DNA from: Escherichia phage EC.W2-6
Length of the DNA stretch: 64,000 nucleotides
Direction: 5' to 3' (one strand)
Sequence record: PP445229.1
Within the stretch, counting starts at the first letter, position 1; each line of letters opens with the position of its first letter. Made by a program: the position numbers and the translations under genes. The notes below the pieces were generated by a model, which saw nothing but the letters and a program-made list of their open reading frames with translations, did not search any database and had not been told where the DNA came from. Of this stretch, positions 1-64,000 are shown in pieces.

Positions 1-197
1 TTGAGAAAAGACAGGCTCTTCGGAGACTTGAAGCCAAGTATTTAATGCTACGGTGCAAAATCAATCGACATGAACGTTTCGTTGAAGCTGCACAATCTAA
101 AAACTTTGAATCATCAGTGGAGATGTTCAAGACCCAACTTTCTTTTTATAGGAAAGAACAGGAACAAGTGTGGGATGAAATTCGTTCGTTCTACTAA
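1..197 (+). CDS. hypothetical protein, 5'-truncated at window edge
   Basis: Frame-3 open reading frame running from the window edge to TAA at 195-197; preferred over the listed 70..258 ORF. Confidence 0.3.
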   Translation, partial: EKRQALRRLEAKYLMLRCKINRHERFVEAAQSKNFESSVEMFKTQLSFYRKEQEQVWDEIRSFY

Positions 198-223
198 GCT
201 CAAGGATTCCAAGGAGGAAGAGC

Positions 224-2014
224 ATGTCAAAGATCATTTTGGGAGACACAGGTTGTAAGGAATGTATCTCTCATGGTCGTGATAAAACCCACAACCACAT
301 GATTCTCTTCCGTAACGAAGAGACTGGTGAGGAGTGGGGAAGTTGTAACCGTTGTGGGAATTACGAAGTGTTCGAAAAGGGCACTACACCTACTCCAAAC
401 GAGAAGAAAGAGTTATCCCCTGAAGAGTTGAGAGAAGTCTTAGATGATTGCTTAGAGCTTCCTCAGGGTGAACTTACTCGCCGTTTAATCCCAAAAGCTG
501 TATCAGAGCGTTTTGAGTGTCGTATTGGCCTCAGTCAAACTGATGGTCAGACACCAGACAGTTACTTCTTTCCTCGTGAACGTGATGGAAACATTGTCGG
601 ATATGAGGTTAAGCTGCTAGATAGTAAGAAGTTCTATTACGTCGGCAGTGTGAAAGAAGCAGATTTGTTCGGTATGGCACAAGCTCAACGTGGAGATGTG
701 TACAACAAGAAGCTGTTCATTTTTGAAGACCCGCTATCCTGTATGTCAGGTTTCCATGTCCTTACAGCTTTTACAAATGCAACAAACATTAAACCAGCAT
801 GTGTTTCTTTACCGTTCGGTGCAGGTTCAATCTCTTCTGTGTTGTCTCGTAACCGAGACTTCGTAAATGGTTTTGAGGAGGTTGTGCTCTGCATGGACAA
901 CGATGATGCAGGTGAGATAGCTTTAACAAAAGGTCGTTCTTTATTCCCTCATGTTAAGTTTGCTCGTATTCCTAAAGGAACTTTCCCATACAACGGTGTG
1001 GAGAAAGAGATTAAGGATGCGAATGACATGCTTCTGTCTGGTCGTGGTCAAGAGTTATTCAACATTCTCAAGTACTCAGCAAAGCGGGAATCTCCTGCTG
1101 GAGCTGTAACAATCTTTGATTGTCTTGATGATGCTCTGAAGAAAGCGGAGTGGGGTATCCCATATCCGTGGAAGACTCTGAATGAGATGACCTTCGGTAT
1201 TCGATGGGGAGAGGTGGTAGCAATTGGTGGTGGAGTAGGGAGTGGTAAAACACTCATTGCTCACGAGCTGGTTGCCCATCTGTGCTTAGAGCATGGTTTT
1301 AATGGAGGTGGCTTCTTCTTGGAAGAGAAGGTAGGCATGTCTGTTAAGAACATTGCTGGTAAGTCAGCATCAATTCCTTTCCACCGACCTGATGTTGAAT
1401 ATGATGAGGAGGATTTGCGTAATGAAGCACTTCGTTATGCAGACAAATTCTTCTTGTATGACAACTTCGGACAGAACGAATGGGAAGACATTAAACAGTG
1501 TATCCGTTTCTGGGTAGTTGAAAACCAGTGTAAGTTTATCATCCTTGATAACATTACCGCTCTGGTATCTCATTTAACACCTTCAGAGATTAACACTGAA
1601 ATCAGTAAGATTGCTTCCGAGCTTGCTGGTATGTGTAAAGAGTTAGACTTTACCGCTTTCGTGCTATCTCACCTTAATGCTCCGGCAGGTGGTGCTCCTC
1701 ATGAAGAAGGTGGACAGGTACGTGAAGTGCAGTTCACTGGTTCTCGTTCCCTTATGCGTTGGTGTCAGTGTATCATTGGCTTTGAGCGCGACAAGCAAGC
1801 TGATGGCTTAGCTAAGAACCTCTCAGTCATTCGATTACTGAAAGAACGTAACTACGGTCAGACGGGTGTCTGCTATACTAAGTATATCAGTGAAACCGGT
1901 AGACTTGTAGAAAGGGAAGACTTTGAAGTTGATGAAGATAATCCATTCGTTTTAACTAACGGAGAGGATGCAGCTTCTCTCGTCAACCAAGCAGATGGAG
2001 CTTCACCGTGGTAA
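224..2014 (+). CDS. DNA primase/helicase (T7 gp4-like)
   Basis: N-terminal Cys4 zinc motif (CKEC...CNRCG), central TOPRIM-like region, Walker [10 protein letters not shown]; RBS AGGAGGA upstream. Confidence 0.9.
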
Positions 2015-2565
2015 AGAAAAAGAAGAAAGTGTTTGCATTCGATATCGAGAGTAATGCACTGTACGATGACATAACTAAAGTATGGTGTATTTACATCTTC
2101 AATGTTGAAACTGGTGAAAGGTGGGGCTATCGGCCTCACCAAATTGAAGACGGGATTCGTAAACTTACAGAAGCTGATGTGCTCGTTGGTCATAACATTA
2201 TTGACTTCGACTTACCTGCTCTGAAGAAGATGTATCCTTCTTTGATTAAATATCATTTTAACGTCTTTGACACTCTATGTCTTAGTCGATATCTTAAACC
2301 TGACCGTATTGGTGACAGTCCTGAGTATCCGAAAGGCGACCCTAGACATGGCCCAAGAGGTCATGGCTTGAAGCAGTGGGGTGAGTTCTTAGAGGAACTT
2401 AAAGGAGATTACGGTGAGCAAGAGGAAGCATGGGATGCTTTCACTGAAGATATGTTTGCTTATTGTGAACAGGACGTTAACTTAACCGTTAAGGTTTATA
2501 AATACTTGTGTGAACTCACAGGATTCGACCCTTACGACCCACCTTCATTATATTGGAAAATGTAA
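2008..2565 (+). CDS. 3'-5' exonuclease (DnaQ/PolA proofreading domain, stand-alone)
   Basis: DEDD motifs FDIESN (Exo I), HNIIDFD (Exo II), YCEQD (Exo III); start overlaps primase stop. Confidence 0.7.
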
Positions 2566-2566
2566 A

Positions 2567-3928
2567 ATGATTGTTATCCCGATTAACCAAATTGAAGATA
2601 AGGTTTCTCAACAACCTGATATCACTGTTGGTCGTCACTTCATTGAGCAATTGATTAATAACAACTTAATTCCAGACGGTATCTGTCCCATCATTACTGG
2701 TGGGGCTGTTCGAGATGCTGTGCTTAATAACACAGCTCCACATGACATTGATATCTTTATTGTCAGAGGACAAACACCAAGAACTCAAAACACATTCATC
2801 CCAACTGACCGTTGGCAAGCTCTTGGAAGAGAGATTGAAAGTAATGTGAAGGAATGGCTAGAGTCACAAGATATCGAGTATGCATCCCTTCTTGCTGAAG
2901 CTACGAACGAATCCTATGCTGGGGGTTCTCAATTAACATTCACTGATATTATTGAGTTTCAGTGGAATGGGGTTCGTATCCAATTCATGTTTAATTATCC
3001 TACTTCTATTGAAGAGGTATTGGATAATTTTCCTATGATGTGTCGTGGTGCGATGACTCTTGACAATTTATTCATGACTTCTCATGGGTATTTGGCTATG
3101 ACCGCCCCCTGTCCAGTGGTTGTTTCTAGTCGTGAAATCAGATACGTTCACAAGAAGTGGCCTAACTCGCAAGTATTGAGATTTTCCTCTCCAGCAGTTG
3201 CACATCAATACATGGCCCAAACTCGATATCTTCCCACACCCCAGCCGGTTAGTCATCTGGTTAATGGATTAGGTCAGGTTTCTCTTATTGAGGATACAAC
3301 AAGTGCTCAATATTGTGTTAACCGAGACATGAGTCGATTCTTTGGAATCCCTTATGAAGAGATTCAGTTAATGTCAAGCATTCATGGCTCTAGCCAGATT
3401 CGTGCATATTGGTCTGAAGGGTTGACAAACTTAACAACTAATACAGGAGGAGATCTCCTTGGTCGAGAAGATGAACCTAATCGGCACAATGCAATTGAAG
3501 GGGTGTTTGTAGCCCCTGCAATGCGCCGAGCACAAGAGTCACGAAGAGTAAGCCCTACTCGTAGAACATCTTTTGAAGAAGCTCTTGGTATTACAAGTGA
3601 TTCTATGGAGAGATGGATGGCTAGTCCTTCTCGTGGTCGTCCAAATGGTTTAACTGTTAGCGCACGTCAGTTCTCTGGTCAGGGTTTTGCTGTTGGTGAT
3701 ATCAACGCACCTGTTAGGGCTGTGTGGACTGATGAAGGTGTGGCCCAAGATGTGGCAGGTAGTCTTGATGTTCCTTCTCATGAGGAACTTGCTGAGACCA
3801 TCAGTCGAAATCTCGCTGACCGCTTTGTTGCTAACAACCCTGAAGTATTAGAACCTCAAACCCGCACAGTTCGGTTTGCCGATGAAGCGGGTCGTGGAAT
3901 CTCTTTTGACATGGAAACAAACAACTAA
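2567..3928 (+). CDS. nucleotidyltransferase, CCA-adding enzyme/poly(A) polymerase head-domain family
   Basis: GGAVRD...HDIDIFI matches the class II CCA/PAP head motif GGxVRD...DxD; ATG at 2567 adjacent to upstream stop. Confidence 0.55.
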   Translation: MIVIPINQIEDKVSQQPDITVGRHFIEQLINNNLIPDGICPIITGGAVRDAVLNNTAPHDIDIFIVRGQTPRTQNTFIPTDRWQALGREIESNVKEWLESQDIEYASLLAEATNESYAGGSQLTFTDIIEFQWNGVRIQFMFNYPTSIEEVLDNFPMMCRGAMTLDNLFMTSHGYLAMTAPCPVVVSSREIRYVHKKWPNSQVLRFSSPAVAHQYMAQTRYLPTPQPVSHLVNGLGQVSLIEDTTSAQYCVNRDMSRFFGIPYEEIQLMSSIHGSSQIRAYWSEGLTNLTTNTGGDLLGREDEPNRHNAIEGVFVAPAMRRAQESRRVSPTRRTSFEEALGITSDSMERWMASPSRGRPNGLTVSARQFSGQGFAVGDINAPVRAVWTDEGVAQDVAGSLDVPSHEELAETISRNLADRFVANNPEVLEPQTRTVRFADEAGRGISFDMETNN

Positions 3929-3937
3929 GGAATAAGA

Positions 3938-4471
3938 ATGAGTTTACTAGGAAGTGTTGAACTGCACGATGTAATTGACAATGGCTATCTGGATGCGGAG
4001 CATAAGTATGTTAACGCTGCTAGTGTGGATATCCGTATTGGTGATACTATCCTTGTTGAAGAACAGGCTGATGGCATCGTTGATATTGATGCGAAAGAGA
4101 ATCTTCAGTGGAAGGAAGTAAAGATTCCTGAAGAGGGTTTGGTTATCACTCCGGGTCAGTTCTTCTTGGCTCACTCTATGGAGGAGTTTAATCTTCCAGA
4201 TAACATCTCAAGTCTGTTTGTTCTGCGTTCATCTATGGCTCGTTGTGGTTTGAACCATCTCCACGCTGGGTGGGCAGACGCAGGGTTTAATAGCAGTAAG
4301 CTGACATTTGAATTCCATAACGTAACCAAGCATCATAGCTTACGAGTTCGTGCTGGTATGCGTGTTGGTCAGATGGTTATGTTTGAGCACTCTCATGCAG
4401 GGGAGCACTCCTATGCAGTGAAGGGTCGTTATAATAACTCTGAAGGTGTAGTTGCATCTAAAGGTGTGTAA
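3938..4471 (+). CDS. dcd: dCTP deaminase / dUTPase-family protein
   Basis: Motifs VDIRIGD, RSSMARCGL, GWADAGF and C-terminal KGRYNNSEGVVASK resemble Dcd. Confidence 0.8.
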   Translation: MSLLGSVELHDVIDNGYLDAEHKYVNAASVDIRIGDTILVEEQADGIVDIDAKENLQWKEVKIPEEGLVITPGQFFLAHSMEEFNLPDNISSLFVLRSSMARCGLNHLHAGWADAGFNSSKLTFEFHNVTKHHSLRVRAGMRVGQMVMFEHSHAGEHSYAVKGRYNNSEGVVASKGV

Positions 4472-4669
4472 ATGAAAAAGTGGATTGTTCGTGTACATGA
4501 TAACACGACTGGAGAGTTAGTAGCTGTAGATTTTGTTAAGACTCGAGAGCACGCACGTAGGGTCAAAAATCAATACAAATCTACTTTTAGACTTAATAAG
4601 GTTACACTAGGAAAAGCTATCGTGAATAGTGAAGGTGCTTTTTGTGTTAACAGTAAGGTTTATTATTAA
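4472..4669 (+). CDS. small protein, tandem paralog 1 of 3 (C-terminal KVYY)
   Basis: 65 aa; shares TR..AR..K core and C-terminal KV.YY with the next two ORFs. Confidence 0.45.
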   Translation: MKKWIVRVHDNTTGELVAVDFVKTREHARRVKNQYKSTFRLNKVTLGKAIVNSEGAFCVNSKVYY

Positions 4670-4878
4670 TGAGACCGATCACTATGAGACAATTTTGGTT
4701 AGCAAAGATTAAGTGGGCATCAGGTGGTATGACTATGACTGCACTACTCACTCGTCAACAGGCTCGAGATTTTAAAAAGTCTATGTTCAATGTAGACTTA
4801 ACTAAGAGCATCAGTATTCATAAGGCCAAGGAGTATTCTTCTGGTCGTGTTTATATCAGCGGAAAGGTACATTACTAA
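4669..4878 (+). CDS. small protein, tandem paralog 2 of 3
   Basis: 69 aa; TAATG stop-start overlap; ends GKVHY. Confidence 0.45.
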   Translation: MRPITMRQFWLAKIKWASGGMTMTALLTRQQARDFKKSMFNVDLTKSISIHKAKEYSSGRVYISGKVHY

Positions 4879-5087
4879 TGAAAAAGATGTGGGCTATTCA
4901 TGTTGTTTGGGATCTTGAGCAACACATGAGAAAAGATAACATCAAATTGTTTGACACTCGCAAAGAGGCTCGTATTGCTAAGAAACAGTTGAAGACTCTG
5001 GGCACAATAGTAAAAAGCGCTGACATACATCGCTGGTATGAAGACCCTAACACTGGTTCTTTTATGTCTAAAGTAATTTACTACTGA
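4878..5087 (+). CDS. small protein, tandem paralog 3 of 3
   Basis: 69 aa; TAATG overlap; ends KVIYY. Confidence 0.45.
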   Translation: MKKMWAIHVVWDLEQHMRKDNIKLFDTRKEARIAKKQLKTLGTIVKSADIHRWYEDPNTGSFMSKVIYY

Positions 5088-5111
5088 TTGGTAGTAGATA
5101 TGATAACTCTC

Positions 5112-5122
5112 AAATGTATATA
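5112..5122 (+). promoter_or_regulatory. candidate phage-specific promoter element (AATGTATA motif)
   Basis: AAATGTATATA about 40 nt upstream of ATG 5160. Confidence 0.3.
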
Positions 5123-5159
5123 GAGTACAATAAGAATTTGTATTTTACAGGAGAGAGTT

Positions 5160-5489
5160 ATGTTAGATTTGAGTAAAGTGGCCCCGCCCACTGAAGAGAT
5201 TACAAAATCCAAGGTGATGCAACAGTTTTATCATCGTGATATGCTTGGTCGCTTTATCAAGAATCGTGATGTTGTTGCTTGGTCTATTGGTAATCAGGGA
5301 TATCTGTTGAAGGTTCTTCAGGTTACAGGCTCAACTGCTAAGCGAGTTAAGGTGTATGACCCTGAAATGGGGCGTTCTAAGTCAGTAGACCCACAGAACT
5401 GCATCGTAATTACCCAGCAGGTAATGGATAATATTGCACGTAACGTTGCTAACTCAGTTGAACTTGATGGAGAAAACCCAAATGCATAA
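5160..5489 (+). CDS. hypothetical protein
   Basis: ORF with GGAGAGAG RBS; no recognisable motif. Confidence 0.4.
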   Translation: MLDLSKVAPPTEEITKSKVMQQFYHRDMLGRFIKNRDVVAWSIGNQGYLLKVLQVTGSTAKRVKVYDPEMGRSKSVDPQNCIVITQQVMDNIARNVANSVELDGENPNA

Positions 5490-6045
5490 GAATGTTTTTG
5501 ATTTACCTGAGATTGGTCGTGACAGTTATAGTATGTTAGACCGGTCTGATCTTTCAATCTCTCGCCTTGAAACAATGCAAGGCATGATTAGTGCAAACAG
5601 CCTAGAACACATCCTGAGCTGCTTACAAGCTAACATGGAACTATTGCATATCAAAGCTAAAAACTACCACTGGAACGTCTCTGGTGCAGGATTTCAGGGT
5701 GTCCATGGTATGTTTGATGAGCTGGAAGATTACGCACGACAGGTAGGAGATCGTATTGCTGAACGTATGCGTTACCACTGTGTTAAAGTGGATGCTACAG
5801 CAGCTAATTATCTTTCTCATGCTTGGTTCTCAGAGGGGAATGCTGATCTAGACATGGACGGTATGCTCTCTGATATGTGCATGACCTTGATGTGTATTAT
5901 TGAGAAGATGGATGAGTTTGATGGTGATTTAGCCTCCCACCCTGTCGATCAGAGTATGCTTCAAGAAATTAATGAAGGTCTTGGCAAGTATTGCTACTTC
6001 GTCAAGAGCAACATGTCCCATTCAAGTGGTGACGTGTCTTACTAA
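5482..6045 (+). CDS. Dps/ferritin-like protein
   Basis: KNYHWNVSGAGFQGVHGMFDE...DRIAER parallels the Dps ferroxidase region (HWN..G..F..VHE..D...AER); ATG at 5482 overlaps upstream stop. Confidence 0.55.
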   Translation: MHKNVFDLPEIGRDSYSMLDRSDLSISRLETMQGMISANSLEHILSCLQANMELLHIKAKNYHWNVSGAGFQGVHGMFDELEDYARQVGDRIAERMRYHCVKVDATAANYLSHAWFSEGNADLDMDGMLSDMCMTLMCIIEKMDEFDGDLASHPVDQSMLQEINEGLGKYCYFVKSNMSHSSGDVSY

Positions 6046-6105
6046 AACCTCCGCCCTGTCTCCTAACCCGAGGTGGGGCGAACTTATTTATAAGGATATA
6101 GATAT

Positions 6106-6285
6106 ATGTTATCAGCAATCGTATGGGGTATTTGGGCTATCTTTATTGGTGGTGGTATTTATTGGGCTTCTGGTAAGCTTATTGAAGAAACTCCTGATAA
6201 GAAAGGTGAAATTCAAACAGCATCAACCATCATGGTTATTGTAGCTGTTGTTATCCCGTTCCTACTTCACCTCCTGACTGCATAA
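6106..6285 (+). CDS. small membrane protein (two predicted TM helices)
   Basis: 59-aa ORF with AAGGA RBS, not in the supplied track; preferred over overlapping 5972..6244 frame. Confidence 0.35.
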   Translation: MLSAIVWGIWAIFIGGGIYWASGKLIEETPDKKGEIQTASTIMVIVAVVIPFLLHLLTA

Positions 6286-6293
6286 GGATTTAC

Positions 6294-6569
6294 ATGTCTA
6301 AAGTAATTAAGTTTTATAGCGATCAGTGTGCTCCATGTAAAGCAATGGCTCCTACCTTTGAGAAGGTTGTTAAGGAGTTTGATGTAGAAGTGGAAGAGAT
6401 TAACATCCTTGAAGGTGATGGTCGTGAACAAGCTGTTAAGTATGGTGTACGAAGTATCCCTGCTTTCGTTGTGCCTGACCGTAACAGTGGTGCGCACTAC
6501 AGCCTCTCCGGTATGCAGACTGAAGCAAACCTGAAAGCATTTTTGGACACAGCCCTGAGAAATAAGTAA
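6294..6569 (+). CDS. thioredoxin-like protein
   Basis: Active-site-like CAPCK (Trx WCGPCK) in a 91-aa protein. Confidence 0.7.
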   Translation: MSKVIKFYSDQCAPCKAMAPTFEKVVKEFDVEVEEINILEGDGREQAVKYGVRSIPAFVVPDRNSGAHYSLSGMQTEANLKAFLDTALRNK

Positions 6570-6584
6570 TAAGGATATTCACGG

Positions 6585-7241
6585 ATGAATGAACAACTAC
6601 AAGCAACATTAATCGAAGCTATGGGAAGTGATCGTAGCGTAGTAAACGCAGCTCGAGTTTCCTTTGGCGTAACCCGTGAAGGTGATTTAAATGAACGTGA
6701 TGAACGTCTCATCAACTTTCTCGCAAGAGAGAAGCATGTTACCCCATTCCGACACCCGCAAGTCAGTTTCCGATGCAAAGCACCTATCGCAATTGCGAGA
6801 CAGCTGGGCAAGCATCAGGTTGGATTCTCGTGGAACGAAATGTCCCGGCGGTATAAAGATGGAGCAGTTGAAGTCTTCATCCCTAAAGAGATTTTTGCGA
6901 GACCTTCGGACCTCCATGCAGGTTCAGGGATTCAACTCATCGACGGAGAGCGAGCTGAAGCATTAATGCTGATTAATGATGCATATGAAGCTTCTCTAGC
7001 AGCATATGACAAGTTGATTGAATTTATTGCACCAGAGCAGGCTCGATTTGTTCTTCCTCAGGGGATGATCACTGAGTGGGTGTGGACTGGTTCTTTGTAT
7101 GGCTGGTTTGAGTTGTGCCGTCAGCGACTCTCCTCTCACGCTCAATATGAAGTTCGAGTGTTTGCTAAATCTCTAGATGAAGAGATGGCTAAACTCTACC
7201 CAATCTCGTGGGCAGCTCTGAAGAAAACTTTGGAGAGTTAA
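6585..7241 (+). CDS. thyX: flavin-dependent thymidylate synthase-like (ThyX)
   Basis: AARVSFG N-terminus and ARQLGKH...SWNEMSRRY region resemble the ThyX signature (RHR...S.RY), with H replacing RHR. Confidence 0.6.
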   Translation: MNEQLQATLIEAMGSDRSVVNAARVSFGVTREGDLNERDERLINFLAREKHVTPFRHPQVSFRCKAPIAIARQLGKHQVGFSWNEMSRRYKDGAVEVFIPKEIFARPSDLHAGSGIQLIDGERAEALMLINDAYEASLAAYDKLIEFIAPEQARFVLPQGMITEWVWTGSLYGWFELCRQRLSSHAQYEVRVFAKSLDEEMAKLYPISWAALKKTLES

Positions 7242-7242
7242 A

Positions 7243-7491
7243 ATGGCTAGTAAAAGTATTTGGATTCTGAGTCGTGTTGAAGAGACAGACAGAGGGGAGT
7301 ACACAGAAGTGCTTTGCTCTTTCATTACATACCCCACAAAACAACAGCTTGAAGATGCTGGAGTAGAAATAAATCTTTCTCAATCTCTTTTTGATAAAAA
7401 GGTTTCCAAGTCAACAGCCCCATTCTTTGGTTATTACTACACACTTGATAGTTTGGAGCTACTGATGAATGATTCTTGTTTGGAGAATTAA
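7243..7491 (+). CDS. hypothetical protein
   Basis: ORF abutting thyX stop; no motif. Confidence 0.4.
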   Translation: MASKSIWILSRVEETDRGEYTEVLCSFITYPTKQQLEDAGVEINLSQSLFDKKVSKSTAPFFGYYYTLDSLELLMNDSCLEN

Positions 7492-7625
7492 TGTTGGAAG
7501 AAGATGACGATGTGTTCTGCACCAAGTGTGGGATGACAGTTGATGATGCATATGACCCAAGTGTAGAAATTTGTCCATGTTGCAGAGTATGTGAATATTG
7601 CTGTTCCCACAACTCAGAGGATTAG
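7491..7625 (+). CDS. small Cys-rich (zinc-ribbon-like) protein
   Basis: 44-aa ORF, CTKCG...CPCCRVCEYCC; TAATG overlap with upstream gene. Confidence 0.3.
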   Translation: MLEEDDDVFCTKCGMTVDDAYDPSVEICPCCRVCEYCCSHNSED

Positions 7626-7637
7626 CAGGAATTCCTT

Positions 7638-7871
7638 ATGAAGATAAAACATATTACAGATATTCAGGAGGCATTTAGAATGCTTCCTCGAAGAGAGAAA
7701 GATAAGATTAAGAAGCTTATTCAAGTCTATGGTCATACATCTGAAGGTGATGTAGATTATATGCCTGCCACTTTTAGAGAATGCGGAATTGCTCGTAATT
7801 TCACATTTGATCATAAAGTATTTCAGCAATTCGTTGACCACTGGAGAAAAGATGGAAAAGAAAGTCTGTAG
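7638..7871 (+). CDS. hypothetical protein
   Basis: ORF with RBS; no motif. Confidence 0.4.
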   Translation: MKIKHITDIQEAFRMLPRREKDKIKKLIQVYGHTSEGDVDYMPATFRECGIARNFTFDHKVFQQFVDHWRKDGKESL

Positions 7872-8037
7872 CTTCTGTAATAAAGAGAAGACTGTCGCCA
7901 ACTTTAAACCTAATCCTGTAACTGGTCTGACCCATGTCATGTGCCACTCTTGCAGGATATATCTTGAAACAAAACACACTATCAATAGATTGCATTATTA
8001 TCACCCAACAACATTCAAATTTAAGGTTGTGAAATGA
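7852..8037 (+). CDS. small zinc-finger protein
   Basis: CSFCN...CHSCR; internal ATG with GGAG RBS chosen over the listed 7789 start. Confidence 0.4.
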   Translation: MEKKVCSFCNKEKTVANFKPNPVTGLTHVMCHSCRIYLETKHTINRLHYYHPTTFKFKVVK

Positions 8038-8363
8038 TTGACAGTAATACATTTAGGACTTCAAATGGAAGTGAAATAAGTCCCGCTGAAGTAATCAATC
8101 GGCATAGAAGGCAATTGATCATCCATTCCTATTTGTATTACTGGTTGGATGACCCTATCTGGTCTGATGATAAATGGCAACAAGTTGCTAATGATCTAGT
8201 GGAGCTGCAAGCTCTGTATCCAGAGCCTACCGGAGTCTTTGACAGTGAGTTCAAAGATTGGGATGGTTCTACAGGGATGCACCTCCCACACAATGAGACT
8301 GTTGCTTGTATGGCGACAGCTGTTTACAGGATTCATAAAGATATGAACCATGAAGTGCTCTAG
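8034..8363 (+). CDS. protein resembling NAD-dependent DNA ligase N-terminal Ia domain (stand-alone)
   Basis: HSYLYYWLDDPIWSDDKWQQVANDLVELQALYPEP mirrors LigA Ia (HNYRYYVLDDPEISDAEYD...L.ELEA..PEL); no adenylation domain follows. Confidence 0.4.
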   Translation: MIDSNTFRTSNGSEISPAEVINRHRRQLIIHSYLYYWLDDPIWSDDKWQQVANDLVELQALYPEPTGVFDSEFKDWDGSTGMHLPHNETVACMATAVYRIHKDMNHEVL

Positions 8364-8535
8364 ATGTGAAGGAACAAACCTTCATTTAAGTAACAAGGTT
8401 ATCAGAGAGCTTGCCAAAGGCTCTCCAACCAAAGGGAAGAACAAACGATTTACTAACGTCAGGGTTTATACAGCAATCTGCAAAGACTGCTTAACTACTG
8501 AGTGTCATTACGAAGAAATTGGAGAGCGTAAATGA
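8350..8535 (+). CDS. small zinc-ribbon protein
   Basis: CSRCEG...CKDC; overlaps neighbours. Confidence 0.4.
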   Translation: MKCSRCEGTNLHLSNKVIRELAKGSPTKGKNKRFTNVRVYTAICKDCLTTECHYEEIGERK

Positions 8536-9269
8536 GTCGTCGTCAATCACGGAAAGAATCACGGAAAGACCTTCGTCGAGAAGCACTTGTTACTCGTAAG
8601 GGTAAGCGAGAGTATGAAGAGGTGGTTTTAGCAAAGCCTGTAGTCCCTCAGAACCAGTTTCAGTCTGAGCTACTCAATGCTATTAAGACTAAACAAGTTG
8701 TGTTCACAGACGCTCCTGCGGGCTGTGGTAAGACCTTTGTAATCACTTCCACGGTTATTGATGCACTGAAGAGTGGTAAGATTCAGAAGATCATCCTGAG
8801 TCGACCTTCAGTTGGCATGGGTAACTCTCTTGGGTTACTTCCGGGAGGAATGCGTGAGAAGTTTGAACCATACCTGATGCCTATCATTGATGTTATTACT
8901 CAGCGATACGGTAAGGGATTCTATGAATGCCAAATCGGAAATGGTAACATTGAATTTGTACCTCTGGAATATCTCCGTGGTCGCTCTTTCAACGATGCCA
9001 TTGTTATCGTAGATGAGTTCCAGAACACAACTAAGGATGAAGCCTTCTCCATCATGACTCGATTGGGAGAAACCTCTCAATTGTTCTGTATGGGTGATAC
9101 AAACCAGCATGATATGCGTGGTCGCGAGAGTGGTCTAACTTGGGCTACTAACTTTATTGATGAACACGATCTGTATGAGTTTGCTGAGATTGTAGATGGT
9201 GAATCAGATGATATTGTTCGTTCTGGTTTCTGTAAGGCGATTGTTAAAGCAATGGAAAAGAAAGCTTAA
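8532..9269 (+). CDS. phoH: PhoH-like ATPase
   Basis: Walker A DAPAGCGKTF and PhoH-like length/layout. Confidence 0.8.
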   Translation: MSRRQSRKESRKDLRREALVTRKGKREYEEVVLAKPVVPQNQFQSELLNAIKTKQVVFTDAPAGCGKTFVITSTVIDALKSGKIQKIILSRPSVGMGNSLGLLPGGMREKFEPYLMPIIDVITQRYGKGFYECQIGNGNIEFVPLEYLRGRSFNDAIVIVDEFQNTTKDEAFSIMTRLGETSQLFCMGDTNQHDMRGRESGLTWATNFIDEHDLYEFAEIVDGESDDIVRSGFCKAIVKAMEKKA

Positions 9270-9280
9270 ACAGTAACTTA

Positions 9281-9291
9281 TAATGTATACT
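9281..9291 (+). promoter_or_regulatory. candidate phage-specific promoter element (TAATGTATACT)
   Basis: Exact TAATGTATACT 35 nt upstream of ATG 9326, no sigma70 -35. Confidence 0.35.
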
Positions 9292-9325
9292 CCTTAGTGT
9301 ACACTGATATATTAAGGAGTTTTAA

Positions 9326-9643
9326 ATGGCAGATCATGTAGGAAAGAGAGATTATGCACAAGAAAGACGTACCGCAATTGCCCGTGGTGAGACAGGCGTT
9401 GGGAGCAAGAGCGGAGATGCTCAGCGCCACCGTGCACGTCGCATCGTTGAAAAGCGCGATGGAAAAGCTGCTGTCAGAGGTAAAGACGTTGGACACAAAC
9501 GAGCTGTCAAGTCTGGAGGCTCTAATGCGTCAAGCAACTTACGTGTTGAATCAGTCAGCTCAAACCGTTCAAACGGCGGCAAAAGTGGTGATCGAGCTGG
9601 AAAAGCAAACGGAGCTAGGAAGGGGGCGTTGAGTGGTTCTTGA
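9326..9643 (+). CDS. basic low-complexity protein (Gly/Ser/Arg/Lys-rich)
   Basis: AAGGAG RBS; codon pattern (cgt/ggt/gct/gtt) supports this frame over overlapping 9354..9632. Confidence 0.4.
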   Translation: MADHVGKRDYAQERRTAIARGETGVGSKSGDAQRHRARRIVEKRDGKAAVRGKDVGHKRAVKSGGSNASSNLRVESVSSNRSNGGKSGDRAGKANGARKGALSGS

Positions 9644-10124
9644 TGACACCTTATCTTACGATGCGGTCACAGGTAACCTATATTACACAAAATCTCCTAG
9701 CAAAGGAGTGATGTGGAACAAAAGCCACCCCGGAAAGATAGCTGGATGTATGATATCGAAAGGCTATATCGGTGTGTATTTCCAAGGAAGACGATGGAGA
9801 GCGCACCGACTTATAGCTACGCACTTTATACCAAACCCTAACAATTATCCAGAAGTCAACCACATCAATGGGATAAAAGACGATAATCGACTGGAGAATC
9901 TTGAATGGGTATCCGCTTCTGAAAACATACAACATTCCTTTGATACAGGGTTGAATAAAGGGCACACTCGTGACAATAACGGAATGACCAAATTATCCTC
10001 TGGAGATGTTGTAAAGATTAAACAGATGTATGTGAAGGGTTCTAGGGATTTTGGCTCTAGAGGTCTTGGTAAGTTGTTTGGCGTGAGCCATACAGCTATA
10101 CTCCATGCTTTAAAGGAGCTTTAA
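9633..10124 (+). CDS. HNH homing endonuclease
   Basis: AHRLIA...EVNHINGIKDDNRLENLEW...ENIQHS HNH-type motif. Confidence 0.7.
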   Translation: MVLDDTLSYDAVTGNLYYTKSPSKGVMWNKSHPGKIAGCMISKGYIGVYFQGRRWRAHRLIATHFIPNPNNYPEVNHINGIKDDNRLENLEWVSASENIQHSFDTGLNKGHTRDNNGMTKLSSGDVVKIKQMYVKGSRDFGSRGLGKLFGVSHTAILHALKEL

Positions 10125-10140
10125 GCTCATCGTAATATGA

Positions 10141-10168
10141 GGCTACCCAAATGGGTGGCCTTTTCTTT
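10141..10168 (+). terminator. intrinsic terminator
   Basis: GGCTACCC-AAAT-GGGTGGCC stem-loop followed by TTTTCTTT. Confidence 0.6.
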
Positions 10169-10203
10169 CATATAAACCAAAATAAACTTCTTAGGTAATA
10201 AAT

Positions 10204-10458
10204 ATGTCTATTGTAAAAATCGTAAATATTTTTGATGTAACCAGAGATGGCAAGATTGTTAAGTGGACTTTCACTAACCACCACAACAAATCAAACAAGA
10301 TCATCGAACGGATGATTGAGATTAACCCAAAAACAGCTCGCACTAACGTACTCCTTCGAGGAGCTGATGGAAAATTTATCTCTTATAAGAATAAGAACGT
10401 AGAAAAATCTTTCCGTGTTGCAGTAGAAAATCTCATCCCATTCCCTAAAGGAGTTTAA
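10204..10458 (+). CDS. hypothetical protein, tandem paralog A
   Basis: Shares KTARTNV(L/M)LR...GKFISY...PFP(K/R)G with next ORF. Confidence 0.45.
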   Translation: MSIVKIVNIFDVTRDGKIVKWTFTNHHNKSNKIIERMIEINPKTARTNVLLRGADGKFISYKNKNVEKSFRVAVENLIPFPKGV

Positions 10459-10459
10459 T

Positions 10460-10744
10460 ATGAATAAGTTAGCTATGGTTCAGATTCGAGACACATACCC
10501 TAACCGCCCGGAGCAGAAACCGCGTACTTGGTCTTATCTGTTGGCTGAAAGTAAGACTATTGACAAATACGCTGTAGGGATTGATGCTATTCCAAATAGT
10601 GTCACATTACTCCCTCACAAAACAGCCAGAACTAATGTAATGTTACGTGATAGCAAAGGTAAGTTTATCTCTTATCGTGATTCAAGAATCAATAATGAAA
10701 TTAAATCTGCTGTGGAATTTTTGATGCCATTCCCAAGAGGTTGA
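10460..10744 (+). CDS. hypothetical protein, tandem paralog B
   Basis: Paralog of 10204..10458. Confidence 0.45.
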   Translation: MNKLAMVQIRDTYPNRPEQKPRTWSYLLAESKTIDKYAVGIDAIPNSVTLLPHKTARTNVMLRDSKGKFISYRDSRINNEIKSAVEFLMPFPRG

Positions 10745-10747
10745 GTT

Positions 10748-10906
10748 ATGAAAGAGTATATTTACGTTGGTCAGCGGTGGTTCGGTGATGAATGGGAAGG
10801 TGGATACAGCGTTGTGAAAGCTTTTAAGTCTGAAGAAGATGCCAAGGCATGGGTCTTAAAAGATGACGTTGGCGAGAGAACTTACATTGAAGTAGAGGTG
10901 GAGTAG
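10748..10906 (+). CDS. small hypothetical protein
   Basis: 52-aa ORF, tightly packed between neighbours. Confidence 0.3.
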   Translation: MKEYIYVGQRWFGDEWEGGYSVVKAFKSEEDAKAWVLKDDVGERTYIEVEVE

Positions 10907-10907
10907 A

Positions 10908-11330
10908 ATGCCATTACCAGCTAGACACCAAAACCGTTTCTTAGTTCTTAAGTGGGATGATATCGAAATGAATCTCACTGAACATGAACTTGATTTGTTC
11001 CATGAACTACTGTCAGAGATTCGCTCTGGTATCCCTGAACGTCAGTATGTGGTTATCAGTGATAAGCACCCTCAAGAGTTTGAAGAAGCTTGGGGTATGA
11101 AGTTGGCTTACATTCAGAGAGCTATCCGAGAAAGAGAAGAAGTCGCTAACCAAAGGGTTGTGGCTCATTTAGTACGAGAGCAACCTCGTGAAGCTAGGGC
11201 TAACCATGCACCACCTCCACCTACTCCTCGGATAGTTGTTAACGGGGCGGTTAGGGCTTACAGTTATGAAGCTACCGCGTTAGATGTGATAGAAGATAAC
11301 CAAGCATTTACAGATTTACTTTACCAATAA
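10908..11330 (+). CDS. hypothetical protein
   Basis: ORF directly upstream of polymerase; no motif. Confidence 0.45.
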   Translation: MPLPARHQNRFLVLKWDDIEMNLTEHELDLFHELLSEIRSGIPERQYVVISDKHPQEFEEAWGMKLAYIQRAIREREEVANQRVVAHLVREQPREARANHAPPPPTPRIVVNGAVRAYSYEATALDVIEDNQAFTDLLYQ

Positions 11331-11346
11331 TTTAAAGGAGTATAAA

Positions 11347-13191
11347 GTGAGCAACCCGGACGCTCTTCCATTTTTGACAGAGATGACTGTCGCTGATATA
11401 ATCTCTAAGCAAGCAAAGCACGGAGTTAGTTTCAACCGAAGAAATGCTCGGTGGTATGTTCACCTCCTTAAAGAGATTATTGTTAATATTGACAGAGAGT
11501 TGATTCCTCTCTTACCTAAGATGAGATTAGATGGCTCTACTTATATGAAGCCGTTTAAGAAGTCTGGAGCTTTACAGAAGTGGCCTCAAGCTTATTGTGA
11601 TAGGGTTGGGCTGAAAAGAGAAGACATTGGTGGAGCATTCACCTGTGTCGAATATGTAGACTTTGATCCATCGAAAGATGCACGAGTTAAAGAAGCTCTT
11701 ATGGATGAGGGCTTTCTTCCTCCAGAGTTTAACGTATCTAAGAAGCCTTGGAATACTTTCGAAATTAAGAAAGATATGAGAAAGTATGGAACATACCAAG
11801 CATGGTATACTGCTTGGATGCGAGGTAATGCTAAACAGAAGCAGACAGCCGAGATGGTTGACGCTGATATTAGAAAGTTCTTAGAGAAGCATTTTCGGTT
11901 TAAAACTAAGAACTACATGAAGGCTTACGTATTTGGTTTGGGATTAAACCCTAATCGCCGTAATCCTGTAACGTTTGATGAGATTAAGAAAGCACTAGCC
12001 ACATCAAACAAGTGGCCTACAGCTCCTACAAACCTCGAGGAGACTCTTGAAGAAGGGTTAGGGGGTGAGCTAGGGAGTGTCGGAAGTTTGCTTAAGAGAC
12101 GCGTTGTGGCGGCTCACAGGCTAGGTCTTATCAGTGGACTCATAGCAAAGGAACGCGAAGATGGTAAACTTTCGGCAGAAGCTAACAGCTGCGCTACGCC
12201 GACTTTTCGATTCAAACATCGTATCGTGGTTAATATTCCCTCCCGTGGTCTGTTTGGTCACGAGTGTCGCAGTTTGTTTGAGTCTGACTATAACTCAGAC
12301 AGTGATCACTCTCGTCCTTTCGTTATTACTAACGTTGTTCCTGATGGTTGTTATATACGAAAAGGTACTAACGTAATTTACGAGAAAGGTAAGCCGGGGA
12401 AGAAAGACAAACCTGTAGGCGCTTACAAATATTACATACCCACTGGTAAAGAAGTATTCTTAGGGTATGATGGTTCTGGACTGGAACTTCGTATGCTCGC
12501 TCACTACCTCATTAAAGAGTGTAGGGATATGCTTGCTGAGGCAATTGAAGAGAACAACCCAGCTAAGAAAGCTCTGGCAGAACGTGGTTTAGCTTCTGCT
12601 ATTATGTATCGTGATATTCTCCTTGAAGGTGATATCCACTCCCACAACCAGAAACTTGCTGGTCTTCCTACTCGTGACAACGCTAAGACATTTATCTATG
12701 CATTCAACTACGGTGCTGGCGATGCTAAGCTTGGTTCAATTGTAGGTGGTGGGGCTGACGAAGGTTCAGTGATGCGAGCACGTTTCTTAGCAGAGAACCC
12801 ATGTATTGCAATCCTCATTGATCGTATGACAGAGAAAGCTGCTCAAGGATACTTGATTGGAGTTGATGGTCGTAAGATTACAATGAGACGGGATGCCACT
12901 GGTAAGGTTATGGTTCATAAAGCCCTTAACACACTCCTGCAATGTGCTGGTGCTGTTGTTATGAAATATGCTATGATGTTCCTTAACAAGTGGATTGAGA
13001 AAGATAAGGTTCGTTGTGCTAAGGTAATTGATATGCACGATGAAGGTCAATTCTCAGTAAACCGTAATGATGTACAGAAACTCAAAGAGCACACTGAGCT
13101 TTGTGTTAAGAAAGCTGGCGAGTATCTGAACATGGAATGTCCTCTGGCATCTGATTGTCAGATTGGACTTAACTGGATGCATACACACTAA
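11347..13191 (+). CDS. DNA polymerase, family A polymerase domain (T7 gp5-like)
   Basis: DGSGLELRMLAHY (motif A) and GDIHSHNQ...LPTRDNAKTFIYAFNYGAGDAKLG (motif B) closely match T7 gp5; GTG start with AAAGGAG RBS. Confidence 0.9.
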   Translation: MSNPDALPFLTEMTVADIISKQAKHGVSFNRRNARWYVHLLKEIIVNIDRELIPLLPKMRLDGSTYMKPFKKSGALQKWPQAYCDRVGLKREDIGGAFTCVEYVDFDPSKDARVKEALMDEGFLPPEFNVSKKPWNTFEIKKDMRKYGTYQAWYTAWMRGNAKQKQTAEMVDADIRKFLEKHFRFKTKNYMKAYVFGLGLNPNRRNPVTFDEIKKALATSNKWPTAPTNLEETLEEGLGGELGSVGSLLKRRVVAAHRLGLISGLIAKEREDGKLSAEANSCATPTFRFKHRIVVNIPSRGLFGHECRSLFESDYNSDSDHSRPFVITNVVPDGCYIRKGTNVIYEKGKPGKKDKPVGAYKYYIPTGKEVFLGYDGSGLELRMLAHYLIKECRDMLAEAIEENNPAKKALAERGLASAIMYRDILLEGDIHSHNQKLAGLPTRDNAKTFIYAFNYGAGDAKLGSIVGGGADEGSVMRARFLAENPCIAILIDRMTEKAAQGYLIGVDGRKITMRRDATGKVMVHKALNTLLQCAGAVVMKYAMMFLNKWIEKDKVRCAKVIDMHDEGQFSVNRNDVQKLKEHTELCVKKAGEYLNMECPLASDCQIGLNWMHTH

Positions 13192-13199
13192 GGTGAGTG

Positions 13200-13565
13200 A
13201 TGAAAGAAACCAATATCATCTACAGAACATTGAGATGTTTAGCTAAAGAGAGGGGGATGGAGGATTTCCTCCTCCAATATTATGAAATAACTAAGACTGG
13301 AATTTATCCAAAATGGTTTAGTGAAGATCACGGATTATGCTTCAACTTTCGCTGTTATAAGAGGTATTACTATTTCACAAAGCATTTAGATATTGACGAC
13401 ATGAAGAATATGTTTAATCAAGAAAAGTTTTTGGACCCAACATACCCATTCGGATGTTATCAATATTTTAGAGATAGGGAAAACGGGGCACATCATAAGA
13501 ATCCAAAACGACGGGCTTGGATTAAAGATACACTGAAAACTCTGTACAGTATTGAGGTTGAGTGA
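13200..13565 (+). CDS. hypothetical protein
   Basis: ORF with AAGGTG RBS. Confidence 0.4.
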   Translation: MKETNIIYRTLRCLAKERGMEDFLLQYYEITKTGIYPKWFSEDHGLCFNFRCYKRYYYFTKHLDIDDMKNMFNQEKFLDPTYPFGCYQYFRDRENGAHHKNPKRRAWIKDTLKTLYSIEVE

Positions 13566-13756
13566 TGAGTGTTCGTGGTTATTATGAATCTTGGGCCGTC
13601 TTCAGCGGTGGCTCCACTCTCGTAGCATTAAATGGTCAACTGTGTATCTTTGAGACAGAGAACTTAGCAATAACCAAAGCAGCAGAGCTAGTTCGAAAGT
13701 TTCCAAACAAGACATTCACAGTTAAAAGGATAGAAGTACCTGCATTGGTAGAGTGA
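13562..13756 (+). CDS. hypothetical protein
   Basis: ORF, ATGA overlap with upstream gene. Confidence 0.4.
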   Translation: MMSVRGYYESWAVFSGGSTLVALNGQLCIFETENLAITKAAELVRKFPNKTFTVKRIEVPALVE

Positions 13757-13820
13757 ATAAATAAGACGAATGAACTATTCTTATTGATTGGTTCGTAACA
13801 AGGAGATTGAAGTGGAAGAG

Positions 13821-13940
13821 ATGCCATCGGATTGGTGTTATCGTCAGAGCGCCATCTGTAATGAACAAGGTCGTCCTGATGAGGCTGAGTTCTATCTAGA
13901 GCTAGCCGAACTGTGGAAAGAACGAGAGGAGAAAGAGTGA
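13821..13940 (+). CDS. small hypothetical protein
   Basis: 39-aa ORF with AAGGAG RBS. Confidence 0.25.
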   Translation: MPSDWCYRQSAICNEQGRPDEAEFYLELAELWKEREEKE

Positions 13941-14107
13941 TGGAAGGTATTTACCGTAAACCGCCTCCAAAATATAACATCCTTTATACTGATGCAACAG
14001 GTGAGTTTAGAAGTGTGTTAGTTTACACGGATGAAGAACGAAACCAAATGGTTGCTGCTATTGAAGCCAATGGTGGTACAATCATGCGAATTTATAACAT
14101 AACATAA
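13940..14107 (+). CDS. small hypothetical protein
   Basis: 55 aa from internal ATG of listed 13913 ORF. Confidence 0.35.
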   Translation: MEGIYRKPPPKYNILYTDATGEFRSVLVYTDEERNQMVAAIEANGGTIMRIYNIT

Positions 14108-14116
14108 GGAATATCA

Positions 14117-14293
14117 ATGACTGCTTCTGAATTAAAAGAAACCCTATCCACTGAAGAAGGTAAAGCTTTCTTCTTATCTCAAGTACACTCTATGGGTAAA
14201 GATGCCCTTCGCCAAGCAGTCGTTGAGCTTACTGGTGTAGTGATTGACTTGAGTATTGAAAATGAAACACTTGAAGCTAAAGTGAACGGTTAA
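14117..14293 (+). CDS. small hypothetical protein
   Basis: 58-aa ORF with TAAGGA RBS, followed by terminator. Confidence 0.3.
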   Translation: MTASELKETLSTEEGKAFFLSQVHSMGKDALRQAVVELTGVVIDLSIENETLEAKVNG

Positions 14294-14298
14294 ATAAG

Positions 14299-14323
14299 AA
14301 GCTGCCTTCGGGCGGCTTTTCTT
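14299..14323 (+). terminator. intrinsic terminator
   Basis: AAGCTGCC-TTCG-GGCGGCTT then TTTCTT. Confidence 0.55.
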
Positions 14324-14339
14324 GTCTAAAGGATTTGAC

Positions 14340-14732
14340 ATGAATATTGGTTTAGATTATGATGACACTTACACAGCAGATAGACGTCTGTGGAGAGATG
14401 TGATAGGATTGATGAAAGGGTATGGACATGATGTAAGATTCGTGACTTTCCGTTTCTCAGAGCCTAATGGTTATGATAACGTGGATATCCTCTATGATGC
14501 AGAGACCCTGCAAATCCCTGTCATCTTTTGTAATGGTGTGCAGAAGGATGAGGTGTGTCGACAGTTAGGTTTCTTCGTCGATATCTGGATTGATGACTTC
14601 CCTGTTGGAATCCCCAAAAAGGACCACCTAGATGGTATGCTGAAGGGCGTAAGACTTAATGACCTTAGGGCAGCACCTCCTGTAGAAATAGCCGCTCCTG
14701 TGTACTCTGAAGAGCCTTTGGTGATTCGATGA
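14340..14732 (+). CDS. HAD-like phosphatase/nucleotidase (tentative)
   Basis: N-terminal IGLDYDDTYT (DxD motif I-like) and WIDDFP; AAAGGA RBS. Confidence 0.4.
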   Translation: MNIGLDYDDTYTADRRLWRDVIGLMKGYGHDVRFVTFRFSEPNGYDNVDILYDAETLQIPVIFCNGVQKDEVCRQLGFFVDIWIDDFPVGIPKKDHLDGMLKGVRLNDLRAAPPVEIAAPVYSEEPLVIR

Positions 14733-14896
14733 AGAAATATAGTGTATGGATTAACGAGGAAGAAGAAGGTTTTGATGAAGCTGGAGGGTGGGTGAATATC
14801 CTAAACACCGACGACATAGAAGAGGCCGAGAAGTGCGCCCTAAACTATAACTCTGGATATTATGAAAGAAATTGGGAATATGGGGAAGAAGAATGA
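14729..14896 (+). CDS. small acidic protein
   Basis: 55-aa ORF, ATGA overlap. Confidence 0.3.
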   Translation: MKKYSVWINEEEEGFDEAGGWVNILNTDDIEEAEKCALNYNSGYYERNWEYGEEE

Positions 14897-15114
14897 TTTG
14901 GGTTCACACTTATAGAATTGGAAAGAAAGGGCTTACTACTATTCATACCTCTGAAGACAGTGCTAAAGCATCTCAGGCTGTACTGAAAGGGAAGATCACA
15001 CCTTATGTAGTCGCTGAAGAAAAGAAGAGTCCTCCAGTTTTGGAATACTTAGGAACAGGTAAAGCTTATACAGCACTGGATGTTATTAACAACAAACAAG
15101 GAGATGTGGCATAA
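14893..15114 (+). CDS. hypothetical protein
   Basis: Internal ATG of listed 14872 ORF, ATGA overlap. Confidence 0.35.
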   Translation: MIWVHTYRIGKKGLTTIHTSEDSAKASQAVLKGKITPYVVAEEKKSPPVLEYLGTGKAYTALDVINNKQGDVA

Positions 15115-15116
15115 AA

Positions 15117-15332
15117 ATGGAATACATTGATAAATACTCAAGTGAAGACTCAACCAACGCTGAAGTTTTGTTCGTACTAAAAACAGACTGCCTCGAACAT
15201 GGTCAGCTCATTAACTTTATGGAGTTGGCAAAACTTAAAGAAGAGATTGATCAACTATACAGCGATGAGCAATCCAGATTACTTTCCCTGTCCCTGCTAG
15301 GTGACTTAACTTGTGATGGGTGTACTATCTAA
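15117..15332 (+). CDS. hypothetical protein
   Basis: ORF; no motif. Confidence 0.4.
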   Translation: MEYIDKYSSEDSTNAEVLFVLKTDCLEHGQLINFMELAKLKEEIDQLYSDEQSRLLSLSLLGDLTCDGCTI

Positions 15333-15341
15333 GAGGTCTTT

Positions 15342-15845
15342 ATGGCTGAAGTTTATTTTGCAGGGGATGGTCACTTAGGCCATCGCAACATCTGTAGTTT
15401 TCGTAAGCAATTTAAAACCATCGAAGAACACGACAAAGTAATCCTAGCTGCATTTGATCATGTAACTAAGCGTGATAAAATCTTCTTTACCGGTGATTGG
15501 GTGTTTGAAAAGTATGCCCTTGATATCATCGCTGAAGTAAGAGGAGAGAAGCATCTAGTCTTAGGAAACCATGACAGGTTAGAACTTCTCCCTGATATGA
15601 TGAAAGTCTTCCGTAGAATCTCTGGTGATTATAAATATAAAGAGTTTTGGGTAACTCATATTCCTATTCACACTGATGAGATGAGAGGAAAGTTTAACAT
15701 TTATGCTCATACACACAACCATGTAATTGATGATTGGAGATATTTCTGTACATCAATGGAGCAAATTGACTATAAAGCTGTTTCTCTGCAAGAGATTAGG
15801 AAGGTCTTTGATGAAAGAAGAAAAGAACAAGATCTCATTATTTAA
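15342..15845 (+). CDS. metallophosphoesterase (calcineurin-like)
   Basis: GDGHLGH, GDWV and GNHD motifs. Confidence 0.65.
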   Translation: MAEVYFAGDGHLGHRNICSFRKQFKTIEEHDKVILAAFDHVTKRDKIFFTGDWVFEKYALDIIAEVRGEKHLVLGNHDRLELLPDMMKVFRRISGDYKYKEFWVTHIPIHTDEMRGKFNIYAHTHNHVIDDWRYFCTSMEQIDYKAVSLQEIRKVFDERRKEQDLII

Positions 15846-16089
15846 AGAACCTGTAGTACATAAAGATTCTATCAGAGATCAATATAATGAGATGTTAAAG
15901 AAACAAGCTGATTCTAATCTTCGTTATCAGAGGATAGTAGAACAATCTAACTTTAAAGGTTTACTTGAATGGTAACTTATATCCTTTACTTTTTAGCTTT
16001 CTTAGGAATAGTCTTTTTATCTATTCTTATTGAATTTGGTTTAAGTAAGTTAGTTAATTATTTAGGTAATAAGTAATTAATATTCTTTT

Positions 16090-16155
16090 AAATAGAGAAT
16101 CAAAGTCCCTAGGAGTCCCTACAACCTAAATCAAGGATTCCTTAATTCTCTATTT
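16090..16155. repeat. inverted repeat (11-bp arms) in AT-rich intergenic region
   Basis: AAATAGAGAAT at 16090-16100 and its complement ATTCTCTATTT at 16145-16155. Confidence 0.5.
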
Positions 16156-16323
16156 TTATCTCGCAGGTGGCTCCTGCCCTTCGGTACTTGCAAGGGATTC
16201 TGTGAATTGCCCAATATACAAGCCTGCAATAACTTTATCAGCTATACAATATATACATTACTAGTGTGATATATCTACTACCAAAGATACTTATATTATA
16301 TAGTACTCTTATCGGTATAAGCG

Positions 16324-16334
16324 TAATGTATACT
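16324..16334 (+). promoter_or_regulatory. candidate phage-specific promoter element (TAATGTATACT)
   Basis: Exact TAATGTATACT 58 nt upstream of SSB gene. Confidence 0.35.
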
Positions 16335-16391
16335 ATACATAACCGCTCAAAGAGAGCAACAATCTTTCAAATTAAATAAGGAAATTAAAAT

Positions 16392-17138
16392 ATGTCTATG
16401 ATTCCAACTATCGCAACCGCTTCCCGTAAATCCAACTACGATGTAATCCCTGATGGTGAGTACGAAGCACGTATCGTTCGTGTAGTAGGTTTGGGTGTTC
16501 ACAATCGTGACCCTTGGATTGACCCGAAGACCAAAGCAGTGACTCCTAAGAATCCGGCTTTCCGTATGGATTTAGCTTTCGAGCTGATTGGTGTTGATGC
16601 TACTGGTAAAGATTCCGATGGTAAGGCATTAGAACCACGTCCAGCTTGCCAGTTCAAGAGCTATGATGTAAACCCACGAGCTAAGAACTCTGGTATTCTT
16701 GATCTTTGCAAGATGATTGACCCAAGTATTCAAGCACTGAAAGGTGATCTATCTTGGTTCAAGGATGTTCTGTTAGGTCAGCCTGTTAACATTCTGGTTA
16801 ACTCTTATACTAACAAAGCTGGTGAAGTTAAAAACTCCATCAAGACCATTTCTCCAATCCCAACCAAATATCGTGCAGCAGTTGGTGAAGCTCGTAGTCC
16901 TCTGGTATTCTTCGAACCATATGCTGAAACCGACGAGAACGTAGCATCCTACCAACTGATGTTCCCGTTCCAGCGCAACCTGCTTACTCAAGCTAATGAC
17001 GCTAAGAACATGCCTCTGGCTGGTCGTGAAATTACTCGTGCTTCTGAAACAGAGCAGAAAGAAGCTACTCCTTCAATCCCTACGATTGATAAAGAGCCTG
17101 CTTCTACTTACGAAGACGACAACGATAGCCCATTCTAA
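16392..17138 (+). CDS. single-stranded DNA-binding protein (T7 gp2.5-like)
   Basis: Acidic C-terminal tail ending in Phe (YEDDNDSPF), strong codon bias, own upstream region and terminator. Confidence 0.65.
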   Translation: MSMIPTIATASRKSNYDVIPDGEYEARIVRVVGLGVHNRDPWIDPKTKAVTPKNPAFRMDLAFELIGVDATGKDSDGKALEPRPACQFKSYDVNPRAKNSGILDLCKMIDPSIQALKGDLSWFKDVLLGQPVNILVNSYTNKAGEVKNSIKTISPIPTKYRAAVGEARSPLVFFEPYAETDENVASYQLMFPFQRNLLTQANDAKNMPLAGREITRASETEQKEATPSIPTIDKEPASTYEDDNDSPF

Positions 17139-17149
17139 TAACTCTCCTT

Positions 17150-17173
17150 GTTATAGCTTAGCCACCTCCGGGT
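17150..17173 (+). terminator. intrinsic terminator after SSB gene
   Basis: AGCCACC-TCCG-GGTGGCT then TTTTTT. Confidence 0.7.
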
Positions 17174-17195
17174 GGCTTTTTTCGTTGGAGACAAC

Positions 17196-17546
17196 ATGCA
17201 AAACACATTAAGTGATAACTTAGGGTTTATCGTTTTCTCAGCTCTTGTATTCTTTGGTGGTATGAAGTTTAACGAATATCAAACAGACAGCAGTAATCTG
17301 GACAAAGAGAAGCACCAGCAAGAGTTAGAGATTGAAAGAAGTAGAGCAGCTGATGAAGTTGCTCAGAGAGTTCTTACCGGTTTATCTAACTGGAAGAAGA
17401 ACACAGAAACCGTTTATAAAGAGATGCATTATGAGAAAACTAAACCAGTTTTTTATGATGTCTGCGCTAGTGATGACTATGTCCGCATGTTCAATGATCG
17501 ACAGCAGCAGGCAATCAATGCCCTTACCAACAAACCTAAAAGCTGA
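17196..17546 (+). CDS. candidate i-spanin (Rz-like)
   Basis: N-terminal TM helix then coiled-coil; overlaps next ORF in another frame. Confidence 0.45.
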   Translation: MQNTLSDNLGFIVFSALVFFGGMKFNEYQTDSSNLDKEKHQQELEIERSRAADEVAQRVLTGLSNWKKNTETVYKEMHYEKTKPVFYDVCASDDYVRMFNDRQQQAINALTNKPKS

Positions 17547-17690
17547 ATGCAGGGTTGACTTACCTTTTTTAGAGAGTGCTCAAGGAAAAGCACTAGCCAC
17601 TACGTTGGAGTGGTATCAGGACCAGTACACAGAATGTGCTGCCAATCACAATGGATTGTTAGAAGCTCTGAAAGAGCGTGGAATAGAATA

Positions 17691-17691
<1 letters not shown>
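17431..17691 (+). CDS. candidate o-spanin lipoprotein (Rz1-like)
   Basis: MRK...ALVMTMSAC lipobox-like signal; begins in +1 frame inside the preceding ORF. Confidence 0.4.
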
Positions 17692-19177
<1,486 letters not shown>

Positions 19178-19187
<10 letters not shown>

Positions 19188-20077
19188 ATGAAGAGGTAAA
19201 AGCTTTAAAGAAAGCTCTTGCAATTAAAATCAAACATTTAAATTTCGTCAGAGATGAGTTGGAGGAGCTATCCAACTTATCAGGATATGAGTTACAGAAT
19301 GAGCTTGTAGAGTTTCAAATCAATATTGATGGCGGTAAATACGTAGAAACAACTAGAGCGATTTTACCTAAAGTTACTGGTAACAAAACTTCTCCAGTAG
19401 ACTACTCACATGACCACACGGAGCAATTAGAAATGGAATCTCAAGGCAATCCAGCACTGACCAATATGGTGGGAGATTCCCATTATAAGCCTTTAGTAGT
19501 AATTCTTAATGGGCCTCCGGGTTGTGGTAAAGATACGATAGCCAATGCTTGGGTCAATGCCCATTCATACCATCACAATTATTCAACCAAATCCTTCAAG
19601 GAGCCAATGTACAAGGTAGCTGCTGCTGCACTAGGCATACCTCTAGAAAACTTTCTAGCACGCTATGAAGACCGTGAATGGAAAGAAAAACCTAGACCAG
19701 AATGGGGAGGGAAGTCTGTAAGAGATTTGATGATTTCTACAAGTGAAGACTTCTTAAAACCTATGTTTGGCAACAGCCATATGGGGGATCTTGCTGTAAA
19801 AAGCATCAAACAAGAAGGGTTAGGTCAGGATGATATTGTCATGTTTACTGACGGAGGTTTTGATGCAGAGGTACGAGAACTAGAAAAGAATTTCCATGTC
19901 CAAGTTGTACAAGTTCTTAGAGATGGTTGCTCTTTTGATGGAGACTCTCGCTCATATATTGAAGGCGAACAGAGAAAAACATATCTACTGTTTAATGACT
20001 CAACTATTGAATCAGCAGTATCAGATCTAGATTGGATTATTGCTCAAGCTCAGGATGATATTTATGGAAGAAGTTAA
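19178..20077 (+). CDS. deoxynucleoside monophosphate kinase (T4 gp1-like) with N-terminal coiled-coil extension
   Basis: P-loop NGPPGCGKDT and downstream blocks resembling T4 dNMP kinase. Confidence 0.6.
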
Positions 20078-20882
20078 GCTCCCTGAAGTTGCTATAGTGG
20101 ACGCTGACGTTCTTCGGTATGAAGTGGGCGCTCTTACTCAGGAGCATCCCTTTCTTGACACAGGACGTGTTCCAGTTGATTACAATTTCATGATTGAACG
20201 ACTTCAGTACAAGATCGATACAATCATAGCTCGCTCGGGTTGTAGTAAGGTTGTATTCTACTTCAGCGAAGGTGGTAACTTTCGTTTCGATGTTGCTAAG
20301 CAACAAGACTACAAGGCAAATAGACCTCCCGGAGAAAGACCTTTTCACTGGCAAAACGTTGGCGATTACATTAAAGCCAAGTACGAATATGTTGAGGTCT
20401 TTGGGAGAGAAGCTGATGATGCATTAGCTGAAAGGCAACGTAGGGATAAGAATACTATCATCTGTACTAGAGACAAGGATTTGTTGATAACTCCCGGATG
20501 GCATTATCGCTGGGCTTGTGGAGAAAGACAGAAAGAAGTACCTCCTCATTATGTATCTGACTTGGTATCATGGCAAAATTTCTTCTATCAAATGTTGATT
20601 GGGGATGGGACAGATAACATTCCCGGATGTGGTGAACGTAAAGAAGTTATGTGGGGCGGTAAGCTCCAGCTACGACGTCAAGGTGTCGGGAAGAAAGCAG
20701 CAGCTAGTCTGTTGGCTGGTGTTGCAGATAAGTGGACCATGTATCATATAGTACGAATGGAATATTATAAGAAGTTCGATACTGAAGATGAAGAGAAGAT
20801 GCTCGAGAATGCTCGGCTTCTCTTTGTTGGTCAGACTCCGGAAGACCTGTTCGACTGGACATGGTTAGATAAATCTTGGTAA
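20064..20882 (+). CDS. 5'-3' exonuclease / flap endonuclease (T7 gp6-like)
   Basis: VAIVDADVLRYE and IICTRDKDLLI resemble FEN motifs; start uncertain (20040-20064). Confidence 0.65.
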   Translation: MEEVKLPEVAIVDADVLRYEVGALTQEHPFLDTGRVPVDYNFMIERLQYKIDTIIARSGCSKVVFYFSEGGNFRFDVAKQQDYKANRPPGERPFHWQNVGDYIKAKYEYVEVFGREADDALAERQRRDKNTIICTRDKDLLITPGWHYRWACGERQKEVPPHYVSDLVSWQNFFYQMLIGDGTDNIPGCGERKEVMWGGKLQLRRQGVGKKAAASLLAGVADKWTMYHIVRMEYYKKFDTEDEEKMLENARLLFVGQTPEDLFDWTWLDKSW

Positions 20883-20895
20883 TAAGGATATTATA

Positions 20896-21075
20896 ATGGG
20901 TAAATTTGATTATCGTTCATATGATGAAAACTCCTCCAACCGTGAATCTCGTAAAGACCAAAAGATTAAACATCAACTGTTTGATCAGAGAACTGGTCGT
21001 ATTCCTCGTGAGGGTAAGGTGAGCCATCGTGTAAACAAACGAGTTTGGGAAGAAGCTGATTATGGCGAAGTCTGA
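20896..21075 (+). CDS. small basic hypothetical protein
   Basis: 59-aa ORF with AAGGA RBS; overlaps start of next gene. Confidence 0.25.
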   Translation: MGKFDYRSYDENSSNRESRKDQKIKHQLFDQRTGRIPREGKVSHRVNKRVWEEADYGEV

Positions 21076-21463
21076 GAAGACTCGCTGTAGTGGAATGTGG
21101 ACTGAAGCTCGTTACAACTCTTTCATCAAGTCAGGGATTCGTTCTCTGACTAGAAAGTGGAAGCCCATGTTCGATGCACTAGCAGACGCCAAGACAGAGC
21201 AGAAGATTAATCCAAAGACAGGAAGACTGGCAATGCACTTTAAATGTGCCATGTGTGGTTCTGACCACCCTGTAAAGGATATGGCTATTGACCACATAGA
21301 GCCTATAGTTCCCTTAGATCATGAAGCAACTTGGGATGAAATCATCTCTCGTGCTCTGTGTGAGAAAGAAGGTTTTCAGGTTCTATGTAAAGACCCTTGT
21401 CATAAGATTAAAACAAAAGAAGAGAATGATGCAAGAAAACAATTCAAAAAAGGAAATGAGTGA
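21062..21463 (+). CDS. HNH endonuclease
   Basis: CAMCGSDHP...DHIEPIV...LCKDPCHKIK HNH pattern. Confidence 0.65.
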   Translation: MAKSEKTRCSGMWTEARYNSFIKSGIRSLTRKWKPMFDALADAKTEQKINPKTGRLAMHFKCAMCGSDHPVKDMAIDHIEPIVPLDHEATWDEIISRALCEKEGFQVLCKDPCHKIKTKEENDARKQFKKGNE

Positions 21464-21683
21464 TGATCAAAAATCTACGCAACAAGTGCTTCGCTTTCGC
21501 TATCGCAATTGGAGAGGCGAGGTTGCTGACCGGTCCGTTATTCCACTCCGAACCTCCGTTGCTAGCTCCCGTTTTCATAACGGTGGCAAACCTTGTTGGA
21601 TTATGACAGCGATAGATGTAGAGAAAGATGAGATTCGAGAGTTCAAACTCTCTGACATTATTCAGTATTACGATTTAATCTAG
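21456..21683 (+). CDS. hypothetical protein
   Basis: Internal ATG of listed 21321 ORF overlapping HNH stop. Confidence 0.4.
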   Translation: MSDDQKSTQQVLRFRYRNWRGEVADRSVIPLRTSVASSRFHNGGKPCWIMTAIDVEKDEIREFKLSDIIQYYDLI

Positions 21684-22008
21684 GAACTGACATTATCACA
21701 CAAGCAGATAAAAATAAACTCTTCGACTTAATCCACGACCTATTAGAAGCTCAGAGCTTTATTGACAATGCCGATACTTGGGAGATGGAAGCAGCTGGAA
21801 AAGCTTTTGATGAAAGTGAAGAGAAACTTACTAATTTTATAAACACAATCTAGGAGGGTATATGAATGAAGAAGTTGTTATCCTTGGAAGTAAATCAGAT
21901 TGGTTCTATGGAGGCATCTCAGGATGCTTTGAAGATGAACATCCAGACTTCTGAAGAAAATTGGGATGTATGACGAATTTGATGGTTTTTAAAACTTAGA
22001 AACAAATA

Positions 22009-22041
22009 AAGCCCCTTCCTTTCGGTTGGGGCTTTTCTTTT
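22009..22041. terminator. bidirectional terminator between convergent blocks
   Basis: AAGCCCC...GGGGCTT hairpin flanked by A/T runs on both sides, at the junction of + and - blocks. Confidence 0.6.
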
Positions 22042-22042
22042 A

Positions 22043-25000
22043 TCACTCCTTAGGTCGAACTCTTACACGGAGTCTCGATTGACGCTTACTGCGTTCAAGC
22101 TTCTCTGACAATGAGCCACGTTTAATCTTAGGCTTCCCTTCGTCATTAAACTTCTCCAAGAACTGCAAGTACTCAGTACGATTTGTTGTCTTGTAAGAAG
22201 GAATCTTGATATCAGGGTTCTCTTCAATCACACGTCTCATCTTCGCTACATCATCCCTACCAAGCAACTTACTCTTAGCCTGTTCAGCTGTAGAACCAAA
22301 GATCTTCTCCAGTGCTCTGGATTTGTTACCACCTGCGGAAGAAGCACCAAGTTTAGCAATGGCAGAGTAATCATCAGCACTAAACCAAGCTACTGGATTA
22401 TCACCATACTTCTTCTTGTTTTCAGCAGCAGTCTGCAATGCACGTACAAAGCGACGGTTGTTACCAGCCTTATCTGCACCATGAACCCTGTCTAAAACTT
22501 CAGCCACACTAGCTAATTCATCCAAGCTCTTCCCGCTTAAGAAAGCTTTCTCTACTTTATCAGCAAAGACCTCTTCCTGTTGTTTAATGCTTTCCAAGAT
22601 ATCAGAATTTGCTTGAGATTTTTCATCATCAGGTAGAGCAGAACGAATCTTCTCCATCTCCAATTCTTCCTCTTGCAGTTTCTTAATATCAGAGTCAACC
22701 TTCTGAGCCTCCTCAATAGCCTTCCTAGTATCCGCATCCAAGTTATCAAGCTTACCTTCAGTATCTCCAGTAACCTTAACAATCTCTTTCTCGATAGGAG
22801 TCATTGATTCGTACTTCTTAGCAAACTTCTCAACATCAGCTTCGATACGAGAACGAGCATTCTGATGTTCAGTAGGAGTCATAGGTTTCTCAAGAAGTGC
22901 ATAACGGTTGTCCATATAGGAACCAGCAAACGCTTCAGCATCCTCTCTAGATATGCCCTTATCTTCCATAGTACGCATCAGGCGGCGATGAATGTCATCA
23001 CGTTGACGTTGTACTGCCATAAGATCATTCTCACGCTCTTGGGCCGCTTTAAGCTCTTCACTGCGCTTAACTCTCTTGTCCACATCAAACTTACGGTTCA
23101 TCTCTTCCGCTTGCTCGTACATCTTGTTCCACTTGGCCTGACGAGCATCTTCCTCTGCATCAGTTAAACGACGCTGACGATCAAGGTAATCTGACTCGGC
23201 GTTGTGGATACGTTCAATGTAACTACGGAACTTCTCTGGAGGAACTGGAGAGTTCTTGTCATGGTGAGCAGCCAACTGTTTCAATGTACGAGATTCCTGA
23301 GCCTCACGAACAGGTTTAGGTAAACCTTCCATCATCTTCTCAATCTCACTCTTCTGAGCTGCAATAGCCTCTAAAGTTTTACGTTCATTCTCAACAGCAG
23401 CCTTAGCATCTGAACGAGCCTGAGCCTTTTTCCTGAGGGTAGCAAGACGTTCTTCACGAGCCTGTAAGTGCTTAGCAGCAGCTTCGTACTGAGAGTTCTT
23501 GTTAGCTTTGTTGAAGGCATTCACTTCTCTGTTGTAGGTGTTAATAAACCCATCCCAAATATCCTTCATCTGACCAACTTCCAAAGCCTCTTCCCTACCA
23601 GCCTTCTCTGAAGATTTAAACTTCCCATCTACAAAGTCATTCATCAGCTTACGCATAGCATCTTTCTGAGCAGGACGTAAAGGTTCTGAATCAATCAAAG
23701 CATCAATCTCAGACTGAAGCTCTTTCTTCTGATCAACCAGTTTAGGAGCATCTTTCTTATCGAAAGCTTTGTTCTCTTCTAGAGCTTGTTGGTACAGTCT
23801 ATCAAACTCATCCTCACGCTGCTTCTGATACAACCTTTCAGCACGACGTTTCAGACTATCCAAGTTAGTTACGTTCCCACCTAAACCTTTCTCTTCAGCA
23901 CGTAATGCCTTAGTAGCAATGTCTTCTGGCAGACCACGTTCTTTAACCCATTCAGCAAAATTAGTTCGTACAGTGTTGTTCTTAGCAGTAGCAATACCTT
24001 GCTGAGAGGCCAGCTGGTTACGAGCCATTTCTTCATGACGTTCAGTGTTGATAGCATTATCTTCCTGACGAATACGACGCATCAGTTCCTTAGGATCGCC
24101 TTTATAAGCCAAGAAGTTTTCAGCAGTAGCTTTAGCTTTAGCAGCCTTAGAGTACAGAGAACGAGCAAAGCGTTCTGCACGATCTTTAGTAGCCTGACGA
24201 GCAGCACTAGACATAGCAGCTAAACGTTCTACACCACTTGCCGGTTTAACGTCCTGTACAGCTTCCTTAGGAGCTTTAGGAGCACGAGCAGGTAACGGCT
24301 CAGCTTTGACTGTTGGTTCCTCTACGGTTGGTTCTGGAGCCTGTGCGGCCTCTTCTTGAGCACGTTGCTGTTCCATTGCACGACGCTCCTCTAGAGGGTT
24401 ACGAGCAGGGAGAGGTTCAGCCTGTGGAGCTTGTTCGACCGGAGCTTCTTGAGCTGCTGCTGCCTCTTCTTCAGCTCGACGCTGTTCAGCCTGACGGATA
24501 GCGCGTCTTTGCGCAACTAAATCACGAGCTGTGAGAGGGGTTTCTTGAGGAGTAGAAGAAGGAAGATTTTCTTCCGTCACAGTACTAGAAGAAGGCTCCC
24601 GAACCGGTTCGGTTTCCACGTCATTTTGCGTCTTAAATTTAATGTCATCAACAACTGGTTCTTCTTCCATCTTAGCACGAGCTTCATCAGCAGTAGATTT
24701 AGCACGAGCAACTTCCAAATCACCACGAGCCAGAGAGCGGATAGCTTCACTATTAGACTCTTGTTGCTTAACACGTTGAGAACGGGCACGCTGAGAAGAG
24801 AAGCGATTCAGAGCATATTTAGCAGCACCGAGAGTGTTCATCACCAGACTAGGAGAAGAAGCCTCACGGAATCCATCATCAGTCAAGGAAGTCCAACCAC
24901 GATCTTGGTTGCTCATGAATTTAGCTGTATTGTTCAGAGTATAAGCATCTTGAATAGGATTAAAACCTTCAGGCATACCTTTCAGTTTCTTCAACCCACC

Positions 25001-26464
25001 AATAGCTTTCTTCATCTCTGGAGAAACATTATCAGCCATCTTCTGTAGTTCAGCAGCTTTCTCTACAAAGTTATTAAAGTCTTCGCCATCACGAGCTTTG
25101 AATCGATTTGCTTCATTGTAGAAAGTCTTGTAAGCATCAATGAAATCACGGTCGGCTTGTGTACGGTTCTTAATATCAATCGGACTACCAGTAAAATCAC
25201 CAGAAGCTCGGAGAGAGGTTAATTCACGATCTAGATTATCTAGAACATCTGTAAGAGCTTTCGTGTTGTCTTTGGTGTAGTCAGCCATTGCATCCTTCAT
25301 AGCAACAGCCTGCTTCTGGTTGTGCTCGTTATCAGCGAATGCTTTACCACGAGTCTTAGCAGGAGAAGCTAAAGGGTTGAGGCCCGGAATGTTGGAATGT
25401 TCTTTCTGAATGGAAGCAGCTTTCTCAGCACGAGCTTGGTCAGTATTAAGAATACGCTGAGCAGCAGGAGAGTCTACAGCAACAGCATCTGTAATACGGA
25501 ATCCATTCTCATCCAGAAGGTTCAGAGCAGAAGCAGCGTTAGCAGTTTCAGCTTTAGAGTAAGCTTCTTTCAGTTCATCAATATTCTTAGCACTACGAAT
25601 TAGTTCATCATCAGCAGCAATATCAGTCTTCGCATACTCTGGAGTGTTCTTGAAGACAGTAGAATCCGGACGGTTAATCAAACCATGAACCCCACCAACT
25701 GCACCACCGAATGCAGCACCCATAGCACCTTCTTCGATAGCACCTTCTAATACATTAGCAAAGGTTGTATCATCTCCATGCTTGTTCTGAGCTTCAGCAG
25801 CACCTACAAGAGCGCCACCTTTAGCACCAGCCACTGCGTTAGTAGCAACGTTCTGACCAATACGTCCAAGTGTGGACTCAGCTGTACCAACAGCGCCCGG
25901 AAGGATTCTCTGAGCCGCATAGTTAGCACCACCAACTAAGGCTGCATCTAGAATAGATTTATCTTCCCCCTCTTCAGGGGTTTGGTCTGCATATGCACGA
26001 CCTGTCTCACGACCTGCGATGATAGCAGCAGCAGCCAATGGGTTAGCAACAGTCATACCAATATCACCAGCAACGCCAGCATACTGACCTACAGTTTTAC
26101 CAATCCCATCCTCAATCTTATCCATACGTTCTTTCAGAAGATTCTGAGAGTTCTCTTGGATACGCTTACCATAACTAGTTTGTGCTCCAGCTAGATTCTC
26201 ACCAATCTCAACTAAACCACCAATACCTTTAGCAGCACTAGCTGCAATATTTGCACCACCAGATTGAAGAGCATTTGACACACCTTGAGCAAACTCACCT
26301 ATAGCACCACGTTCTTCTTGTTGTGGTTGTGCTACTGGCTGTTCCTCAGGAATAGAGCCACCTGCTGCCTTATATTGTTCTCTCATTTGAGCTTGTTGCT
26401 CCGGAGAGGCATTCAGATACGCAGGAGCTTTGGAAGCTTCTTCCCACGGTTTAATGTTAGCCAT
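22043..26464 (-). CDS. large internal virion/ejection protein (1473 aa)
   Basis: Gly/Ala-rich N-terminus, long coiled-coil, AEPLPAR repeats; AAGGAGA RBS before ATG at 26464; last gene of late operon. Confidence 0.6.
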   Translation of the reverse strand: MANIKPWEEASKAPAYLNASPEQQAQMREQYKAAGGSIPEEQPVAQPQQEERGAIGEFAQGVSNALQSGGANIAASAAKGIGGLVEIGENLAGAQTSYGKRIQENSQNLLKERMDKIEDGIGKTVGQYAGVAGDIGMTVANPLAAAAIIAGRETGRAYADQTPEEGEDKSILDAALVGGANYAAQRILPGAVGTAESTLGRIGQNVATNAVAGAKGGALVGAAEAQNKHGDDTTFANVLEGAIEEGAMGAAFGGAVGGVHGLINRPDSTVFKNTPEYAKTDIAADDELIRSAKNIDELKEAYSKAETANAASALNLLDENGFRITDAVAVDSPAAQRILNTDQARAEKAASIQKEHSNIPGLNPLASPAKTRGKAFADNEHNQKQAVAMKDAMADYTKDNTKALTDVLDNLDRELTSLRASGDFTGSPIDIKNRTQADRDFIDAYKTFYNEANRFKARDGEDFNNFVEKAAELQKMADNVSPEMKKAIGGLKKLKGMPEGFNPIQDAYTLNNTAKFMSNQDRGWTSLTDDGFREASSPSLVMNTLGAAKYALNRFSSQRARSQRVKQQESNSEAIRSLARGDLEVARAKSTADEARAKMEEEPVVDDIKFKTQNDVETEPVREPSSSTVTEENLPSSTPQETPLTARDLVAQRRAIRQAEQRRAEEEAAAAQEAPVEQAPQAEPLPARNPLEERRAMEQQRAQEEAAQAPEPTVEEPTVKAEPLPARAPKAPKEAVQDVKPASGVERLAAMSSAARQATKDRAERFARSLYSKAAKAKATAENFLAYKGDPKELMRRIRQEDNAINTERHEEMARNQLASQQGIATAKNNTVRTNFAEWVKERGLPEDIATKALRAEEKGLGGNVTNLDSLKRRAERLYQKQREDEFDRLYQQALEENKAFDKKDAPKLVDQKKELQSEIDALIDSEPLRPAQKDAMRKLMNDFVDGKFKSSEKAGREEALEVGQMKDIWDGFINTYNREVNAFNKANKNSQYEAAAKHLQAREERLATLRKKAQARSDAKAAVENERKTLEAIAAQKSEIEKMMEGLPKPVREAQESRTLKQLAAHHDKNSPVPPEKFRSYIERIHNAESDYLDRQRRLTDAEEDARQAKWNKMYEQAEEMNRKFDVDKRVKRSEELKAAQERENDLMAVQRQRDDIHRRLMRTMEDKGISREDAEAFAGSYMDNRYALLEKPMTPTEHQNARSRIEADVEKFAKKYESMTPIEKEIVKVTGDTEGKLDNLDADTRKAIEEAQKVDSDIKKLQEEELEMEKIRSALPDDEKSQANSDILESIKQQEEVFADKVEKAFLSGKSLDELASVAEVLDRVHGADKAGNNRRFVRALQTAAENKKKYGDNPVAWFSADDYSAIAKLGASSAGGNKSRALEKIFGSTAEQAKSKLLGRDDVAKMRRVIEENPDIKIPSYKTTNRTEYLQFLEKFNDEGKPKIKRGSLSEKLERSKRQSRLRVRVRPKE

Positions 26465-26531
26465 AACGTCTCCTTTTATAAATAAAAATGTCCTACCCCC
26501 TATATACATTATAGAAGGCAGGACTTAGGTC

Positions 26532-28187
26532 TTATTGAGTAAACCAGCTAGTGTCTTCGACAGCTGATAAAGCACCATTGAGCTTAGGATTGGTTGCTGC
26601 ACCACCAACTGCTTCTTCTGCTTGTTCAGAGAAAACACCTAGAGGGTCATAGAAACCACCAGAAGGGATTGCACGGTTAACCAATGCAGTAGCTCTCTTC
26701 TTATCCATACCAGAACCGATGTAAGCTTCAATCGTAGCTCTCTTAGCATCAGCAACACCTTTCATTGCAGAGGTGTGACCAACGTTAGCTTGCTTACGAG
26801 CATAAGCAAGAGCAGAATCAGTAGGACGCCATCCAGATTTCAGTGCAAACTTGTTGCCAACACGAACGAAGATTGATGGGTCTTCTGCAAAGTGCCCCAA
26901 GTCTTCTTCGGTAAGAGAACGAGTAGCACCGATTTCAGCCCTTGCGGAGTTCATGATAGCCTGCATGTAAGCAGAACGAGCTGTCTGATAGTCTTTATCC
27001 TTAACAGCCTTATCAGCCAAATCCAAGTCTTTGTTAGACTGGTTAAACAGGCCACCTTTCTCTGCCCACTGCTTAGCAACCGTACCTTCAGCTGTATTCT
27101 GAGCAAGACGAACTTCTTTCGGGTTAAAGTTAAAACTCTGAGCAGCTTGTTCAGCACGTTCAGCCTTAACCTTATCACGATAACCAATCAACTCTTTCTG
27201 ACGTTCAAAGTTCATGTTAGCTCTTTCTTCAGCGGCACGACGAGTTTCATCAGCACGCTCACGCATAGTTTGCTCTTGAATCTGTTGACGTCTATCCCAT
27301 TCAGCATTTTGTCGTTCTTCACGAGCAGCATACAACGCTTCTTTCTGAGCAGGGTCTACAGCTCTCATCTTCAGTAGAGATGGGTCTCCGTTAGCAATAG
27401 CAGCTGCAATCGAGTCTTGAGAGAAGCCTTGTTCAATCAGAGCATCACGGTTAGCTTCCAGTTGCTTCTTAGTCTCATCTTGATTAGCCATTCCCTGACC
27501 AATCTGGAAAGCTTCAATAGGAGACTTACCTGACATAATGGAAAGACCTACACCCATCAAACCTGTGTAGAAACTAGAGTTCTGATAGAATGGTTCTTTC
27601 TGTAGCTTGTTCCAAGCTTCCGAAGGGTCTTTAGCTTTCGCAACTTGCAAGATATCATTGTTAACACGTTCCTGATCTTTAGCACGAGTAGCAGCAGCCA
27701 TTCCATCACCAGTATCTTGTCCTTGAGCAAGAGTATTAATCACACCTTGTGCCTGTTCCACCTGAGAAGGAGTAAACTCCATAGGACCAGCTTCTAACGG
27801 TTTAGTAGGAGGTGTTACCGGAAGAGGGTCACTAGGCATAAGCCCAGCATCCTGTAAACCTTGATCAGTGGATAGGTTAGGGTTAGACGCTACAGGGGCC
27901 GGTGCTCCAATATCAATACCTTGAAGACTTGTAGGAGTTCCTTGATTCTGCTGTTCCATAAGACGTTGCTGGAATCCCGGATTAACCATAGCAGTCTGAT
28001 CTTCTTCTGCCTGAGAGACAAGACCCGCAAGAGATGAAGGTACAGCAGGACGTTGATACATAGAAATATCTGCTGTCTGAGTTGGTCTAGCCATATAAGG
28101 AGAGGCCGAAGCCGCTCCCGGATTAACACCATAGAAAGTATTTCTCGGGTCACGACTTCTGACCTGAGCGTAAGTTGTCTGTTGCAT
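26532..28187 (-). CDS. virion structural protein (551 aa)
   Basis: Late-operon ORF with AGGAGA RBS; coiled-coil central region. Confidence 0.5.
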   Translation of the reverse strand: MQQTTYAQVRSRDPRNTFYGVNPGAASASPYMARPTQTADISMYQRPAVPSSLAGLVSQAEEDQTAMVNPGFQQRLMEQQNQGTPTSLQGIDIGAPAPVASNPNLSTDQGLQDAGLMPSDPLPVTPPTKPLEAGPMEFTPSQVEQAQGVINTLAQGQDTGDGMAAATRAKDQERVNNDILQVAKAKDPSEAWNKLQKEPFYQNSSFYTGLMGVGLSIMSGKSPIEAFQIGQGMANQDETKKQLEANRDALIEQGFSQDSIAAAIANGDPSLLKMRAVDPAQKEALYAAREERQNAEWDRRQQIQEQTMRERADETRRAAEERANMNFERQKELIGYRDKVKAERAEQAAQSFNFNPKEVRLAQNTAEGTVAKQWAEKGGLFNQSNKDLDLADKAVKDKDYQTARSAYMQAIMNSARAEIGATRSLTEEDLGHFAEDPSIFVRVGNKFALKSGWRPTDSALAYARKQANVGHTSAMKGVADAKRATIEAYIGSGMDKKRATALVNRAIPSGGFYDPLGVFSEQAEEAVGGAATNPKLNGALSAVEDTSWFTQ

Positions 28188-28200
28188 ATTTATCTCCTAA

Positions 28201-29169
28201 TTAAGTACTAGCCAACCCACCGATTACACCCCCAGCTAATGCACCCCAAGGCCCAAAGGAAGAGCCAGCTGCTGCACCACTCATAGCTCCACCAAGGAAA
28301 CCACCTTTGCCACCAGATGTTTTAGTAGTTGTAGTTTGTCCGAGAGCACCGTTAAGTACACCTGCTGCACCGAGTTGGTTATTGATATCTTGCCATCCCC
28401 AATTAGCTGCGTTCTGAGCATTCTGGTAGGCATTATCATATTCATTCTGTTGTTGCTGTTGTTGCTGCAACCCTGCATTCCATTGATTCATTATTTGCTG
28501 TTGAGACAAATTAGCACCCTGCTGACCTAGGTTAGAAAGGTTAGAACCAATATTAGAAAGACCAGAGAGAGCAGCTGCCTGATTCTGTCTATTACCAGAG
28601 AGGATGCTTTCAGCTTGGCTAATAGCCGAGTTATAGGCACTATTGGTAATATCTGTTGCTTGGCCTTGCATCTGATTCAGAGCATCACCTTGGGCAAAAG
28701 ACTTAGCCATACGAGCACCTGAACCTTGTTGACCAGCAAACTGTTGAGCTAACTGAGGAAGAGCATTACGTGCCAAGTTCTGTTGAACCTGTTCATTATT
28801 AGCTGTAATGGCTGCTTGCACAGCGTCATCATCATACAGTTGACCAGCGAGAGCACCAATCTGCTCTCCAGTAATCCCACCTTGTCCAGAGAGGCTCTGA
28901 TAACCTTTATAGGCATTATCTAGATAACCCAAGCCTTGACCTGCTGCATCCATATACTGCTGTGAGAGAGTACCTAGAGCGCCAGATTGTGCTAGGTTGT
29001 TAAGTGCCTCTGTCTGATTGTTATTAAACCCTACATTGTCACGATAAACATAATCCCCTGAACTAGTATTACCAATCTGTTGGTTAAGCTGGTCAATATA
29101 CTGTTGAATGTATTCAGGGCGAATCATTTGGGAAGTAGTTTTACTACCCCCGCCTCCGAAAAGTCCCAT
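28201..29169 (-). CDS. Gln/Asn-rich virion protein with C-terminal Gly-zipper segment (paralog A)
   Basis: Starts MGLFGGGGSKTTSQ, Q/N-rich, ends GGAMSGAAAGSSFGPWGALAGGVIGGLAST; AAGGAG RBS. Confidence 0.5.
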   Translation of the reverse strand: MGLFGGGGSKTTSQMIRPEYIQQYIDQLNQQIGNTSSGDYVYRDNVGFNNNQTEALNNLAQSGALGTLSQQYMDAAGQGLGYLDNAYKGYQSLSGQGGITGEQIGALAGQLYDDDAVQAAITANNEQVQQNLARNALPQLAQQFAGQQGSGARMAKSFAQGDALNQMQGQATDITNSAYNSAISQAESILSGNRQNQAAALSGLSNIGSNLSNLGQQGANLSQQQIMNQWNAGLQQQQQQQNEYDNAYQNAQNAANWGWQDINNQLGAAGVLNGALGQTTTTKTSGGKGGFLGGAMSGAAAGSSFGPWGALAGGVIGGLAST

Positions 29170-29181
29170 ATCAAATCTCCT

Positions 29182-30234
29182 TTAGTTTGCTCCAAATGCC
29201 CCTAAGACACCACCTAAGATATTACTACCTGCTGTGGATAACCAGTTAGACTGACCTTTCTGTTGAGAAAGATTAGAACCACCAATCATAGGACCAGCCA
29301 TTCCAGATTGCCCACCTGAGTTGTTATAGGAACTCCAAGCATTCTGAGTCTGTTGATTAGGAGAGAAAGCACCCATACGACCTGCAATACCTAATCCAGT
29401 GATACCAGCACCTAGGAGCTGTTGTCCAGTATTAACCCCCGGAGCAGCATTCTTAATCGTGTACCCAGCCATTGGGCTTACACTATTTAATACATTAAGT
29501 TGGTTGTTAAGCTGATTCCACCTATACTGTTGAGAGCCAATAGCGTTCTGCCAATTAATATCAGCTTGAGCTTGGGCTTGTTGCTGTTGTAGATTACCAG
29601 CCATGAGTTGATTCTGGATAGCTTGTTGAGTTGCCTGAACACCTTGAGCACCAAGATTGAGATTCTGTCCAGCCAATCCTGACTGAGCACCAAGTAAGCC
29701 CCTCTGGAAGTTTTGGTCTTGTTGAAGAGCACTGATTCCCATATTCTTGCCACTGATAGTACGAGCTAAGTTTGTATTAGCACTGTTCAGAGCAGCACCT
29801 TGAGCAGCAGCTCTACGGAGAGAGCCTGAATCAGAACCATTTCCGAGGGATACATTGGAAGCTGCCTTACTAGTCGCTTGAGCAAGAGCTGAGTTATTCA
29901 ATCCTTTACTAAAGTTATTAACACCATCAGCAGTTAGACCACCACCATTGACAATATTCTGATACTGCTGTGCAAGAGAGTTTAATTGGTCCAACCCTTG
30001 CTGTGTACGAGGCGTGTACATATCAGCCAATTGCTTCTGAGTAGTAGAAGCTGCTAAGTTGTTCAGAGCACCCTGTTGGTTGCCATTAAACCCAGCCAGT
30101 TGTTGGGAGATGAATCCCGGATCGTTGTTCTGCATATTCTGAGCATTAGCAACAATCTGCTTCAGCAGGGCATCAACCTGAGAGGAAGGGGCCACTGTGG
30201 TTTTGCTAGAAGCTGATTTTCCAAATAAAGACAT
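29182..30234 (-). CDS. Gln/Asn-rich virion protein with C-terminal Gly-zipper segment (paralog B)
   Basis: Starts MSLFGKSASSKTT, Q/N-rich, ends AGSNILGGVLGAFGAN; AAGGAGG RBS. Confidence 0.5.
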   Translation of the reverse strand: MSLFGKSASSKTTVAPSSQVDALLKQIVANAQNMQNNDPGFISQQLAGFNGNQQGALNNLAASTTQKQLADMYTPRTQQGLDQLNSLAQQYQNIVNGGGLTADGVNNFSKGLNNSALAQATSKAASNVSLGNGSDSGSLRRAAAQGAALNSANTNLARTISGKNMGISALQQDQNFQRGLLGAQSGLAGQNLNLGAQGVQATQQAIQNQLMAGNLQQQQAQAQADINWQNAIGSQQYRWNQLNNQLNVLNSVSPMAGYTIKNAAPGVNTGQQLLGAGITGLGIAGRMGAFSPNQQTQNAWSSYNNSGGQSGMAGPMIGGSNLSQQKGQSNWLSTAGSNILGGVLGAFGAN

Positions 30235-30253
30235 AAGTCCTCCTTAAAGATTA

Positions 30254-31036
30254 TTACTTTACACCAATGCTAGCCAGACGTCTGAGCACTGCTTGTGTTT
30301 GTGGACTGTACTGAGAACCTGCTGCATGTGGTGCACTTGCCCTCTGAACTGTTTGAGAAGTGGGAGGTTTACCAGCAAGCATAGCAGCTACCCCTAATAC
30401 TGCATTACCAAAGTTCTGTTGAGGTTTCTGATTTTCGCCTTCCTGCACTTCATCAGAGTAAAACTCTACTGGATTTCCACCTAAAGCACCTGTCTTAGAA
30501 GCAGCAATCTCTGCCTGAGTTGGAGCTTGTGCGGCCTTCTCTCTATCTAACAAGTCAGGACTAAACTGATTGACTGGTTGAACAGCTTGCAAAGCTCCAA
30601 CAGGGTTAGCAATCTGAGAAGCTGCATCACCATAGAAAGGAAGAAAGTGTTTATTGTTCATGGAGTCAAGAGCTTGTGGAGTAAACCCCTTTTTACCAGC
30701 GAACATTTGCTTAGCTCCACCGATACCTTCTGAATAACCAACCATTGCTTTCTTAACATCACCATTAAAAGCTTTTAAGTTATCTCTTATGTAACGAGCG
30801 CCCATATCAATATTCTTTGCTGGGTCAAGTCTATCTTCTAGTTTGTAACCGTAATCTTTAGCCAACCCTTTACTGATCTGCATTAAACCTACAGGACCAG
30901 TTCCAGAGGCCACTGTAGGACGACCACTGGACTCTCTTTGGATGACAGCATGAATCAAAGCAGCAGGAATCCCATACTTCTTTGAAGCTTGCTGTACCAT
31001 TGGGTCTAGTTCTTCGATACCCATTCTGATTGCCAT
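30254..31036 (-). CDS. lytic transglycosylase (SLT domain) virion protein
   Basis: RESSGRP...GLMQIS SLT motif. Confidence 0.75.
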   Translation of the reverse strand: MAIRMGIEELDPMVQQASKKYGIPAALIHAVIQRESSGRPTVASGTGPVGLMQISKGLAKDYGYKLEDRLDPAKNIDMGARYIRDNLKAFNGDVKKAMVGYSEGIGGAKQMFAGKKGFTPQALDSMNNKHFLPFYGDAASQIANPVGALQAVQPVNQFSPDLLDREKAAQAPTQAEIAASKTGALGGNPVEFYSDEVQEGENQKPQQNFGNAVLGVAAMLAGKPPTSQTVQRASAPHAAGSQYSPQTQAVLRRLASIGVK

Positions 31037-31045
31037 AATATCTCC

Positions 31046-32080
31046 TTATTGTATACTCCTGAATATCTTTCTAGCATCTAATATTGGAATACTTAACCCG
31101 AGGGCACCACCCCCTCCTAAATCATATTGACTACTCCAAGAGTAAATCATCCTTCCGAAACCTGTACCGAAAGAAGAGCCATTCATCATGTGAGATCTTG
31201 TGTGTTGAAAATACCAACCACTAGCCTTGCCTCTTATTGCTCCTGCTCCGTAAGATAGTGGTATCATTGGATAGGCCAGAGATGTGTTACCGCCACTCAT
31301 AGGCATAAATCCCTCAACACTAAAAGGGGTTCTATATGTAGAAAATACACACTGAGACCCATTTGGAGAGAAGATATTTAAACCACCATTGTGGGTTGGT
31401 ACTCCAGAACCATCACAGAAGACGGCAATTCTAACACCACCAATGTATCCTGTTTGGTTTGTGTTACCATTATCATGAGACCTGTTCTGGTACACATAAA
31501 CAACCCTATTGGATGGATTGTATAGCAGCCCTGCTCCACCGTTACTCCAATTCGCGTAGACAGTTGCTCGGCTCATATCAAAACCACCAATATCTGGTAT
31601 TTGAAGAGAACCATTTATGTCACCCTCCCAAGCCCAAATACATTGACCAACAACCCCAGAATCGGATATTGAGAAATAGTCAGCAGAGTTGGAGAATGTG
31701 ATTCCATAATTCCTGTTAGCTCTAGGCCATATTTGATACACATTAAAAGCCATATCAAATACCCAACCGTTTACATTATAGTCCATAGTAACTCTGAAGG
31801 TTGAGTTATTAATAACAGATATATCCGTTATCCAATACACATCAGACGTTACGTTAGGAGGTATGTATCTCTCCCAAACAACAGACCCTGTTGGAACTAC
31901 AACTATCTGACCACTACCATCCCAACCACTTATAGGCAAGTCACAGGTATTTCCACTAAAAGAGAAATTCCCACTGACTCTATTTCTGAGTTGAGGGAAT
32001 GTGCTACCACTATCGATGTAAATATCAGCAGGTGCCGCTGGACCCGGACCAACCGGGCGTGTCCATATTCCATATGCCAT
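31046..32080 (-). CDS. virion/tail-associated protein
   Basis: Late-operon ORF with GGGAG RBS; Gly/Asn/Ser-rich. Confidence 0.5.
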   Translation of the reverse strand: MAYGIWTRPVGPGPAAPADIYIDSGSTFPQLRNRVSGNFSFSGNTCDLPISGWDGSGQIVVVPTGSVVWERYIPPNVTSDVYWITDISVINNSTFRVTMDYNVNGWVFDMAFNVYQIWPRANRNYGITFSNSADYFSISDSGVVGQCIWAWEGDINGSLQIPDIGGFDMSRATVYANWSNGGAGLLYNPSNRVVYVYQNRSHDNGNTNQTGYIGGVRIAVFCDGSGVPTHNGGLNIFSPNGSQCVFSTYRTPFSVEGFMPMSGGNTSLAYPMIPLSYGAGAIRGKASGWYFQHTRSHMMNGSSFGTGFGRMIYSWSSQYDLGGGGALGLSIPILDARKIFRSIQ

Positions 32081-32081
32081 G

Positions 32082-33050
32082 TTACCAACTCCCTATTCTT
32101 ATGCGAAGAGTTCCACTCCCATCATAAAAATCTATTCTATTACCATTCATCCACAACTGAGAACCACCTGTACCACCCATAACAAAATCACCACCAACAG
32201 TAAGTCTCCAGTTAGAACCCCACATAGAACCAGCAGTGATTTTATCCGCTGATAAGTTCTGAATCTGAGCATTGGAGATAGATACGTTATCAATCTGTGC
32301 CCATTGGATCCTAGCGTTGGCAATCTGAGCAGTTGTGATGTTGACGTTCTTTATGTCAGCGAATTCCATCCTAGCTCGCCCACCCTCAAATACGAAGGGG
32401 GTATTCCCAGAGCTGCCATCACCAACAATAAATTTGTTAGCTGTTACTTGGAATTGACTGTTTGTTCCGTTGTTAGTTAACTTGACCCCAGCATATCTTC
32501 CGTTGACTGTAGAGTTAACACCCCACGTAGCTTCATACTCAGAGAGTTTCATATACTGAGAAAGGCTTCCGTTGATATTTTGCAGTTCTGTCTGAACAAG
32601 AGCAATCTCTTGACCTTGATCGTTAACAATACCTTCTACTGTCTGAATTTTAGTTGTGTTACCTTCGATGCTGGTCTTAAAACCAGATACAGTGCTTTCT
32701 AGCTTCACAGGGGGTTGAACAGAATTATCCCAAATGTCCTCAGTGGACAGGTTCCCCATCTGGGTTTGGATATCTGCAATAGCTGTTTCTATCTCTGTAG
32801 TAATTCTATTCTCAAGCTCATCAAATTGTAGATTCATTGCATTAAGAGCTTTAATACGAACATCAATCTCTTCGTGAATTTCATCTATAGCTTGGAACAT
32901 TTGGTTAGTAGCTGTGCTAACTTTTTGTAATTCATCATACACGGCTACGTTATATGTTTCTGTGTCCTGTACATTATTGAGAAACCCAACGTTGTACGGG
33001 AGTGTGGTGTTGTTGCGACCAGTGTTCTTACGAAAACCACCTGCACCCAT
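32082..33050 (-). CDS. tail-fibre-like protein
   Basis: Coiled-coil N-half then beta-rich repeats (ISNAQIQNLSADKI); start at internal ATG 33050 with GGAGGA RBS. Confidence 0.5.
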   Translation of the reverse strand: MGAGGFRKNTGRNNTTLPYNVGFLNNVQDTETYNVAVYDELQKVSTATNQMFQAIDEIHEEIDVRIKALNAMNLQFDELENRITTEIETAIADIQTQMGNLSTEDIWDNSVQPPVKLESTVSGFKTSIEGNTTKIQTVEGIVNDQGQEIALVQTELQNINGSLSQYMKLSEYEATWGVNSTVNGRYAGVKLTNNGTNSQFQVTANKFIVGDGSSGNTPFVFEGGRARMEFADIKNVNITTAQIANARIQWAQIDNVSISNAQIQNLSADKITAGSMWGSNWRLTVGGDFVMGGTGGSQLWMNGNRIDFYDGSGTLRIRIGSW

Positions 33051-33093
33051 AAGTTCCTCCAAAACAATAAAAGGGGCACGAAGCCCCTTGTTG

Positions 33094-36000
33094 TTATCTC
33101 CGCCCGCCAACAGCAAACTCTATCGTTAAACCATTGATAGCAGCATTACTATTAACATCATTATCTATAACATTATAGAAAAGGTATGGATGGTTCAGTC
33201 TCACCGAGACATGCCTGTCAACACCGATCGTATATGTCTTAGATGTGTGTGGGTGTCCATATTCATTTGAGAATTGACTACCACCAGCTTCAAATATGTA
33301 AGTACCTGAACCAGTTGTCTGAGGTCGGAACCTGTTAATATGCTTCTGATTCCACTCATTCGTCACATTATCAAAATCTATACCAGTCCTCTCCAACCTC
33401 ATTTCCAGAGGCTTCTCTATAACAACATCATTTAGCCTGTCATAGAAGTAATCAAGAGCACCTACATCCACTTGATAGAATCCCTTCAAGAATGAACCTA
33501 CTATCGTAACCCTCTGTCTAAAGTTTGTTGCATCCTTTCTCCAAACGAGTTCTTTAATAGATGGGTCATCCCAAGTGATTTCTTGGAAGTCAGACCAGAT
33601 TGGACCTCTTTCTAAAACAGGAGGATCAACCAGACCAATACACTGAGCATATGGGATAGTACGGAATGACCAAGTATCAAACTCGTAGTTCCATACAGCA
33701 GCTTTAGTACAAGCGAAGCTTTCTTTTGGCTCTCCCGGACCTACGTACAGAACCCAAACTTCTTTCTTATCCTGATGCAAATGCACTCGAGTTGCTAGAG
33801 GGTTAACCAGACATACCTCGTTAATCAGCATATTCTTAACACGGTTAGATGCAATTGACTTCTTAGTTGCACCGTTGTGTAAGATTACATCGTTCTGAGT
33901 AACTACGAAGTGACTACCTTCTACTTCAACCACACACTCAGGAGCAAGGATACCAGAGTCGTTAAAGAGCTTCTTGAACATTAGAGGTTGGTACGTGTTA
34001 TTAGTCGGAGAACCAATATACGTTTCAAACTCTGTATAAACGAACAAGTAATCTTTAAGAGGTAGGATATCAATCAAGCTACCATTAGAATCTGCTAAGT
34101 CAATGTAACCAGCATACCCATTCTCTAGAGCCTGAGTCTGCCCTACGATGTTAGAAGCTAAGTCCGAAGACACAACTCGATCATAGGCAAAGTCATCCCA
34201 CAGTGTAGGAGCCTTGTTCTCATTGGCAAAGTTAGACCAACGAAGACGAAGCGGGTAGTTAGTGGTAACACCAGAAGCATTAGCCTCTCTCATATTCAGA
34301 GCAAAAAGACGGTTGTTAAAAGATCTTACTCTCTCACATTTCCAGTTAAACTTCTTGACTGAAGGGTTTCCATCACTATCCACCACTGTTTGCTCACCCC
34401 ACCCCGGAAGGTCTACAAAGTATTCTGATTCGAATTCTTTTACCTGAGGAGTTTCATAGTGAGTTGTAGCAACTGCACAGTTAGAGATAACAGCGTGATA
34501 CCAAGGGTAGTCATCAAAAGCATCGTAATCCTTCTGAGTCATCTGACTGACAGTACATGTTACGTTAATCTCTCCTTTACGAAGAGCAACCAGTTTGATA
34601 GATTTACCAGTGACTGAAGTTGTAGAAACATAACCAGTTTTATCAACAGACCACTGATAAGAGTACTCACCTTCTGGAGAAGCTGTGGCTGTAATGACAA
34701 CCTCTTCACCAACATCAAGAGAAGCGCTGACAATATCTAAGGTTACAGATGACAAAGGGGTTGCCAGTAAAGAAGCTCTTGCAAAACCTTCAATGTCATT
34801 CACGTTAGAGTAGTCATAGAAGTTATTACCTTCGTACATCCCTGACGTATCAATACCGGATGTAGGCTCAGCAAAATAAACCGTCTCTTCACTTTCAGGA
34901 GGAGTTACTACTTCTTCCTCTTGAGTTTCTACTGACTCTGACACAGGAGCAGCAAATGCCATAGAACTTGTTCTCATTGTTCTTCCAGCTAAATCTACAC
35001 GTACAGTACAGACAGCAACCCTGTTGCCTTCTTCAGTGGTAGCTGTAATCTCAGTAAAGCCAGCAAGTAAAGCGTTGATCGTCCCTTGTGTGCTAGTCCC
35101 TGATACTGTTGCAATATTTGGATTAGAAGAGGTCCAAGTAATATTTTGATTAGGGGCGTTAGCAGGAGAAAGGGTAGCAGTTAAGATATACTGAGAACCT
35201 CTACTCACAATAACATCTGACTGGCTTAAAGAGATACTATCAATCTGAGGGATGGAAACAACCTCACAAGAAGCAGTCTTAGTTCCGTTATCAGCAGTGA
35301 TTGTTACATTACCTTCTCCATTCGCTGTAATGACAGCAGTTAAAGAATTGGCGTTAGGGGTTACGGATACAATAGAAGCGTTATTGCTGGACCAAGTTAC
35401 AGGAGTCTTGCCAGTAACAGCCGTGAGAGTAGTAGTCCCTCCTTTACGAATTGTAACAGTGTCTTGACTCAAGAAGATGCCTGAATCACCGTCGATGATA
35501 TTAACAGCAATCTGAGCCACTACGGATTCGTTGGCAGTAGAGATAGTTACTACAAGATTACCTTCTTTCTCAAAAGATGTTAGAGTAGCAAGTTTAGAGT
35601 CACTAGGGTCTACCGTAATACTTCCATAGGATGAGTTACTAACCTCCCAAATAAGATCAGTATTGTTAGCATCAGCAGGGAGAAGAGAAACCTCTAGATT
35701 CTTGGTCTGATTGAAGTTCATTGAGATAGTTGATTCTTTAGGAACGATCTGAGAAACAACTGGATAAATCTTAATTGAGGCAGAAGCCTTCTTAGTGACT
35801 GTAGCAACCTTACGGCTAATATCAGTCAAGCTTTCATCTGTCAGTTTATATAACTTCTTATCCGTACCTACAACAAGAAAGCTATTACCTGCGCTATAAT
35901 AATCGAAAGGCATAGAAACGAAAGACAGAGGGGTTAAATCCTTATCTTCATCTACATAAGAAAGAGGGGCATTGCCCCCCGTCTTAAATACTCTCTGCTC

Positions 36001-36111
36001 AACAAATCGAGCATTTATAGCATTAGTGAAAGCATTAGGAGCTAAGTCTGTCGGAGCCTGATCAGCGATAATGCCTACAGCACCTAGTGACTTTATTGGA
36101 TACAGCGCCAT
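33094..36111 (-). CDS. large structural protein with Ig-like (Big_2-type) repeats
   Basis: 1005 aa with several Thr/Ser/Val-rich Ig-like repeat units; AAGGAGGA RBS. Confidence 0.6.
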   Translation of the reverse strand: MALYPIKSLGAVGIIADQAPTDLAPNAFTNAINARFVEQRVFKTGGNAPLSYVDEDKDLTPLSFVSMPFDYYSAGNSFLVVGTDKKLYKLTDESLTDISRKVATVTKKASASIKIYPVVSQIVPKESTISMNFNQTKNLEVSLLPADANNTDLIWEVSNSSYGSITVDPSDSKLATLTSFEKEGNLVVTISTANESVVAQIAVNIIDGDSGIFLSQDTVTIRKGGTTTLTAVTGKTPVTWSSNNASIVSVTPNANSLTAVITANGEGNVTITADNGTKTASCEVVSIPQIDSISLSQSDVIVSRGSQYILTATLSPANAPNQNITWTSSNPNIATVSGTSTQGTINALLAGFTEITATTEEGNRVAVCTVRVDLAGRTMRTSSMAFAAPVSESVETQEEEVVTPPESEETVYFAEPTSGIDTSGMYEGNNFYDYSNVNDIEGFARASLLATPLSSVTLDIVSASLDVGEEVVITATASPEGEYSYQWSVDKTGYVSTTSVTGKSIKLVALRKGEINVTCTVSQMTQKDYDAFDDYPWYHAVISNCAVATTHYETPQVKEFESEYFVDLPGWGEQTVVDSDGNPSVKKFNWKCERVRSFNNRLFALNMREANASGVTTNYPLRLRWSNFANENKAPTLWDDFAYDRVVSSDLASNIVGQTQALENGYAGYIDLADSNGSLIDILPLKDYLFVYTEFETYIGSPTNNTYQPLMFKKLFNDSGILAPECVVEVEGSHFVVTQNDVILHNGATKKSIASNRVKNMLINEVCLVNPLATRVHLHQDKKEVWVLYVGPGEPKESFACTKAAVWNYEFDTWSFRTIPYAQCIGLVDPPVLERGPIWSDFQEITWDDPSIKELVWRKDATNFRQRVTIVGSFLKGFYQVDVGALDYFYDRLNDVVIEKPLEMRLERTGIDFDNVTNEWNQKHINRFRPQTTGSGTYIFEAGGSQFSNEYGHPHTSKTYTIGVDRHVSVRLNHPYLFYNVIDNDVNSNAAINGLTIEFAVGGRR

Positions 36112-36120
36112 AATTCCTCC

Positions 36121-36924
36121 TTAGCTAATACGTCTCCAAATGTGAGCTGCTCTGAATGGTGGCAAAGTGTTAATAGGTTGACGAGAGATATCATCACGAC
36201 CAAGACTTACACTACCAGAGATTGTATGAGTGTGAGTATCATTATCAGTTCTCTGACTGTATCCACCACCCGGACTATACCAGTTTGGCGAGCTGTTATG
36301 ACCACTAGCATCTCCACGACCAAATACCATGTTGTGACTGTGAGTATTACTGGATAGAGAGAAGCTGGAGCCATTAACTGTCATCAAAGGTACGTTCTCA
36401 GTTCGAATAGTATTGAAGACACGACCACCAGTACCACCTGCTTGGAACTCAACTCTCTGAGCATTAGGGACAGAACCATCAGGGTTTACTACACCAGTAC
36501 CCATGATAACACCAGTCACTTTAGCCCAAGAGCCAAACCCTAAGGAGATGGAATCACCGGGGTTAATATCTTCTTCAGTGATGTAGTAAGAACCAATTCG
36601 ATAGAGCTTATTCTCCATCCAGTTCTTCATGAACGCTTCCATCTGGCCTTTAGTAACAACATCCTTGTCACCAGTTCCCGGAGTAACGTTCTTGATCATA
36701 AGACCACCAACATCCATTGAATCACCAGTAAACTTGAGCTTCTCTGACATAATCTTAAAGGTGTCAGAATCTATATCAACTGGTTCTGTAACATTGGGGA
36801 ATGTGTTCTGTAACGTTTGTTTAATGAGGCGGATTTGAGCCGCCCCTTCGTAGATGTAATCCCTGTCTCTAGGATAGAGCGGGTTTAAGTCGGTAATAAC
36901 TACCGCATTAGTTTCGATAGCCAA
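36121..36924 (-). CDS. virion protein (apparent TTG start)
   Basis: Reading frame begins with TTG preceded by GGAGGTG RBS; no ATG at this position. Confidence 0.45.
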   Translation of the reverse strand: MAIETNAVVITDLNPLYPRDRDYIYEGAAQIRLIKQTLQNTFPNVTEPVDIDSDTFKIMSEKLKFTGDSMDVGGLMIKNVTPGTGDKDVVTKGQMEAFMKNWMENKLYRIGSYYITEEDINPGDSISLGFGSWAKVTGVIMGTGVVNPDGSVPNAQRVEFQAGGTGGRVFNTIRTENVPLMTVNGSSFSLSSNTHSHNMVFGRGDASGHNSSPNWYSPGGGYSQRTDNDTHTHTISGSVSLGRDDISRQPINTLPPFRAAHIWRRIS

Positions 36925-36936
36925 AAGGCACCTCCA

Positions 36937-37428
36937 TTAATATTTACCTTCGGTGTAAAGATTAGCTTCTGCAACTCTTCTATTATGAAGACCCTGACTT
37001 CTCTGCTTCTCTCCCTTGACCGTTATTTTATCCCAACGAAGAAATTCGGAATAAACATCCCCCTTAACATCTCCATTGATTACCTTCCTTAACTTAGATG
37101 TGCTCAAAGCCCCACTGCCAACATTGAAGTTGAAAGAAGTGAGTGCATCAAACTCATGAACTAGTAAAGGAACCTTTATGTTCTTCTGAGTAGCACGAAC
37201 AGAGTCTTGTGTGTCTCTATCTAGCAGAGCTAGACAATCCTCTATAGAATACGTTAATCCTTGTCTAACCGGATAACCATTCATATCGCGCGTAGCCCCT
37301 ACACATATAGTCCAGATACCTGCGGAATCTTTATAAGCCTTGGTTCTCATACCCTCATGCTTCATGATGAATTCCATTCCAGCTGGGCTTAAGTTTAATT
37401 GTACAGGTGGCAATGCGGCGTTATCCAT
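36937..37428 (-). CDS. endolysin, GH24 (T4 lysozyme-like)
   Basis: MKHEGMRTKAYKDSAGIWTICVGAT matches the lysozyme E...D...T catalytic block. Confidence 0.8.
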   Translation of the reverse strand: MDNAALPPVQLNLSPAGMEFIMKHEGMRTKAYKDSAGIWTICVGATRDMNGYPVRQGLTYSIEDCLALLDRDTQDSVRATQKNIKVPLLVHEFDALTSFNFNVGSGALSTSKLRKVINGDVKGDVYSEFLRWDKITVKGEKQRSQGLHNRRVAEANLYTEGKY

Positions 37429-37457
37429 TTCTAACCTCCTTTTGTAGTCCCTTTAAA

Positions 37458-37676
37458 TTAAGGTAGTATCTTTCTCAGAGCGTTAGATTCAGCATCAGGG
37501 CAAATAACAACTAAGTTATTTTGAATTGTTCTCTGCTTGCATTGAGAGCTAAGCTTCTCTACTGGAGCAGGGACAGTTACTAATGGATGAACTGCGCCTA
37601 CAGGAACTGCGGTGGATACCACAACACCTGCGCCTAAACATATTAAACCATATGCAGCTTGTTTCATCATTTTCAT
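37458..37676 (-). CDS. small membrane/secreted protein (possible holin or lysis accessory)
   Basis: N-terminal hydrophobic segment AAYGLICLGAGVVVSTAV; adjacent to endolysin. Confidence 0.4.
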   Translation of the reverse strand: MKMMKQAAYGLICLGAGVVVSTAVPVGAVHPLVTVPAPVEKLSSQCKQRTIQNNLVVICPDAESNALRKILP

Positions 37677-37688
37677 TTGAGTGTCTCC

Positions 37689-37697
37689 TATATATTA
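37689..37697 (-). promoter_or_regulatory. candidate late promoter element (TAATATATA, minus strand)
   Basis: One mismatch to TAATGTATA; between terminator 37747-37766 and gene start 37676. Confidence 0.25.
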
Positions 37698-37746
37698 ACC
37701 TCTTGGGATATAGTAGTTTCATTACTTATTCACCAGTTTTACTCCT

Positions 37747-37766
37747 AAAAGCCCCCGAAGGGGCTT
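37747..37766 (-). terminator. intrinsic terminator after tail fibre gene
   Basis: GCCCC-CGAA-GGGGC hairpin; T-run on minus strand. Confidence 0.6.
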
Positions 37767-37769
37767 ATC

Positions 37770-39938
37770 TCACTTCTCTGCTAACTTCGCTTCTAGAACT
37801 TCAATACGCTTCAGCAGATCTTGAACAACCTGCATGGTATCTAAAAGCATTGGAGTTGCATCCAACTCTTTCTGTTCCTGCTCTACCCCATCGTTGTCAT
37901 GGAATTTACGAGTTTTAACATAAAGAGGTTCAACTTTCTCTGCCTGCTGTGCAATGATACCACGACGAGTTCTTCCTTGATTATCATTGTTGTACACAAA
38001 CGATTTGAAATCCAAACCTTTTATCGCACGAATTGCTTCATCAGGAGAGATATCTTGGATGTTATGTTTCAACTTTTCATCAGATACAGGATTCATAGCA
38101 AGAGTATAAGTTCCGGTTGAACTTGGCTGCCAAGTGTAGTAGTAAATCTCGTTCCTGTTTGGTCGGAGAGTTAAACGACAACCATATTTGTTGTCTTCAT
38201 CTCCCGAAACATGCCAACAGGAATCAGCAAAAGATCCAGCATCATTGTGAATCATCCCTACATGGGTAGTAGTTTTGTATCCACCTTGGGATGCTTGGGA
38301 AGCACTCAGTATAGAGTTAAAAGAGTAGTTAGCACCAACCCCTTGGTTGTCTATAGAAAACGTCCCTCTGCGACTTCCTGTTTCACTCCAAGACATCAAT
38401 GTTCTAGACCGAGCAACATATCTATCAGAGTTCAGGGTTCCAGAATCGTCAAAAGCTAATTGCTTGGTAACTCCTTTGGTTTTATTATAAACATTGATAA
38501 TCCCATAATAAGCTCCGTCGATATAAGCATCAGTTTGGAGCGTAGTAGAGGCTTCTACTTCTGAACCTATTTTATATTCAGAAACAACTGAACCGCTAGT
38601 TACCCTAGTTCCACCAGCAGGACGGTTTGCATCACTGTTAATAACTGACCAAGAGGTGTTAGCAGCAGTAAAACCTCCATGAGCACGAATAGTCCAAACA
38701 CCTACAAAGTTACGGGTCAGAATCTCCTCAGTGGAGCGACCATAAATAGGACTGGAACGCGATGCGTCAAAGTTTGTGGATATGTATTTACCTCCAGCCC
38801 CCACTGGAGCCACATCGTCTGTAGAGGTGATTGATTGAATTGCCCCGTTAGTCGCCACCTGCCCCGGAGCGGAGGCTAGTGTTACCATTGTGTGAGGGGA
38901 CGCATATGTGATATTCGGTGCAGCAGAATCAAACACTTGGCCATTTGCAGCAGAATTACCACCATCACCACGGCCATATAAAGCTCTCAGTGACCCCTCT
39001 TGGATACCATTTCGGTCAGGAACACGGAAAGTTGTTGTACCATTTCCGGTAGAATACCTACCCCTCTGATAGATATTAGACAACCAAAGAGAGTCTTCAA
39101 TTGGGGATAGCAGTTGTGCATAAGCCCATAAATCTGGGTAGTCAGCACGATTCAAAAGCTGCCCATCCGACACAACCTCAAAAGCTGGGATGAAAGCTCG
39201 ACTGTCACGTAAATGGAAATCACCAATACCAAAGTTAGAGATACCGCTCATCGTAGGACCACCAGAGCCACCACCACTGTTTCGAAGCTGTCTCAAAGTA
39301 ACCGCATCATAATCACCAACTGCATCAGGGACAGTTACTGGTTGAGTGAAAGTAACTTTCTGTGTGAGCTGTTTGATATCAGAGTTAATCCCTGTACGAG
39401 TAACACCTACCGTACGACCTTTAGAGTCTTTAACATAAGAACCAATTGCAGCAAAAGGCAAATCCTCAATCTCAGGACGGTAACGTTTAGAATAAACTGG
39501 ATACTTAGTTTCTACCCCAGAGTCATTCTGGTCAACAACCTGAAGACGACCAGCAGAATGAATCTCTACACCTTGAACTGAAGAGGCATAACTACCAATC
39601 TTGATTGAGTTATCAGTAGTAACTTTCATCATATCAACTGATTCTACACCATTAGCTCCAGTAGAACGGAATGGGGTATCATTAACAACCCAAGGGTCTT
39701 CTCGGAACAGCGCACCAGACATAATAGGTTGAATCGAATCCAGCACAAAATCTTTAGATGCACCCTCTGTTTTAGTTTGATAGGTAGCAGCTGCGTCGGT
39801 TTTCTGTAAATATTTTCCGGTGAGGTTAATAGCTCCAGTCTGTCCATCTACAGTAGAAACCCCAACAACAGCCGCGTCTCTGGTTACAACCACATGAGGC
39901 ATCATTATACCAGATTTGGGCATTAATTCTCTAGACAT
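37770..39938 (-). CDS. tail fibre/tailspike with C-terminal S74 intramolecular chaperone domain
   Basis: C-terminal SDEKLKHNIQDI...GLDFKSFVY matches the self-cleaving chaperone (S74) motif. Confidence 0.8.
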   Translation of the reverse strand: MSRELMPKSGIMMPHVVVTRDAAVVGVSTVDGQTGAINLTGKYLQKTDAAATYQTKTEGASKDFVLDSIQPIMSGALFREDPWVVNDTPFRSTGANGVESVDMMKVTTDNSIKIGSYASSVQGVEIHSAGRLQVVDQNDSGVETKYPVYSKRYRPEIEDLPFAAIGSYVKDSKGRTVGVTRTGINSDIKQLTQKVTFTQPVTVPDAVGDYDAVTLRQLRNSGGGSGGPTMSGISNFGIGDFHLRDSRAFIPAFEVVSDGQLLNRADYPDLWAYAQLLSPIEDSLWLSNIYQRGRYSTGNGTTTFRVPDRNGIQEGSLRALYGRGDGGNSAANGQVFDSAAPNITYASPHTMVTLASAPGQVATNGAIQSITSTDDVAPVGAGGKYISTNFDASRSSPIYGRSTEEILTRNFVGVWTIRAHGGFTAANTSWSVINSDANRPAGGTRVTSGSVVSEYKIGSEVEASTTLQTDAYIDGAYYGIINVYNKTKGVTKQLAFDDSGTLNSDRYVARSRTLMSWSETGSRRGTFSIDNQGVGANYSFNSILSASQASQGGYKTTTHVGMIHNDAGSFADSCWHVSGDEDNKYGCRLTLRPNRNEIYYYTWQPSSTGTYTLAMNPVSDEKLKHNIQDISPDEAIRAIKGLDFKSFVYNNDNQGRTRRGIIAQQAEKVEPLYVKTRKFHDNDGVEQEQKELDATPMLLDTMQVVQDLLKRIEVLEAKLAEK

Positions 39939-39978
39939 TTAAATCTCCTTAAAGCCCCCCGAAGGGAGCATTGTTAAA

Positions 39979-42537
39979 TTACTCAGAAGGCATTTCAACA
40001 CGAACTGAAATAAAAGCATCACTCGGGATATCAATAGGATCACCGTCAGAAAAACCTTCTATCTCATTTCTAGAAAAAACCGGAGAGGTTGGATGGGTTC
40101 TGTGATAGGTTTTAACTAAAATAGAACCATCTTCTTTAATCTCATAGTCCAGCCAAACCCTAGGTTGTTTGTTGCGGTCAGTAGGGATTTCAAAGCCGCC
40201 GTCAATGCCTCCCCATTTTGCATCTGCGTTTAAGCCAAGGCAACCGGTAATCAAGTACTCACCAACACCTTGCCGAATGACATTAACCCCCTCAGATTCC
40301 TCGTTCGTCTCATATCGACCGTCGGAGTAAATATGAACTACCGGAGATGCCGCTTTGATAAATCCGTTTACATCAACAGTGGTGTTTTTGTTTGTAAGAC
40401 AATGGACATATTTTATTGTTCCGTCTGCAATCTTTATTGCGTAAGATATGCGACCGTATTGTGAGGCTTCGCCACCAGACCCTGCATATGACACACCGTG
40501 GGCAATCCAGAAGTTAGTATCCTCTGGCTGCATATACCAGTAGCAGTTAAACAAGTCTAAAGTAAACAGGCCGTTCCCGGAGGCATGTTGGACACGATCC
40601 CCAGTACCACCTACGCCTGAATTTGCTGGGGTGTTACTTAGCGCTCCAATATTGAACCTTGCACCAGCAGCATCTCCAGCCCCTGTCCCACCATTAGCAA
40701 TAGGTACATTATCCAGAGTAGAAACACTTCCCAACCCTAGATTAGAACGAGCACTAGCAGCATTTTTAGCTCCAGTGCCTCCTCTTTCAACACCTAGAGC
40801 CAAATCGCCAACTCTTCCAGGCGAGGTACTGTAACATCCCCACCCATTATTATCCACAAAGAGGTAGGTTTCTTTGTTAGGAGATAGTAATCTACTCTCC
40901 CCAGAGGCTTGATCAACTCTATCTATAGATAAATTGGAACGAGCAGCATCAACAGTAGTTGCCCCTGTACCACCATTAGCTATAGGAATTGTGTTGAGTG
41001 TAGCTATGGAGCTTAGACCTAGATTAGAACGAGCACTAGCAGCGTCTTTAGCTCCAGTGCCTCCTTGTGTGACAGACAGTGCTGTAGTGAGTCCCGTGAG
41101 GGATGTTATATCAGAGTTTGTACCAGAAGCGGCAGCACCTAAAATTGATCTGGAGATGTTCACATTACCAGTAATCTCATCAGGAGCTTGGTTATTTACA
41201 GTAACAACATAAGGTTTCTGAGCCTGTACAGACCCATTGTACTGAGAGTCTTTATCAGAATCTGGTGCTCTTATTGCCTCCCCTCCAGTCCAATCAGGAA
41301 GTCGAATGTTGATAAAATTAGTAGAATCTGCATCGGTAATACCATCTGCCAATTTACCCCAAGAGAAGTATTGTTTAGCCCCTGCTTGCCATTCAGTTTC
41401 AGAAACAACAGGAAGTTGTCCACTGACAAGGGATGGGCCTAAATCTGAAGCAGACTCTTTAGACACTAGACGACCATCGGCTGGAAGAACGCCCGGATAG
41501 GAGATATTCTTTGTTGGGTCATAAGGGAACATTACCATCTCACCAAGATATAGAGAAGGGTTTCCTGTTGGAATGGTAATGTCAATATTACCACTGGAGT
41601 CTGGAGAACGGGAATTAACAGTAAGAATTCTACCTTCAGTTTTAACAGGAGTTAATGTTTTGTTAGCAGCAACAGTATAAAATTCATACTTAGTAGCTTC
41701 CCAAACTAAGACCTTCTCACCAACTTGGCGATACTGAGCGTCAGCATCAGCTTCTGCTTTAGATTGATATGTCTTGGTGGTTTTATCAAACTTGTCATTA
41801 ATCTCTTGACGACTGTACTGAGCAACGTTCAGAACATTTCCTAAACCTACCGTCTCTTTGTTAAGCGTTAGAGCAACCTCTCCATCAAGAGCTGGACCGC
41901 CGTTAATAGAGACAGAACGGACAGATGGGATTAAGTTAGCAATGTTATCTAGAGTAGTTTTGTGGACGGTGTTGTCATCTTTGTCAACATAGAAACCTAA
42001 ATCACCTAGCTCTGGAACACCTGTAGGTGCTGTATCCAAATCCTTAACAGAACCATCTTTTCCGGGATCACCTTCTGGAATACCTAAAGAGATTACACCA
42101 GTGTTAGGATTAAAAGAGCCAGTAGCTGGAGTTCCCGGAGGGAGAGTTGTTACATCAACAGACATTCCTAACAGAACATCAAGCTGATTCTGGACTTCAA
42201 TAAGTTTTTGGTTAATGAGAGCAACGGCATTATTAGCATCCGATACTGCTGCGTTGGTTTGGGCAATCAGAGTCATCAAACGAGCATCTTGATCCTTAAA
42301 ATCCTGCTTAAGATCTTCAATATCCTGCTTCATCAGAACACCCTGTTGATATAGACGCTCTACTTCAGCGATTAAATCATCAATTGTACCAAACTTAGAT
42401 TCTGCTAGCAGTGCCCAATATTTGGAGTCAGCTGCATATTCTGCTGCTTGCTTGTAAGCTCCGATAGAGCCTTCAGTAGCACCAAACTGCCCAACGTTAT
42501 TCACTGCATCAGGTGCTTGGTTATTATAAACGATCAT
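39979..42537 (-). CDS. tail fibre protein with internal repeats
   Basis: Two copies of GGTGAK.AASARSNLGL...IANGGTGA repeat; coiled-coil N-terminal region. Confidence 0.7.
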   Translation of the reverse strand: MIVYNNQAPDAVNNVGQFGATEGSIGAYKQAAEYAADSKYWALLAESKFGTIDDLIAEVERLYQQGVLMKQDIEDLKQDFKDQDARLMTLIAQTNAAVSDANNAVALINQKLIEVQNQLDVLLGMSVDVTTLPPGTPATGSFNPNTGVISLGIPEGDPGKDGSVKDLDTAPTGVPELGDLGFYVDKDDNTVHKTTLDNIANLIPSVRSVSINGGPALDGEVALTLNKETVGLGNVLNVAQYSRQEINDKFDKTTKTYQSKAEADADAQYRQVGEKVLVWEATKYEFYTVAANKTLTPVKTEGRILTVNSRSPDSSGNIDITIPTGNPSLYLGEMVMFPYDPTKNISYPGVLPADGRLVSKESASDLGPSLVSGQLPVVSETEWQAGAKQYFSWGKLADGITDADSTNFINIRLPDWTGGEAIRAPDSDKDSQYNGSVQAQKPYVVTVNNQAPDEITGNVNISRSILGAAASGTNSDITSLTGLTTALSVTQGGTGAKDAASARSNLGLSSIATLNTIPIANGGTGATTVDAARSNLSIDRVDQASGESRLLSPNKETYLFVDNNGWGCYSTSPGRVGDLALGVERGGTGAKNAASARSNLGLGSVSTLDNVPIANGGTGAGDAAGARFNIGALSNTPANSGVGGTGDRVQHASGNGLFTLDLFNCYWYMQPEDTNFWIAHGVSYAGSGGEASQYGRISYAIKIADGTIKYVHCLTNKNTTVDVNGFIKAASPVVHIYSDGRYETNEESEGVNVIRQGVGEYLITGCLGLNADAKWGGIDGGFEIPTDRNKQPRVWLDYEIKEDGSILVKTYHRTHPTSPVFSRNEIEGFSDGDPIDIPSDAFISVRVEMPSE

Positions 42538-42546
42538 ATTATCTCC

Positions 42547-43299
42547 TTATACACGAGAAGTACGAATACCATAAATATCAGGCAAGCTGCTCTGAAGCCG
42601 AGTCATGTTATTCGGAATTGCGATAGGTGAACCTGAGTACTCTTGTTTCTTATTCTGCTCTACCATTTCATCAAGGATAGCTTTTCCTAATGCTGACCAT
42701 TTCTGAACACCGTTATCATCTTGAACAAAGAGACAAGCATGACGTAGGGTGAAGTACAGAAGAAGTTCTGGTGCGATAGTAAGAATAGCACTGGTATCTG
42801 TATCTTCGTGGAATTCCGGTGGGTCTGCATAATAGCTAAGAATCACTGAGTTTTCTGCTGGAATTAAAGGGCTTCCATCATCAGGATAAACAGGAGTATC
42901 TGCTTCAATACTAGGGTAGAAAATGAAACGACTCCCGAAACGAGCAAAGTTAACAGGTTGGTTATTCCAGTGAGATGGATTAATTGTTCCATGCTGTCTA
43001 CGATAGCTAATCTCCTCAGGAGAGGTTACTTGGAAGATTGTACCATCTTTGGCTCTCATCATCCATTGAGCTTCTAAGTAATCAGGAGGAATATAAGCTA
43101 CTCCATCTTTGATATCTAAATACACTTCTTTTTCCAGAGGAGGAATACGTAAGTTACGATAAATCTCTTTCTCTGCAAAGTTAATAAAGTTTGGAATTTG
43201 ATTAACAAATTCATCGTCGTCCCTATCTGCCCAGAGGGCCACGGCCTTCTTTAGCCACCCATAGGTATTGATGGGGTATTGAACATCTGGCATTGCCAT
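42547..43299 (-). CDS. virion structural protein (possible adaptor/fibre-associated)
   Basis: Position between capsid and fibre genes; no motif. Confidence 0.45.
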   Translation of the reverse strand: MAMPDVQYPINTYGWLKKAVALWADRDDDEFVNQIPNFINFAEKEIYRNLRIPPLEKEVYLDIKDGVAYIPPDYLEAQWMMRAKDGTIFQVTSPEEISYRRQHGTINPSHWNNQPVNFARFGSRFIFYPSIEADTPVYPDDGSPLIPAENSVILSYYADPPEFHEDTDTSAILTIAPELLLYFTLRHACLFVQDDNGVQKWSALGKAILDEMVEQNKKQEYSGSPIAIPNNMTRLQSSLPDIYGIRTSRV

Positions 43300-43332
43300 A
43301 GGTTGTCCTCCTTGTTATATGTAGACAAAGAA

Positions 43333-43341
43333 TATACATTA
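43333..43341 (-). promoter_or_regulatory. candidate phage-specific late promoter element (TAATGTATA, minus strand)
   Basis: Reverse complement reads TAATGTATA, between terminator 43371-43393 and gene start 43299. Confidence 0.35.
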
Positions 43342-43370
43342 CACACTAGCTTGTATAGGTCTTAAAACGA

Positions 43371-43393
43371 AAAAACCCCGCCCGAAGGCAGGG
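43371..43393 (-). terminator. intrinsic terminator after capsid/decoration genes
   Basis: Minus strand CCCTGCC-TTCG-GGCGGGG followed by TTTTTT. Confidence 0.65.
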
Positions 43394-43400
43394 TCTGATT

Positions 43401-43913
43401 TTAAGCAGGTGTTACACCAGTAAAAGTGCATGTTGCATTGATGGACGGGTCAGCTGTCAAACTTGCTTGAACAGTAACTTCGCCACTTGCAGCAGCATCT
43501 AAGGTTAACGCACCAGCGGCGCTTACTGTACCGGCTTCTGTAGGAGTTACAACAAACGTGTAATCCGCAGCAGCAGAGTTAGTTACAGTAAACATGGTAG
43601 TGAAATTAGTGGAAGAACCACCAGTTTTACCCGTAATTGGACCCTTAGCTACAATAGTAGGAGCAGGAGCAACAATTTCAGAAATGGTTGCTGTACCAGA
43701 AACACCTTCTAAAGTTGCAGTAATGGATACATCAGTGGATTGAGACGCACTCGGAGCAGTATACAAACCAGACTGAGTGATAGAACCACCTCCTGTCACT
43801 GACCAAGTAAAGCCAGTTGTTTCGGTAGAACCATCACTTTTCTCCGCGCTTGCAGTGAACTGCCGAGTAGCCCCTGTCTCTAGACTTGCTAAAGACGCAG
43901 GGCTAACAGTCAC
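43401..43913 (-). CDS. Ig-like domain protein (possible capsid decoration)
   Basis: Thr/Ala/Ser-rich beta-strand repeats immediately downstream of capsid gene. Confidence 0.5.
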   Translation of the reverse strand: MTVSPASLASLETGATRQFTASAEKSDGSTETTGFTWSVTGGGSITQSGLYTAPSASQSTDVSITATLEGVSGTATISEIVAPAPTIVAKGPITGKTGGSSTNFTTMFTVTNSAAADYTFVVTPTEAGTVSAAGALTLDAAASGEVTVQASLTADPSINATCTFTGVTPA

Positions 43914-43924
43914 ACTGTCTACTG

Positions 43925-44983
43925 TTACGCCGCCACCTTTCCCGCAGCAGTGAACAGAACGCCGGAAGCATACGGGTTGCGGTGACGCAGACCAACTTCC
44001 ATTTCAATCATCCACTTCTCGTAAGAACCGTCTTTAGCCAGTTCAGTACGTTTCGGAGCACGCAGAACCATCTGAGTCCAGTCAGCGCTACGGAAGAAGT
44101 AAACTGCATCGGTAGGCATCCAACGGTTAACGATGATTTTGTAGCTCTGGCCCAGCGGGTCAGTGATGCTGTTAACTTCGTAGATGAACTGCTTGGTGTT
44201 CTCAAAGATACGCTTACGTGAACCCTGAGTATTTTCTTGCAGACCAGCAAAGATCTTAGCATGAGCCGGGTTAATCATGATGATATCTGCTTCAGAACCA
44301 GCGGTATACAGTTGCAGAGTCATATCAAAGATATCAGCTTCGTCGAAACCAATGTTAGTGGTCGGGTTAGAAGCATTCTGTGCAACTTTAACAGTTACTG
44401 CACCAGTGTCCGGGTCAGCAGGACCATTCTTGGTCTTGTCAACAACGCCACCAGCCAGACCACCGTGAGCACACAGGAACTGGAATGCACCAGTCTTACG
44501 AGCTGCATGGGTGTCATTCAGACCAACAACAGCAGGATCAGTTGCAGAGTTAGTCAGATACTGGTCAGCCAGAACGTCGGTACGAGCCTGACCGGACAGA
44601 AGGATTTTCTCGAGGTCACGCTTGATCTCTTTACCTTTCTTCTCCAGCTGATACATCAGTTCACGACCACGACCGTAGTTAGCGGTGGTGTTAGCAGTAT
44701 CAGAAACACGAACAACCTTACGCAGAATCTGAGTAACGTTAGATTTGATAACAGTCGGTTTCATTTCACCGTCTTCAGCACGAGAGCCTTCGACGTGTGC
44801 GTTATTACCGTCAACGCTTGCCAGTGCATCGGTCTGCCAGCTAAAGATAGTCTGGTTGATAGACTCTTTACCGGTCATAGATACGAACGGGGTATCCTGA
44901 GGGGACAGAACAGAAATCCAGTTAGCAAAAGAAAGTTTTTTACCATTCTGGTCATACGATACAAATAAAGTTGGATTAGCCAT
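43925..44983 (-). CDS. major capsid protein
   Basis: 352 aa, strong high-expression codon bias, located between scaffold and decoration genes. Confidence 0.65.
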   Translation of the reverse strand: MANPTLFVSYDQNGKKLSFANWISVLSPQDTPFVSMTGKESINQTIFSWQTDALASVDGNNAHVEGSRAEDGEMKPTVIKSNVTQILRKVVRVSDTANTTANYGRGRELMYQLEKKGKEIKRDLEKILLSGQARTDVLADQYLTNSATDPAVVGLNDTHAARKTGAFQFLCAHGGLAGGVVDKTKNGPADPDTGAVTVKVAQNASNPTTNIGFDEADIFDMTLQLYTAGSEADIIMINPAHAKIFAGLQENTQGSRKRIFENTKQFIYEVNSITDPLGQSYKIIVNRWMPTDAVYFFRSADWTQMVLRAPKRTELAKDGSYEKWMIEMEVGLRHRNPYASGVLFTAAGKVAA

Positions 44984-45024
44984 GTTATGTTAGCTCCTAT
45001 ACTATTAATAATTTAATTTGTCGA

Positions 45025-46101
45025 TTAATCTACGAGGAATTTGAATGCGTCTTCGTGACTAACGCGACCCTCTGCGAATGCCTTGGCAACCTTAGCGTTG
45101 TCGGGCTTATTGGAAGTGCGAGACTTTGCAGCATCAGACTTCACAACCTTGCGTGGAGCACCGGGACGTTTAATCTTAGCCATCACCTGTTGCTTACCTT
45201 TATCAAATTGGTATGCTTTGTGGAGAGCTAGGAAAATAGACGGACGGTTTTCCTTCAATACTTCTTCTTCAGTAGCACCTAAGTCAATTGCGTATTGCAT
45301 TAAGTTTTGATATAAGTTTTCATCCCAATTTGGAATCTCACGTTTCAGAATATTAACACATTCAATACTCTTGGCTTGGAAAGCTTCCTGCTCTTTAGCT
45401 GCTGCTTCCTGCTTAATACGGACCTGAGCCTGTTCAAGCTGTTGACGGCGAGCTGTGTACTTCTCTAGGAAACGTTTGTTTTCAACATATGCTTGAGGAT
45501 CTTCTACTGCAAGCTTGTCCCAATCAAAACCGTTATAATCTTCAATTACTCGGTCTGCTTCTAAAGACGCTAGTTCTAATACATCCTTCAAACCTACTAC
45601 ACGTTCCTCGAATGCTTCCATATGACGCTGAAGAGTTGATTCTCGTTCTGTCATATCAGCACCAGTAAGATAGCCATTAGAAAGTTCTTCAATAGTCATC
45701 TCACGTCCATCAGGAAGGGTGATAACGGTTTCGTAGTCTACATCAAAGACTTCACCTTCACCGTCAGCAGAATCATCTTCATACTCTGCATCGCTTGAAT
45801 CTTCTTCCTCTTGTTCTTCTGCTTCAGAGGATTCGTCTTCATCTTCTTCGACTTCGCCTTCCTCTTCACGATCTTCCCAACCATCTTCATCTTCGAACTT
45901 AAGCTCATCGCTTTCACCGAGAAGGTCGGTATCAAAGTCGAAATCGTCACCGTCTTTTTCCGGGAACTCATCGTCAATGTCCACTTCTGGTTCTTGTTCA
46001 GATTCTAATCGACCGAGTTCTTCTTTGAAAGAACCTTTCAGGTCATCCAGTTGGAGGAAAGATTTAAAATCGTTCGGGTCAATATAATTATCTTGTGGCA
46101 T
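45025..46101 (-). CDS. scaffolding protein
   Basis: Highly acidic Glu/Asp-rich N-half, helical C-half; between portal and capsid. Confidence 0.55.
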   Translation of the reverse strand: MPQDNYIDPNDFKSFLQLDDLKGSFKEELGRLESEQEPEVDIDDEFPEKDGDDFDFDTDLLGESDELKFEDEDGWEDREEEGEVEEDEDESSEAEEQEEEDSSDAEYEDDSADGEGEVFDVDYETVITLPDGREMTIEELSNGYLTGADMTERESTLQRHMEAFEERVVGLKDVLELASLEADRVIEDYNGFDWDKLAVEDPQAYVENKRFLEKYTARRQQLEQAQVRIKQEAAAKEQEAFQAKSIECVNILKREIPNWDENLYQNLMQYAIDLGATEEEVLKENRPSIFLALHKAYQFDKGKQQVMAKIKRPGAPRKVVKSDAAKSRTSNKPDNAKVAKAFAEGRVSHEDAFKFLVD

Positions 46102-46337
46102 TATGAAACATCTCCTGCACTATTGATAGCAGCTTTTATGACCTCTTTTAAGCTACCAACCATTTTATACTTTTGATAACAATCTTCGCGTTTCTTATTC
46201 TCATGAGGTTCTGTTTGAACTATCTCTGTCATGAGTCTTTCTTTCAATGCCTCTAATGCTGCGTCAAGACTGCCGTTAAGGTTGAGAGCCGCCAAAGCGG
46301 CGGCGTGCTCTTTATTAAATTGATGTCTAATGTTCAT
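46101..46337 (-). CDS. hypothetical protein
   Basis: 78-aa ORF overlapping neighbours. Confidence 0.4.
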   Translation of the reverse strand: MNIRHQFNKEHAAALAALNLNGSLDAALEALKERLMTEIVQTEPHENKKREDCYQKYKMVGSLKEVIKAAINSAGDVS

Positions 46338-46346
46338 TCGACGTCC

Positions 46347-48590
46347 TTAGTTTTTACTTCCAAGACGTTTGCCTGGAATCCGTGAATCTTTGAGAGAAGC
46401 TTGTTGCTCTTTCTTAGTTACATTAGCTTCTTTCTTTTGGAGTTCCAAAGTTTTATCCTGAACACGAGCTTGCTGAACAATCTTCTCTTGGTCTACCTGA
46501 TGCTCCATAACCATCTGCAATTCTTTCAGTACAGACTCATACTGACGGACCTGCTGTTGCATAAGAGCTAACTTGTGCTTAGCTTGTTCCAGAGTAGCAT
46601 TGTTATCCTCTTTACGGTTTTCCAGAGTCATAGCATCTGCTGCATTTTCTTGCTTGAACTGCAACTCTTCCTGACGCAGACTTAATTCATCCGCAGCTTT
46701 CTGCTGTTCGAATGTAGTACGTTCACGTTGGTCGAATGCATCAGCAATCATCTTCTGAGAAGAAGCCTGTACGTTCTCAACCTGTGCTTTAGTCATCTCG
46801 AGTTGGAGGATTTCCATTGGAGACGGCTCAGGAGGCTGATACTGTTCCAGAGGCAGTAAGTATTTATGAGTGTCCTTAATACCCATCAACTCAAAGATCT
46901 GTGCAGTCATGTAACGGTCTTGCTCCAAACCGAAGAGAGGTGCTAACTGTGCATCTGCTGCAATCAGCTGTTTCAAGCTAATCAGTTTCTGTGCACGTTC
47001 TGCTTTCTCATTAGGAGAGATAGCTACAACAACTTGAAGATTGTGACGAGCTGGCAATTGTTTCGGATTTACCTGAACCATACCACGAGGGGTTTGTACC
47101 TCAATAGGAACTTCACCATTTTCTCTGATAAGGCTGTAAATACCACGCATCAATTCAACCATACCATTGTGAGCAATGTTACGACATACCATACGGAGAC
47201 GGTTCTGTGCAGCATTCATCATCAAGCCTACAGTTGCATAAGCGTTATCATTCTTAAACACATCAGGGTTGATACCCATGCCTAGTTTGGTTACACCTGT
47301 ACGTGTCTCTTTAAGCTCCTCAGACATGCCTAGGAGGCCGTCAATACCTTGAGGTAGGTTATGGTATGGGAACAGGTCAATAGCGTCCTGACGTTCCATT
47401 TCAACCACTCCACCGGGACGGTTATCAAGCAGAGAGCGACGGTCGTATGCACCAACAAGAGCTTTGTATCGACCATAGTTAGCATTGTTGACGTTATCAA
47501 TATAACCACGAACTAACGCGGTACGTAAATCTTGAATATCTTTCGTAATGTCATAGACCGATTGACCATAGAAGGAACCCGGAATCGGATATGGGCAGAA
47601 GGTTACAAACGGAATGTGAGTTACTTCTTCAGTGTGAAGGATATGCTCACCAGCTTGGATAACCTGATAGAGTTTAGACTCTTTATTCTTATCTAGAACA
47701 CCAGTACGAATGTAGTGCTCGTAAACCCAAACCATAGAAGCGATATCTTCGGTATCTGTACCAATATCAGCATCAATATCTTGACGCCAGTCAGTACGAG
47801 ACCAAGCAACTGTAGATTGAGTAGTATCCATCGTGTCTGTCCAGTCGTTGAATGCTTCAATCTCATCTTTAGGGAAGCCCATAGCAACCAGATCTTCTTT
47901 AGAACGACGTACACGATGACAGAAGTATTGTGCATCTGCAAAAGAGGTAGCATGTTCATCAACAAAGATTTGCTCTGAAGGAACATATTCAACTTTCACA
48001 CGTTTAACAGTTTGTTCGTAAGTAACTTTAACATCGACTGTACCGTCTTCATTTTCTTCAGTGAAGACTTCCAGATTCTTGAGTCCACCAGCTTCTAATC
48101 CCTGAACATATGCAGCCAATGCTTCCGGTGGTACACCTTCAGCTTCTTCAGTTTGAGTAGAAGTTTGTTCATCCCAATAATACTTGATAAAAGAGTTACG
48201 AGTAACTAGACATTCTTGTGCAGCAGAAGAGATAATATTGTATCCCGGATTATCACGCAGAAGAATTTGGTTAACTAATTTAGTTGCTACATCAGCAGCA
48301 TCAGAATCCTGTTGGTTGTCAGCTACGAAAGTAACTGCTTCATCACCAGAACAGAATACGTTAATAATATCTTGCAATGTACCGTTAACAGATTCCCAAA
48401 CAGTACGATCTACCCAACTAGAGCTGCCAGCAGTTACTGGTGCAGGTAAGTTACCATAGAAATATTCCCAAGCTTCACGAGCATAGCCCTTAACAGCCAT
48501 GTCCACGTAACCTTGAGCGTAATTAAAACGACGTTGAAGGTCAACACGTAACTCGTCCAACACCTCTTCACTATATTTTTGCTTAGCCAT
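46347..48590 (-). CDS. portal protein
   Basis: 747 aa, directly downstream of large terminase, C-terminal coiled-coil with basic tail. Confidence 0.65.
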   Translation of the reverse strand: MAKQKYSEEVLDELRVDLQRRFNYAQGYVDMAVKGYAREAWEYFYGNLPAPVTAGSSSWVDRTVWESVNGTLQDIINVFCSGDEAVTFVADNQQDSDAADVATKLVNQILLRDNPGYNIISSAAQECLVTRNSFIKYYWDEQTSTQTEEAEGVPPEALAAYVQGLEAGGLKNLEVFTEENEDGTVDVKVTYEQTVKRVKVEYVPSEQIFVDEHATSFADAQYFCHRVRRSKEDLVAMGFPKDEIEAFNDWTDTMDTTQSTVAWSRTDWRQDIDADIGTDTEDIASMVWVYEHYIRTGVLDKNKESKLYQVIQAGEHILHTEEVTHIPFVTFCPYPIPGSFYGQSVYDITKDIQDLRTALVRGYIDNVNNANYGRYKALVGAYDRRSLLDNRPGGVVEMERQDAIDLFPYHNLPQGIDGLLGMSEELKETRTGVTKLGMGINPDVFKNDNAYATVGLMMNAAQNRLRMVCRNIAHNGMVELMRGIYSLIRENGEVPIEVQTPRGMVQVNPKQLPARHNLQVVVAISPNEKAERAQKLISLKQLIAADAQLAPLFGLEQDRYMTAQIFELMGIKDTHKYLLPLEQYQPPEPSPMEILQLEMTKAQVENVQASSQKMIADAFDQRERTTFEQQKAADELSLRQEELQFKQENAADAMTLENRKEDNNATLEQAKHKLALMQQQVRQYESVLKELQMVMEHQVDQEKIVQQARVQDKTLELQKKEANVTKKEQQASLKDSRIPGKRLGSKN

Positions 48591-48613
48591 CTATTCTCTC
48601 CCTCGGTTGATAG

Positions 48614-48644
48614 CTTAAATAAAAGAAGGGAGGACAAACCTCCC
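48614..48644 (-). terminator. possible attenuator hairpin between terL and portal
   Basis: GGGAGG-TTTGT-CCTCCC followed by T-rich run on minus strand. Confidence 0.3.
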
Positions 48645-48651
48645 CCTTACT

Positions 48652-50193
48652 TTAGTAACTCTGATTCCATCTGCTTACGTTTGCCTCATACAGAGAAGCA
48701 CTTCCGTAGCTAACGTCATGCTTAGAGCGACCACGATGTGTAACAGAGCACGCTGAATAGCGCATTGCATCCATTAAGTCATCATGTTCTTTAATAATCT
48801 TACCAACCTTACGGTGATATCTAGCTTTCTCTTCGAATAGCTTAGCATTAGCGGCTGTGTTAAAGATTTTAAAGCGTCCACTCATCATTCTTTCTCGGAT
48901 ATCTGTGATTCCCGGTTCTACAAAGAAGTTCTTTTTACCATCCATTCCAATTTTGTTGTAGAAGGTCTCACTCTGTACGTTAACTCCTGCATTCTTATAG
49001 AATTGAGCAACAGATGAGCCACTACCTTTCTCAATATTGTCCGCATCGTGCGGTAGGATGACAGGAATCCACTGACCACGACCATTAATAGCTGGAGCAT
49101 GATACACTGGAGTAAAGCCACCTTCTTTATATGAGTCGTAAACATAGATAGTATCCGTGTTTGCATCGTAAGCTGTCCAAACAGCAGCAGTTGGGTGATC
49201 AATACCAATATCAATTGCACAGACACGTTTCCACGTATCAGGAATTTCGAATGGTTCACATTTAATTGTGTCATCCGATACATCATAAATCAAACCACTT
49301 CCTAACAATGGCATACCTTTCGAACGCATCTCTAACTGCCACGCTGGAATACCTTCAGTCATATCTTTTATATCTTGGTCAGTGATATGTCCACCTAGGT
49401 CTGCATGAGCATCCCACCAAGAAGCGTTCTGGAAATATAGAGAACCTGTGTTCTCATCCCCTTCGCCTTTCATAAATTTATCTACCAGTTCAGTTAAACC
49501 GTTCTCTGGTGTAGCTGTAATTGTAACTAGACCTTTAGTTGTGAGTGTACGTGTGACGCACTGTGCGAATATAGCCATAGACTCGTATGGATCTTCTTCG
49601 TCTAACCAAATGTAGTCAACTGTTGCACCCATCAATGTGTGTTCACCCTGTTGGGTTGAACGGAATTCTAATGTACTTAAACCGTCAAACTCCCCTCTCT
49701 CATTTTGATGTTTGATTTGTACGATTTGAAGTTTGTTACCATCTCGTTCTATCGTGTCAATGACGATAGCATCACGAGGAATGACACCTGTCCCCAATAA
49801 GTTTGTATCCTTTCCGATAGGTGTACCAAACAATTCCTTTTGCAATACTTTCCTTGTGGAATCCCCTGTAATACCAACTGCCCATGCTAAGATAGGTCTT
49901 TTAAATTTATATCCTGTCCACCAAGTTGGGTAGCGACCTGTGACATGACAAGCAAACTCGTATGCCTCGCTATAAGATTTACCAACACGGTTCGCTGCAC
50001 ACAAGAATCTAAAGCGATGCTTCAATCCTGCTGCATAAAATTTCTTTTGGAAGTCATACGCCTTGAAAGACAAAATCTTATTATACTTCCTCCATTGGTC
50101 ACGCTCTTTCAACATATTCAATAGTGCTTTCTTTTCCTCTACACTAAGATTGTTACCAGTTAGAGCTTCATAAATTTGTTTATCTAATGACAT
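48652..50193 (-). CDS. terminase large subunit
   Basis: Walker A-like AANRVGKS, Walker B IWLDEE, C-terminal nuclease-like region. Confidence 0.85.
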   Translation of the reverse strand: MSLDKQIYEALTGNNLSVEEKKALLNMLKERDQWRKYNKILSFKAYDFQKKFYAAGLKHRFRFLCAANRVGKSYSEAYEFACHVTGRYPTWWTGYKFKRPILAWAVGITGDSTRKVLQKELFGTPIGKDTNLLGTGVIPRDAIVIDTIERDGNKLQIVQIKHQNERGEFDGLSTLEFRSTQQGEHTLMGATVDYIWLDEEDPYESMAIFAQCVTRTLTTKGLVTITATPENGLTELVDKFMKGEGDENTGSLYFQNASWWDAHADLGGHITDQDIKDMTEGIPAWQLEMRSKGMPLLGSGLIYDVSDDTIKCEPFEIPDTWKRVCAIDIGIDHPTAAVWTAYDANTDTIYVYDSYKEGGFTPVYHAPAINGRGQWIPVILPHDADNIEKGSGSSVAQFYKNAGVNVQSETFYNKIGMDGKKNFFVEPGITDIRERMMSGRFKIFNTAANAKLFEEKARYHRKVGKIIKEHDDLMDAMRYSACSVTHRGRSKHDVSYGSASLYEANVSRWNQSY

Positions 50194-50262
50194 ACTTCCT
50201 CCAGTTTAAAAATAGAAAAGGGAAAGTCCCTTCGTCAAAGAACCTCCCCTTCTTTCCTTTAC

Positions 50263-50736
50263 TTAACTCTCGTCCGCTTCCTCCCCCTTTTCAGCGTCCT
50301 CAGAGTTGTCTTCTTCTGGAGGCATAACGTCGATACCAAGTGCTCCAGTCAAGAAGTCCTTGATTTGTGCATTCAATGATTCTTCGTTGATTACATTCTC
50401 TTCCTCAATCTTAACTTCAACAGAGGCCGCCTTAGGATATACCAGATCTGCAACTTTTGATGCAGCCTTGAATCTAAGATCAGGTGGAATATTAGGATCT
50501 TCGTAAATTTGAATTAACACTTCATCAGGAGACAAATGACTTGCAGCAACACGGTCCAACATTAATTGTGTCAGTTTACCTCTACTACCTCTGGGTCGTC
50601 CGAATTTATTTCCCTTTTGAAACTTCCCATTGCTTGGGTTCATACCACGGCCTTCAAGTTCTTCCGTTACTCCGGGTAATCTTCCTGTAATCTCAGCTAC
50701 CTGTGCAGGCGTGAGTTCTCCGTTTTCTCCAAACAT
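50263..50736 (-). CDS. terminase small subunit (putative)
   Basis: 157 aa immediately upstream of large terminase; acidic C-terminus. Confidence 0.45.
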   Translation of the reverse strand: MFGENGELTPAQVAEITGRLPGVTEELEGRGMNPSNGKFQKGNKFGRPRGSRGKLTQLMLDRVAASHLSPDEVLIQIYEDPNIPPDLRFKAASKVADLVYPKAASVEVKIEEENVINEESLNAQIKDFLTGALGIDVMPPEEDNSEDAEKGEEADES

Positions 50737-50792
50737 TTTATACTCCTTCTACATTATCAACAACACAAAAAGCCTCCCAACGGAGGCAAATA

Positions 50793-51425
50793 TTACTTAC
50801 AATCACCAACGGACAGGTTAAACATCTTACCTAGAGCAATCGTCTCACCTTCCCACGGAAGTTCTGCACCCTTCTCTTCCTCTAAAAGAATAGAGCCGTC
50901 GACCAAAAATTTTTCGTAGTCTCGCAGTGCGTCGTCTACTAGCTCACTCTTGTGAATCCATGTAATTGTTTCTGTACCATCCTCTTCGATTCTAACATCA
51001 CGATGCCATTCATCTTTGGAGGTAATATAATCATGGAGCATTTCGTATTCAGCTTCTTCAATCATCTCAATCATTGCACGAGCATAGTCAGGGAGGTGAT
51101 CATGTTTAGTAGATTCGTATTCAACTACTTCCAGAGTAGAAGGCTTAGCCCGTGCAACTTCTTCAAGTACTTTTGAGCGATCTTTGTAGTAGTTCTCATA
51201 TTTATCACCAATAGTACCGACTTGAAGTCCACGGTATTGTTCTACTAAACTCATCATATCTTTCTTCTCCGTAATAGTTGGTTTAAGAATACTTCCACTA
51301 TATAAATCTTGTACAGCCAATCCTGAAACATTTCCCATAGTTTCTAAATGCTGTAAGCTACAACCAGATCGACATAGCTGTGAATTGTAATCGTTAAGGT
51401 CCATCGCTTGGATTAAATTATTCAT
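50793..51425 (-). CDS. hypothetical protein
   Basis: Start at internal ATG 51425 with AGGGAGA RBS. Confidence 0.45.
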   Translation of the reverse strand: MNNLIQAMDLNDYNSQLCRSGCSLQHLETMGNVSGLAVQDLYSGSILKPTITEKKDMMSLVEQYRGLQVGTIGDKYENYYKDRSKVLEEVARAKPSTLEVVEYESTKHDHLPDYARAMIEMIEEAEYEMLHDYITSKDEWHRDVRIEEDGTETITWIHKSELVDDALRDYEKFLVDGSILLEEEKGAELPWEGETIALGKMFNLSVGDCK

Positions 51426-51672
51426 TTGTATCTCCCTTGCTGTAATCTTTGTATGTTTCTTTTCTGTAAGTGCGGAATGCTCTGAAGAAGAGCCAACCAA
51501 AACTACTTACATCAATTGTAATATCGAAATCTGTTTCATCATCTAAATCAACAAGACGGCCTAAGCAAGTAGCTTCCATCCCTTCTTCAGAGTCACTGTT
51601 GACCACGAAAGCGTATGTCTCCGTTCTGAACCGAGGCACCATCTCTGATAAAAAGTCTAGTACTAAATTCAT
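51418..51672 (-). CDS. hypothetical protein (first gene of late operon)
   Basis: GAGGAGA RBS; acidic 84-aa product. Confidence 0.4.
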   Translation of the reverse strand: MNLVLDFLSEMVPRFRTETYAFVVNSDSEEGMEATCLGRLVDLDDETDFDITIDVSSFGWLFFRAFRTYRKETYKDYSKGDTNE

Positions 51673-51696
51673 AATTCTTCTCCTCTGAATAAGAGT

Positions 51697-51978
51697 ATAA
51701 AGGGCACATCATAAGACCTACCCGTAAAGGCCACCTCACATTAACACCCGTGAGAATACCTGTATTCATTTTCGTAGTCTTCTTCAGAGAAGCTACCGTA
51801 TTCATCTTCTGTCATACATCCCTCTGATAAAGTTAAGACATAAAGGGGACGTCATCTTTGATGACTACTTCACATTAAGGCACCCCCATAAAGGCCATGT
51901 CACGTTAAGGCCTATCCATCCATGTGCTGTGTTTAAGCTTACCACATTTACTACATCTCCAAGTGGACTTATAAAGGG
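51697..51978. repeat. three degenerate ~135-bp direct repeats (ATAAAGGG / CACATTAA units)
   Basis: ATAAAGGG at 51697, 51840, 51971, each followed by related CCCGTAA / CACATTAA segments. Confidence 0.5.
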
Positions 51979-52264
51979 TGTGAACTCTTTCATCCCCGTA
52001 AGCTTTGCGTATCCGATAGTACTCATGATCACATTTGAATTGCTTAATGATTAACTTAATTTTCCACATAAGTTCTCTTTCAACCTTATATATAAGAGTT
52101 TAAAATACAGATTTATAAAAAATAAAGATGTATATATCTGTTTAAAATTCTGATTTGACCGAGTGGGGCTAGCCGCTCGCCGCGCGTTTCCTAAAAGGGG
52201 GGAGTCCTCATTTAAAAAAGGGTTATTGGCAATGCCTTTACACCTCCTTCCACGTTCCAACCTT

Positions 52265-52327
52265 TCCCCGTGCCTACTCCCCGTTATTCTTTCCCCGTGT
52301 ATACCATCCTATTCATTAGCTACCCGT
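52265..52327. repeat. short direct repeats (T/C)CCCGT array
   Basis: TCCCCGT at 52265, 52278, 52292 and TACCCGT at 52321. Confidence 0.5.
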
Positions 52328-52636
52328 TTATTTAGTACCCCTTTAGAGAGTGAGAGAAAGGCTATACTCTGATAAGGCACAATCATAACAGGTCTAATAA
52401 TACCGTATTGTTACCGTTCAGCTCCCCATAGTTTGAATGTAAATAGTTTCAATAGTAATGATTATGAGTGCAATAATGATGTATGTATTAATTAAGTGGA
52501 TGATTGTAATTCTTTTAATAATTGCTTTTATTCTTTTCTTTTTCAGCGTGCCTTTGTGAGCGTAGCGAACGTCTTTGATGTTTGAGTTATACAATTATTT
52601 AAGTGGTATATTATTACCGCACTATCTTGCTATGTT

Positions 52637-52720
52637 TCCCCGTGGTCTACCCTGCGGTTGTATGCTCCCCGTGTCCTGGTCTGTTGGTCTGCTACCCGTA
52701 GCACCAGCGTAACACCCGTA
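52637..52720. repeat. short direct repeats CCCCGTG / ACCCGTA array
   Basis: TTCCCCGTG 52637, CTCCCCGTG 52665, TACCCGTA 52693, CACCCGTA 52713. Confidence 0.5.
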
Positions 52721-52836
52721 GGATTAGTGTTATAAAGTAACAATAGCTAGTAAGCTGATTCTCTGAGTATGGAAGGTTTAGTAAATTAAATTCCTTTAGT
52801 TTTCAGTGAGTTATAAGAAAGTTAGAAAATAAATGG

Positions 52837-52864
52837 TTGACAGGTTTTTCCTTTATTATATAGT
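52837..52864 (+). promoter_or_regulatory. sigma70-type early promoter
   Basis: TTGACA, 16-nt spacer, TATAGT; spacer TTTTCCTTTAT shared with promoter at 55090. Confidence 0.5.
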
Positions 52865-52908
52865 TGCGATTGTAATTTGTAGTTTTCATCAACCATAAGG
52901 AATATCAA

Positions 52909-53781
52909 ATGTCTAAAGTAGCAATTAACCACTTGAACAAAGCAAACGAAAGCCTTTCCTCTTTAGGCTTAACCGTTGGTAGTCCTGATGCGTGGATGGA
53001 AAACGAAAGCGCACGTAAAGGATTCAAAAACTCTGTAATGCTGGCTTGCTTGATCATTAATTCTACTGCGAACGCCTTACAGTGTGAAGATGAAAGCACG
53101 TTCAAAGAGAATGGCTTTACCGATATACAGGACGCTATCAACTGTTACATTCAGGCAAATTTGGATAGCTGGAATCAGAAAGATTGGCCTGAGTCATGCC
53201 GTGATGTGAAAGCTGAATTATCCCGCTTGTCTGTCATGGTTGAAGCATGGAACAAGAAAAACAAGAAACAACCAATCAAGCCTACTGTTGCAAGTAAGAT
53301 TATGAAGTCTGTTAATCTGGCAAGTTATGCACTGGTTGCAGCTATCGGTGTTAGTGCACTGGTCACGTCTCTTTCTGATAAGGCTATCGCTAGTCCTGCT
53401 CCTGCAACTGATGCGGCTAGTGTCTTCTCTAGTTCCATCAATAAGGGTTGGATGATTTGCAACGGTGCGGATAGTGACGGCAATAATATCGTGCTAAAGA
53501 TGAAATTTAGCAACGTAACAAATGATGGAGTTCTCTTTCAATCTAAAACGTTAGATAATCAGCCTAACAGTGATCTAGTTCTCAAGCGTACTGATAACGA
53601 TGCGGATATGGTGACATTTGGCACTGTACAACGTTATGAAGACGTTAAAGCTGTAACCAACCTAGTGAGCTATGGCCCGATCAATGAGTCGATGATCGCC
53701 ACCACGGTTTACAATAACGCTGATAATGCTGTTTATACTGTTCACGTTAATTTAGCCAACTGCATTAAGGCTAGTAAGTAA
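52909..53781 (+). CDS. early protein, unknown function
   Basis: First ORF downstream of a sigma70-like promoter; central hydrophobic helix. Confidence 0.5.
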   Translation: MSKVAINHLNKANESLSSLGLTVGSPDAWMENESARKGFKNSVMLACLIINSTANALQCEDESTFKENGFTDIQDAINCYIQANLDSWNQKDWPESCRDVKAELSRLSVMVEAWNKKNKKQPIKPTVASKIMKSVNLASYALVAAIGVSALVTSLSDKAIASPAPATDAASVFSSSINKGWMICNGADSDGNNIVLKMKFSNVTNDGVLFQSKTLDNQPNSDLVLKRTDNDADMVTFGTVQRYEDVKAVTNLVSYGPINESMIATTVYNNADNAVYTVHVNLANCIKASK

Positions 53782-53805
53782 ATAACCTATTTTGGGAGTG
53801 TAAAA

Positions 53806-54069
53806 ATGGCTATCAAAGAAATTAAGTTATCTAATGGCTTTTCTTGTTTTGTTGGTGGAAGCTCTATCCTGTTTAATACACTTGATGGTCAGATAACGTT
53901 ACCTGTTATCACTTTTTGCAGGATGGAATATCAGCCTCTTAAAGATTGGCTAGCCTTTGCTGATTTTGAAATTACCCGTGAAGACTTCAAATCAATCTAT
54001 ATTGACGGTGATTTATCACTGGCTAACCTGCTCAATCATGGACTAATTAAGGGTGATATTAATGGGTAA
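53806..54069 (+). CDS. early hypothetical protein
   Basis: ORF with GGGAG RBS. Confidence 0.45.
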   Translation: MAIKEIKLSNGFSCFVGGSSILFNTLDGQITLPVITFCRMEYQPLKDWLAFADFEITREDFKSIYIDGDLSLANLLNHGLIKGDING

Positions 54070-54316
54070 TGAAACAATCGCACTGATTGACACGCACAAT
54101 TACGGTGGCGTTACGCTCTCCTTTGATGAGTCAATCGACTACACTTATTTGTCCTTTCTAACTAAGGGTGAAATAAAAACTATTAGCTTTCCTGCGGTCT
54201 ATTTAGTACAGGATTATCTCACTATTGGGAAGTATTTAGCCCAACGCGGGATTCTTCTGTCGCTGGAAGAAGTGGAACAGGTTAGCGTAGCATTTTTTGG
54301 CGAGGATAGCAACTAG
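54062..54316 (+). CDS. early hypothetical protein
   Basis: ATG at 54062 preferred over GTG 54053. Confidence 0.4.
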   Translation: MGNETIALIDTHNYGGVTLSFDESIDYTYLSFLTKGEIKTISFPAVYLVQDYLTIGKYLAQRGILLSLEEVEQVSVAFFGEDSN

Positions 54317-54420
54317 TGATTCATGATTATTTTTGGCGTTGCTTGTTCGTTGTTACAGTGGCGTTATTCGTCGCTGATATGCTTTATTCTTATATTCTCT
54401 AACTATAGGTGATTATTATC

Positions 54421-54786
54421 ATGGGTATTATCAAATTTGTAGTAAAAGTATTCGTGGGCTTCTTCCTTGTCGTTCTCCTGCTGGGTGTGCTCCTATCGGC
54501 TATGGGTAGCGTTAAGGCTGCAACATTCTCCCCTGCTACGGTGGAAGGTTTACAGTGCACCTATTTGATAGAAAATTATGATACCGGTAAAAAGTCACCT
54601 AAAGTTATTATTTTGCATGTAAATGATTTCGATCATGTGCAATCAGATAGTAAAACTATTCTACTGGTAAATGAAACTACTGGTAAACAAATCACGGTCG
54701 ATCACTTGATGCGCTCATCGTTAACGCTCTTTGATGAGTCCATGAATGAAATGGCATCCGGTAATGGTCAATGTGTAAATCCATAG
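54421..54786 (+). CDS. early secreted/membrane protein
   Basis: N-terminal signal/TM (FVVKVFVGFFLVVLLLGVLLSA); followed by terminator. Confidence 0.45.
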   Translation: MGIIKFVVKVFVGFFLVVLLLGVLLSAMGSVKAATFSPATVEGLQCTYLIENYDTGKKSPKVIILHVNDFDHVQSDSKTILLVNETTGKQITVDHLMRSSLTLFDESMNEMASGNGQCVNP

Positions 54787-54863
54787 GCTTAATCTTTCTC
54801 CTGTATTGTGCCGTAGTCATGCCTATGGTCATAATTTATCTGATGCTTTAAATCCTTCCTGTA

Positions 54864-54890
54864 AGCCTCCTAGTGAGGCTTTTCTCTTTT
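54864..54890 (+). terminator. intrinsic terminator
   Basis: AAGCCTC-CTAGT-GAGGCTT then TTCTCTTTT. Confidence 0.6.
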
Positions 54891-55089
54891 ATGAGGTGAT
54901 TGTATGCCTTACTCCCTTTTAGCTCGTTGTGGTGCGTTACAGGCCGCTTATTATTGCTTTACAAGCCGTTTTCTATGATGTATCACGCGCCCCCGCTCTT
55001 TTACCTCCTGATTTCTTCCGGTGTCCTACCGACAATAAAATAAATTCCTTTATAAAACAGTGAGATGAAAAATAATTTGAAAAAAGGGT

Positions 55090-55117
55090 ATTGACATGAT
55101 TTTCCTTTATAGTAATA
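55090..55117 (+). promoter_or_regulatory. sigma70-type early promoter
   Basis: TTGACA, 16-nt spacer, TAATAT. Confidence 0.55.
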
Positions 55118-55296
55118 TGAATCCCGTAGTAAGCAGTAAGTAACAACAAGTAGTAAAAACTCCTCGATAGGTGATTAGCATCACGGTAAAAGGCTTCAAC
55201 GGGGAGCGGTAGGAATACCGACAGTAAGACGCACAATGAAGGTGCTACGCTCTTTAAAAATCAGGCTAGAAAGTGAAAATATTCTTAAAAAGAGTA

Positions 55297-55325
55297 TTGA
55301 CACCGAAAACAGCCTGATTCATAAT
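55297..55325 (+). promoter_or_regulatory. sigma70-type early promoter
   Basis: TTGACA, 17-nt spacer, CATAAT; near-duplicate of promoter at 55599. Confidence 0.55.
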
Positions 55326-55443
55326 AAGCACTCAGTCAGCGATGACTTAAAAAATCCCGCTCTTTAAAAACTTATCATCTTGCCTTTTCGCATAGATTCA
55401 CGCGAGATAAGGGAAAAGAATAAAAGAAGATGATAAAAAAGAG

Positions 55444-55472
55444 ATTGACAAGCTAACACGATGTGTTAAGCT
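55444..55472 (+). promoter_or_regulatory. possible sigma70-type promoter (weak -10)
   Basis: TTGACA with poor -10 (AAGCTG) at 17 nt. Confidence 0.25.
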
Positions 55473-55598
55473 GTAAATGCTACACCGCTCTTTAACAATA
55501 TGAATCATAAGTTAAGCATCACCGCTTAATCTTCAATCAAATAAAGCTGATTGATATATCCTCCCAATAGCGGGAACGACGAAAAAGATTAAAAAGTG

Positions 55599-55627
55599 GT
55601 TGACAGCGAAAACAACATGATTCATAA
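55599..55627 (+). promoter_or_regulatory. sigma70-type early promoter
   Basis: TTGACA, 17-nt spacer, CATAAT. Confidence 0.55.
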
Positions 55628-56549
55628 TGAGCACTCACTAAGCAAATCACCGCTTCAGTGAAAAGCGTAACAACGGCTAACAGTTGCATAGTGTGAGAAA
55701 GCACACTGATAGATTTACCGCTCTTTAATAATTTAAACATTCTCCTATATCGGTTGAATATGTTAGATGATAATAACCATCGGATAACATACCAGATAAA
55801 ACGGTGTAAGATTCTCTAAACTATCAGAGAAAACAATCTTATAATCCCTTGCTGGAAACGTCACCACTGATAAACGGATTCATTGAGTGTACGCAAAGAT
55901 TTAAGCTAATCGCCCACGGTTAAGGGTAGCGGCGGTCATCGCTAACAAGGCGCTACAGTGAAAGAAGTTAATCAGGGTAGGCAAGCCCGAAGAATTAACG
56001 CTCAATTGAGAGCGGCGGGGAGTGGTTAAAAAGTGGCAAATTGCTATTTAACAATAAGGTTTAGTGTGAACGTTTACGATGTGAATGATTTGAGGCCACT
56101 ATTGATGGCGTACATAGTCAGTTTATGTAGTAAACTTGCCGAAAGATATAAAACGTCAGAACATTAGACGGTCAATGACTCTTTCACAATAGCATCCCGT
56201 TGTGGGCGATGGCTAGTGATTGAGAGTTGATACAAAAGGATAGGCGAGAGCGAAAGCAAAGTAGACGATATTGCCGACGGTTACAATAAACGTAACTAAT
56301 TAGAGTCGGACGCACTGCCTTATTGTGATGATTGATCATCGCTATCAGGTCGGCTTCGTTTATAGCGACTAATTAAAGATACCAGATGAAACATCACGGA
56401 TAAGGGGGCGGCAAGGTTAACTCCTGATAAGACCGCCCCGCTTACCTATAACTACTTAACAACGAGTGGTTATAGTTAAGTTAATAGTGACTTAAACAAG
56501 CTCATAGAGAGCGGGGCAATAGCGCCCTTACAAGTGAAAGGTGAATATC

Positions 56550-57449
56550 ATGGCTAAAATCTTTACTCTGGTTAACGAATCCGGTTTTAATGCTCTGGCT
56601 AACAACATTCGCAGTAATAACGCGGCGATCAAACAAGATGTTTCTAACTTCCTGTTAGGGCACTTACAGCACTTCCGCAGTAATGGTAAGAAGCTGGACG
56701 TATTGCAGTCGGCGGTTGACTTTCTGTTAACTGAACGTTTCCGTGATATGGATGTTATTGCCACTGCAATTACTTTCTTAACTCCTATCAAGTTTAACAC
56801 CGATGCGGCAAATGGTCGTAAAAAGTGGATTAATCTGGAAGGTGAGGCGAAAGCTAAAGAAGACGCGAAAGAAGCGCAAATTAAAACCAAAATGGAACAA
56901 AACCGCGCTCGCTGGTCAAATGCTTTCGAGAATTTTGCTTTAGGCCGTGAAATTGAAGTTGATAATCCTAACTTTTACAAGGGTTGCAATGACAACGTGG
57001 CGGCACACCTGCAAATCCCGGCGAAAAACAAGGAAGATTTTAATCAGGATATTTACGCTTTAGTTGAACGCTTGAATGCAATCCGTATTGAAGCCAAATT
57101 ATTGGCTGATGAGCGCAATGGTGCTACCAGCGATAACACTATCGCCTTAAGTGAAGAAGTGGGCAAAGTTAAGAAGTCATTCGACTCGCTCATCAAGAAA
57201 GTCACGGCCTCAACGGTAGCGATCTCTGATAACTACCTGATGAACGCATCAAGCAAGGAATTAGAATCACTCGATTCATACGCTGATGAAATGGAAAAGA
57301 CTGTTGCAGCTATGCAGGAGAAGTTAGAAAGTCTGCGCGGTCGTATCTCTTCAACGGTTGCTACCCGTACCGAACAAGCTGCGAAAGCAGAAGAGGAAGA
57401 AGTATTGCGTAAAGCGGCTGAAATTATGGCGGCACGTCAAGCGGCATAA
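56550..57449 (+). CDS. early protein, unknown function (300 aa, helical)
   Basis: AAAGGTG RBS; first ORF after tandem promoter array and long leader; terminator follows. Confidence 0.55.
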   Translation: MAKIFTLVNESGFNALANNIRSNNAAIKQDVSNFLLGHLQHFRSNGKKLDVLQSAVDFLLTERFRDMDVIATAITFLTPIKFNTDAANGRKKWINLEGEAKAKEDAKEAQIKTKMEQNRARWSNAFENFALGREIEVDNPNFYKGCNDNVAAHLQIPAKNKEDFNQDIYALVERLNAIRIEAKLLADERNGATSDNTIALSEEVGKVKKSFDSLIKKVTASTVAISDNYLMNASSKELESLDSYADEMEKTVAAMQEKLESLRGRISSTVATRTEQAAKAEEEEVLRKAAEIMAARQAA

Positions 57450-57472
57450 GTAAGACAATTTAAATAAACATA

Positions 57473-57506
57473 AGGTGCTATCTTAACGGGTAGCGCCTTT
57501 TCTTTT
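57473..57506 (+). terminator. intrinsic terminator
   Basis: AGGTGCTA...TAGCGCCT stem then TTTCTTTTAT. Confidence 0.5.
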
Positions 57507-57560
57507 ATCAGTGCATTGATTCAGTGCATTAATCAAAGAATTTAATCAAAGGTGATGATC

Positions 57561-57779
57561 ATGTTAATTACGCATACCACGATTTATAGGAATCTTGTCA
57601 ACGGTCAACATTACCGCCTATCTAAAAAATATGGCGTTGAATGTAAATGTATTATTACCGGTGAATGGTATCCGTCACCAATGAAGATTGAAACATTGGA
57701 ACGTGAAGCGATCAGCTATATTATCACGCAAGAAACAACGTTAGGCCGTATCTTAAGAAAGTTGGGATTGAGAAAATGA
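57561..57779 (+). CDS. early hypothetical protein
   Basis: ATG at 57561 with AAAGG RBS. Confidence 0.4.
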   Translation: MLITHTTIYRNLVNGQHYRLSKKYGVECKCIITGEWYPSPMKIETLEREAISYIITQETTLGRILRKLGLRK

Positions 57780-58000
57780 TATTCAGTAATAATTTTGGCA
57801 AGTGTCCTATTTGTGAGAAACATCGCAGCACGGGAAACCATCGCAAATGTAGTAAGATATTACAGCGCCAACGTGATAACAACCATTGGGATACTGTACA
57901 CGCTAATCAGCGTAAAGAAGAAGTTAAAGAAATGGCTGTTAAAGCATCCTTTGCCCAATCCACCCGTATTGAACACATCCAAAGGTATCAAGCATTATGA
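57776..58000 (+). CDS. early small Cys/His-containing basic protein
   Basis: CPICEKH...HRKC; ATGA overlap. Confidence 0.4.
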   Translation: MIFSNNFGKCPICEKHRSTGNHRKCSKILQRQRDNNHWDTVHANQRKEEVKEMAVKASFAQSTRIEHIQRYQAL

Positions 58001-58206
58001 TCACTAATATTTCAGAGTTTAAGAAAGCGCCTTCTCGTCTGTTAGGTCGTCGTGTTGTGTATCTTTATAGCAATAAAGGTAAAGCTACAACTGGACGAAT
58101 TACAACAGTAAGTAGTGTTACTAAAGGTTTGCTCAAGTTATGTGTAGCTATGGACGATGGTACAATCCTGCTACGCAGTTGGAAGTCATTTAGTTTACTC
58201 GATTAA
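57997..58206 (+). CDS. early hypothetical protein
   Basis: ORF, ATGA overlap. Confidence 0.4.
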   Translation: MITNISEFKKAPSRLLGRRVVYLYSNKGKATTGRITTVSSVTKGLLKLCVAMDDGTILLRSWKSFSLLD

Positions 58207-58275
58207 GTTATTTGTTCAAGCCTGTCACCTTGATGGGCTTGCCCGATATAATTTATCACTAAAAGGAATAAGGTT

Positions 58276-58719
58276 GTGGCTAAATCTAAAATCAGCATGA
58301 AGGGCGGGCGTTGTTTTTCTATATCTGAACTGGAGAAAGAGAATCCAAAGGCAACCAATCACGTCAGCAAGCGTAGTTTAAAACGTCGTGCTGCAAAGGC
58401 TGAAGCTGAATCCCATATCCCTTCTAGTGTGGCAAAACGTGTAGGCCATCGTGTCCATCGTGCTGATGCGTTATTGTTAGCCGATCATAAACGTTCTTTG
58501 TTAAAGAGCGGGGGAGCAAAAACAGAAGAGGAGAAGAAGTTAGAAATCTTCTGTAATGGTCGCACCCGTGGTAAACAGAAGTTTAAGGGTAGCACGAAAG
58601 ACCCGCAGGCTTTTCCTAAGACAAGCCAGTGCGCACCTGATGTTTTCTACGCAGACAGTAAACACAAGTGGGGCGTTGAAAAATACATTGATCCCATCAA
58701 AGAGGCGAGGGTAAAATGA
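58276..58719 (+). CDS. early basic protein (GTG start)
   Basis: AAAAGGAATAAGG RBS then GTG; Lys/Arg-rich. Confidence 0.45.
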   Translation: MAKSKISMKGGRCFSISELEKENPKATNHVSKRSLKRRAAKAEAESHIPSSVAKRVGHRVHRADALLLADHKRSLLKSGGAKTEEEKKLEIFCNGRTRGKQKFKGSTKDPQAFPKTSQCAPDVFYADSKHKWGVEKYIDPIKEARVK

Positions 58720-58889
58720 TTTATTCAGAGATTCTAAATAAAGTCAGAGAGATGCGGCAAGGTGATGCAGTAGTTGATGTTCTGGTCCATCTGGTAGCAT
58801 CCTTGCAAGAAGAAAACGAATTGGTTAAACAAGAAAACAAGGCATTAAGGAAGGCAATAAGTAACCTCTCCAATAGCCTCTCTTTTTAG
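58716..58889 (+). CDS. small coiled-coil protein
   Basis: 57-aa ORF, ATGA overlap; two terminators downstream. Confidence 0.3.
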   Translation: MIYSEILNKVREMRQGDAVVDVLVHLVASLQEENELVKQENKALRKAISNLSNSLSF

Positions 58890-58945
58890 TACTATGACGC
58901 TCTTTCTGTCGCGTCGTGCCCTCTCCCCATTTGAAGCTTCCGCAT

Positions 58946-58968
58946 AGCCGCCTTTGAGCGGCTTTTTG
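58946..58968 (+). terminator. intrinsic terminator
   Basis: AGCCGC-CTTTGA-GCGGCT then TTTTTG. Confidence 0.55.
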
Positions 58969-59030
58969 CGTTGCTGTAAGTGCATTTGCGAGTGTATTTA
59001 TAGCAACGGTCATGTGTTGCTTTCAGGTTT

Positions 59031-59056
59031 GCCCCGGCTACGGCTGGGGCTTTTTT
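59031..59056 (+). terminator. intrinsic terminator
   Basis: GCCCCGGC-TACG-GCTGGGGC then TTTTTT. Confidence 0.7.
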
Positions 59057-59105
59057 ATGCCCGTAAAACAGGAGGTATCAAGTTCTGATAACAACGGCAC
59101 AGCTA

Positions 59106-59495
59106 ATGTTGACATTGACTATTTATTATGAGGCAGGGAATCAGCCAACCGCATGTAAGGCTTTAGTTGCGGATACCGTGATAAATAGAATGGCCCAACG
59201 AAAACTGACCGCTGAACAGGTGATAAGACAAAAGAACCAGTTTGAGTGGATTCCGGTACTATTAAAACAGGAGAAACCTTATAAACGTTATGTAAAGCTG
59301 ATTCGTGATAAAAATCCGATGACTAAGCAAGCCATTGGAGAAAGCGAGCGGCTGGCTAAACGTGCCCTTAAGAAGAATTATGTTCCGCTGTACAGTGGGA
59401 CTTACTTTCAGAGTAAGAGCGAAGGGGTGCCAAAATGGTATGCCAATCCTATGTATTGTGGTGATTTAGTATTTGATAATAGCTCTAGGGAATAA
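59106..59495 (+). CDS. SleB/CwlJ-like cell-wall hydrolase domain protein (tentative)
   Basis: YYEAGNQP...KALVADTVINR and ...KWYANPMY resemble Hydrolase_2 family blocks. Confidence 0.45.
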   Translation: MLTLTIYYEAGNQPTACKALVADTVINRMAQRKLTAEQVIRQKNQFEWIPVLLKQEKPYKRYVKLIRDKNPMTKQAIGESERLAKRALKKNYVPLYSGTYFQSKSEGVPKWYANPMYCGDLVFDNSSRE

Positions 59496-59694
59496 TCACT
59501 AGTGCCAGATTTGACAAACTAAATTCCTTTATAAACCAACCACTTAGTAAATTTATTGAAAAAGATGGTAGTATTCTGGGACTATGGGTAATGCTCTGTA
59601 TATAGACCCTTTGAAAATTTCTTAGAAAATAAGTTTACTAAATATAACTTACTTAAATAATATTACTTTTAATCTCTGATAAAGGGTAAATAAT

Positions 59695-59991
59695 ATGACT
59701 TTAGAAGTATATAAATTCCTTTTTGTAAGCTGTTTAACTATCAGCGTTCTAGGATTTATTGTTCTAAGAAACAAAGCAGCAAGCTGGGAAAGAATGTATA
59801 AATCCCTAGTCCGAGTGGATGAGATGTATAATGAGAAGGTTAAAGTAACACTCAACGATCTTATTATGCAAGTTGAGGACAGAAACAAGCGTCTTCAGAA
59901 CCTCAATCACGAAGTGTTACGCCTTGCTCGTGCTAATGAAGACTTGCGAATAGCTATTGCTAAGCAGCAGGAGATTAACAGTGATAATTGA
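59695..59991 (+). CDS. membrane-anchored coiled-coil protein
   Basis: N-terminal TM (FLFVSCLTISVLGFIVL) then heptad-rich region. Confidence 0.4.
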   Translation: MTLEVYKFLFVSCLTISVLGFIVLRNKAASWERMYKSLVRVDEMYNEKVKVTLNDLIMQVEDRNKRLQNLNHEVLRLARANEDLRIAIAKQQEINSDN

Positions 59992-59992
59992 T

Positions 59993-60217
59993 ATGAACAA
60001 CGCCCCAAAGGTTTTAACTCTTGGGGATTTAGAATCAGGTGATGTATTCCAGTTCCCTCTGGATGGGGAGAATTACTATATGTTATCTAGTCAGAAGTTT
60101 GGGACAACAGACAAGAGAAGTTATATCAATCTTTCCTGTGGCGTTATTGCAACGGATGAAGGTAATACAGTCATCAAGAAGGTCAGCAATGCTCGGCTTA
60201 CCAATAAGGTGGATTAA
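59993..60217 (+). CDS. small protein, GD(V/L)F paralog family member 1
   Basis: LTLGDLESGDVFQF; internal ATG fits family N-terminal length. Confidence 0.45.
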   Translation: MNNAPKVLTLGDLESGDVFQFPLDGENYYMLSSQKFGTTDKRSYINLSCGVIATDEGNTVIKKVSNARLTNKVD

Positions 60218-60219
60218 CA

Positions 60220-60456
60220 GTGAAAGTTAATATTAAATCCGATCGTACAATGCTTCGCTTAAACAACATGAAGCCGGGCGTTCTATTTGAGCGTAAAGAA
60301 TCCCTTTACATTAGAACCGACACATTGTACGCAGACAATTATGTCAACTGTGTTGATGTGGTAACTGGAAAGCTCATTCCTTTTAAACGGGATGAAGTCT
60401 GCCAAGTACGCAGCGATCTCCACATAACTAACATAGAGGCTAAAGATGAAGATTGA
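60220..60456 (+). CDS. small protein, paralog family member 2 (divergent)
   Basis: MKPGVLFERKESLYIRTDTLYADNYVNCVDVVTGKL. Confidence 0.45.
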   Translation: MKVNIKSDRTMLRLNNMKPGVLFERKESLYIRTDTLYADNYVNCVDVVTGKLIPFKRDEVCQVRSDLHITNIEAKDED

Positions 60457-60703
60457 TTTGAAGGTAAATGAACCATCTTTGTGTGTTGGTGATCTCAAAC
60501 TTGGAGATGTATTCCAAATCAGGGAAACACGAGCAGATTTCTACATGGTTGTTCAGCTATTTACCTCACAGATTGAAGAGACCAAGCCTTCTGATGGGGG
60601 TTGTGTCGTCCTTAGTCTGACAAATAAGCAAGTCCTTAAGCTTAGCTCGAAAAGCAAGGTTGTTCTTCTTCATGATGTTGTTATTACTAACAAGGGCAAG
60701 TAG
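60446..60703 (+). CDS. small protein, paralog family member 3
   Basis: LCVGDLKLGDVFQI. Confidence 0.45.
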   Translation: MKIDLKVNEPSLCVGDLKLGDVFQIRETRADFYMVVQLFTSQIEETKPSDGGCVVLSLTNKQVLKLSSKSKVVLLHDVVITNKGK

Positions 60704-60922
60704 ATGGAAATTAAAGTAGTTGATTATCCTAAATATGCAAATGCAGAAGATGTTAAAGGTGGTGATGTTTTCTCTTACGACAGACGTTTCTGGCTGATGT
60801 TAGAAGATAAAACTCCCGATGGTTTATGTAAGGCCGCCAATCTGAACAGCGGTTCTGTTGAAGTCTTCGGTCTATCAACCACTGTTATGCCACGCCCTGA
60901 TCTGTGTTTATCCCAAAAGTAA
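60704..60922 (+). CDS. small protein, paralog family member 4
   Basis: GGDVFSYDRRFWLMLEDKTPDGLCKAANLNSGSVEVFG. Confidence 0.45.
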   Translation: MEIKVVDYPKYANAEDVKGGDVFSYDRRFWLMLEDKTPDGLCKAANLNSGSVEVFGLSTTVMPRPDLCLSQK

Positions 60923-61280
60923 CATCGACTTATAGCCCTTGTGTTTATCAGAGGGCTATGTGAGGGTGTTCCTCATTAACTTATTAATTCAGGCATATGC
61001 CACACCGCTAGGGAGAGCTTGCTCGAACATCCGGTGTTAGACTAAAACCTGTTCAATTTCGGTAGACTTTCCACTACGTAGGGGTACGTATTGGTTTGGG
61101 ATTCAGGAGATCTCCTAGGGGTAGGAGGTCTTCACCAGTTGGGATAAGAGATAGCTCTAGAACCTGAACTCTTAGGCAGAGAGGGTCGGCAATGAGTACG
61201 AGGTCAGAATTAGCCTCCTGACTAGGGCTATCCCTTATATCAACTGGCAATAATGCCTCCACTAATAAAGAGAGAACGTT

Positions 61281-61421
61281 ATGAAGAAGTCAACCAAGAG
61301 TATGAACCGTCCTGAGCGTATGGATGCAGTAGCAAATGGTGCACTGAAGATCGAGTCTGCCATGCTGCGTCTGATGGGTAACATCCGTAAGCGTCAAGGT
61401 GGTTGGGTTTACAATAACTGA
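61281..61421 (+). CDS. small basic protein (46 aa)
   Basis: ORF with strongly biased codons after a 350-nt structured non-coding stretch; terminator-like hairpin follows. Confidence 0.3.
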   Translation: MKKSTKSMNRPERMDAVANGALKIESAMLRLMGNIRKRQGGWVYNN

Positions 61422-61634
61422 TTTAATAAAAGGCTGCCTAGAAATAGGTGGCCTTTGTTGTTTTAATTAAGGGTCAACTCTTACTTAAACTAACAACGGG
61501 TGTATGGTATTGACAGGCATCGGCACGGAACTTGTTACCAACAAGGTTGGCGAATCAAGACCTCTGTGAAGCTCCGAAGAAATCAAGGCAGGTTCGACTC
61601 CTGCTCCCCGACCAAATCAGCAAGAGGTGCTTAT

Positions 61635-61988
61635 ATGAGAAGCATGGTTAAAGATTGGGTAACTAAATCAGGTCTTCGTGCTGTGATTATGCACATGAAC
61701 GACTCCCACTTTTGTGGATATGTAGAGCTACCAGACAGCTTAAAACATAAAAACTTCACCGGATATAACGGGAATGAAGAAGTTTGTTATGTAAGTGTTC
61801 ATGGTGGTGTCACATGGCAAGATACCCTTGAAGAGATGGATGGTTTAGATACAATCGGATTTGATTGTGCCCATGCAGGTGATAAGACACGGTTCAACCC
61901 TAACGGGGTTCCAAGAACAGAAACGTTCTGCATCAACGAATGCGAACAAATGGCTGAACAACTAAGAGATCTCGAATCAAATGTCTAA
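61635..61988 (+). CDS. hypothetical protein
   Basis: Internal ATG with GAGGTG RBS preferred over listed 61500 start. Confidence 0.4.
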   Translation: MRSMVKDWVTKSGLRAVIMHMNDSHFCGYVELPDSLKHKNFTGYNGNEEVCYVSVHGGVTWQDTLEEMDGLDTIGFDCAHAGDKTRFNPNGVPRTETFCINECEQMAEQLRDLESNV

Positions 61989-62157
61989 GCAAACAATCAA
62001 ACATACGCAAGCTGGTTACTCTTATATCAACTCTCCTTGTTGTGGTGCTCGTGTGAATCTGGTTAAGGAAGAGGTTCGTATCGTTCAGCGTGGCGCTACT
62101 GTTGTTCGTTCATGCTGTGTCTGTGGTAATGACATTTTTATCAAAGGTAAAGTATGA
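61981..62157 (+). CDS. small zinc-ribbon protein
   Basis: 58 aa, CCGAR...CCVCG; overlaps both neighbours. Confidence 0.3.
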   Translation: MSKQTIKHTQAGYSYINSPCCGARVNLVKEEVRIVQRGATVVRSCCVCGNDIFIKGKV

Positions 62158-62405
62158 AAAACTTCCAAGCTGCACCAATAACTAAAGTGATCGAAGTTGA
62201 CGGTGTAATGATGACTGTTCCTCTGAACACTCGTTACATTGCAATTGACAAGATGGGCTATGTATGGGCTTGGAAGATCAAGCCTAGTTATAACGCACTG
62301 TTTGATGAGTTTGTTTGTACTGGTACTTACAGTCCTACATTCTTGGGTTTATTTGGAGAGTTTGATGGTAAGCATAAAATCATCACTCTCCCTGCTTGTG
62401 CTTGA
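62154..62405 (+). CDS. hypothetical protein
   Basis: ORF, ATGA overlap. Confidence 0.4.
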   Translation: MKNFQAAPITKVIEVDGVMMTVPLNTRYIAIDKMGYVWAWKIKPSYNALFDEFVCTGTYSPTFLGLFGEFDGKHKIITLPACA

Positions 62406-62412
62406 GGTTATT

Positions 62413-62577
62413 ATGTTCAAGTGGTTTAAACGTTTCTTCCATCTCCATGATTGGGAGACAATAAAAGAAATTCGTTTACACATATATAATGAGATTGGTC
62501 AAATAGAAGACACAGGTACTCGTTATATACTTCGATGTAAAACATGTGGTCATATCACCAAGCGAGATATGATCTAA
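62413..62577 (+). CDS. small zinc-binding-like protein
   Basis: 54 aa with GAGGT RBS; C-terminal CKTCGH. Confidence 0.35.
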   Translation: MFKWFKRFFHLHDWETIKEIRLHIYNEIGQIEDTGTRYILRCKTCGHITKRDMI

Positions 62578-62585
62578 ATAATTCT

Positions 62586-62661
62586 GCGCTCTTAGCTCAA
62601 TGGATAGAGCAGTAGCCTTCTAAGCTATTGGTTACAGGTTCGAGTCCTGTAGGGCGCACCA
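62586..62661 (+). tRNA. tRNA-Arg (anticodon UCU), CCA encoded
   Basis: Cloverleaf by hand: 7-bp acceptor GCGCTCT/AGGGCGC, D-arm GCTC/GAGC, anticodon stem GTAGC/GCTAT with loop CTTCTAA, T-arm ACAGG-TTCGAGT-CCTGT, then ACCA. Confidence 0.85.
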
Positions 62662-62801
62662 CATTTAGGGCTAGTATGGGTGCGGCACCAGAGTTAGTGT
62701 ATCCCTGTTGAGGCAAGTGCTTTTATAACAGTGGGAATTACTTTCTTAGTGAGCTTCTGGTTCGATTCCAGATAGTCCACCAAATCTAATAGGAGGTAAT
62801 T

Positions 62802-63101
62802 ATGAGTTGGGGTGGTGTAATATCCTTAATCTGTATCTTCCTTGTCTGTATAGCCCTTACAGGCTGCGTACAGAGTCGTCCTGATGGATGGTGTGCAGTA
62901 GCAGTGGAAGGTGTTTGTGTTTCTCGCTGGCATAAAGGTAAGAAGGTTCCTTCTGGTGAAATTGATATGCGCTGGAACGGAGCAACCTGCTCTAATGCTA
63001 ACCCTTCTATCAACGAAGAGAAATCTACACCGGATAATGTTGTGATTGATACAGCGTTGTGGTGTGGTGGCTCTGTAACAACAACCGGTAAGGAGTGGTA
63101 A
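62802..63101 (+). CDS. lipoprotein (Cys-rich)
   Basis: Signal peptide with lipobox IALTGC; TAGGAGGT RBS. Confidence 0.5.
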   Translation: MSWGGVISLICIFLVCIALTGCVQSRPDGWCAVAVEGVCVSRWHKGKKVPSGEIDMRWNGATCSNANPSINEEKSTPDNVVIDTALWCGGSVTTTGKEW

Positions 63102-63102
63102 T

Positions 63103-63351
63103 ATGACAGCTCATTATTGGAATACAAAGAAGCTTCTTGAGGAGATGGCTGGGGGTAGTAGAGTACAGCTAATCTCTATGCTTCGAATGGATGCTCGCTC
63201 TTTACGCTTTCAAGTGAAGATTGGTAACTTCAGCGATGGTCTTTATTATACCTTGAAGGAAAGAATTAAGAAAACTCACTTCATCATGTACGGAATCAAA
63301 CCGAGAACGTACGTTAACTACATGTATTGGGATACATGCTACGATAGTTGA
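63103..63351 (+). CDS. hypothetical protein
   Basis: ORF abutting previous stop. Confidence 0.4.
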   Translation: MTAHYWNTKKLLEEMAGGSRVQLISMLRMDARSLRFQVKIGNFSDGLYYTLKERIKKTHFIMYGIKPRTYVNYMYWDTCYDS

Positions 63352-63358
63352 GGCTATT

Positions 63359-63580
63359 ATGAAATTAGATTCTAAACAATCACTTAAAACTGTTGAACTA
63401 TCCACCCTTCCAAATGGAAGTATTTTTGGTCATGATAAACACTTCTGGATTAAAACAGACTACTTGAACGATGGGTATATCACCTGTGTCAATCTTTGGA
63501 ATGGCTCAGTGGATGGCTACCGCCCTAGTGCAAAAGTAGTCCCTCAGCCTGATGCAAAAGCTATAGGTTTGGTCTACTAA
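63359..63580 (+). CDS. small protein, paralog family member 5
   Basis: HDKHFWIKTDYLNDGYITCVNLWNGSVDGY parallels 60704..60922. Confidence 0.45.
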   Translation: MKLDSKQSLKTVELSTLPNGSIFGHDKHFWIKTDYLNDGYITCVNLWNGSVDGYRPSAKVVPQPDAKAIGLVY

Positions 63581-63589
63581 GGAGTTCAT

Positions 63590-63763
63590 ATGAGCTGTTA
63601 TGGTGGAGGTGAAGTTTATGATGACGATGATATGGAATCTAATGGGGAATGCCCTGATTGCGGGTGTGAGACGTTTGATGGTGTATCAGTATATCCTGCC
63701 TGTAGTTACTCACCAGTGATCTGTAAAACATGTGGTGATCAGCCATGTGACCAATCTTGTTAA
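63590..63763 (+). CDS. small Cys-rich acidic protein
   Basis: 57 aa with four CxxC-like pairs; AAGGAG RBS. Confidence 0.3.
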   Translation: MSCYGGGEVYDDDDMESNGECPDCGCETFDGVSVYPACSYSPVICKTCGDQPCDQSC

Positions 63764-63772
63764 GAGGTTAAT

Positions 63773-64000
63773 ATGGACGGAGAAATGGTTTCATATATAG
63801 CCATGACCTACTTGGTAGGTTGGTGGGTTGCAGTGTTGGTGGTGAAGTGGTGCTTCAAGAGAGGGAAGTTTAAAACTTTCCTACATACTCCTTGGGGGAA
63901 CCCTGACGAAACTGCAATGTGGGTTGTGATCTTCTTCTGGCCTGTTATCTTATTATTCTTTATCATCTTCCCAATCCTACTACTATTTGACACTGTATTA
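63773..64000 (+). CDS. membrane protein, 3'-truncated at window edge
   Basis: GAGGT RBS; two hydrophobic helices; open to window end. Confidence 0.4.
   Translation, partial: MDGEMVSYIAMTYLVGWWVAVLVVKWCFKRGKFKTFLHTPWGNPDETAMWVVIFFWPVILLFFIIFPILLLFDTVL

What the first reader, a model, noticed from the sequence alone, without database searches (positions are those of the whole stretch)
2008..13191. Split family-A DNA polymerase: proofreading exonuclease gene about 9 kb from the polymerase gene
The polymerase (11347-13191) matches T7 gp5 motifs A and B almost exactly but has no DEDD exonuclease domain. A separate 185-aa ORF (2008-2565) carries all three Exo motifs. About 25 genes lie between them, including an HNH endonuclease at 9633. 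The enzyme would have to assemble in trans, or the exonuclease acts independently.
Basis: partly seen in the sequence, partly recalled or inferred. Interest (0 to 1): 0.55.

Follow-up and report, generated by a model that had tools for sequence, protein, structure and literature searches.

The report
Known two-gene phage DNA polymerase
This E. coli phage of the phiEco32 group carries its T7-type DNA polymerase and its proofreading exonuclease as two separate genes about 9 kb apart; the split is real, but it has been annotated and published since 2008.

Summary
ORF 2008-2565 (185 aa) is a complete DEDDy 3'-5' exonuclease. Its only sequence relatives in the PDB, and its 27 best fold matches, are the exonuclease domain of T7 gp5. 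ORF 11347-13191 (614 aa) is a T7-type family-A polymerase with intact motifs A, B and C and no exonuclease domain. Joined end to end, the two products align collinearly with T7 gp5, and the break falls in the exo/pol linker. They are separated by 8,781 nt and 23 annotated genes.

It is not new. The window is 100% identical to Escherichia phage EC.W8-1 (Kuravirus) and about 96% identical to phiEco32. The phiEco32 RefSeq record already labels the two genes 'DNA polymerase exonuclease subunit' and 'DNA polymerase; lacks 5'-3' and 3'-5' exonuclease domains'. Two papers state that the split is common to all Kuravirus-like and LUZ24-like phages.

- The exonuclease gene always stays next to the primase/helicase gene, which is its position in fused relatives. 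The gap to the polymerase gene grows from 1.9 kb to 8.8 kb to more than 10 kb.
- Some uncultured T7-like phages have adjacent split genes.
- The split state changed at least twice in evolution.

No experimental test of assembly in trans turned up in the searches made here.

The parts
2008..2565 (+). Stand-alone 3'-5' proofreading exonuclease (DEDDy), homologous to the N-terminal domain of T7 gp5 and equivalent to phiEco32 gp74, 'DNA polymerase exonuclease subunit'
   Evidence: PF01612. PDB hits only to T7 gp5 3-181. phrog_38876 and phrog_403, 'DNA polymerase exonuclease subunit'. Catalytic residues invariant. AF2 model and fold search. 95.7% identical to phi32_74.
1997..2000 (+). GGAG Shine-Dalgarno sequence 7 nt upstream of the exonuclease GTG start. 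It lies inside the 3' end of the primase/helicase gene, and the two ORFs overlap by 7 nt.
   Evidence: Read directly from the sequence. The same overlap is seen in PaP4 (17 nt), L007 (29 nt) and L011 (20 nt).
224..2014 (+). T7 gp4-type primase/helicase, immediately upstream of the exonuclease gene and overlapping it. This adjacency is the conserved one.
   Evidence: DnaB_C and Toprim_2. Synteny in phiEco32, Bas94, PaP4, metagenome contigs and fused relatives.
11347..13191 (+). Exonuclease-less T7-type family-A DNA polymerase (thumb, palm, fingers), equivalent to phiEco32 gp53
   Evidence: PF00476 only. Aligns to T7 gp5 289-704. Collinear alignment starting at about T7 residue 208. Motifs invariant. 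AF2 pLDDT 90.5 and T7 gp5 as best fold match. RefSeq note 'lacks 5'-3' and 3'-5' exonuclease domains'.
11335..11340 (+). AAGGAG Shine-Dalgarno sequence 6 nt upstream of the polymerase GTG start, indicating independent translation initiation
   Evidence: Read directly from the sequence.
6294..6569 (+). Phage-encoded thioredoxin, a candidate processivity partner of the polymerase (inferred, not shown)
   Evidence: PF00085, E 2e-13. Polymerase residues 63-135 align weakly to T7 gp5 289-357, which lies in the region of the thioredoxin-binding loop. The hypothesis was published for the relative Privateer.
20064..20882 (+). Separately encoded 5'-3' exonuclease (FEN-like). It is the third Pol I-type activity on its own polypeptide.
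   Evidence: Weak Pfam matches to 5_3_exonuc_N/5_3_exonuc, below the gathering cut-off. Annotated 'exonuclease' / '5'-3' exonuclease' in relatives. Described as separate in PMC9965538.

Best explanation
The two ORFs are the two halves of one T7 gp5-type replicative DNA polymerase whose gene was broken in the linker between the exonuclease and polymerase domains. Each half has its own ribosome-binding site and start codon and is made as a separate protein.

The exonuclease gene kept the ancestral position directly after the primase/helicase gene. The polymerase gene was pushed downstream as other early and middle genes accumulated between them. The 185-aa protein is an active DEDDy 3'-5' exonuclease.

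Most likely it binds the polymerase non-covalently through the same surface and retained linker tail that join the two domains in T7 gp5. It would then proofread the primer terminus within the replisome, which also contains the primase/helicase and probably the phage thioredoxin.

Shown: identity of the two halves, complementarity, the breakpoint, independent translation signals, conservation of catalytic residues, and conservation of the arrangement across two phage groups.
Inferred: physical association and proofreading in trans.

The arrangement is the published state of phiEco32-like (Kuravirus) and LUZ24-like (Bruynoghevirus) phages.
For: Identity and complementarity.

Breakpoint in the linker with no residues lost: the exonuclease ends at about T7 residue 205 and the polymerase begins at about residue 208.

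Own SD and start for each gene.

Purifying selection on the exonuclease: D12, E14, H62, N63, D68, Y152 and D156 are invariant in 40 stand-alone homologues. The C-terminal 'GFDxxxPP' tail, which matches the T7 linker 'YFPPE', is conserved in most of them.

All 60 closest homologues of the exonuclease are stand-alone proteins of 101-247 aa. The 116 closest homologues of the polymerase lack an exonuclease domain.

Same gene order, primase/helicase then exonuclease then a gap then polymerase:
- phiEco32: 20 genes between.
- Bas94: 19 genes.
- PaP4: 7 genes, 1.9 kb.
- Metagenome relatives: polymerase more than 10 kb away in L007; not reached within the 4 kb of contig downstream in L011.

The nearest fused relative, P0178, has primase/helicase, then ligase, then the fused exo-pol gene. 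59 of 80 IMG/VR relatives are fused, nearly all directly after a primase/helicase.

The distant-split clade is monophyletic with a fused sister group (bootstrap 100/100).

Prior knowledge: RefSeq notes, PMC3517423, PMC9965538.
Against: No result here shows that the two proteins bind each other.

No biochemical study of any split family-A phage polymerase was found.

The exonuclease gene is translationally linked to the primase/helicase, not to the polymerase. Gene order therefore gives no argument for equal stoichiometry with the polymerase.

The exonuclease diverges faster than the polymerase between related phages. For example, within contigs paired by equal length the values are 68% against 82% and 56% against 74%.
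Confidence: 0.72

Rival explanations
1. The exonuclease is a free-standing enzyme that does not form a stable complex with the polymerase. It would edit 3' ends distributively after the polymerase dissociates. Alternatively it would serve another DNA transaction, such as recombination, end processing or host DNA breakdown, perhaps recruited by the primase/helicase whose gene it overlaps.
For: The conserved genomic partner of the exonuclease gene is the primase/helicase, with overlapping stop and start codons in every split genome examined. The distance to the polymerase gene is free to vary from 0 to more than 10 kb. The split state arose or changed at least twice, which suggests the covalent link is easily dispensable.
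Against: The primase/helicase adjacency is also the position of the fused gene. It is therefore explained by ancestry alone. The exonuclease keeps the linker tail of T7 gp5. No exonuclease-less polymerase of this clade was seen without the exonuclease gene in a complete genome.
Confidence: 0.24
2. A single fused polypeptide is still made, by protein trans-splicing (split intein), RNA splicing or translational recoding.
For: Group I introns do occur in the polymerase gene of relatives (Bas94; LUZ24). In some uncultured phages the adjacent exonuclease and polymerase ORFs overlap in different frames.
Against: In the window the exonuclease ORF ends at its own stop codon and the polymerase has a strong AAGGAG SD and its own start. 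23 genes lie between them. The collinear alignment leaves no spare residues for intein halves at either end. Rfam finds no intron anywhere in the window. No slippery heptamer was found even in the adjacent-split forms.
Confidence: 0.01
3. The 185-aa ORF is a decaying, catalytically dead remnant, and the phage replicates without proofreading.
For: Nothing specific, other than its faster divergence than the polymerase.
Against: All DEDDy catalytic residues are invariant across 40 stand-alone homologues down to 35% identity. The AF2 model is confident (pLDDT 93.7). The gene is retained in every relative examined.
Confidence: 0.02

Closest known systems
Escherichia phage phiEco32 gp74 ('DNA polymerase exonuclease subunit') and gp53 ('DNA polymerase; lacks 5'-3' and 3'-5' exonuclease domains'), and all Kuravirus/Gordonclarkvirinae relatives
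   Same: This is the same system. The window is 100% identical to EC.W8-1. The exonuclease is 95.7% identical to phi32_74. Gene order and breakpoint are the same. [quoted passage not shown]
   Different: The differences are minor. The window has 23 intervening genes against 20, because of extra small ORFs and a free-standing HNH gene at 9633-10124. Its polymerase gene is intron-less, whereas Bas94 carries a group I intron.
LUZ24/PaP3/tf-like Pseudomonas phages (Bruynoghevirus), 'DNA polymerase part I / part II'
   Same: The split falls at the same linker. The order primase/helicase, overlapping exonuclease, gap, polymerase is the same, as is the upstream amidoligase/GATase block. The clade is monophyletic with the window's on the polymerase tree, bootstrap 100. 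PMC3517423 reports the split for all LUZ24-group phages.
   Different: Only 7 small genes (1.9 kb) separate the halves. The proteins are 33% (exonuclease) and about 39% (polymerase) identical to the window's. The polymerase is shorter (545 aa) and lacks one Kuravirus-specific insertion.
Bacteriophage T7 gp5 (fused exonuclease-polymerase, thioredoxin as processivity factor)
   Same: It is the closest solved structure for both halves. The catalytic motifs are the same, including the motif B tyrosine (T7 Y526, window Y451). The gene sits downstream of a gp4-type primase/helicase.
   Different: T7 has one polypeptide of 704 aa. The window polymerase has extra segments: a roughly 100-aa helical insertion at about residues 136-260, a beta-rich insertion before motif A, and a helical insertion after motif A. 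Part of the T7 thioredoxin-binding loop is missing.
E. coli DNA polymerase III alpha (DnaE) with the separate epsilon (DnaQ) proofreading subunit
   Same: It is the functional analogy for proofreading supplied by a separate DEDD-family polypeptide bound to the polymerase (established knowledge).
   Different: The polymerase family is different (C, not A) and the attachment is different (PHP domain). It is not homologous as a system. The window's exonuclease is a detached family-A domain, not a DnaQ orthologue; T7 gp5 beats all other exonucleases by five orders of magnitude in E-value.
Intron- or HEG-interrupted family-A polymerase genes (LUZ24 intron; OM43 phages MEP401/402; Bas94)
   Same: These are also described as 'split' polymerase genes in the same phage groups.
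   Different: Those breaks lie inside the polymerase domain and are repaired by RNA splicing. In Bas94 the break is in codon 451, in motif B. The exo/pol split in the window is a permanent gene fission with two translation units.

Membership tests
Family A DNA polymerase, T7 gp5 type (PF00476) | Motif A (D..E), motif B (R...K...Y/F..YG) and motif C (HDE) all present | tested here: met
   D375/E380, R443/K447/Y451/Y455-G456 and H564-D565-E566 are invariant in 50 homologues and aligned to T7 D475/E480, R518/K522/Y526 and D654/E655.
Family A DNA polymerase, T7 gp5 type (PF00476) | Profile match above the curated cut-off, and a thumb/palm/fingers fold | tested here: met
   PF00476 scores 83.1 bits against a cut-off of 34.3. 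AF2 pLDDT 90.5. The top 27 fold matches are T7 DNA polymerase, E down to 4e-25.
Family A DNA polymerase, T7 gp5 type (PF00476) | N-terminal 3'-5' exonuclease domain on the same chain, as in T7 gp5 and Klenow | tested here: not met
   There is no PF01612 hit in the 614-aa protein. Residue 1 aligns to about T7 residue 208. This is the point of the finding.
DEDDy 3'-5' exonuclease of family A polymerases (PF01612, DnaQ-like fold) | Exo I (DxE), Exo II (Nx2-3(F/Y)D) and Exo III (Yx3D) motifs | tested here: met
   D12-I-E14, N63...D68 and Y152...D156 are invariant in 40 homologues and aligned to T7 D5/E7, D65 and Y170/D174.
DEDDy 3'-5' exonuclease of family A polymerases (PF01612, DnaQ-like fold) | Profile match above the cut-off and the expected fold | tested here: met
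   PF01612 scores 38.5 bits against a cut-off of 23.6. AF2 pLDDT 93.7. The 27 best fold matches are the T7 gp5 exonuclease domain.
Split exonuclease + polymerase replicase of Kuravirus and Bruynoghevirus phages | Separate exonuclease and polymerase genes, with the exonuclease gene directly after the primase/helicase, in a phiEco32-like genome | tested here: met
   100% DNA identity to EC.W8-1 and 95.7% to phiEco32. The annotation is identical. The same order is found in PaP4.
Split exonuclease + polymerase replicase of Kuravirus and Bruynoghevirus phages | Physical association of the two products and proofreading in trans | not testable with these tools
No published experiment was found.
T7-type thioredoxin-dependent polymerase | Thioredoxin-binding loop in the thumb, plus an available thioredoxin | tested here: inconclusive
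   Polymerase residues 63-135 align to T7 289-357, but only weakly (8.8 bits; BLAST E 6e-5). About 22 residues of the T7 loop are missing. A phage thioredoxin is present at 6294-6569.

The most novel reading that the evidence does not exclude
The exo/pol linker is a recurrent fission point, and in this clade the proofreading exonuclease has become a replisome subunit in its own right. It would be delivered through the primase/helicase, whose gene it always overlaps, or through the unusually conserved small basic protein encoded at 9326-9643 (phrog_4590), rather than through the ancestral exonuclease-polymerase interface. That would be a family-A replisome organised like Pol III, with an exchangeable editing subunit.
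Probability: 0.08. Interest if true: 0.5.

Novelty: already known. Interest (0 to 1): 0.13.

Why it matters
As a discovery it matters little. The split is written into the phiEco32 reference annotation and is discussed in at least two papers.

It remains a useful natural system for one open question: how a family-A polymerase proofreads when its editing domain is a separate protein. I found no experimental study of this. The series fused, adjacent-split, 2 kb, 9 kb and more than 10 kb gives ready-made material for such a study.

Tried and rejected
1. AF2 model of the complex. I concatenated exonuclease and polymerase, together with 11 similarly concatenated homologue pairs and two natural fusions (alignment A4).

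2. An earlier block alignment of the concatenated query with separate exonuclease and polymerase homologues (A3) was unusable. MAFFT stretched the short exonuclease sequences across the polymerase.

3. Savalia et al. 2008 (PMC2587145), the original phiEco32 paper, is not held. The claim rests on the RefSeq notes and on the citing paper.

4. Literature searches for biochemistry of a split family-A phage polymerase found only genome descriptions. One search failed on syntax.

5. Split intein, recoding and giant-intron readings were rejected.

6. The HNH ORF at 9633 was rejected as the cause of the split. It is absent at that site in phiEco32 and Bas94, which have the same split.

7. The exonuclease-only tree (162 columns) is unresolved. 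Only the polymerase and concatenated trees are used.

8. My first extended-promoter pattern had the wrong spacer length and found nothing. It was replaced by the script.

9. A PDB sequence search for the 9326-9643 protein found nothing.
Full report
WHAT THE WINDOW IS

Window 1-24000 is 100% identical to Escherichia phage EC.W8-1 (PQ030848.1, positions 3001-27000), a Kuravirus of the Gordonclarkvirinae. It is 95.7% identical to the type phage phiEco32. The CDS annotation of that record matches the ORFs at the finding's coordinates.

CHECK OF THE OBSERVATION

The exonuclease ORF
- ORF 2008-2565 (GTG start, 185 aa) matches Pfam PF01612, the 3'-5' exonuclease of family-A polymerases, above its cut-off.
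- Against all PDB sequences it hits only T7 DNA polymerase, residues 3-181, E 4.6e-11.
- An AF2 model built from 40 homologues is confident, with pLDDT 93.7.
- Its 27 best structural matches are all T7 gp5 chains, at E about 4e-11 and 26-30% identity. The next match is a family-B polymerase exonuclease domain at 4.5e-6.
- The catalytic residues D12, E14, N63, D68, Y152 and D156 are invariant in 40 stand-alone homologues down to 35% identity.

The polymerase ORF
- ORF 11347-13191 (GTG start, 614 aa) matches only PF00476.
- It aligns to T7 gp5 289-704.
- It carries D375/E380 (motif A), R443/K447/Y451 (motif B) and H564-D565-E566 (motif C), all invariant in 50 homologues.
- Its AF2 model (pLDDT 90.5) finds T7 gp5 as the best fold match.

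Complementarity
- When the two products are joined end to end, they align collinearly with T7 gp5 over its whole length.
- The exonuclease ends at about T7 residue 205 and the polymerase begins at about residue 208, in the interdomain linker. Nothing is lost or duplicated.
- On the fused PHROG family phrog_17 the exonuclease covers profile positions 667-826 and the polymerase 836-1233.

Spacing
- 8,781 nt and 23 annotated CDS separate the two genes.
- The HNH ORF at 9633-10124 is real.

IS IT NEW? NO

- The phiEco32 RefSeq record labels phi32_74 'DNA polymerase exonuclease subunit; contains 3'-5' exonuclease domain'. It labels phi32_53 'DNA polymerase; lacks 5'-3' and 3'-5' exonuclease domains'.
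- The BASEL phage ManiMatter_Bas94 and Pseudomonas phage PaP4 carry the same label.
- PHROGs has several families named 'DNA polymerase exonuclease subunit'.

Translation signals
- Each half has its own signals. A GGAG lies 7 nt before the exonuclease GTG, inside the last codons of the primase/helicase gene, and the two ORFs overlap by 7 nt.
- An AAGGAG lies 6 nt before the polymerase GTG.

Conserved neighbour
- The constant neighbour of the exonuclease gene is the primase/helicase, not the polymerase.
- The stop/start overlap recurs in PaP4 (17 nt) and in two metagenome relatives (29 and 20 nt).

Variable gap to the polymerase gene
- PaP4: 7 genes, 1.9 kb.
- Bas94 and phiEco32: 19-20 genes.
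- The window: 23 genes, 8.8 kb.
- A relative of about 100 kb: more than 10 kb, with nrdD and rtcB in the gap.

Fused relatives
- In fused relatives the whole gene sits where the exonuclease gene sits here, downstream of the primase/helicase. This holds for T7, for P0178, and for nearly all of the 59 fused loci among the 80 IMG/VR loci.
- The simplest reading is that the exonuclease half stayed in place and the polymerase half was displaced by inserted genes.

Homologue lengths
- All 60 nearest homologues of the exonuclease are small stand-alone proteins.
- The 116 nearest homologues of the polymerase have no exonuclease domain. The first fused ones, P0177 and P0178, appear at 43% identity.

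Adjacent-split forms
- Ten uncultured T7-like contigs show an intermediate state in which the exonuclease and polymerase ORFs are adjacent.
- In five of them the polymerase ATG is conserved 40 nt before the exonuclease stop codon, in another frame, and there is no slippery heptamer.
- In L036 an AGGAGG and ATG lie 14 nt before the stop.

Phylogeny
- Neighbour-joining trees with 100 bootstraps were built on the polymerase part (417 columns) and on the concatenation.
- The distant-split clade (window, three metagenome pairs, PaP4) is monophyletic (100), with the fused P0177/P0178 as sister (100).
- The adjacent-split clade is separately monophyletic (100).
- The two split clades never group to the exclusion of the fused sister (0/100).
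- The state therefore changed at least twice at the same linker.
- Caveats: distance method only; small taxon sample; three of the pairs were matched by equal contig length; the exonuclease-only tree is unresolved.

HOW IT MOST LIKELY WORKS

Shown:
- There are two separately translated proteins.
- One is a complete and conserved DEDDy exonuclease. The other is a complete polymerase.
- Together they equal one T7 gp5.

Inferred (about 0.6-0.7):
- The two proteins associate non-covalently through the ancestral domain interface.
- Supporting this, the exonuclease still ends with a conserved 'GFDxxxPP' tail that aligns to the T7 linker 'YFPPE'.
- The complex then proofreads within a T7-like replisome.

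Components that may belong to that replisome:
- The primase/helicase. Its C-terminus is acidic and ends in an aromatic residue...[11 protein letters not shown]...ASPW. It resembles the T7 gp4 tail that binds gp5; see PDB 6P7E.
- A phage thioredoxin at 6294-6569. It may serve as processivity factor, as proposed for Privateer. The thioredoxin-binding loop is only partly and weakly matched, so this is uncertain.

Main rival (about 0.24):
- The exonuclease works as a free enzyme or is recruited by the helicase.

Rejected readings:
- Splicing, intein and recoding are excluded by the stop codon, the separate SD and start sites, the 23 intervening genes, the lack of spare residues in the alignment and the absence of any intron hit.
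- A dead remnant is excluded by the invariant active site.

COMPARISON AND VERDICT

- It is a member of the published split-replicase arrangement of Kuravirus and Bruynoghevirus phages.
- It works like T7 gp5 cut in two.
- It is only analogous to Pol III alpha/epsilon.
- Novelty: already known. Interest: low.
- The one open point is experimental.

Noticed in passing
window 11374-11402 (+): A perfect sigma-70 consensus promoter, TTGACA-17 nt (with TG)-TATAAT, lies 27 nt inside the polymerase ORF. It is the only 12/12 site in the 64 kb, and 6 of 200 shuffles give at least one. All six sites scoring 11/12 or better are on the + strand in regions that code on the + strand. The site is identical in phiEco32, Bas94 and EC.W14-3, but those genes are about 95% identical anyway. 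A transcript from it would lack the polymerase start codon.
   Followed up: partly
window 9326-9643 (+): A 105-aa Gly/Ser/Lys/Arg-rich basic protein of unknown function (phrog_4590). It is 60-67% identical between Kuravirus, Bruynoghevirus (PaP4 gp32, the gene right after the exonuclease subunit), Aeromonas LAh_8, Cronobacter GAP52 and Salmonella SeKF_80. That is far better conserved than the polymerase (39-47%) or the exonuclease (33%) of the same phages. It lies between the exonuclease and polymerase genes in both clades. It has no Pfam or PDB match.
   Followed up: partly
L002 (ManiMatter_Bas94) about 13352-14057; corresponds to window codon 451 of the polymerase (nt 12697-12699): The polymerase gene of this 98%-identical relative carries a 706-bp insertion. 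It scores as a group I intron (RF00028, 43.3 bits, E 4e-9, below the gathering score of 50) and contains an endonuclease VII-like ORF. It splits the codon of the motif B tyrosine (T7 Y526). The window's gene is the intron-less allele. About 450-aa polymerase fragments in the protein search (P0074-P0077) fit the same break. LUZ24 has an experimentally confirmed intron in its polymerase gene.
   Followed up: yes
window 9633-10124 (+): A free-standing HNH_3 homing-endonuclease gene. It is present in EC.W8-1 and EC.W14-3 but absent at this site in phiEco32 and Bas94, and Bas94 has HNH genes elsewhere. It overlaps the end of ORF 9326-9643, whose last 18 residues differ from those of other Kuraviruses.
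   Followed up: partly
L065, L084, L066, L086, L085 (group 1) and L036, L040, L044, L062, L076 (group 2), IMG/VR contigs: Uncultured T7-like phages in which the exonuclease and polymerase ORFs are adjacent rather than fused or far apart. They are overlapping in different frames or 120-330 nt apart. They form a clade separate from the window's, so the linker was broken at least twice in evolution, or broken once and re-fused.
   Followed up: yes
window 8034-8363 (+): A stand-alone 109-aa protein consisting only of the NAD+-binding Ia domain of NAD-dependent DNA ligase (PF22745, 120 bits). It is annotated 'DNA ligase' in phiEco32 and 'hypothetical' in the window's own record. It is another detached domain in the same gene block.
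   Followed up: no
window 17691-18131 (+): A 146-aa Macro-domain protein (PF01661, E 3e-11; phrog_335) annotated as hypothetical. It might act on ADP-ribose modifications.
   Followed up: no
window 224-2014 (+), C-terminus: The primase/helicase ends in an acidic tail with a terminal tryptophan (...[32 protein letters not shown]). It is reminiscent of the acidic, Phe-terminated tail of T7 gp4 that docks on gp5 (PDB 6P7E listed).
   Followed up: no
window 11347-13191, polymerase residues about 136-260, 325-370 and 386-420: Three segments are absent from T7 gp5: a roughly 100-aa mostly helical insertion after the thumb loop, a beta-rich insertion just before motif A that is shared with PaP4, and a helical insertion after motif A that PaP4 lacks. 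All are modelled with good confidence. Their function is unknown.
   Followed up: partly
window 62586-62661 (+): A single tRNA-Arg (anticodon TCT), the only Rfam hit at gathering score in the window.
   Followed up: no
window 2510/2567-3928 (+): The nucleotidyltransferase gene after the exonuclease gene has two candidate starts. One is a GTG at 2510, which overlaps the exonuclease ORF by 56 nt. The other is the annotated ATG at 2567, 2 nt after the exonuclease stop. Bas94 annotates an upstream, overlapping start.
   Followed up: no

What the first reader, a model, noticed from the sequence alone, without database searches (positions are those of the whole stretch)
2567..3928. CCA-adding-type nucleotidyltransferase in a phage that also encodes tRNA-Arg(UCU)
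The N-terminus has the GGAVRD...DIDI head-domain signature of class II CCA-adding enzymes and poly(A) polymerases, with a long C-terminal extension. Together with the tRNA gene at 62586 this suggests tRNA 3'-end repair or maturation, for example against host anticodon or acceptor nucleases, or RNA tailing.
Basis: partly seen in the sequence, partly recalled or inferred. Interest (0 to 1): 0.5.

Follow-up and report, generated by a model that had tools for sequence, protein, structure and literature searches.

The report
Remodelled stand-alone nucleotidyltransferase beside phage DNA polymerase
The gene is real and its front half resembles the catalytic head of CCA-adding enzymes. However, it lacks every other part a CCA-adding enzyme needs, it sits with the phage DNA-replication genes, and nothing ties it to the phage tRNA. 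It is therefore an uncharacterised nucleotidyltransferase, already annotated as such, and not a tRNA repair enzyme.

Summary
ORF 2567-3928 (+) encodes 453 aa with GGAVRD (aa 45-50) and DIDI (aa 60-63). The tRNA-Arg(UCU) gene lies at 62586-62661.

The window is a phiEco32-like Kuravirus, and the gene is the orthologue of phi32_73, already annotated 'nucleotidyltransferase'.

**What argues against a CCA-adding enzyme:**
- Only motif A aligns.
- The Pfam head-domain score is below threshold.
- Motif B (RRD..N), motif D (EDxxR) and the body and tail domains are absent.

**Active site.** The DxD pair is invariant. Two Asp residues that are invariant in seven sampled members of the sister family (phrog_1614) are an invariant Gln139 and Pro156 here.

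**Family and context.** The family is small (32 representatives among 1.84 billion). It always lies between the split family-A polymerase's exonuclease subunit and dCTP deaminase. Sister-family genes lie within two genes of the DNA polymerase gene in nine of ten Autographiviridae sampled, and the one genome scanned whole has no tRNA gene.

**The tRNA.** It encodes its own CCA and matches heavy AGA use.

**Verdict.** Fold assignment is right. The tRNA repair reading is unsupported. Function is unknown, with a replication-module accessory most likely.

The parts
2567..3928 (+). Nucleotidyltransferase ORF, 453 aa plus TAA stop; orthologue of phiEco32 phi32_73 and SU10 gp74
   Evidence: Full-length match to phrog_12715 at E=4e-262. 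The SU10 orthologue was detected by mass spectrometry (PMC4281155).
2567..2671 (+). N-terminal strand plus helices (aa 1-35) preceding the head domain
   Evidence: AF2 model: pLDDT above 95, E2-5, H10-14, H17-31.
2672..3004 (+). Head domain (aa 36-146), Pol beta-type nucleotidyltransferase fold closest to the class II CCA/PAP head
2699..2716 (+). GGAVRD (aa 45-50), first half of motif A
   Evidence: G45, G46, R49 and D50 are invariant in 75 of 75 sequences that cover them. They align to GGAVRD of E. coli CCA.
2744..2755 (+). DIDI (aa 60-63), the two metal-binding aspartates of motif A
   Evidence: D60 and D62 are invariant in 74 of 74. They align to D21 and D23 of E. coli CCA.
2945..2947 (+). 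Asp127, always acidic in the family; a candidate substitute third carboxylate
   Evidence: 64 D plus 10 E in 74 sequences.
2981..2983 (+). Gln139, invariant, at the position of the invariant Asp (hDhL) of the sister family phrog_1614
   Evidence: Q in 74 of 74. Aligned to that Asp, with identical spacing to the next motif (16 residues).
3032..3034 (+). Pro156, invariant, at the position of the motif-B Asp (RRD of class II; FDxxxNQ of phrog_1614)
   Evidence: P in 72 of 72. Alignments.
3005..3436 (+). Family-specific C-terminal alpha/beta subdomain (aa 147-290)
   Evidence: pLDDT is mostly 80-97. Only 147-170 residues of the roughly 290 folded residues align to class II enzymes.
3131..3163 (+). 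R-[ED]-x-x-Y-x-x-K-K-W-P motif (aa 189-199) on helix 188-197
   Evidence: Position 190 is always E or D (48 E, 25 D). Y193 and K197 are invariant in 73 of 73.
3437..3925 (+). Disordered tail (aa 291-453). It varies in length and sequence between genera and carries indels within Kuravirus.
   Evidence: pLDDT is 32-47 except for the helix. Other family members are 274-490 aa long. Indel modules are seen. dN/dS is 0.13-0.20.
3779..3835 (+). Predicted amphipathic helix in the tail (aa 405-423)
   Evidence: DSSP H405-423, pLDDT 57-70. The segment is absent from several Kuravirus orthologues and only partly conserved in other genera.
2008..2565 (+). Upstream neighbour: 3'-5' exonuclease subunit of the split family-A DNA polymerase. 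Its stop codon lies one base before the nucleotidyltransferase ATG.
   Evidence: Pfam DNA_pol_A_exo1 at E=1.3e-9. Junction sequence. Same order in all relatives examined.
3938..4471 (+). Downstream neighbour: dCTP deaminase
   Evidence: Pfam DCD at E=3.5e-34. Conserved synteny.
11347..13191 (+). Polymerase subunit of the split family-A DNA polymerase, about 9 kb downstream of its exonuclease subunit
   Evidence: Pfam DNA_pol_A at E=2.5e-23.
62586..62661 (+). tRNA-Arg(UCU), with genomically encoded 3' CCA
   Evidence: ARAGORN. The sequence ends ...GGGCGC-A-CCA.

Best explanation
**What it is.** The ORF encodes an expressed early or middle protein. Its first ~290 residues form a stand-alone Pol beta-superfamily nucleotidyltransferase descended from the class II (CCA-adding/poly(A) polymerase) head domain. 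A ~160-residue disordered tail follows and is under selection. It is not a canonical CCA-adding enzyme.

**Lineage.** It belongs to a small family so far found only in phages (phrog_12715). That family is sister to the minimal nucleotidyltransferases of T7-like phages (phrog_1614). Genes of both families sit beside the family-A DNA polymerase gene.

**Most likely mechanism.** It probably still binds an NTP or dNTP with Mg2+ through the invariant GG...RD...DxD motif. I propose that it acts as an accessory of the replication and nucleotide-metabolism module, transferring a nucleotide without a template to a nucleic-acid 3' end, with donor or acceptor specificity altered by the remodelled active site (Gln139, Pro156). 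Maintaining the phage tRNA is less likely.

**Shown:** fold, motifs, family limits, synteny, selection. **Inferred:** catalytic activity, substrate, and partnership with the polymerase.
For: **Fold and descent.**
- AF2 model with pLDDT above 90 over most of aa 1-290.
- Profile links: family to phrog_1614 at 93.8% probability, E=2.8e-8 over 190 columns. phrog_1614 to class II at 96.2%, E=2.4e-9.

**Likely still an enzyme.** G45, G46, R49, D50, D60, D62, Y117, Q139, P156, Y193 and K197 are invariant, and positions 127 and 190 are always acidic. This holds across sequences that have diverged to about 19-34% identity.

**Small and phage-borne.** Only 32 representatives were found among 1.84 billion proteins. 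Every family member whose source was examined lies in a phage genome or a phage-like contig.

**Link to the replication module.**
- The order primase/helicase, PolA exonuclease subunit, nucleotidyltransferase, dCTP deaminase is kept down to 25-30% identity.
- phrog_1614 genes lie within two genes of the DNA polymerase gene in nine of ten Autographiviridae genomes sampled (the tenth was not resolved). They are upstream in phiAS7, Ahp1, K59PH2, EspYZU13 and PPWS4, and downstream in PM16, SU503, VP93 and PP1.

**Expression.** The SU10 orthologue was detected by mass spectrometry (PMC4281155).

**Tail.** It is under purifying selection.
Against: - No activity has been measured for any member of either family, and no paper in the library characterises them.
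- Adjacency may only reflect the compact, inherited layout of podophage middle-gene modules.
- Start/stop abutment is common between phage genes, so it is weak evidence for a complex.
- All characterised class II enzymes act on RNA 3' ends, which favours a free RNA-tailing role.
- Gln at the presumed third-carboxylate position and Pro at the motif-B Asp could mean loss of catalysis.
- I could not inspect the model's coordinates. The geometry of D60, D62, D127, Q139 and E190 is therefore unknown.
Confidence: 0.4

Rival explanations
1. tRNA 3'-end repair or maturation. The enzyme re-adds C, C or A to host or phage tRNAs whose CCA end is missing or has been attacked by host nucleases.
For: - Motif A is of the class II CCA type, and CCA enzymes are among the best sequence and fold matches.
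- The phage and its relatives SU7 and Bas91 carry one tRNA-Arg(UCU).
- The CCA-adding enzyme is the second most common RNA-repair enzyme in several groups of jumbo phages (PMC7824862).
Against: - Motifs B, D and E and the body and tail domains that select C and A and hold the tRNA are absent.
- The Pfam score is below the cut-off.
- The tRNA gene encodes its own CCA and is explained by 19% AGA usage.
- Kuraviruses are reported to carry 0-1 tRNAs (PMC6563267).
- Sister-family phages are roughly 40-kb podophages; phiAS7, the one scanned whole, has no tRNA gene.
- No RNA ligase, polynucleotide kinase or RtcB partner is annotated.
- Real phage CCA enzymes belong to other PHROGs (2244 and 24229). 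The listed examples are mostly large phages of roughly 85-380 kb.
Confidence: 0.1
2. Free-standing RNA-tailing enzyme of the poly(A) polymerase type. It tails host or phage transcripts to drive their decay, for example to recycle ribonucleotides for DNA synthesis.
For: - All characterised class II enzymes extend RNA 3' ends (established knowledge).
- The gene lies in a nucleotide-metabolism neighbourhood with dCTP deaminase, ThyX and thioredoxin.
Against: - There is no neck or body domain and no basic RNA-binding C-terminus. The whole protein has net charge -18 and pI 5.0.
- The motif-B Asp, which in class II enzymes contacts the ribose, is an invariant Pro.
Confidence: 0.17
3. Pseudoenzyme or scaffold. 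This would be a nucleotide-binding but catalytically dead nucleotidyltransferase fold that serves as a structural or regulatory subunit of the phage replisome, with the disordered tail as an interaction hub.
For: - Gln139 replaces the Asp that is invariant in the seven phrog_1614 sequences aligned, and Pro156 replaces the motif-B Asp.
- The long disordered tail is under purifying selection.
- The gene is fixed next to the polymerase exonuclease subunit.
Against: - GG, R49, D50, D60 and D62 remain strictly invariant at 19-34% overall identity, which is unusual for dead nucleotidyltransferases.
- Two further always-acidic positions (127 and 190) could complete the metal site.
Confidence: 0.15
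4. DNA-modification enzyme. It nucleotidylates or otherwise marks phage DNA (or uses dNTPs), which would account for the resistance of Gordonclarkvirinae to restriction-modification systems.
For: - The BASEL authors report strong restriction resistance with no known modification pathway or inhibitor. They point to the dCTP deaminase plus nucleotidyltransferase pair (PMC11990801).
- The window is not depleted of several tested sites: 34 EcoRV, 8 EcoKI and 110 EcoP1 sites.
- Loss of the ribose-contacting motif-B Asp could relax sugar specificity (the role of the residue is from established knowledge of class II enzymes).
Against: - I know of no DNA hypermodification pathway that uses a Pol beta-type nucleotidyltransferase (own knowledge).
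- dCTP deaminase plus ThyX is ordinary dTTP supply.
- An 'anti-restriction nuclease' gene is annotated in relatives.
- Sister-family genes occur in many T7-like phages that are not known to be modified.
- No nucleoside analysis exists for these phages in the papers found.
Confidence: 0.1
5. Anti-defence enzyme that nucleotidylates a host protein or small molecule, by analogy with MNT antitoxins or the nucleotidyltransferase-like anti-Gabija protein Gad2.
For: - Phage middle genes often encode counter-defence proteins (own knowledge).
Against: - No PADLOC family match.
- The fixed position within the replication module of a whole subfamily is unlike the variable accessory loci typical of anti-defence genes.
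Confidence: 0.08

Closest known systems
Class II CCA-adding enzymes and bacterial poly(A) polymerase I (E. coli Cca and PcnB; PDB 1miv, 3h37, 3aql, 4wby, 1ou5; Pfam PF01743)
   Same: - Motif A, GGxVRD...DxD.
- The Pol beta-type head fold.
   Different: - Only about 150-170 residues superpose, at 13-17% identity.
- There is no RRD..N (motif B), no EDxxR/RxxRF (motif D), no motif E, and no body or tail domain.
- The Pfam score is below the gathering cut-off.
- The protein has its own alpha/beta C-terminal subdomain and a disordered tail.
phrog_1614: stand-alone ~170-215-aa 'PolyA_pol head' nucleotidyltransferases of Autographiviridae (e.g. phiAS7_00003, Ahp1 gp19, PM16 gp16, SU503 gp19)
   Same: - Homologous by profile-profile comparison: 93.8% probability, E=2.8e-8, 190 columns.
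- Foldseek TM of 0.5-0.6 against the BFVD models.
- The gene lies beside the family-A DNA polymerase gene.
- No function has been characterised.
   Different: - The seven phrog_1614 sequences aligned keep an invariant Asp in hDhL and a motif-B-like FDxxxNQ. This family has an invariant Gln139 and Pro156 at those positions.
- This family adds a ~75-residue extension of the folded domain and, in many members, a long disordered tail.
Bona fide phage-encoded tRNA nucleotidyltransferases (phrog_2244 and phrog_24229; e.g. Aeh1 ORF289c, KpS8 gp188, 121Q gp539)
   Same: They are phage-encoded, of class II lineage, and share motif A.
   Different: - They show 31-56% identity to E. coli Cca in the listed rows (one weak pcnB-like outlier at 26%), with motifs A-E intact.
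- The listed examples are mostly large phages of roughly 85-380 kb.
- The window protein matches neither of the tRNA-nucleotidyltransferase PHROGs (2244, 24229) that the Aeh1 enzyme matches. No Kuravirus appears among the 40 listed rows of the E. coli Cca tblastn at E<=1e-8.
NP_344798.1 of Streptococcus pneumoniae (PDB 2la3), a stand-alone CCA-adding-enzyme head domain of unknown function
   Different: It is bacterial and 191 aa long, and its fold similarity is lower than that of full-length class II enzymes. No sequence link was found here.

Membership tests
Class II CCA-adding enzyme (tRNA nucleotidyltransferase) | Motif A: GGxVRD followed by DxD (NTP and two-metal binding) | tested here: met
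   GGAVRD is aa 45-50 and DID is aa 60-62. They align to G7, G8, R11, D12, D21 and D23 of E. coli Cca and are invariant in the family.
Class II CCA-adding enzyme (tRNA nucleotidyltransferase) | Pfam PF01743 (PolyA_pol head) at or above the curated gathering score | tested here: not met
   20.4 bits against a cut-off of 23. Relatives score 18.8-21.9 or do not match. There is no NCBIfam match.
Class II CCA-adding enzyme (tRNA nucleotidyltransferase) | Third acidic residue on the beta-strand after the head hairpin (E of EYALAR in E. coli Cca) | tested here: inconclusive
   Sequence alignment to class II is unreliable in this region. Against the sister family, the equivalent invariant Asp is an invariant Gln139. 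Position 127 is always Asp or Glu and might substitute.
Class II CCA-adding enzyme (tRNA nucleotidyltransferase) | Motif B, RRDxxxN (ribose recognition) | tested here: not met
   R90, R91, D92 and N96 are invariant in the class II reference set. The aligned family positions are F/M155, P156 and a variable residue 160.
Class II CCA-adding enzyme (tRNA nucleotidyltransferase) | Motif D, EDxxR...RxxRF (protein template selecting CTP and ATP), and motif E | tested here: not met
   D131, P132, R134, R137, R140, R176 and E180 are invariant in the reference set. No alignment reaches them and no such conserved residues exist in the family.
Class II CCA-adding enzyme (tRNA nucleotidyltransferase) | Helical neck, body and tail domains that bind the tRNA acceptor and T-arm | tested here: not met
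   Only 147-170 residues superpose on 340-520-residue enzymes. Residues 147-290 form a mixed alpha/beta subdomain and 291-453 are disordered.
Class II CCA-adding enzyme (tRNA nucleotidyltransferase) | Adds C, C and A to tRNA 3' ends | not testable with these tools
   This needs an in vitro assay.
Pol beta-like nucleotidyltransferase superfamily | alpha-beta-alpha-beta-alpha-beta core with hG[GS] and [DE]h[DE]h motifs | tested here: met
phrog_12715 (phage 'nucleotidyltransferase') | Full-length profile match | tested here: met
   E=4.1e-262, residues 1-453 against profile positions 1-457.
phrog_1614 (minimal nucleotidyltransferase of T7-like phages) | Profile match, plus the residues invariant in the seven sequences aligned (GG..R, DxD, D of hDhL, FDxxxN) | tested here: not met
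   The two families are homologous. However, the D of hDhL is Gln139 here, and the D and N of FDxxxN are Pro156 and a variable residue. It is a sister family, not a member.
phrog_1614 (minimal nucleotidyltransferase of T7-like phages) | Gene adjacent to the family-A DNA polymerase gene | tested here: met
   The window gene directly follows the PolA exonuclease subunit. Nine of ten sampled phrog_1614 genes lie within two genes of the polymerase gene.
Bacterial poly(A) polymerase I | Head plus neck plus body architecture with a basic RNA-binding C-terminal region | tested here: not met
Defence-associated nucleotidyltransferases (MenT/AbiEii, CD-NTases, MNT) | Match to a PADLOC model, or closest fold | tested here: not met

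The most novel reading that the evidence does not exclude
The remodelled active site (third-carboxylate position Asp to Gln, ribose-contacting motif-B Asp to Pro) marks a switch from RNA to DNA chemistry. On this reading the protein is a polymerase-coupled deoxynucleotidyl- or nucleotidyl-transferase that tails or covalently marks replicating phage DNA. It would then be the missing factor behind the unexplained resistance of Gordonclarkvirinae to restriction-modification systems, and the first DNA-directed offshoot of the class II CCA/PAP lineage.
Probability: 0.1. Interest if true: 0.75.

Novelty: new variant of a known kind. Interest (0 to 1): 0.35.

Why it matters
As annotated, the gene is ordinary. 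It has been labelled a nucleotidyltransferase, or 'class II CCA-adding enzyme domain', since the phiEco32 and SU10 genomes were described.

Three things are worth knowing:
- The CCA/tRNA label should not be propagated.
- This family and the larger phrog_1614 family (found in 177 phage records) together form an uncharacterised set of minimal class II-derived nucleotidyltransferases that stay next to the family-A DNA polymerase gene in podophages. That points to an unrecognised accessory activity of T7-like replication modules.
- The Kuravirus branch has invariant substitutions at two active-site positions.

Kuraviruses are used as therapeutic phages and are unusually resistant to restriction systems. 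BASEL isolates now grow on E. coli K-12, so a knock-out and biochemical test is feasible.

Tried and rejected
- **Word-indexed homologue searches.** They returned only close relatives of at least 79% identity, plus one to four distant ones. The exhaustive search was needed to define the family.
- **Single-sequence PDB search.** Nothing was found.
- **NCBIfam and PADLOC.** Nothing was found.
- **AFDB50 fold library.** It was not available.
- **Charge argument.** The core is acidic (pI 4.5-5.1) in 22 of 25 family members. However, the head plus neck of genuine CCA enzymes is also acidic (pI 5.2-6.2 in six of seven). Acidity therefore does not argue against RNA binding, and I dropped the argument for the core. 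The contrast with the basic PAP I stands.
- **tRNA co-occurrence within the subfamily.** SU7 and Bas91 also carry tRNA-Arg(UCU). Shared descent explains this equally well, so the test does not discriminate.
- **The EDEPNR stretch in the tail (near aa 318).** I considered it as a possible motif D. It was rejected because it lies in the disordered region and is not conserved outside Kuravirus.
- **E104 as third carboxylate.** HMM and hhalign alignments place the IEY strand (aa 103-105) opposite the class II EYALAR strand, which would make E104 the third carboxylate. It was rejected because that position is not conserved in the family and the preceding aligned segment is a helix in the model.
- **A fused exonuclease-nucleotidyltransferase AF2 run.** It was not attempted. 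The tool returns no inter-residue error, so an interface could not be judged.
- **The phiEco32 genome paper (PMC2587145).** It is not held.
- **PF26128.** It is listed in precomputed annotations for many orthologues, but hmmscan did not reproduce it at E<=1, and I could not identify it.
Full report
**Identity of the window and check of the observation**

The window is 100% identical over 2.5 kb to Escherichia phage EC.W8-1, with TH06 essentially identical (one mismatch by bit score). It is 92-96% identical to many phiEco32-like phages of genus Kuravirus, subfamily Gordonclarkvirinae.

The ORF listed mechanically is 2510..3928 from a GTG. The ATG at 2567 lies one base after the TAA of the upstream gene, and annotated orthologues start at the equivalent ATG. 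This gives 453 aa.

GGAVRD is aa 45-50 and DIDI is aa 60-63. The combined pattern occurs once in six frames of the window and in none of 200 shuffles. ARAGORN finds a single tRNA, tRNA-Arg(UCU), at 62586-62661.

The gene is phi32_73 of phiEco32, annotated 'nucleotidyltransferase'. [quoted passage not shown] It matches phrog_12715 over its full length at E=4e-262.

**How far the resemblance to CCA-adding enzymes goes**

By sequence, it does not go far:
- Pfam PolyA_pol matches aa 43-124 at 20.4 bits, under the curated 23 bits. Orthologues score 18.8-21.9 or nothing.
- NCBIfam gives no match, and phmmer against the PDB gives none.
- An exhaustive phmmer of the first 265 residues against 1.84 billion representative proteins found only 32 proteins. 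All but two weak partial hits (E>1e-5) are members of the same family, and none is a recognisable CCA enzyme.
- A profile of 25 family members (A1) hits a CCA-adding enzyme (6ibp) at E=0.0023, over motif A and a poorly supported continuation.
- The same profile aligns 23 columns to E. coli Cca.
- It aligns 62 columns, at 63% probability, to a reference alignment of E. coli Cca, PAP I and six phage CCA enzymes (A3).

By structure, the picture is clearer. An AlphaFold2 model built on A1 has pLDDT above 90 for most of residues 1-290. It has pLDDT below 50 for most of 294-453, except a helix at 405-423.

So the head is of class II descent. The rest of a CCA enzyme is not there. The reference set has the following invariants: R90 R91 D92 N96 (motif B), D131 P132 R134 R137 R140 (motif D) and R176 E180 (motif E). 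None has a counterpart in the family, whose invariants after the head are Q139, P156, Y193 and K197.

**A bridging family and a remodelled active site**

Searching the model against viral structure predictions returned short (167-215 aa) phage proteins labelled 'Poly A polymerase head domain'. They come from phiAS7, Providencia PS3, Vibrio VEN and others, with TM of 0.5-0.6 on the target. phiAS7_00003 belongs to phrog_1614 at E=2e-37, a family that the window protein also touches weakly at E=1.2e-7.

I collected seven phrog_1614 proteins and ran two profile comparisons:
- Family against phrog_1614: 93.8% probability, E=2.8e-8, 190 columns.
- phrog_1614 against class II: 96.2% probability, E=2.4e-9, 135 columns. 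Here its invariant FDxxxNQ lies on motif B, RRDxxxNA.

This gives a transitive, well-supported line of descent from class II, through phrog_1614, to this family.

Two residues change along that line:
- The invariant Asp of phrog_1614's hDhL strand is the best candidate for the third metal carboxylate. It aligns with Gln139 here, with the same 16-residue spacing to the next motif.
- The motif-B Asp aligns with Pro156.

Among 77 family sequences held, Q139 is present in 74 of 74 that cover it and P156 in 72 of 72. G45, G46, R49, D50, D60 and D62 are also invariant. Positions 127 and 190 are always Asp or Glu.

I could not read the model coordinates. I therefore cannot say whether D127 or E190 completes the metal site. 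The pattern (nucleotide and metal-binding motif strictly kept, two neighbouring catalytic or ribose-contacting positions replaced and then frozen) reads as a change of specificity more than as decay. A pseudoenzyme is not excluded.

**Genomic context**

The gene sits between the 185-aa 3'-5' exonuclease subunit of a split family-A DNA polymerase (DNA_pol_A_exo1, E=1.3e-9) and dCTP deaminase (E=3.5e-34). A T7 gp4-like primase/helicase lies upstream. ThyX, thioredoxin, a Dps-like protein and the PolA polymerase subunit lie downstream.

The order primase/helicase, exonuclease, nucleotidyltransferase, dCTP deaminase is preserved in every relative examined. These include SU7, two metagenomic phage contigs at about 30% identity, and an IMG/VR contig at about 30% identity.

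Independent support comes from the sister family. tblastn of phiAS7_00003 finds 177 phage records; those listed are almost all 40-46-kb podophages. In nine of ten genomes sampled the gene lies within two genes of the DNA polymerase gene:
- Immediately upstream in phiAS7, Ahp1, K59PH2, EspYZU13 and PPWS4.
- Immediately downstream in PM16 and SU503.
- One gene downstream in VP93, and two genes downstream in PP1, where one of the two is an HNH endonuclease.
- In the tenth genome, Tapenade, the match lies at the end of the record.

Adjacency to the polymerase gene therefore survives at least one change of gene order within Autographiviridae, and it recurs in Gordonclarkvirinae. This is association only. 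Podophage replication modules are compact and inherited, and abutting start and stop codons are usual in phages.

**The tRNA**

- The tRNA gene ends GGGCGC-A-CCA, so its CCA is encoded.
- In 28 large ORFs of the window, AGA is 19% of arginine codons, or 9.5 per 1000 codons. AGA is rare in E. coli (own knowledge), which is the usual reason phages carry tRNA-Arg(UCU).
- Similar tRNA genes occur in 1181 phage records of many kinds.
- SU7 and Bas91 also carry the tRNA, which fits shared descent.
- Korf et al. report 0-1 tRNAs among kuraviruses (PMC6563267).
- phiAS7, with a sister nucleotidyltransferase, has no tRNA.
- No RNA ligase, polynucleotide kinase or RtcB is annotated in Bas91 or SU7.
- Bona fide phage CCA enzymes exist. 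E. coli Cca finds 428 phage records at E<=1e-8, and the listed examples are mostly large phages of roughly 85-380 kb. No Kuravirus appears among the 40 listed rows, and the Aeh1 example falls in phrog_2244.

Nothing specific links this gene to the tRNA.

**The tail**

Residues 291-453 are predicted disordered. Family members range from 274 to 490 aa, and the tail does not align between genera. Within Kuravirus it carries modular indels.

It nevertheless evolves under purifying selection. dN/dS is 0.20 against phiEco32 and 0.13 against Bas91. The corresponding values for the folded domains are 0.09-0.15 against phiEco32 and 0.06-0.07 against Bas91. This fits an interaction region with short linear motifs, though no partner was identified.

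**What it most likely does**

All characterised class II enzymes extend RNA 3' ends without a template. The conserved motif A argues that this protein still binds a nucleotide triphosphate with metal.

My best reading, at confidence 0.4, is an accessory nucleotidyltransferase of the replication and nucleotide-metabolism module. It would act on a nucleic-acid 3' end, with specificity changed by the Gln139 and Pro156 substitutions.

The rivals, in order:
- Free RNA tailing of the poly(A) polymerase type: 0.17
- A catalytically dead scaffold: 0.15
- tRNA CCA repair: 0.10
- DNA modification: 0.10
- Protein or small-molecule nucleotidylation for counter-defence: 0.08

The DNA-modification idea comes from the BASEL authors. 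They found Gordonclarkvirinae strikingly resistant to restriction systems without a known mechanism, and they pointed to the dCTP deaminase and nucleotidyltransferase pair (PMC11990801). The window does carry many EcoRV, EcoKI and EcoP1 sites, so site avoidance does not explain that resistance. No nucleoside analysis was found, and dCTP deaminase with ThyX is ordinary dTTP supply.

**Novelty and verdict**

The gene and its fold assignment are already in the databases, and no paper in the library characterises it. The new points are these:
- The negative result on CCA-enzyme membership.
- The definition of a small family, found so far only in phages, with a frozen, remodelled active site.
- The link to a much larger uncharacterised family that tracks the DNA polymerase gene in T7-like phages.

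I rate it a new variant of a known kind, of moderate interest (0.35).

Noticed in passing
window 2008-2565 and 11347-13191: The family-A DNA polymerase is split. A 185-aa 3'-5' exonuclease subunit and a 614-aa polymerase subunit are encoded about 9 kb apart, with nucleotide-metabolism genes and an HNH endonuclease (9633-10124) between them. The same split is seen in distant relatives.
   Followed up: partly
window 4472-5087: Three tandem small ORFs of 65, 69 and 69 aa look like diverged paralogues. They share TRxxAR..K and a C-terminal Y, and one pair aligns by BLASTP at E=0.001. None has a Pfam match.
   Followed up: partly
whole window: Some palindromic sites are strongly depleted: CCWGG 3 against 88 expected, GATC 121 against 248, PstI 0 against 17, BamHI 1 against 10, KpnI 0 against 7, GGCC 57 against 114. 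EcoRV sites (34 against 16) and CAGCAG (85 against 35) are over-represented. Site avoidance therefore cannot explain the reported resistance to EcoRV, EcoKI and EcoP1.
   Followed up: partly
window 62586-62661 and 28 large window ORFs: The tRNA-Arg(UCU) gene encodes its own CCA. AGA makes up 19% of Arg codons (9.5 per 1000 codons) in 28 large ORFs.
   Followed up: yes
L001 1-3438 (phiEco32), L003 and L004 1-5400, L011 22883-31257 (Bas91): A conserved cluster lies upstream of the primase/helicase in relatives. It contains amidoligase, COOH-NH2 ligase, a class II glutamine amidotransferase, an ATP-grasp (RimK-like) enzyme and gamma-glutamyl cyclotransferase. It looks like a peptide or amide-ligation pathway of unknown target, and could also be relevant to the restriction-resistance question.
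   Followed up: no
window 6294-6569 and 5434-6045: A phage-encoded thioredoxin and a Dps/ferritin-like protein lie within the T7-like replication module. T7 DNA polymerase uses host thioredoxin as its processivity factor (own knowledge), so this phage may bring its own.
   Followed up: no
L012 36921-39020 (phiAS7): phiAS7 carries a sister-family nucleotidyltransferase. It also encodes a P-loop kinase-like protein, a PNKP-type HAD phosphatase (E=1.3e-15) and a metallophosphoesterase in a row. With the ATP-dependent ligase next to the nucleotidyltransferase, this resembles a nucleic-acid end-healing and sealing set.
   Followed up: no
L003 13456-13992, L004 13975-14511: Distant relatives encode a 178-aa protein with a faint Macro-domain hit in the same module.
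   Followed up: no

What the first reader, a model, noticed from the sequence alone, without database searches (positions are those of the whole stretch)
4472..5087. Three back-to-back paralogous mini-genes with TAATG overlaps and a conserved KV(Y/H)Y C-terminus
Three 65-69-aa ORFs in a row, each starting on the previous stop, share a basic TR..AR..K segment and an identical-style C-terminal tail. Triplication with translational coupling implies dosage or diversification pressure. Function is unknown.
Basis: seen in the sequence. Interest (0 to 1): 0.45.

Follow-up and report, generated by a model that had tools for sequence, protein, structure and literature searches.

The report
Tandem small basic phage paralogue genes
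Three neighbouring mini-genes of a phiEco32-like E. coli phage are real, anciently duplicated copies of one small, highly basic protein family found only in this phage group; their function is untested, so this is a tidy but fairly ordinary case of a phage-specific gene family.

Summary
ORFs 4472-4669, 4669-4878 and 4878-5087 (65/69/69 aa) are orthologues of phiEco32 genes 71, 70 and 69, annotated as hypothetical proteins. They are true paralogues: a profile built from one type alone finds the other two (E 2e-7 to 3e-3), and all three fall in PHROG 4939. The two internal junctions are 1-nt TAATG overlaps.

The family is confined to phiEco32-like phages: 29 clusters among 1.84 billion proteins. 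It sits between dCTP deaminase and the known middle promoter P68. Copy number is 2-5, with position-specific orthologues shared across genera. The duplication is therefore old diversification, not dosage.

- **Selection:** dN/dS is 0.07-0.6, against 0.11 or less for the flanking genes.
- **Coupling:** the conserved Lys-Val tail codons (AAG GTx) double as the Shine-Dalgarno site of the next gene, in 25/26 internal versus 6/23 terminal genes.
- **Structure:** AlphaFold predicts a beta-beta-alpha-beta-beta module (pLDDT 80-87) with no informative structural or sequence relative.
- **Charge:** invariant T-R-x-x-A-R-x-x-K lies on the polar face of the helix, and pI is about 10.

My best guess is polyanion, probably nucleic-acid, binding, at low confidence. 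Interest is modest.

The parts
3938..4471 (+). dCTP deaminase gene (phiEco32 gene 72 orthologue). It is the upstream neighbour in the same operon, and its stop TAA (4469-4471) abuts the g1 ATG.
   Evidence: Pfam PF22769 E 3.5e-34; phiEco32 annotation; sequence.
4460..4466 (+). Shine-Dalgarno-like AAAGGTG for g1, lying inside the last codons of the dCTP deaminase gene.
   Evidence: Read from the sequence.
4472..4669 (+). g1, type A mini-gene (65 aa, pI 10.1), orthologue of phi32_71. Motif residues are T24 R25 A28 R29 K32; the tail is SKVYY.
   Evidence: dN/dS against relatives is 0.08-0.36.
4655..4659 (+). AAGGT, the codons of K62-V63 of g1. It doubles as the Shine-Dalgarno core for g2, 9 nt before the g2 ATG.
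   Evidence: Family-wide test.
4667..4671 (+). TAATG: the g1 stop and the g2 start share A4669.
   Evidence: Every junction inside the dcd-slot arrays tabulated (19 loci) shows the same 1-nt overlap, TAATG or TGATG.
4669..4878 (+). g2, type B mini-gene (69 aa, pI 10.6), orthologue of phi32_70. Motif residues are T28 R29 A32 R33 K36; the tail is GKVHY. The first six residues (MRPITM) are a disordered extension, and the internal Met6 (ATG 4684) aligns with the other paralogues' start.
   Evidence: AlphaFold model pLDDT 87.3. dN/dS 0.07-0.31.
4864..4868 (+). AAGGT, the codons of K66-V67 of g2. It doubles as the Shine-Dalgarno core for g3, 9 nt before the g3 ATG.
4876..4880 (+). TAATG: the g2 stop and the g3 start share A4878.
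4878..5087 (+). g3, type C mini-gene (69 aa, pI 9.8), orthologue of phi32_69 and last cistron of the array. Motif residues are T27 R28 A31 R32 K35; the tail is SKVIYY. Its Lys codon is AAA, so no Shine-Dalgarno core is present.
   Evidence: AlphaFold model pLDDT 79.7. dN/dS 0.15-0.63.
5112..5120 (+). aAATGTATA, the element of the gp36-dependent middle promoter P68. It marks the start of the next transcription unit and therefore the 3' boundary of the unit that carries the array.
   Evidence: Motif match. The core motif [A/G/T]AATGTATA is conserved in all relatives examined. Consensus tAATGTAtA is given in PMC8948821. P68 was used as a middle promoter in PMC12276001.
5103..5161 (+). Conserved hairpin. 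The 5' arm (5103-5111, ATAACTCTC) pairs with the 3' arm (5153-5161, GAGAGTTAT). The 3' arm covers most of the Shine-Dalgarno site and the first two bases of the start codon of the next gene, and the P68 element lies in the loop. The hairpin would silence gene 68 on read-through RNA coming from the array.
   Evidence: z-score -3.7 to -5.1, with compensatory changes in four of the seven sequence variants.
5160..5489 (+). Gene 68 orthologue (109 aa). It is the conserved downstream neighbour, is not a family member, and is the first gene transcribed from P68.
   Evidence: dN/dS 0-0.11.

Best explanation
What it is. The three ORFs are real protein-coding genes, orthologues of phiEco32 genes 71, 70 and 69. 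They form an old tandem array of diverged paralogues of one family that is restricted to phiEco32-like phages.

How it is expressed (architecture shown, coupling inferred). The array lies at the 3' end of the polycistronic mRNA that also carries primase/helicase, exonuclease, nucleotidyltransferase and dCTP deaminase. Ribosomes finishing one cistron probably restart on the next. The evidence for this is the 1-nt stop/start overlap (TAATG) and the Shine-Dalgarno core AAGGT, which is encoded by the conserved Lys-Val codons of the preceding gene's tail. Translation of this unit ends with g3. The next gene has its own promoter (P68), and on read-through RNA its ribosome-binding site is buried in a hairpin.

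What the proteins do (inferred, untested). Each product is a polycationic beta-beta-alpha-beta-beta module of about 8 kDa. I think it most likely binds a polyanion, probably DNA or RNA, during the replication and nucleotide-metabolism phase. Binding would use the invariant T-R-x-x-A-R-x-x-K stripe on the exposed side of its single helix, together with conserved basic residues on strands 1 and 3. The variable loops and C-terminal halves would give each paralogue (types A, B, C and more) its own specificity.
For: Identity and reality of the genes:
- The window is a Kuravirus, 100% identical to phage EC.W8-1 and 96.5% to phiEco32 over the region.
- Synteny with phi32_71, 70 and 69 is exact.
- The ORFs stay open in all relatives examined, and dN/dS is 0.07-0.63.

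Paralogy:
- Shown: - Position-specific clades A, B and C span Kuravirus, Nieuwekanaalvirus and Suseptimavirus, with bootstrap support 54-68 where a clade was recovered at 50% or more.

Restricted distribution and fixed slot:
- Only 29 clusters (50% identity) match among 1.84e9 proteins.
- A second profile search found nothing new and no fused domains.
- Every member looked up lies in dcd-[array]-gene68-Dps synteny or between thioredoxin and ThyX.

Coupling:
- All junctions within the dcd-slot arrays tabulated have a 1-nt overlap.
- A Shine-Dalgarno core is present in the tail codons of 25 of 26 internal genes against 6 of 23 last genes, p 4e-7. On unique tails the counts are 12 of 13 against 3 of 12, p 0.001.
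- No promoter or terminator signal above chance lies inside the array.

Boundary: the P68 motif and the hairpin.

Fold: two independent models give the same topology, pLDDT 79.7 and 87.3.

Polyanion-binding inference:
- pI is 9.8-10.6, with 13-14 K+R against 3-8 D+E per protein.
- The invariant residues R28, R32 and K35, plus conserved K36 and K39, sit at polar positions of the helix. The hydrophobic positions are 31, 34, 38 and 41.
- K3, R/K8, K47, H51, K/R52 and K66 are also conserved.
- Invariant surface charges shared by paralogues that are otherwise about 25% identical point to a shared kind of ligand.
Against: - There is no direct evidence for any activity.
- No sequence relative exists in Pfam, NCBIfam or PDB.
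- Many small phage proteins are basic, so charge alone is weak evidence.
- Mass spectrometry of SU10 preparations detected 34 phage proteins, including the products of genes 65, 67 and 68, but none of the three mini-genes (PMC4281155).
- Fast evolution, variable copy number and mosaic segments fit host-interaction genes at least as well.
- In one divergent lineage the copies are separated by 12 nt rather than overlapping, so overlap coupling is not universal.
- The temporal class is uncertain. One paper places this region among the middle genes by position, while the SU10 paper lists nearby gene 74 as early.
Confidence: 0.4

Rival explanations
1. The proteins are inhibitors or modulators of host proteins, acting by protein-protein contact. 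Targets could be host takeover factors or anti-defence targets, with each paralogue aimed at a different host target or allele. This is the pattern of the small overlapping genes 5.5, 5.7 and 5.9 that follow the T7 DNA polymerase gene, and of T4 Dmd (comparison from my own knowledge).
For: - dN/dS is up to 0.63, against 0.11 or less for the flanking genes.
- Copy number ranges from 2 to 5, and some phages carry a second array.
- Segments of g2 and g3 occur in all four combinations among phages, which indicates recombination.
- The proteins are small, single-domain and lineage-restricted.
Against: - Every paralogue keeps the same invariant basic motif, which suggests one kind of ligand rather than many different targets.
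- Types B and C are present in all the Gordonclarkvirinae loci examined, in the same order, so they behave like near-core genes.
- The array sits in the replication and nucleotide-metabolism block, not in the variable early host-takeover region.
- The fold matches are at noise level for 50-60 residue domains.
Confidence: 0.3
2. The paralogues are subunits of one hetero-oligomer, made in fixed proportion through coupled translation. The complex would act as an accessory to the phage replication or nucleotide-synthesis machinery.
For: - Stop/start overlaps are typical of genes whose products are needed in set ratios.
- The order B then C is conserved across genera.
- The conserved C-terminal K-V-x-Y tail is predicted with low confidence in the g3 model, as expected for a segment that orders only on binding a partner.
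- The array always lies directly after the dCTP deaminase gene in this subfamily.
Against: - A copy number anywhere from 2 to 5 is hard to fit to a fixed complex.
- Type A is missing from Suseptimavirus and from some Kuravirus genomes.
- Variable segments of g2 and g3 recombine freely, with no sign of co-variation.
- Phage 7-11 has a single distant copy at another locus.
- No multimer model could be run.
Confidence: 0.15
3. The ORFs are not functional genes. The region would instead be a DNA- or RNA-level element, such as iterons, an origin or a structured RNA, or simply chance open frames.
For: - G+C is slightly lower (35-40%) than the window mean of 42%.
- No peptides were reported in the SU10 proteomics.
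Against: - The frames stay open, and dN/dS is below 1, across relatives whose synonymous divergence exceeds 1.
- Profile E-values between paralogues reach 2e-7.
- There are no direct, inverted or tandem DNA repeats linking the three units.
- Rfam gives no match.
- AlphaFold predicts a confident, consistent fold.
Confidence: 0.02

Closest known systems
phiEco32 genes 71, 70, 69 (YP_001671816, YP_001671815, YP_001671814) and PHROG family phrog_4939
   Same: These are the same genes. Order and lengths are identical, and g3 is 98.6% identical to phi32_69. All three window proteins match phrog_4939 over their full length at about 1e-27.
   Different: Nothing differs in kind. Both the GenBank records and PHROGs list them only as hypothetical or unknown function. 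No paper in the searchable library discusses them.
Small overlapping genes after the T7 DNA polymerase gene (5.3, 5.5, 5.7, 5.9), from my own knowledge
   Same: Both are runs of very small genes embedded in a podophage replication block. Both are closely packed, are expressed from the replication-phase mRNA and are non-structural.
   Different: The T7 genes are unrelated to each other and to this family. Their products bind host proteins (H-NS, sigma-S RNA polymerase, RecBCD), and gp5.9 is acidic. Here the genes are paralogues and all are strongly basic. No sequence or fold link was found.
T4 Dmd antitoxin (PDB 5hy3 chain B)
   Different: Sequence identity is 6%. It was not among the 60 matches listed for the g3 model, and the score is in the range of many unrelated folds. 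There is no evidence of toxin-antitoxin context here.
Translationally coupled overlapping cistrons (ATGA/TAATG type) in bacterial and phage operons, from my own knowledge
   Same: The stop and start codons share a base, a Shine-Dalgarno site lies within the upstream coding sequence, and there is no intergenic space.
   Different: Here the Shine-Dalgarno site is built from the codons of a conserved C-terminal peptide motif (Lys-Val). The same bases are therefore constrained twice, and the junction is regenerated at each tandem duplication.

Membership tests
phrog_4939 / phiEco32 gp69-71 family | Full-length match to the family profile | tested here: met
   E 1.2e-27, 1.5e-26 and 1.7e-28, each covering essentially the whole 67-position profile. 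Own family profile gives E 1e-22 to 1e-24.
phrog_4939 / phiEco32 gp69-71 family | Invariant W (strand 1) and T-R-x-x-A-R-x-x-K (start of the helix) | tested here: met
   Present in all three window proteins. W, T, R, R and K are invariant in 38 to 44 diverse members, and A is present in 36 of 38.
phrog_4939 / phiEco32 gp69-71 family | Genomic slot between the dCTP deaminase gene and gene 68/Dps-like gene in a phiEco32-like genome | tested here: met
   Window order is dcd (3938-4471), the array, P68, then gene 68 (5160-5489). The same order holds in 20 or more relatives.
Translationally coupled overlapping cistrons | Stop and start codons overlap on the same strand, with a Shine-Dalgarno site inside the upstream gene | tested here: met
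   TAATG at 4667-4671 and 4876-4880. AAGGT lies 9 nt upstream of each ATG. Enrichment in internal versus last genes gives p 4e-7.
Translationally coupled overlapping cistrons | Downstream translation depends on translation of the upstream cistron | not testable with these tools
   Needs reporter fusions carrying premature stop codons upstream.
Any Pfam, NCBIfam or PDB-represented family | Significant profile or sequence match | tested here: not met
   No Pfam hit below E 0.03 for any of 38 members, and no family matched by more than one member. NCBIfam gave the same result, apart from one family matched by two members at E 0.02. The best PDB sequence match was E 0.17.
GIY-YIG homing endonuclease (lead from a weak T-even tblastn hit) | GIY and YIG motifs, catalytic Arg/Glu/Asn, and a significant alignment | tested here: not met
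AP2 / integrase-N-terminal type three-stranded-sheet DNA-binding domain (lead from pattern resemblance) | Profile match to PF00847 or relatives; beta-beta-beta-alpha topology | tested here: not met
T4 Dmd-like antitoxins | Fold match well above background, plus a cognate RnlA/LsoA-type toxin target | tested here: inconclusive

The most novel reading that the evidence does not exclude
The array is an expandable toolkit of small polycationic proteins. All members would share one binding chemistry (the invariant T-R-x-x-A-R-x-x-K helix), while the variable loops let each neutralise or redirect a different host nucleic-acid-linked factor. Candidate targets include nucleases, nucleotide-depleting defences and nucleoid proteins. 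That would make it a previously unrecognised anti-defence or host-takeover family, hidden inside the replication operon rather than in the early region.
Probability: 0.12. Interest if true: 0.6.

Novelty: new member of a known kind. Interest (0 to 1): 0.27.

Why it matters
Kuraviruses are being isolated widely as therapeutic candidates against pathogenic E. coli, yet about half of their genes have no known function. This work makes four modest advances.

- It turns three anonymous "hypothetical proteins" into one defined family, with a signature motif, a predicted fold, a copy-number range and clear orthologue types.
- It shows that the family is semi-core: types B and C are present in all the Gordonclarkvirinae loci examined.
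- It gives concrete residues to mutate, R28, R32 and K35 in g3 numbering.
- It shows how a conserved peptide tail and a ribosome-binding site can be written in the same bases.

None of this overturns current understanding. The value is in annotation and in pointing to a cheap set of experiments.

Tried and rejected
- **Pfam, NCBIfam and PDB sequence searches.** I ran these with single proteins and with every member of a 38-sequence alignment. Nothing consistent came up.
- **Foldseek against viral models.** It returned only family members plus uncharacterised proteins of 7-11-like, Cronobacter and Aeromonas phages.
- **afdb50 fold library.** It was not available.
- **T-even phage tblastn hits (E 0.3).** They fall inside a GIY-YIG-type homing endonuclease and score 6 bits with the family profile, so I rejected them as chance.
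- **DNA-level repeat, tandem repeat or structured RNA as the real feature.** None was found inside the array.
- **Sigma-70 promoter and terminator scans.** Counts were not above the shuffled expectation, and nothing lay inside the array on the coding strand.
- **Programmed -1 frameshifting.** Each gene lies in the -1 frame of the previous one, but I saw no slippery heptamer at either junction by eye. The 79-aa variants P0108 and P0111 look like indel read-throughs.
- **Primary phiEco32 papers (PMC2587145, PMC3275717).** They are not held, so the macroarray class of genes 69-71 could not be read.
- **Supplements of PMC9965538.** They had no entry for these genes.

Full report
**Where we are.** The window is a Kuravirus, a phiEco32-like podophage of E. 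coli in the subfamily Gordonclarkvirinae. Bases 3900-5500 are 100% identical to phage EC.W8-1 and 96.5% identical to phiEco32. The three ORFs of the finding line up one-to-one with phiEco32 genes phi32_71, phi32_70 and phi32_69. All three are annotated as hypothetical proteins and carry the same label in every other record inspected.

The upstream genes are primase/helicase, the 3'-5' exonuclease subunit, a CCA-adding-like nucleotidyltransferase and dCTP deaminase. The downstream genes are gene 68, a Dps/ferritin-like gene, thioredoxin and ThyX.

**Checking the observation.**
- The ORFs are g1 4472-4669 (65 aa), g2 4669-4878 (69 aa) and g3 4878-5087 (69 aa).
- TAATG occurs at 4667-4671 and 4876-4880, so stop and start share one base.
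- g1 starts directly after the dCTP deaminase stop, without overlap.
- All three carry T-R-x-x-A-R-x-x-K and end in KVYY, KVHY or KVIYY.

Pairwise BLASTP is weak (E 4e-4, 1e-3, 0.09). All three match PHROG phrog_4939 at about 1e-27, but that profile contains their orthologues, so the match is partly circular. I therefore built profiles from orthologues of one type only. Each profile picks the other two window genes as the best non-self hits among 1737 ORFs, with E from 2e-7 to 3e-3. The next window ORF scores 0.37 or worse. The paralogy is real, and there is no fourth copy in the window.

**Are they genes?** Yes, as far as sequence can show.
- The frames remain open in every relative examined, including lineages whose synonymous divergence from the window exceeds 1.
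- dN/dS against relatives is 0.08-0.36 for g1, 0.07-0.31 for g2 and 0.15-0.63 for g3. The flanking dCTP deaminase and gene 68 give 0-0.11. The mini-genes are therefore under purifying selection but evolve much faster than their neighbours.
- There is no DNA-level repeat, tandem repeat or Rfam match in the region.
- AlphaFold predicts the same compact fold for g3 (pLDDT 79.7) and g2 (pLDDT 87.3): strand, strand, helix, strand, strand.
- The only negative point is proteomic. Mass spectrometry of phage SU10 preparations detected the products of genes 65, 67 and 68 but none of these three. That experiment was aimed at virions.

**Distribution.** An exhaustive profile search of 1.84 billion representative proteins found only 29 clusters at E 1e-3 or better, all 65-82 aa. 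Two index-based profile searches of 5.8 billion proteins found 111 and 90 clusters. All were 48-87 aa, none had a Pfam domain, none was fused to anything, and none had a name other than hypothetical, uncharacterised or "phage protein".

Every distant member I traced to a contig lies in a kuravirus-like genome at one of two places. The first is between the dCTP deaminase gene and the gene 68/Dps pair. The second is between thioredoxin and ThyX.

Copy number in the first slot varies:
- 2 in SU7, PAS59, EcoN5, pEC-N1203-2Af.1 and two divergent metagenomic lineages;
- 3 in phiEco32, Bas90, EP335, NJ01, IMEP8, WFI101126, the window and one divergent metagenomic contig (L008);
- 4 in contig L007;
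- 5 in the 87-kb contig L023.

The second slot holds one copy in ECBP2 itself and two in the related metagenomic contigs. Salmonella phage 7-11, of the family Grimontviridae, has one distant copy (E 1e-6) at a different locus, and RefSeq does not annotate it. Foldseek against viral models also picks out uncharacterised proteins of 7-11-like, Cronobacter and Aeromonas phages.

**Age of the duplication.** The window paralogues are 22-25% identical. In a neighbour-joining tree the sequences group by position rather than by phage. The type A clade (g1-like) has bootstrap support 68. The type C clade (g3-like, all three genera) has support 54. Type B (g2-like) also groups across the three genera, but that grouping did not reach 50% support; its Kuravirus/Nieuwekanaalvirus subclade has 60. 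Support is modest because the proteins are short.

Types B and C occur in all the Gordonclarkvirinae loci examined, always in the order B then C. Type A is limited to Kuravirus and Nieuwekanaalvirus and is missing from some Kuravirus genomes. This is old duplication followed by divergence. It is not recent amplification for dosage.

Segments inside g2 (SMFNMDMIKS versus TMLTGDVVNS) and g3 (EDPNTGSF... versus EFSEGTCML...) occur in all four combinations among phages. Recombination therefore shuffles them independently.

**How the array is expressed.** Across the dcd-slot arrays tabulated from 19 loci, every internal junction is a 1-nt overlap, TAATG or TGATG. The bases AAGGT, 9 nt upstream of the g2 and g3 start codons, are the codons of the conserved Lys-Val in the preceding protein's tail.

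Family-wide, a Shine-Dalgarno core sits in the tail codons of 25 of 26 genes that are followed by another copy. It sits there in only 6 of 23 genes that are last in their array, Fisher p 4e-7. Counting unique tails only, the figures are 12 of 13 against 3 of 12, p 0.001. Last genes often use AAA for the lysine, or drop it altogether.

The tail motif is thus constrained twice. It is a peptide, because it persists, though less strictly, in last genes. It is also the ribosome-binding site for the next cistron. An in-register tandem duplication recreates the junction automatically. Actual dependence of downstream translation on upstream translation is inferred, not shown. In one divergent lineage the two copies are 12 nt apart.

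**The 3' boundary.** The 72-nt spacer after g3 is more conserved than the mini-genes themselves. It contains aAATGTATA at 5112-5120, which matches the consensus tAATGTAtA of promoters read by the phage sigma factor gp36. "P68" is used as a phiEco32 middle promoter in a 2025 structural study.

The array is therefore the end of the upstream unit, which carries the replication and nucleotide genes. No sigma-70-like promoter or intrinsic terminator above chance lies within it.

The published temporal class for this stretch is inconsistent in the papers I could read. It is called middle by position in one, while gene 74 is listed as early in another. The primary transcription paper is not held.

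The informative signal is in the alignment. The proteins have pI 9.8-10.6. In 38 diverse members the invariant positions are W5, T27, R28, R32 and K35, with A31 nearly so (g3 numbering). Along the helix the hydrophobic positions are 31, 34, 38 and 41. R28, R32, K35, K36 and K39 fall on the polar side. K3, R/K8, K47, H51, K/R52 and K66 are also conserved, and only E30 and E55 are commonly acidic.

Surface charges that stay invariant while everything else drifts to about 25% identity suggest that all paralogues bind the same kind of negatively charged ligand. Given the replication and nucleotide-metabolism setting, nucleic acid is my first choice. I put this at about 0.4. The gene, paralogue and coupling architecture I put near 0.9.

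**Rivals.**
- Host-protein inhibitors (about 0.3). This fits the fast evolution, variable copy number and mosaicism. It fits less well with a shared invariant motif and with near-core status.
- A fixed hetero-oligomer (about 0.15). This fits the coupling and the conserved order. It does not fit a copy number of 2-5 or the independent shuffling of segments.
- A non-coding or chance feature. This is effectively excluded.

**Side finding.** The P68 element sits in the loop of a conserved hairpin. Its 5' arm (5103-5111, ATAACTCTC) pairs with 5153-5161 (GAGAGTTAT), which covers most of the Shine-Dalgarno site and the first two bases of the gene 68 start codon.
- Folding energy is -19.5 kcal/mol, with z-scores from -3.7 to -5.1 in four phages.
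- Seven distinct sequence variants all keep an outer stem of 9-14 pairs.
- Four of the variants carry compensatory changes, and one (L025) has completely different arms.

RNA reading through from the mini-gene array would have the gene 68 ribosome-binding site closed. RNA started at P68, 6-8 nt downstream of the element, lacks the 5' arm. This is the logic described for the T4 lysozyme gene (my own knowledge). If so, it is a further example of a known mechanism rather than a new one.

**Verdict.** The genes are already annotated but uncharacterised. They form a lineage-restricted family of small basic proteins, a common kind of thing in phage genomes, so interest is modest.

Noticed in passing
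window 5103-5161 (arms 5103-5111 and 5153-5161; promoter element 5112-5120; gene 68 ATG 5160): A conserved hairpin encloses the middle promoter P68 and pairs upstream sequence with the Shine-Dalgarno site and start codon of gene 68. Seven sequence variants in relatives keep the stem, four of them with compensatory changes and one with entirely different arms. The likely effect is that gene 68 is translated only from P68-initiated RNA and not from read-through RNA, as described for the T4 lysozyme gene.
   Followed up: partly
L013 (Salmonella phage 7-11, NC_015938) 40945-41166, minus strand: A 73-aa ORF with the family motif (KTRAEARAHKK) matches the family profile at E 1e-6. RefSeq does not annotate it. 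It lies between gp054 and gp055 and overlaps the 3' end of gp055.
   Followed up: partly
L023 5765-6912; L007 64-915; L009 9771-10213: The family expands to five tandem copies in an 87-kb metagenomic contig and to four in another contig, all joined by 1-nt overlaps. ECBP2-like phages carry a second array between thioredoxin and ThyX: one copy in ECBP2 itself and two copies, separated by 14 nt, in related contigs.
   Followed up: yes
window 4669-5087 compared with L001, L002, L007, L015, L017, L018, L019: The middle of g2 and the C-terminal third of g3 each exist in two sharply different versions. The versions occur in all four combinations among closely related phages, which indicates recombination within these tiny genes.
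   Followed up: partly
window 5434-6045 and its homologues in PQ030848, OQ921332, NC_070993, NC_070986: The Dps/ferritin-like gene (phiEco32 gene 67, Pfam PF00210 in metagenomic copies) is labelled 'integrase' in several GenBank and RefSeq records. This is probably an annotation error that has been copied between records.
   Followed up: no
L015, L018 and L019 892-1098; L017 315-1250; L004 2098-2289: The dcd-to-array junction is an insertion hotspot. Some Kuraviruses carry an unrelated acidic 68-aa gene there. EcoN5 carries an HNH endonuclease plus two unrelated small genes in place of type A. ECBP2 has a small gene that looks membrane-spanning.
   Followed up: no
proteins P0108 and P0111 (79 aa, metagenomic): These g1 variants change frame near the C-terminus and read across the g1/g2 junction (…LPTVRFIINETDH…). 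They are probably indels or assembly errors. I saw no slippery site at the junction that would suggest programmed frameshifting.
   Followed up: no
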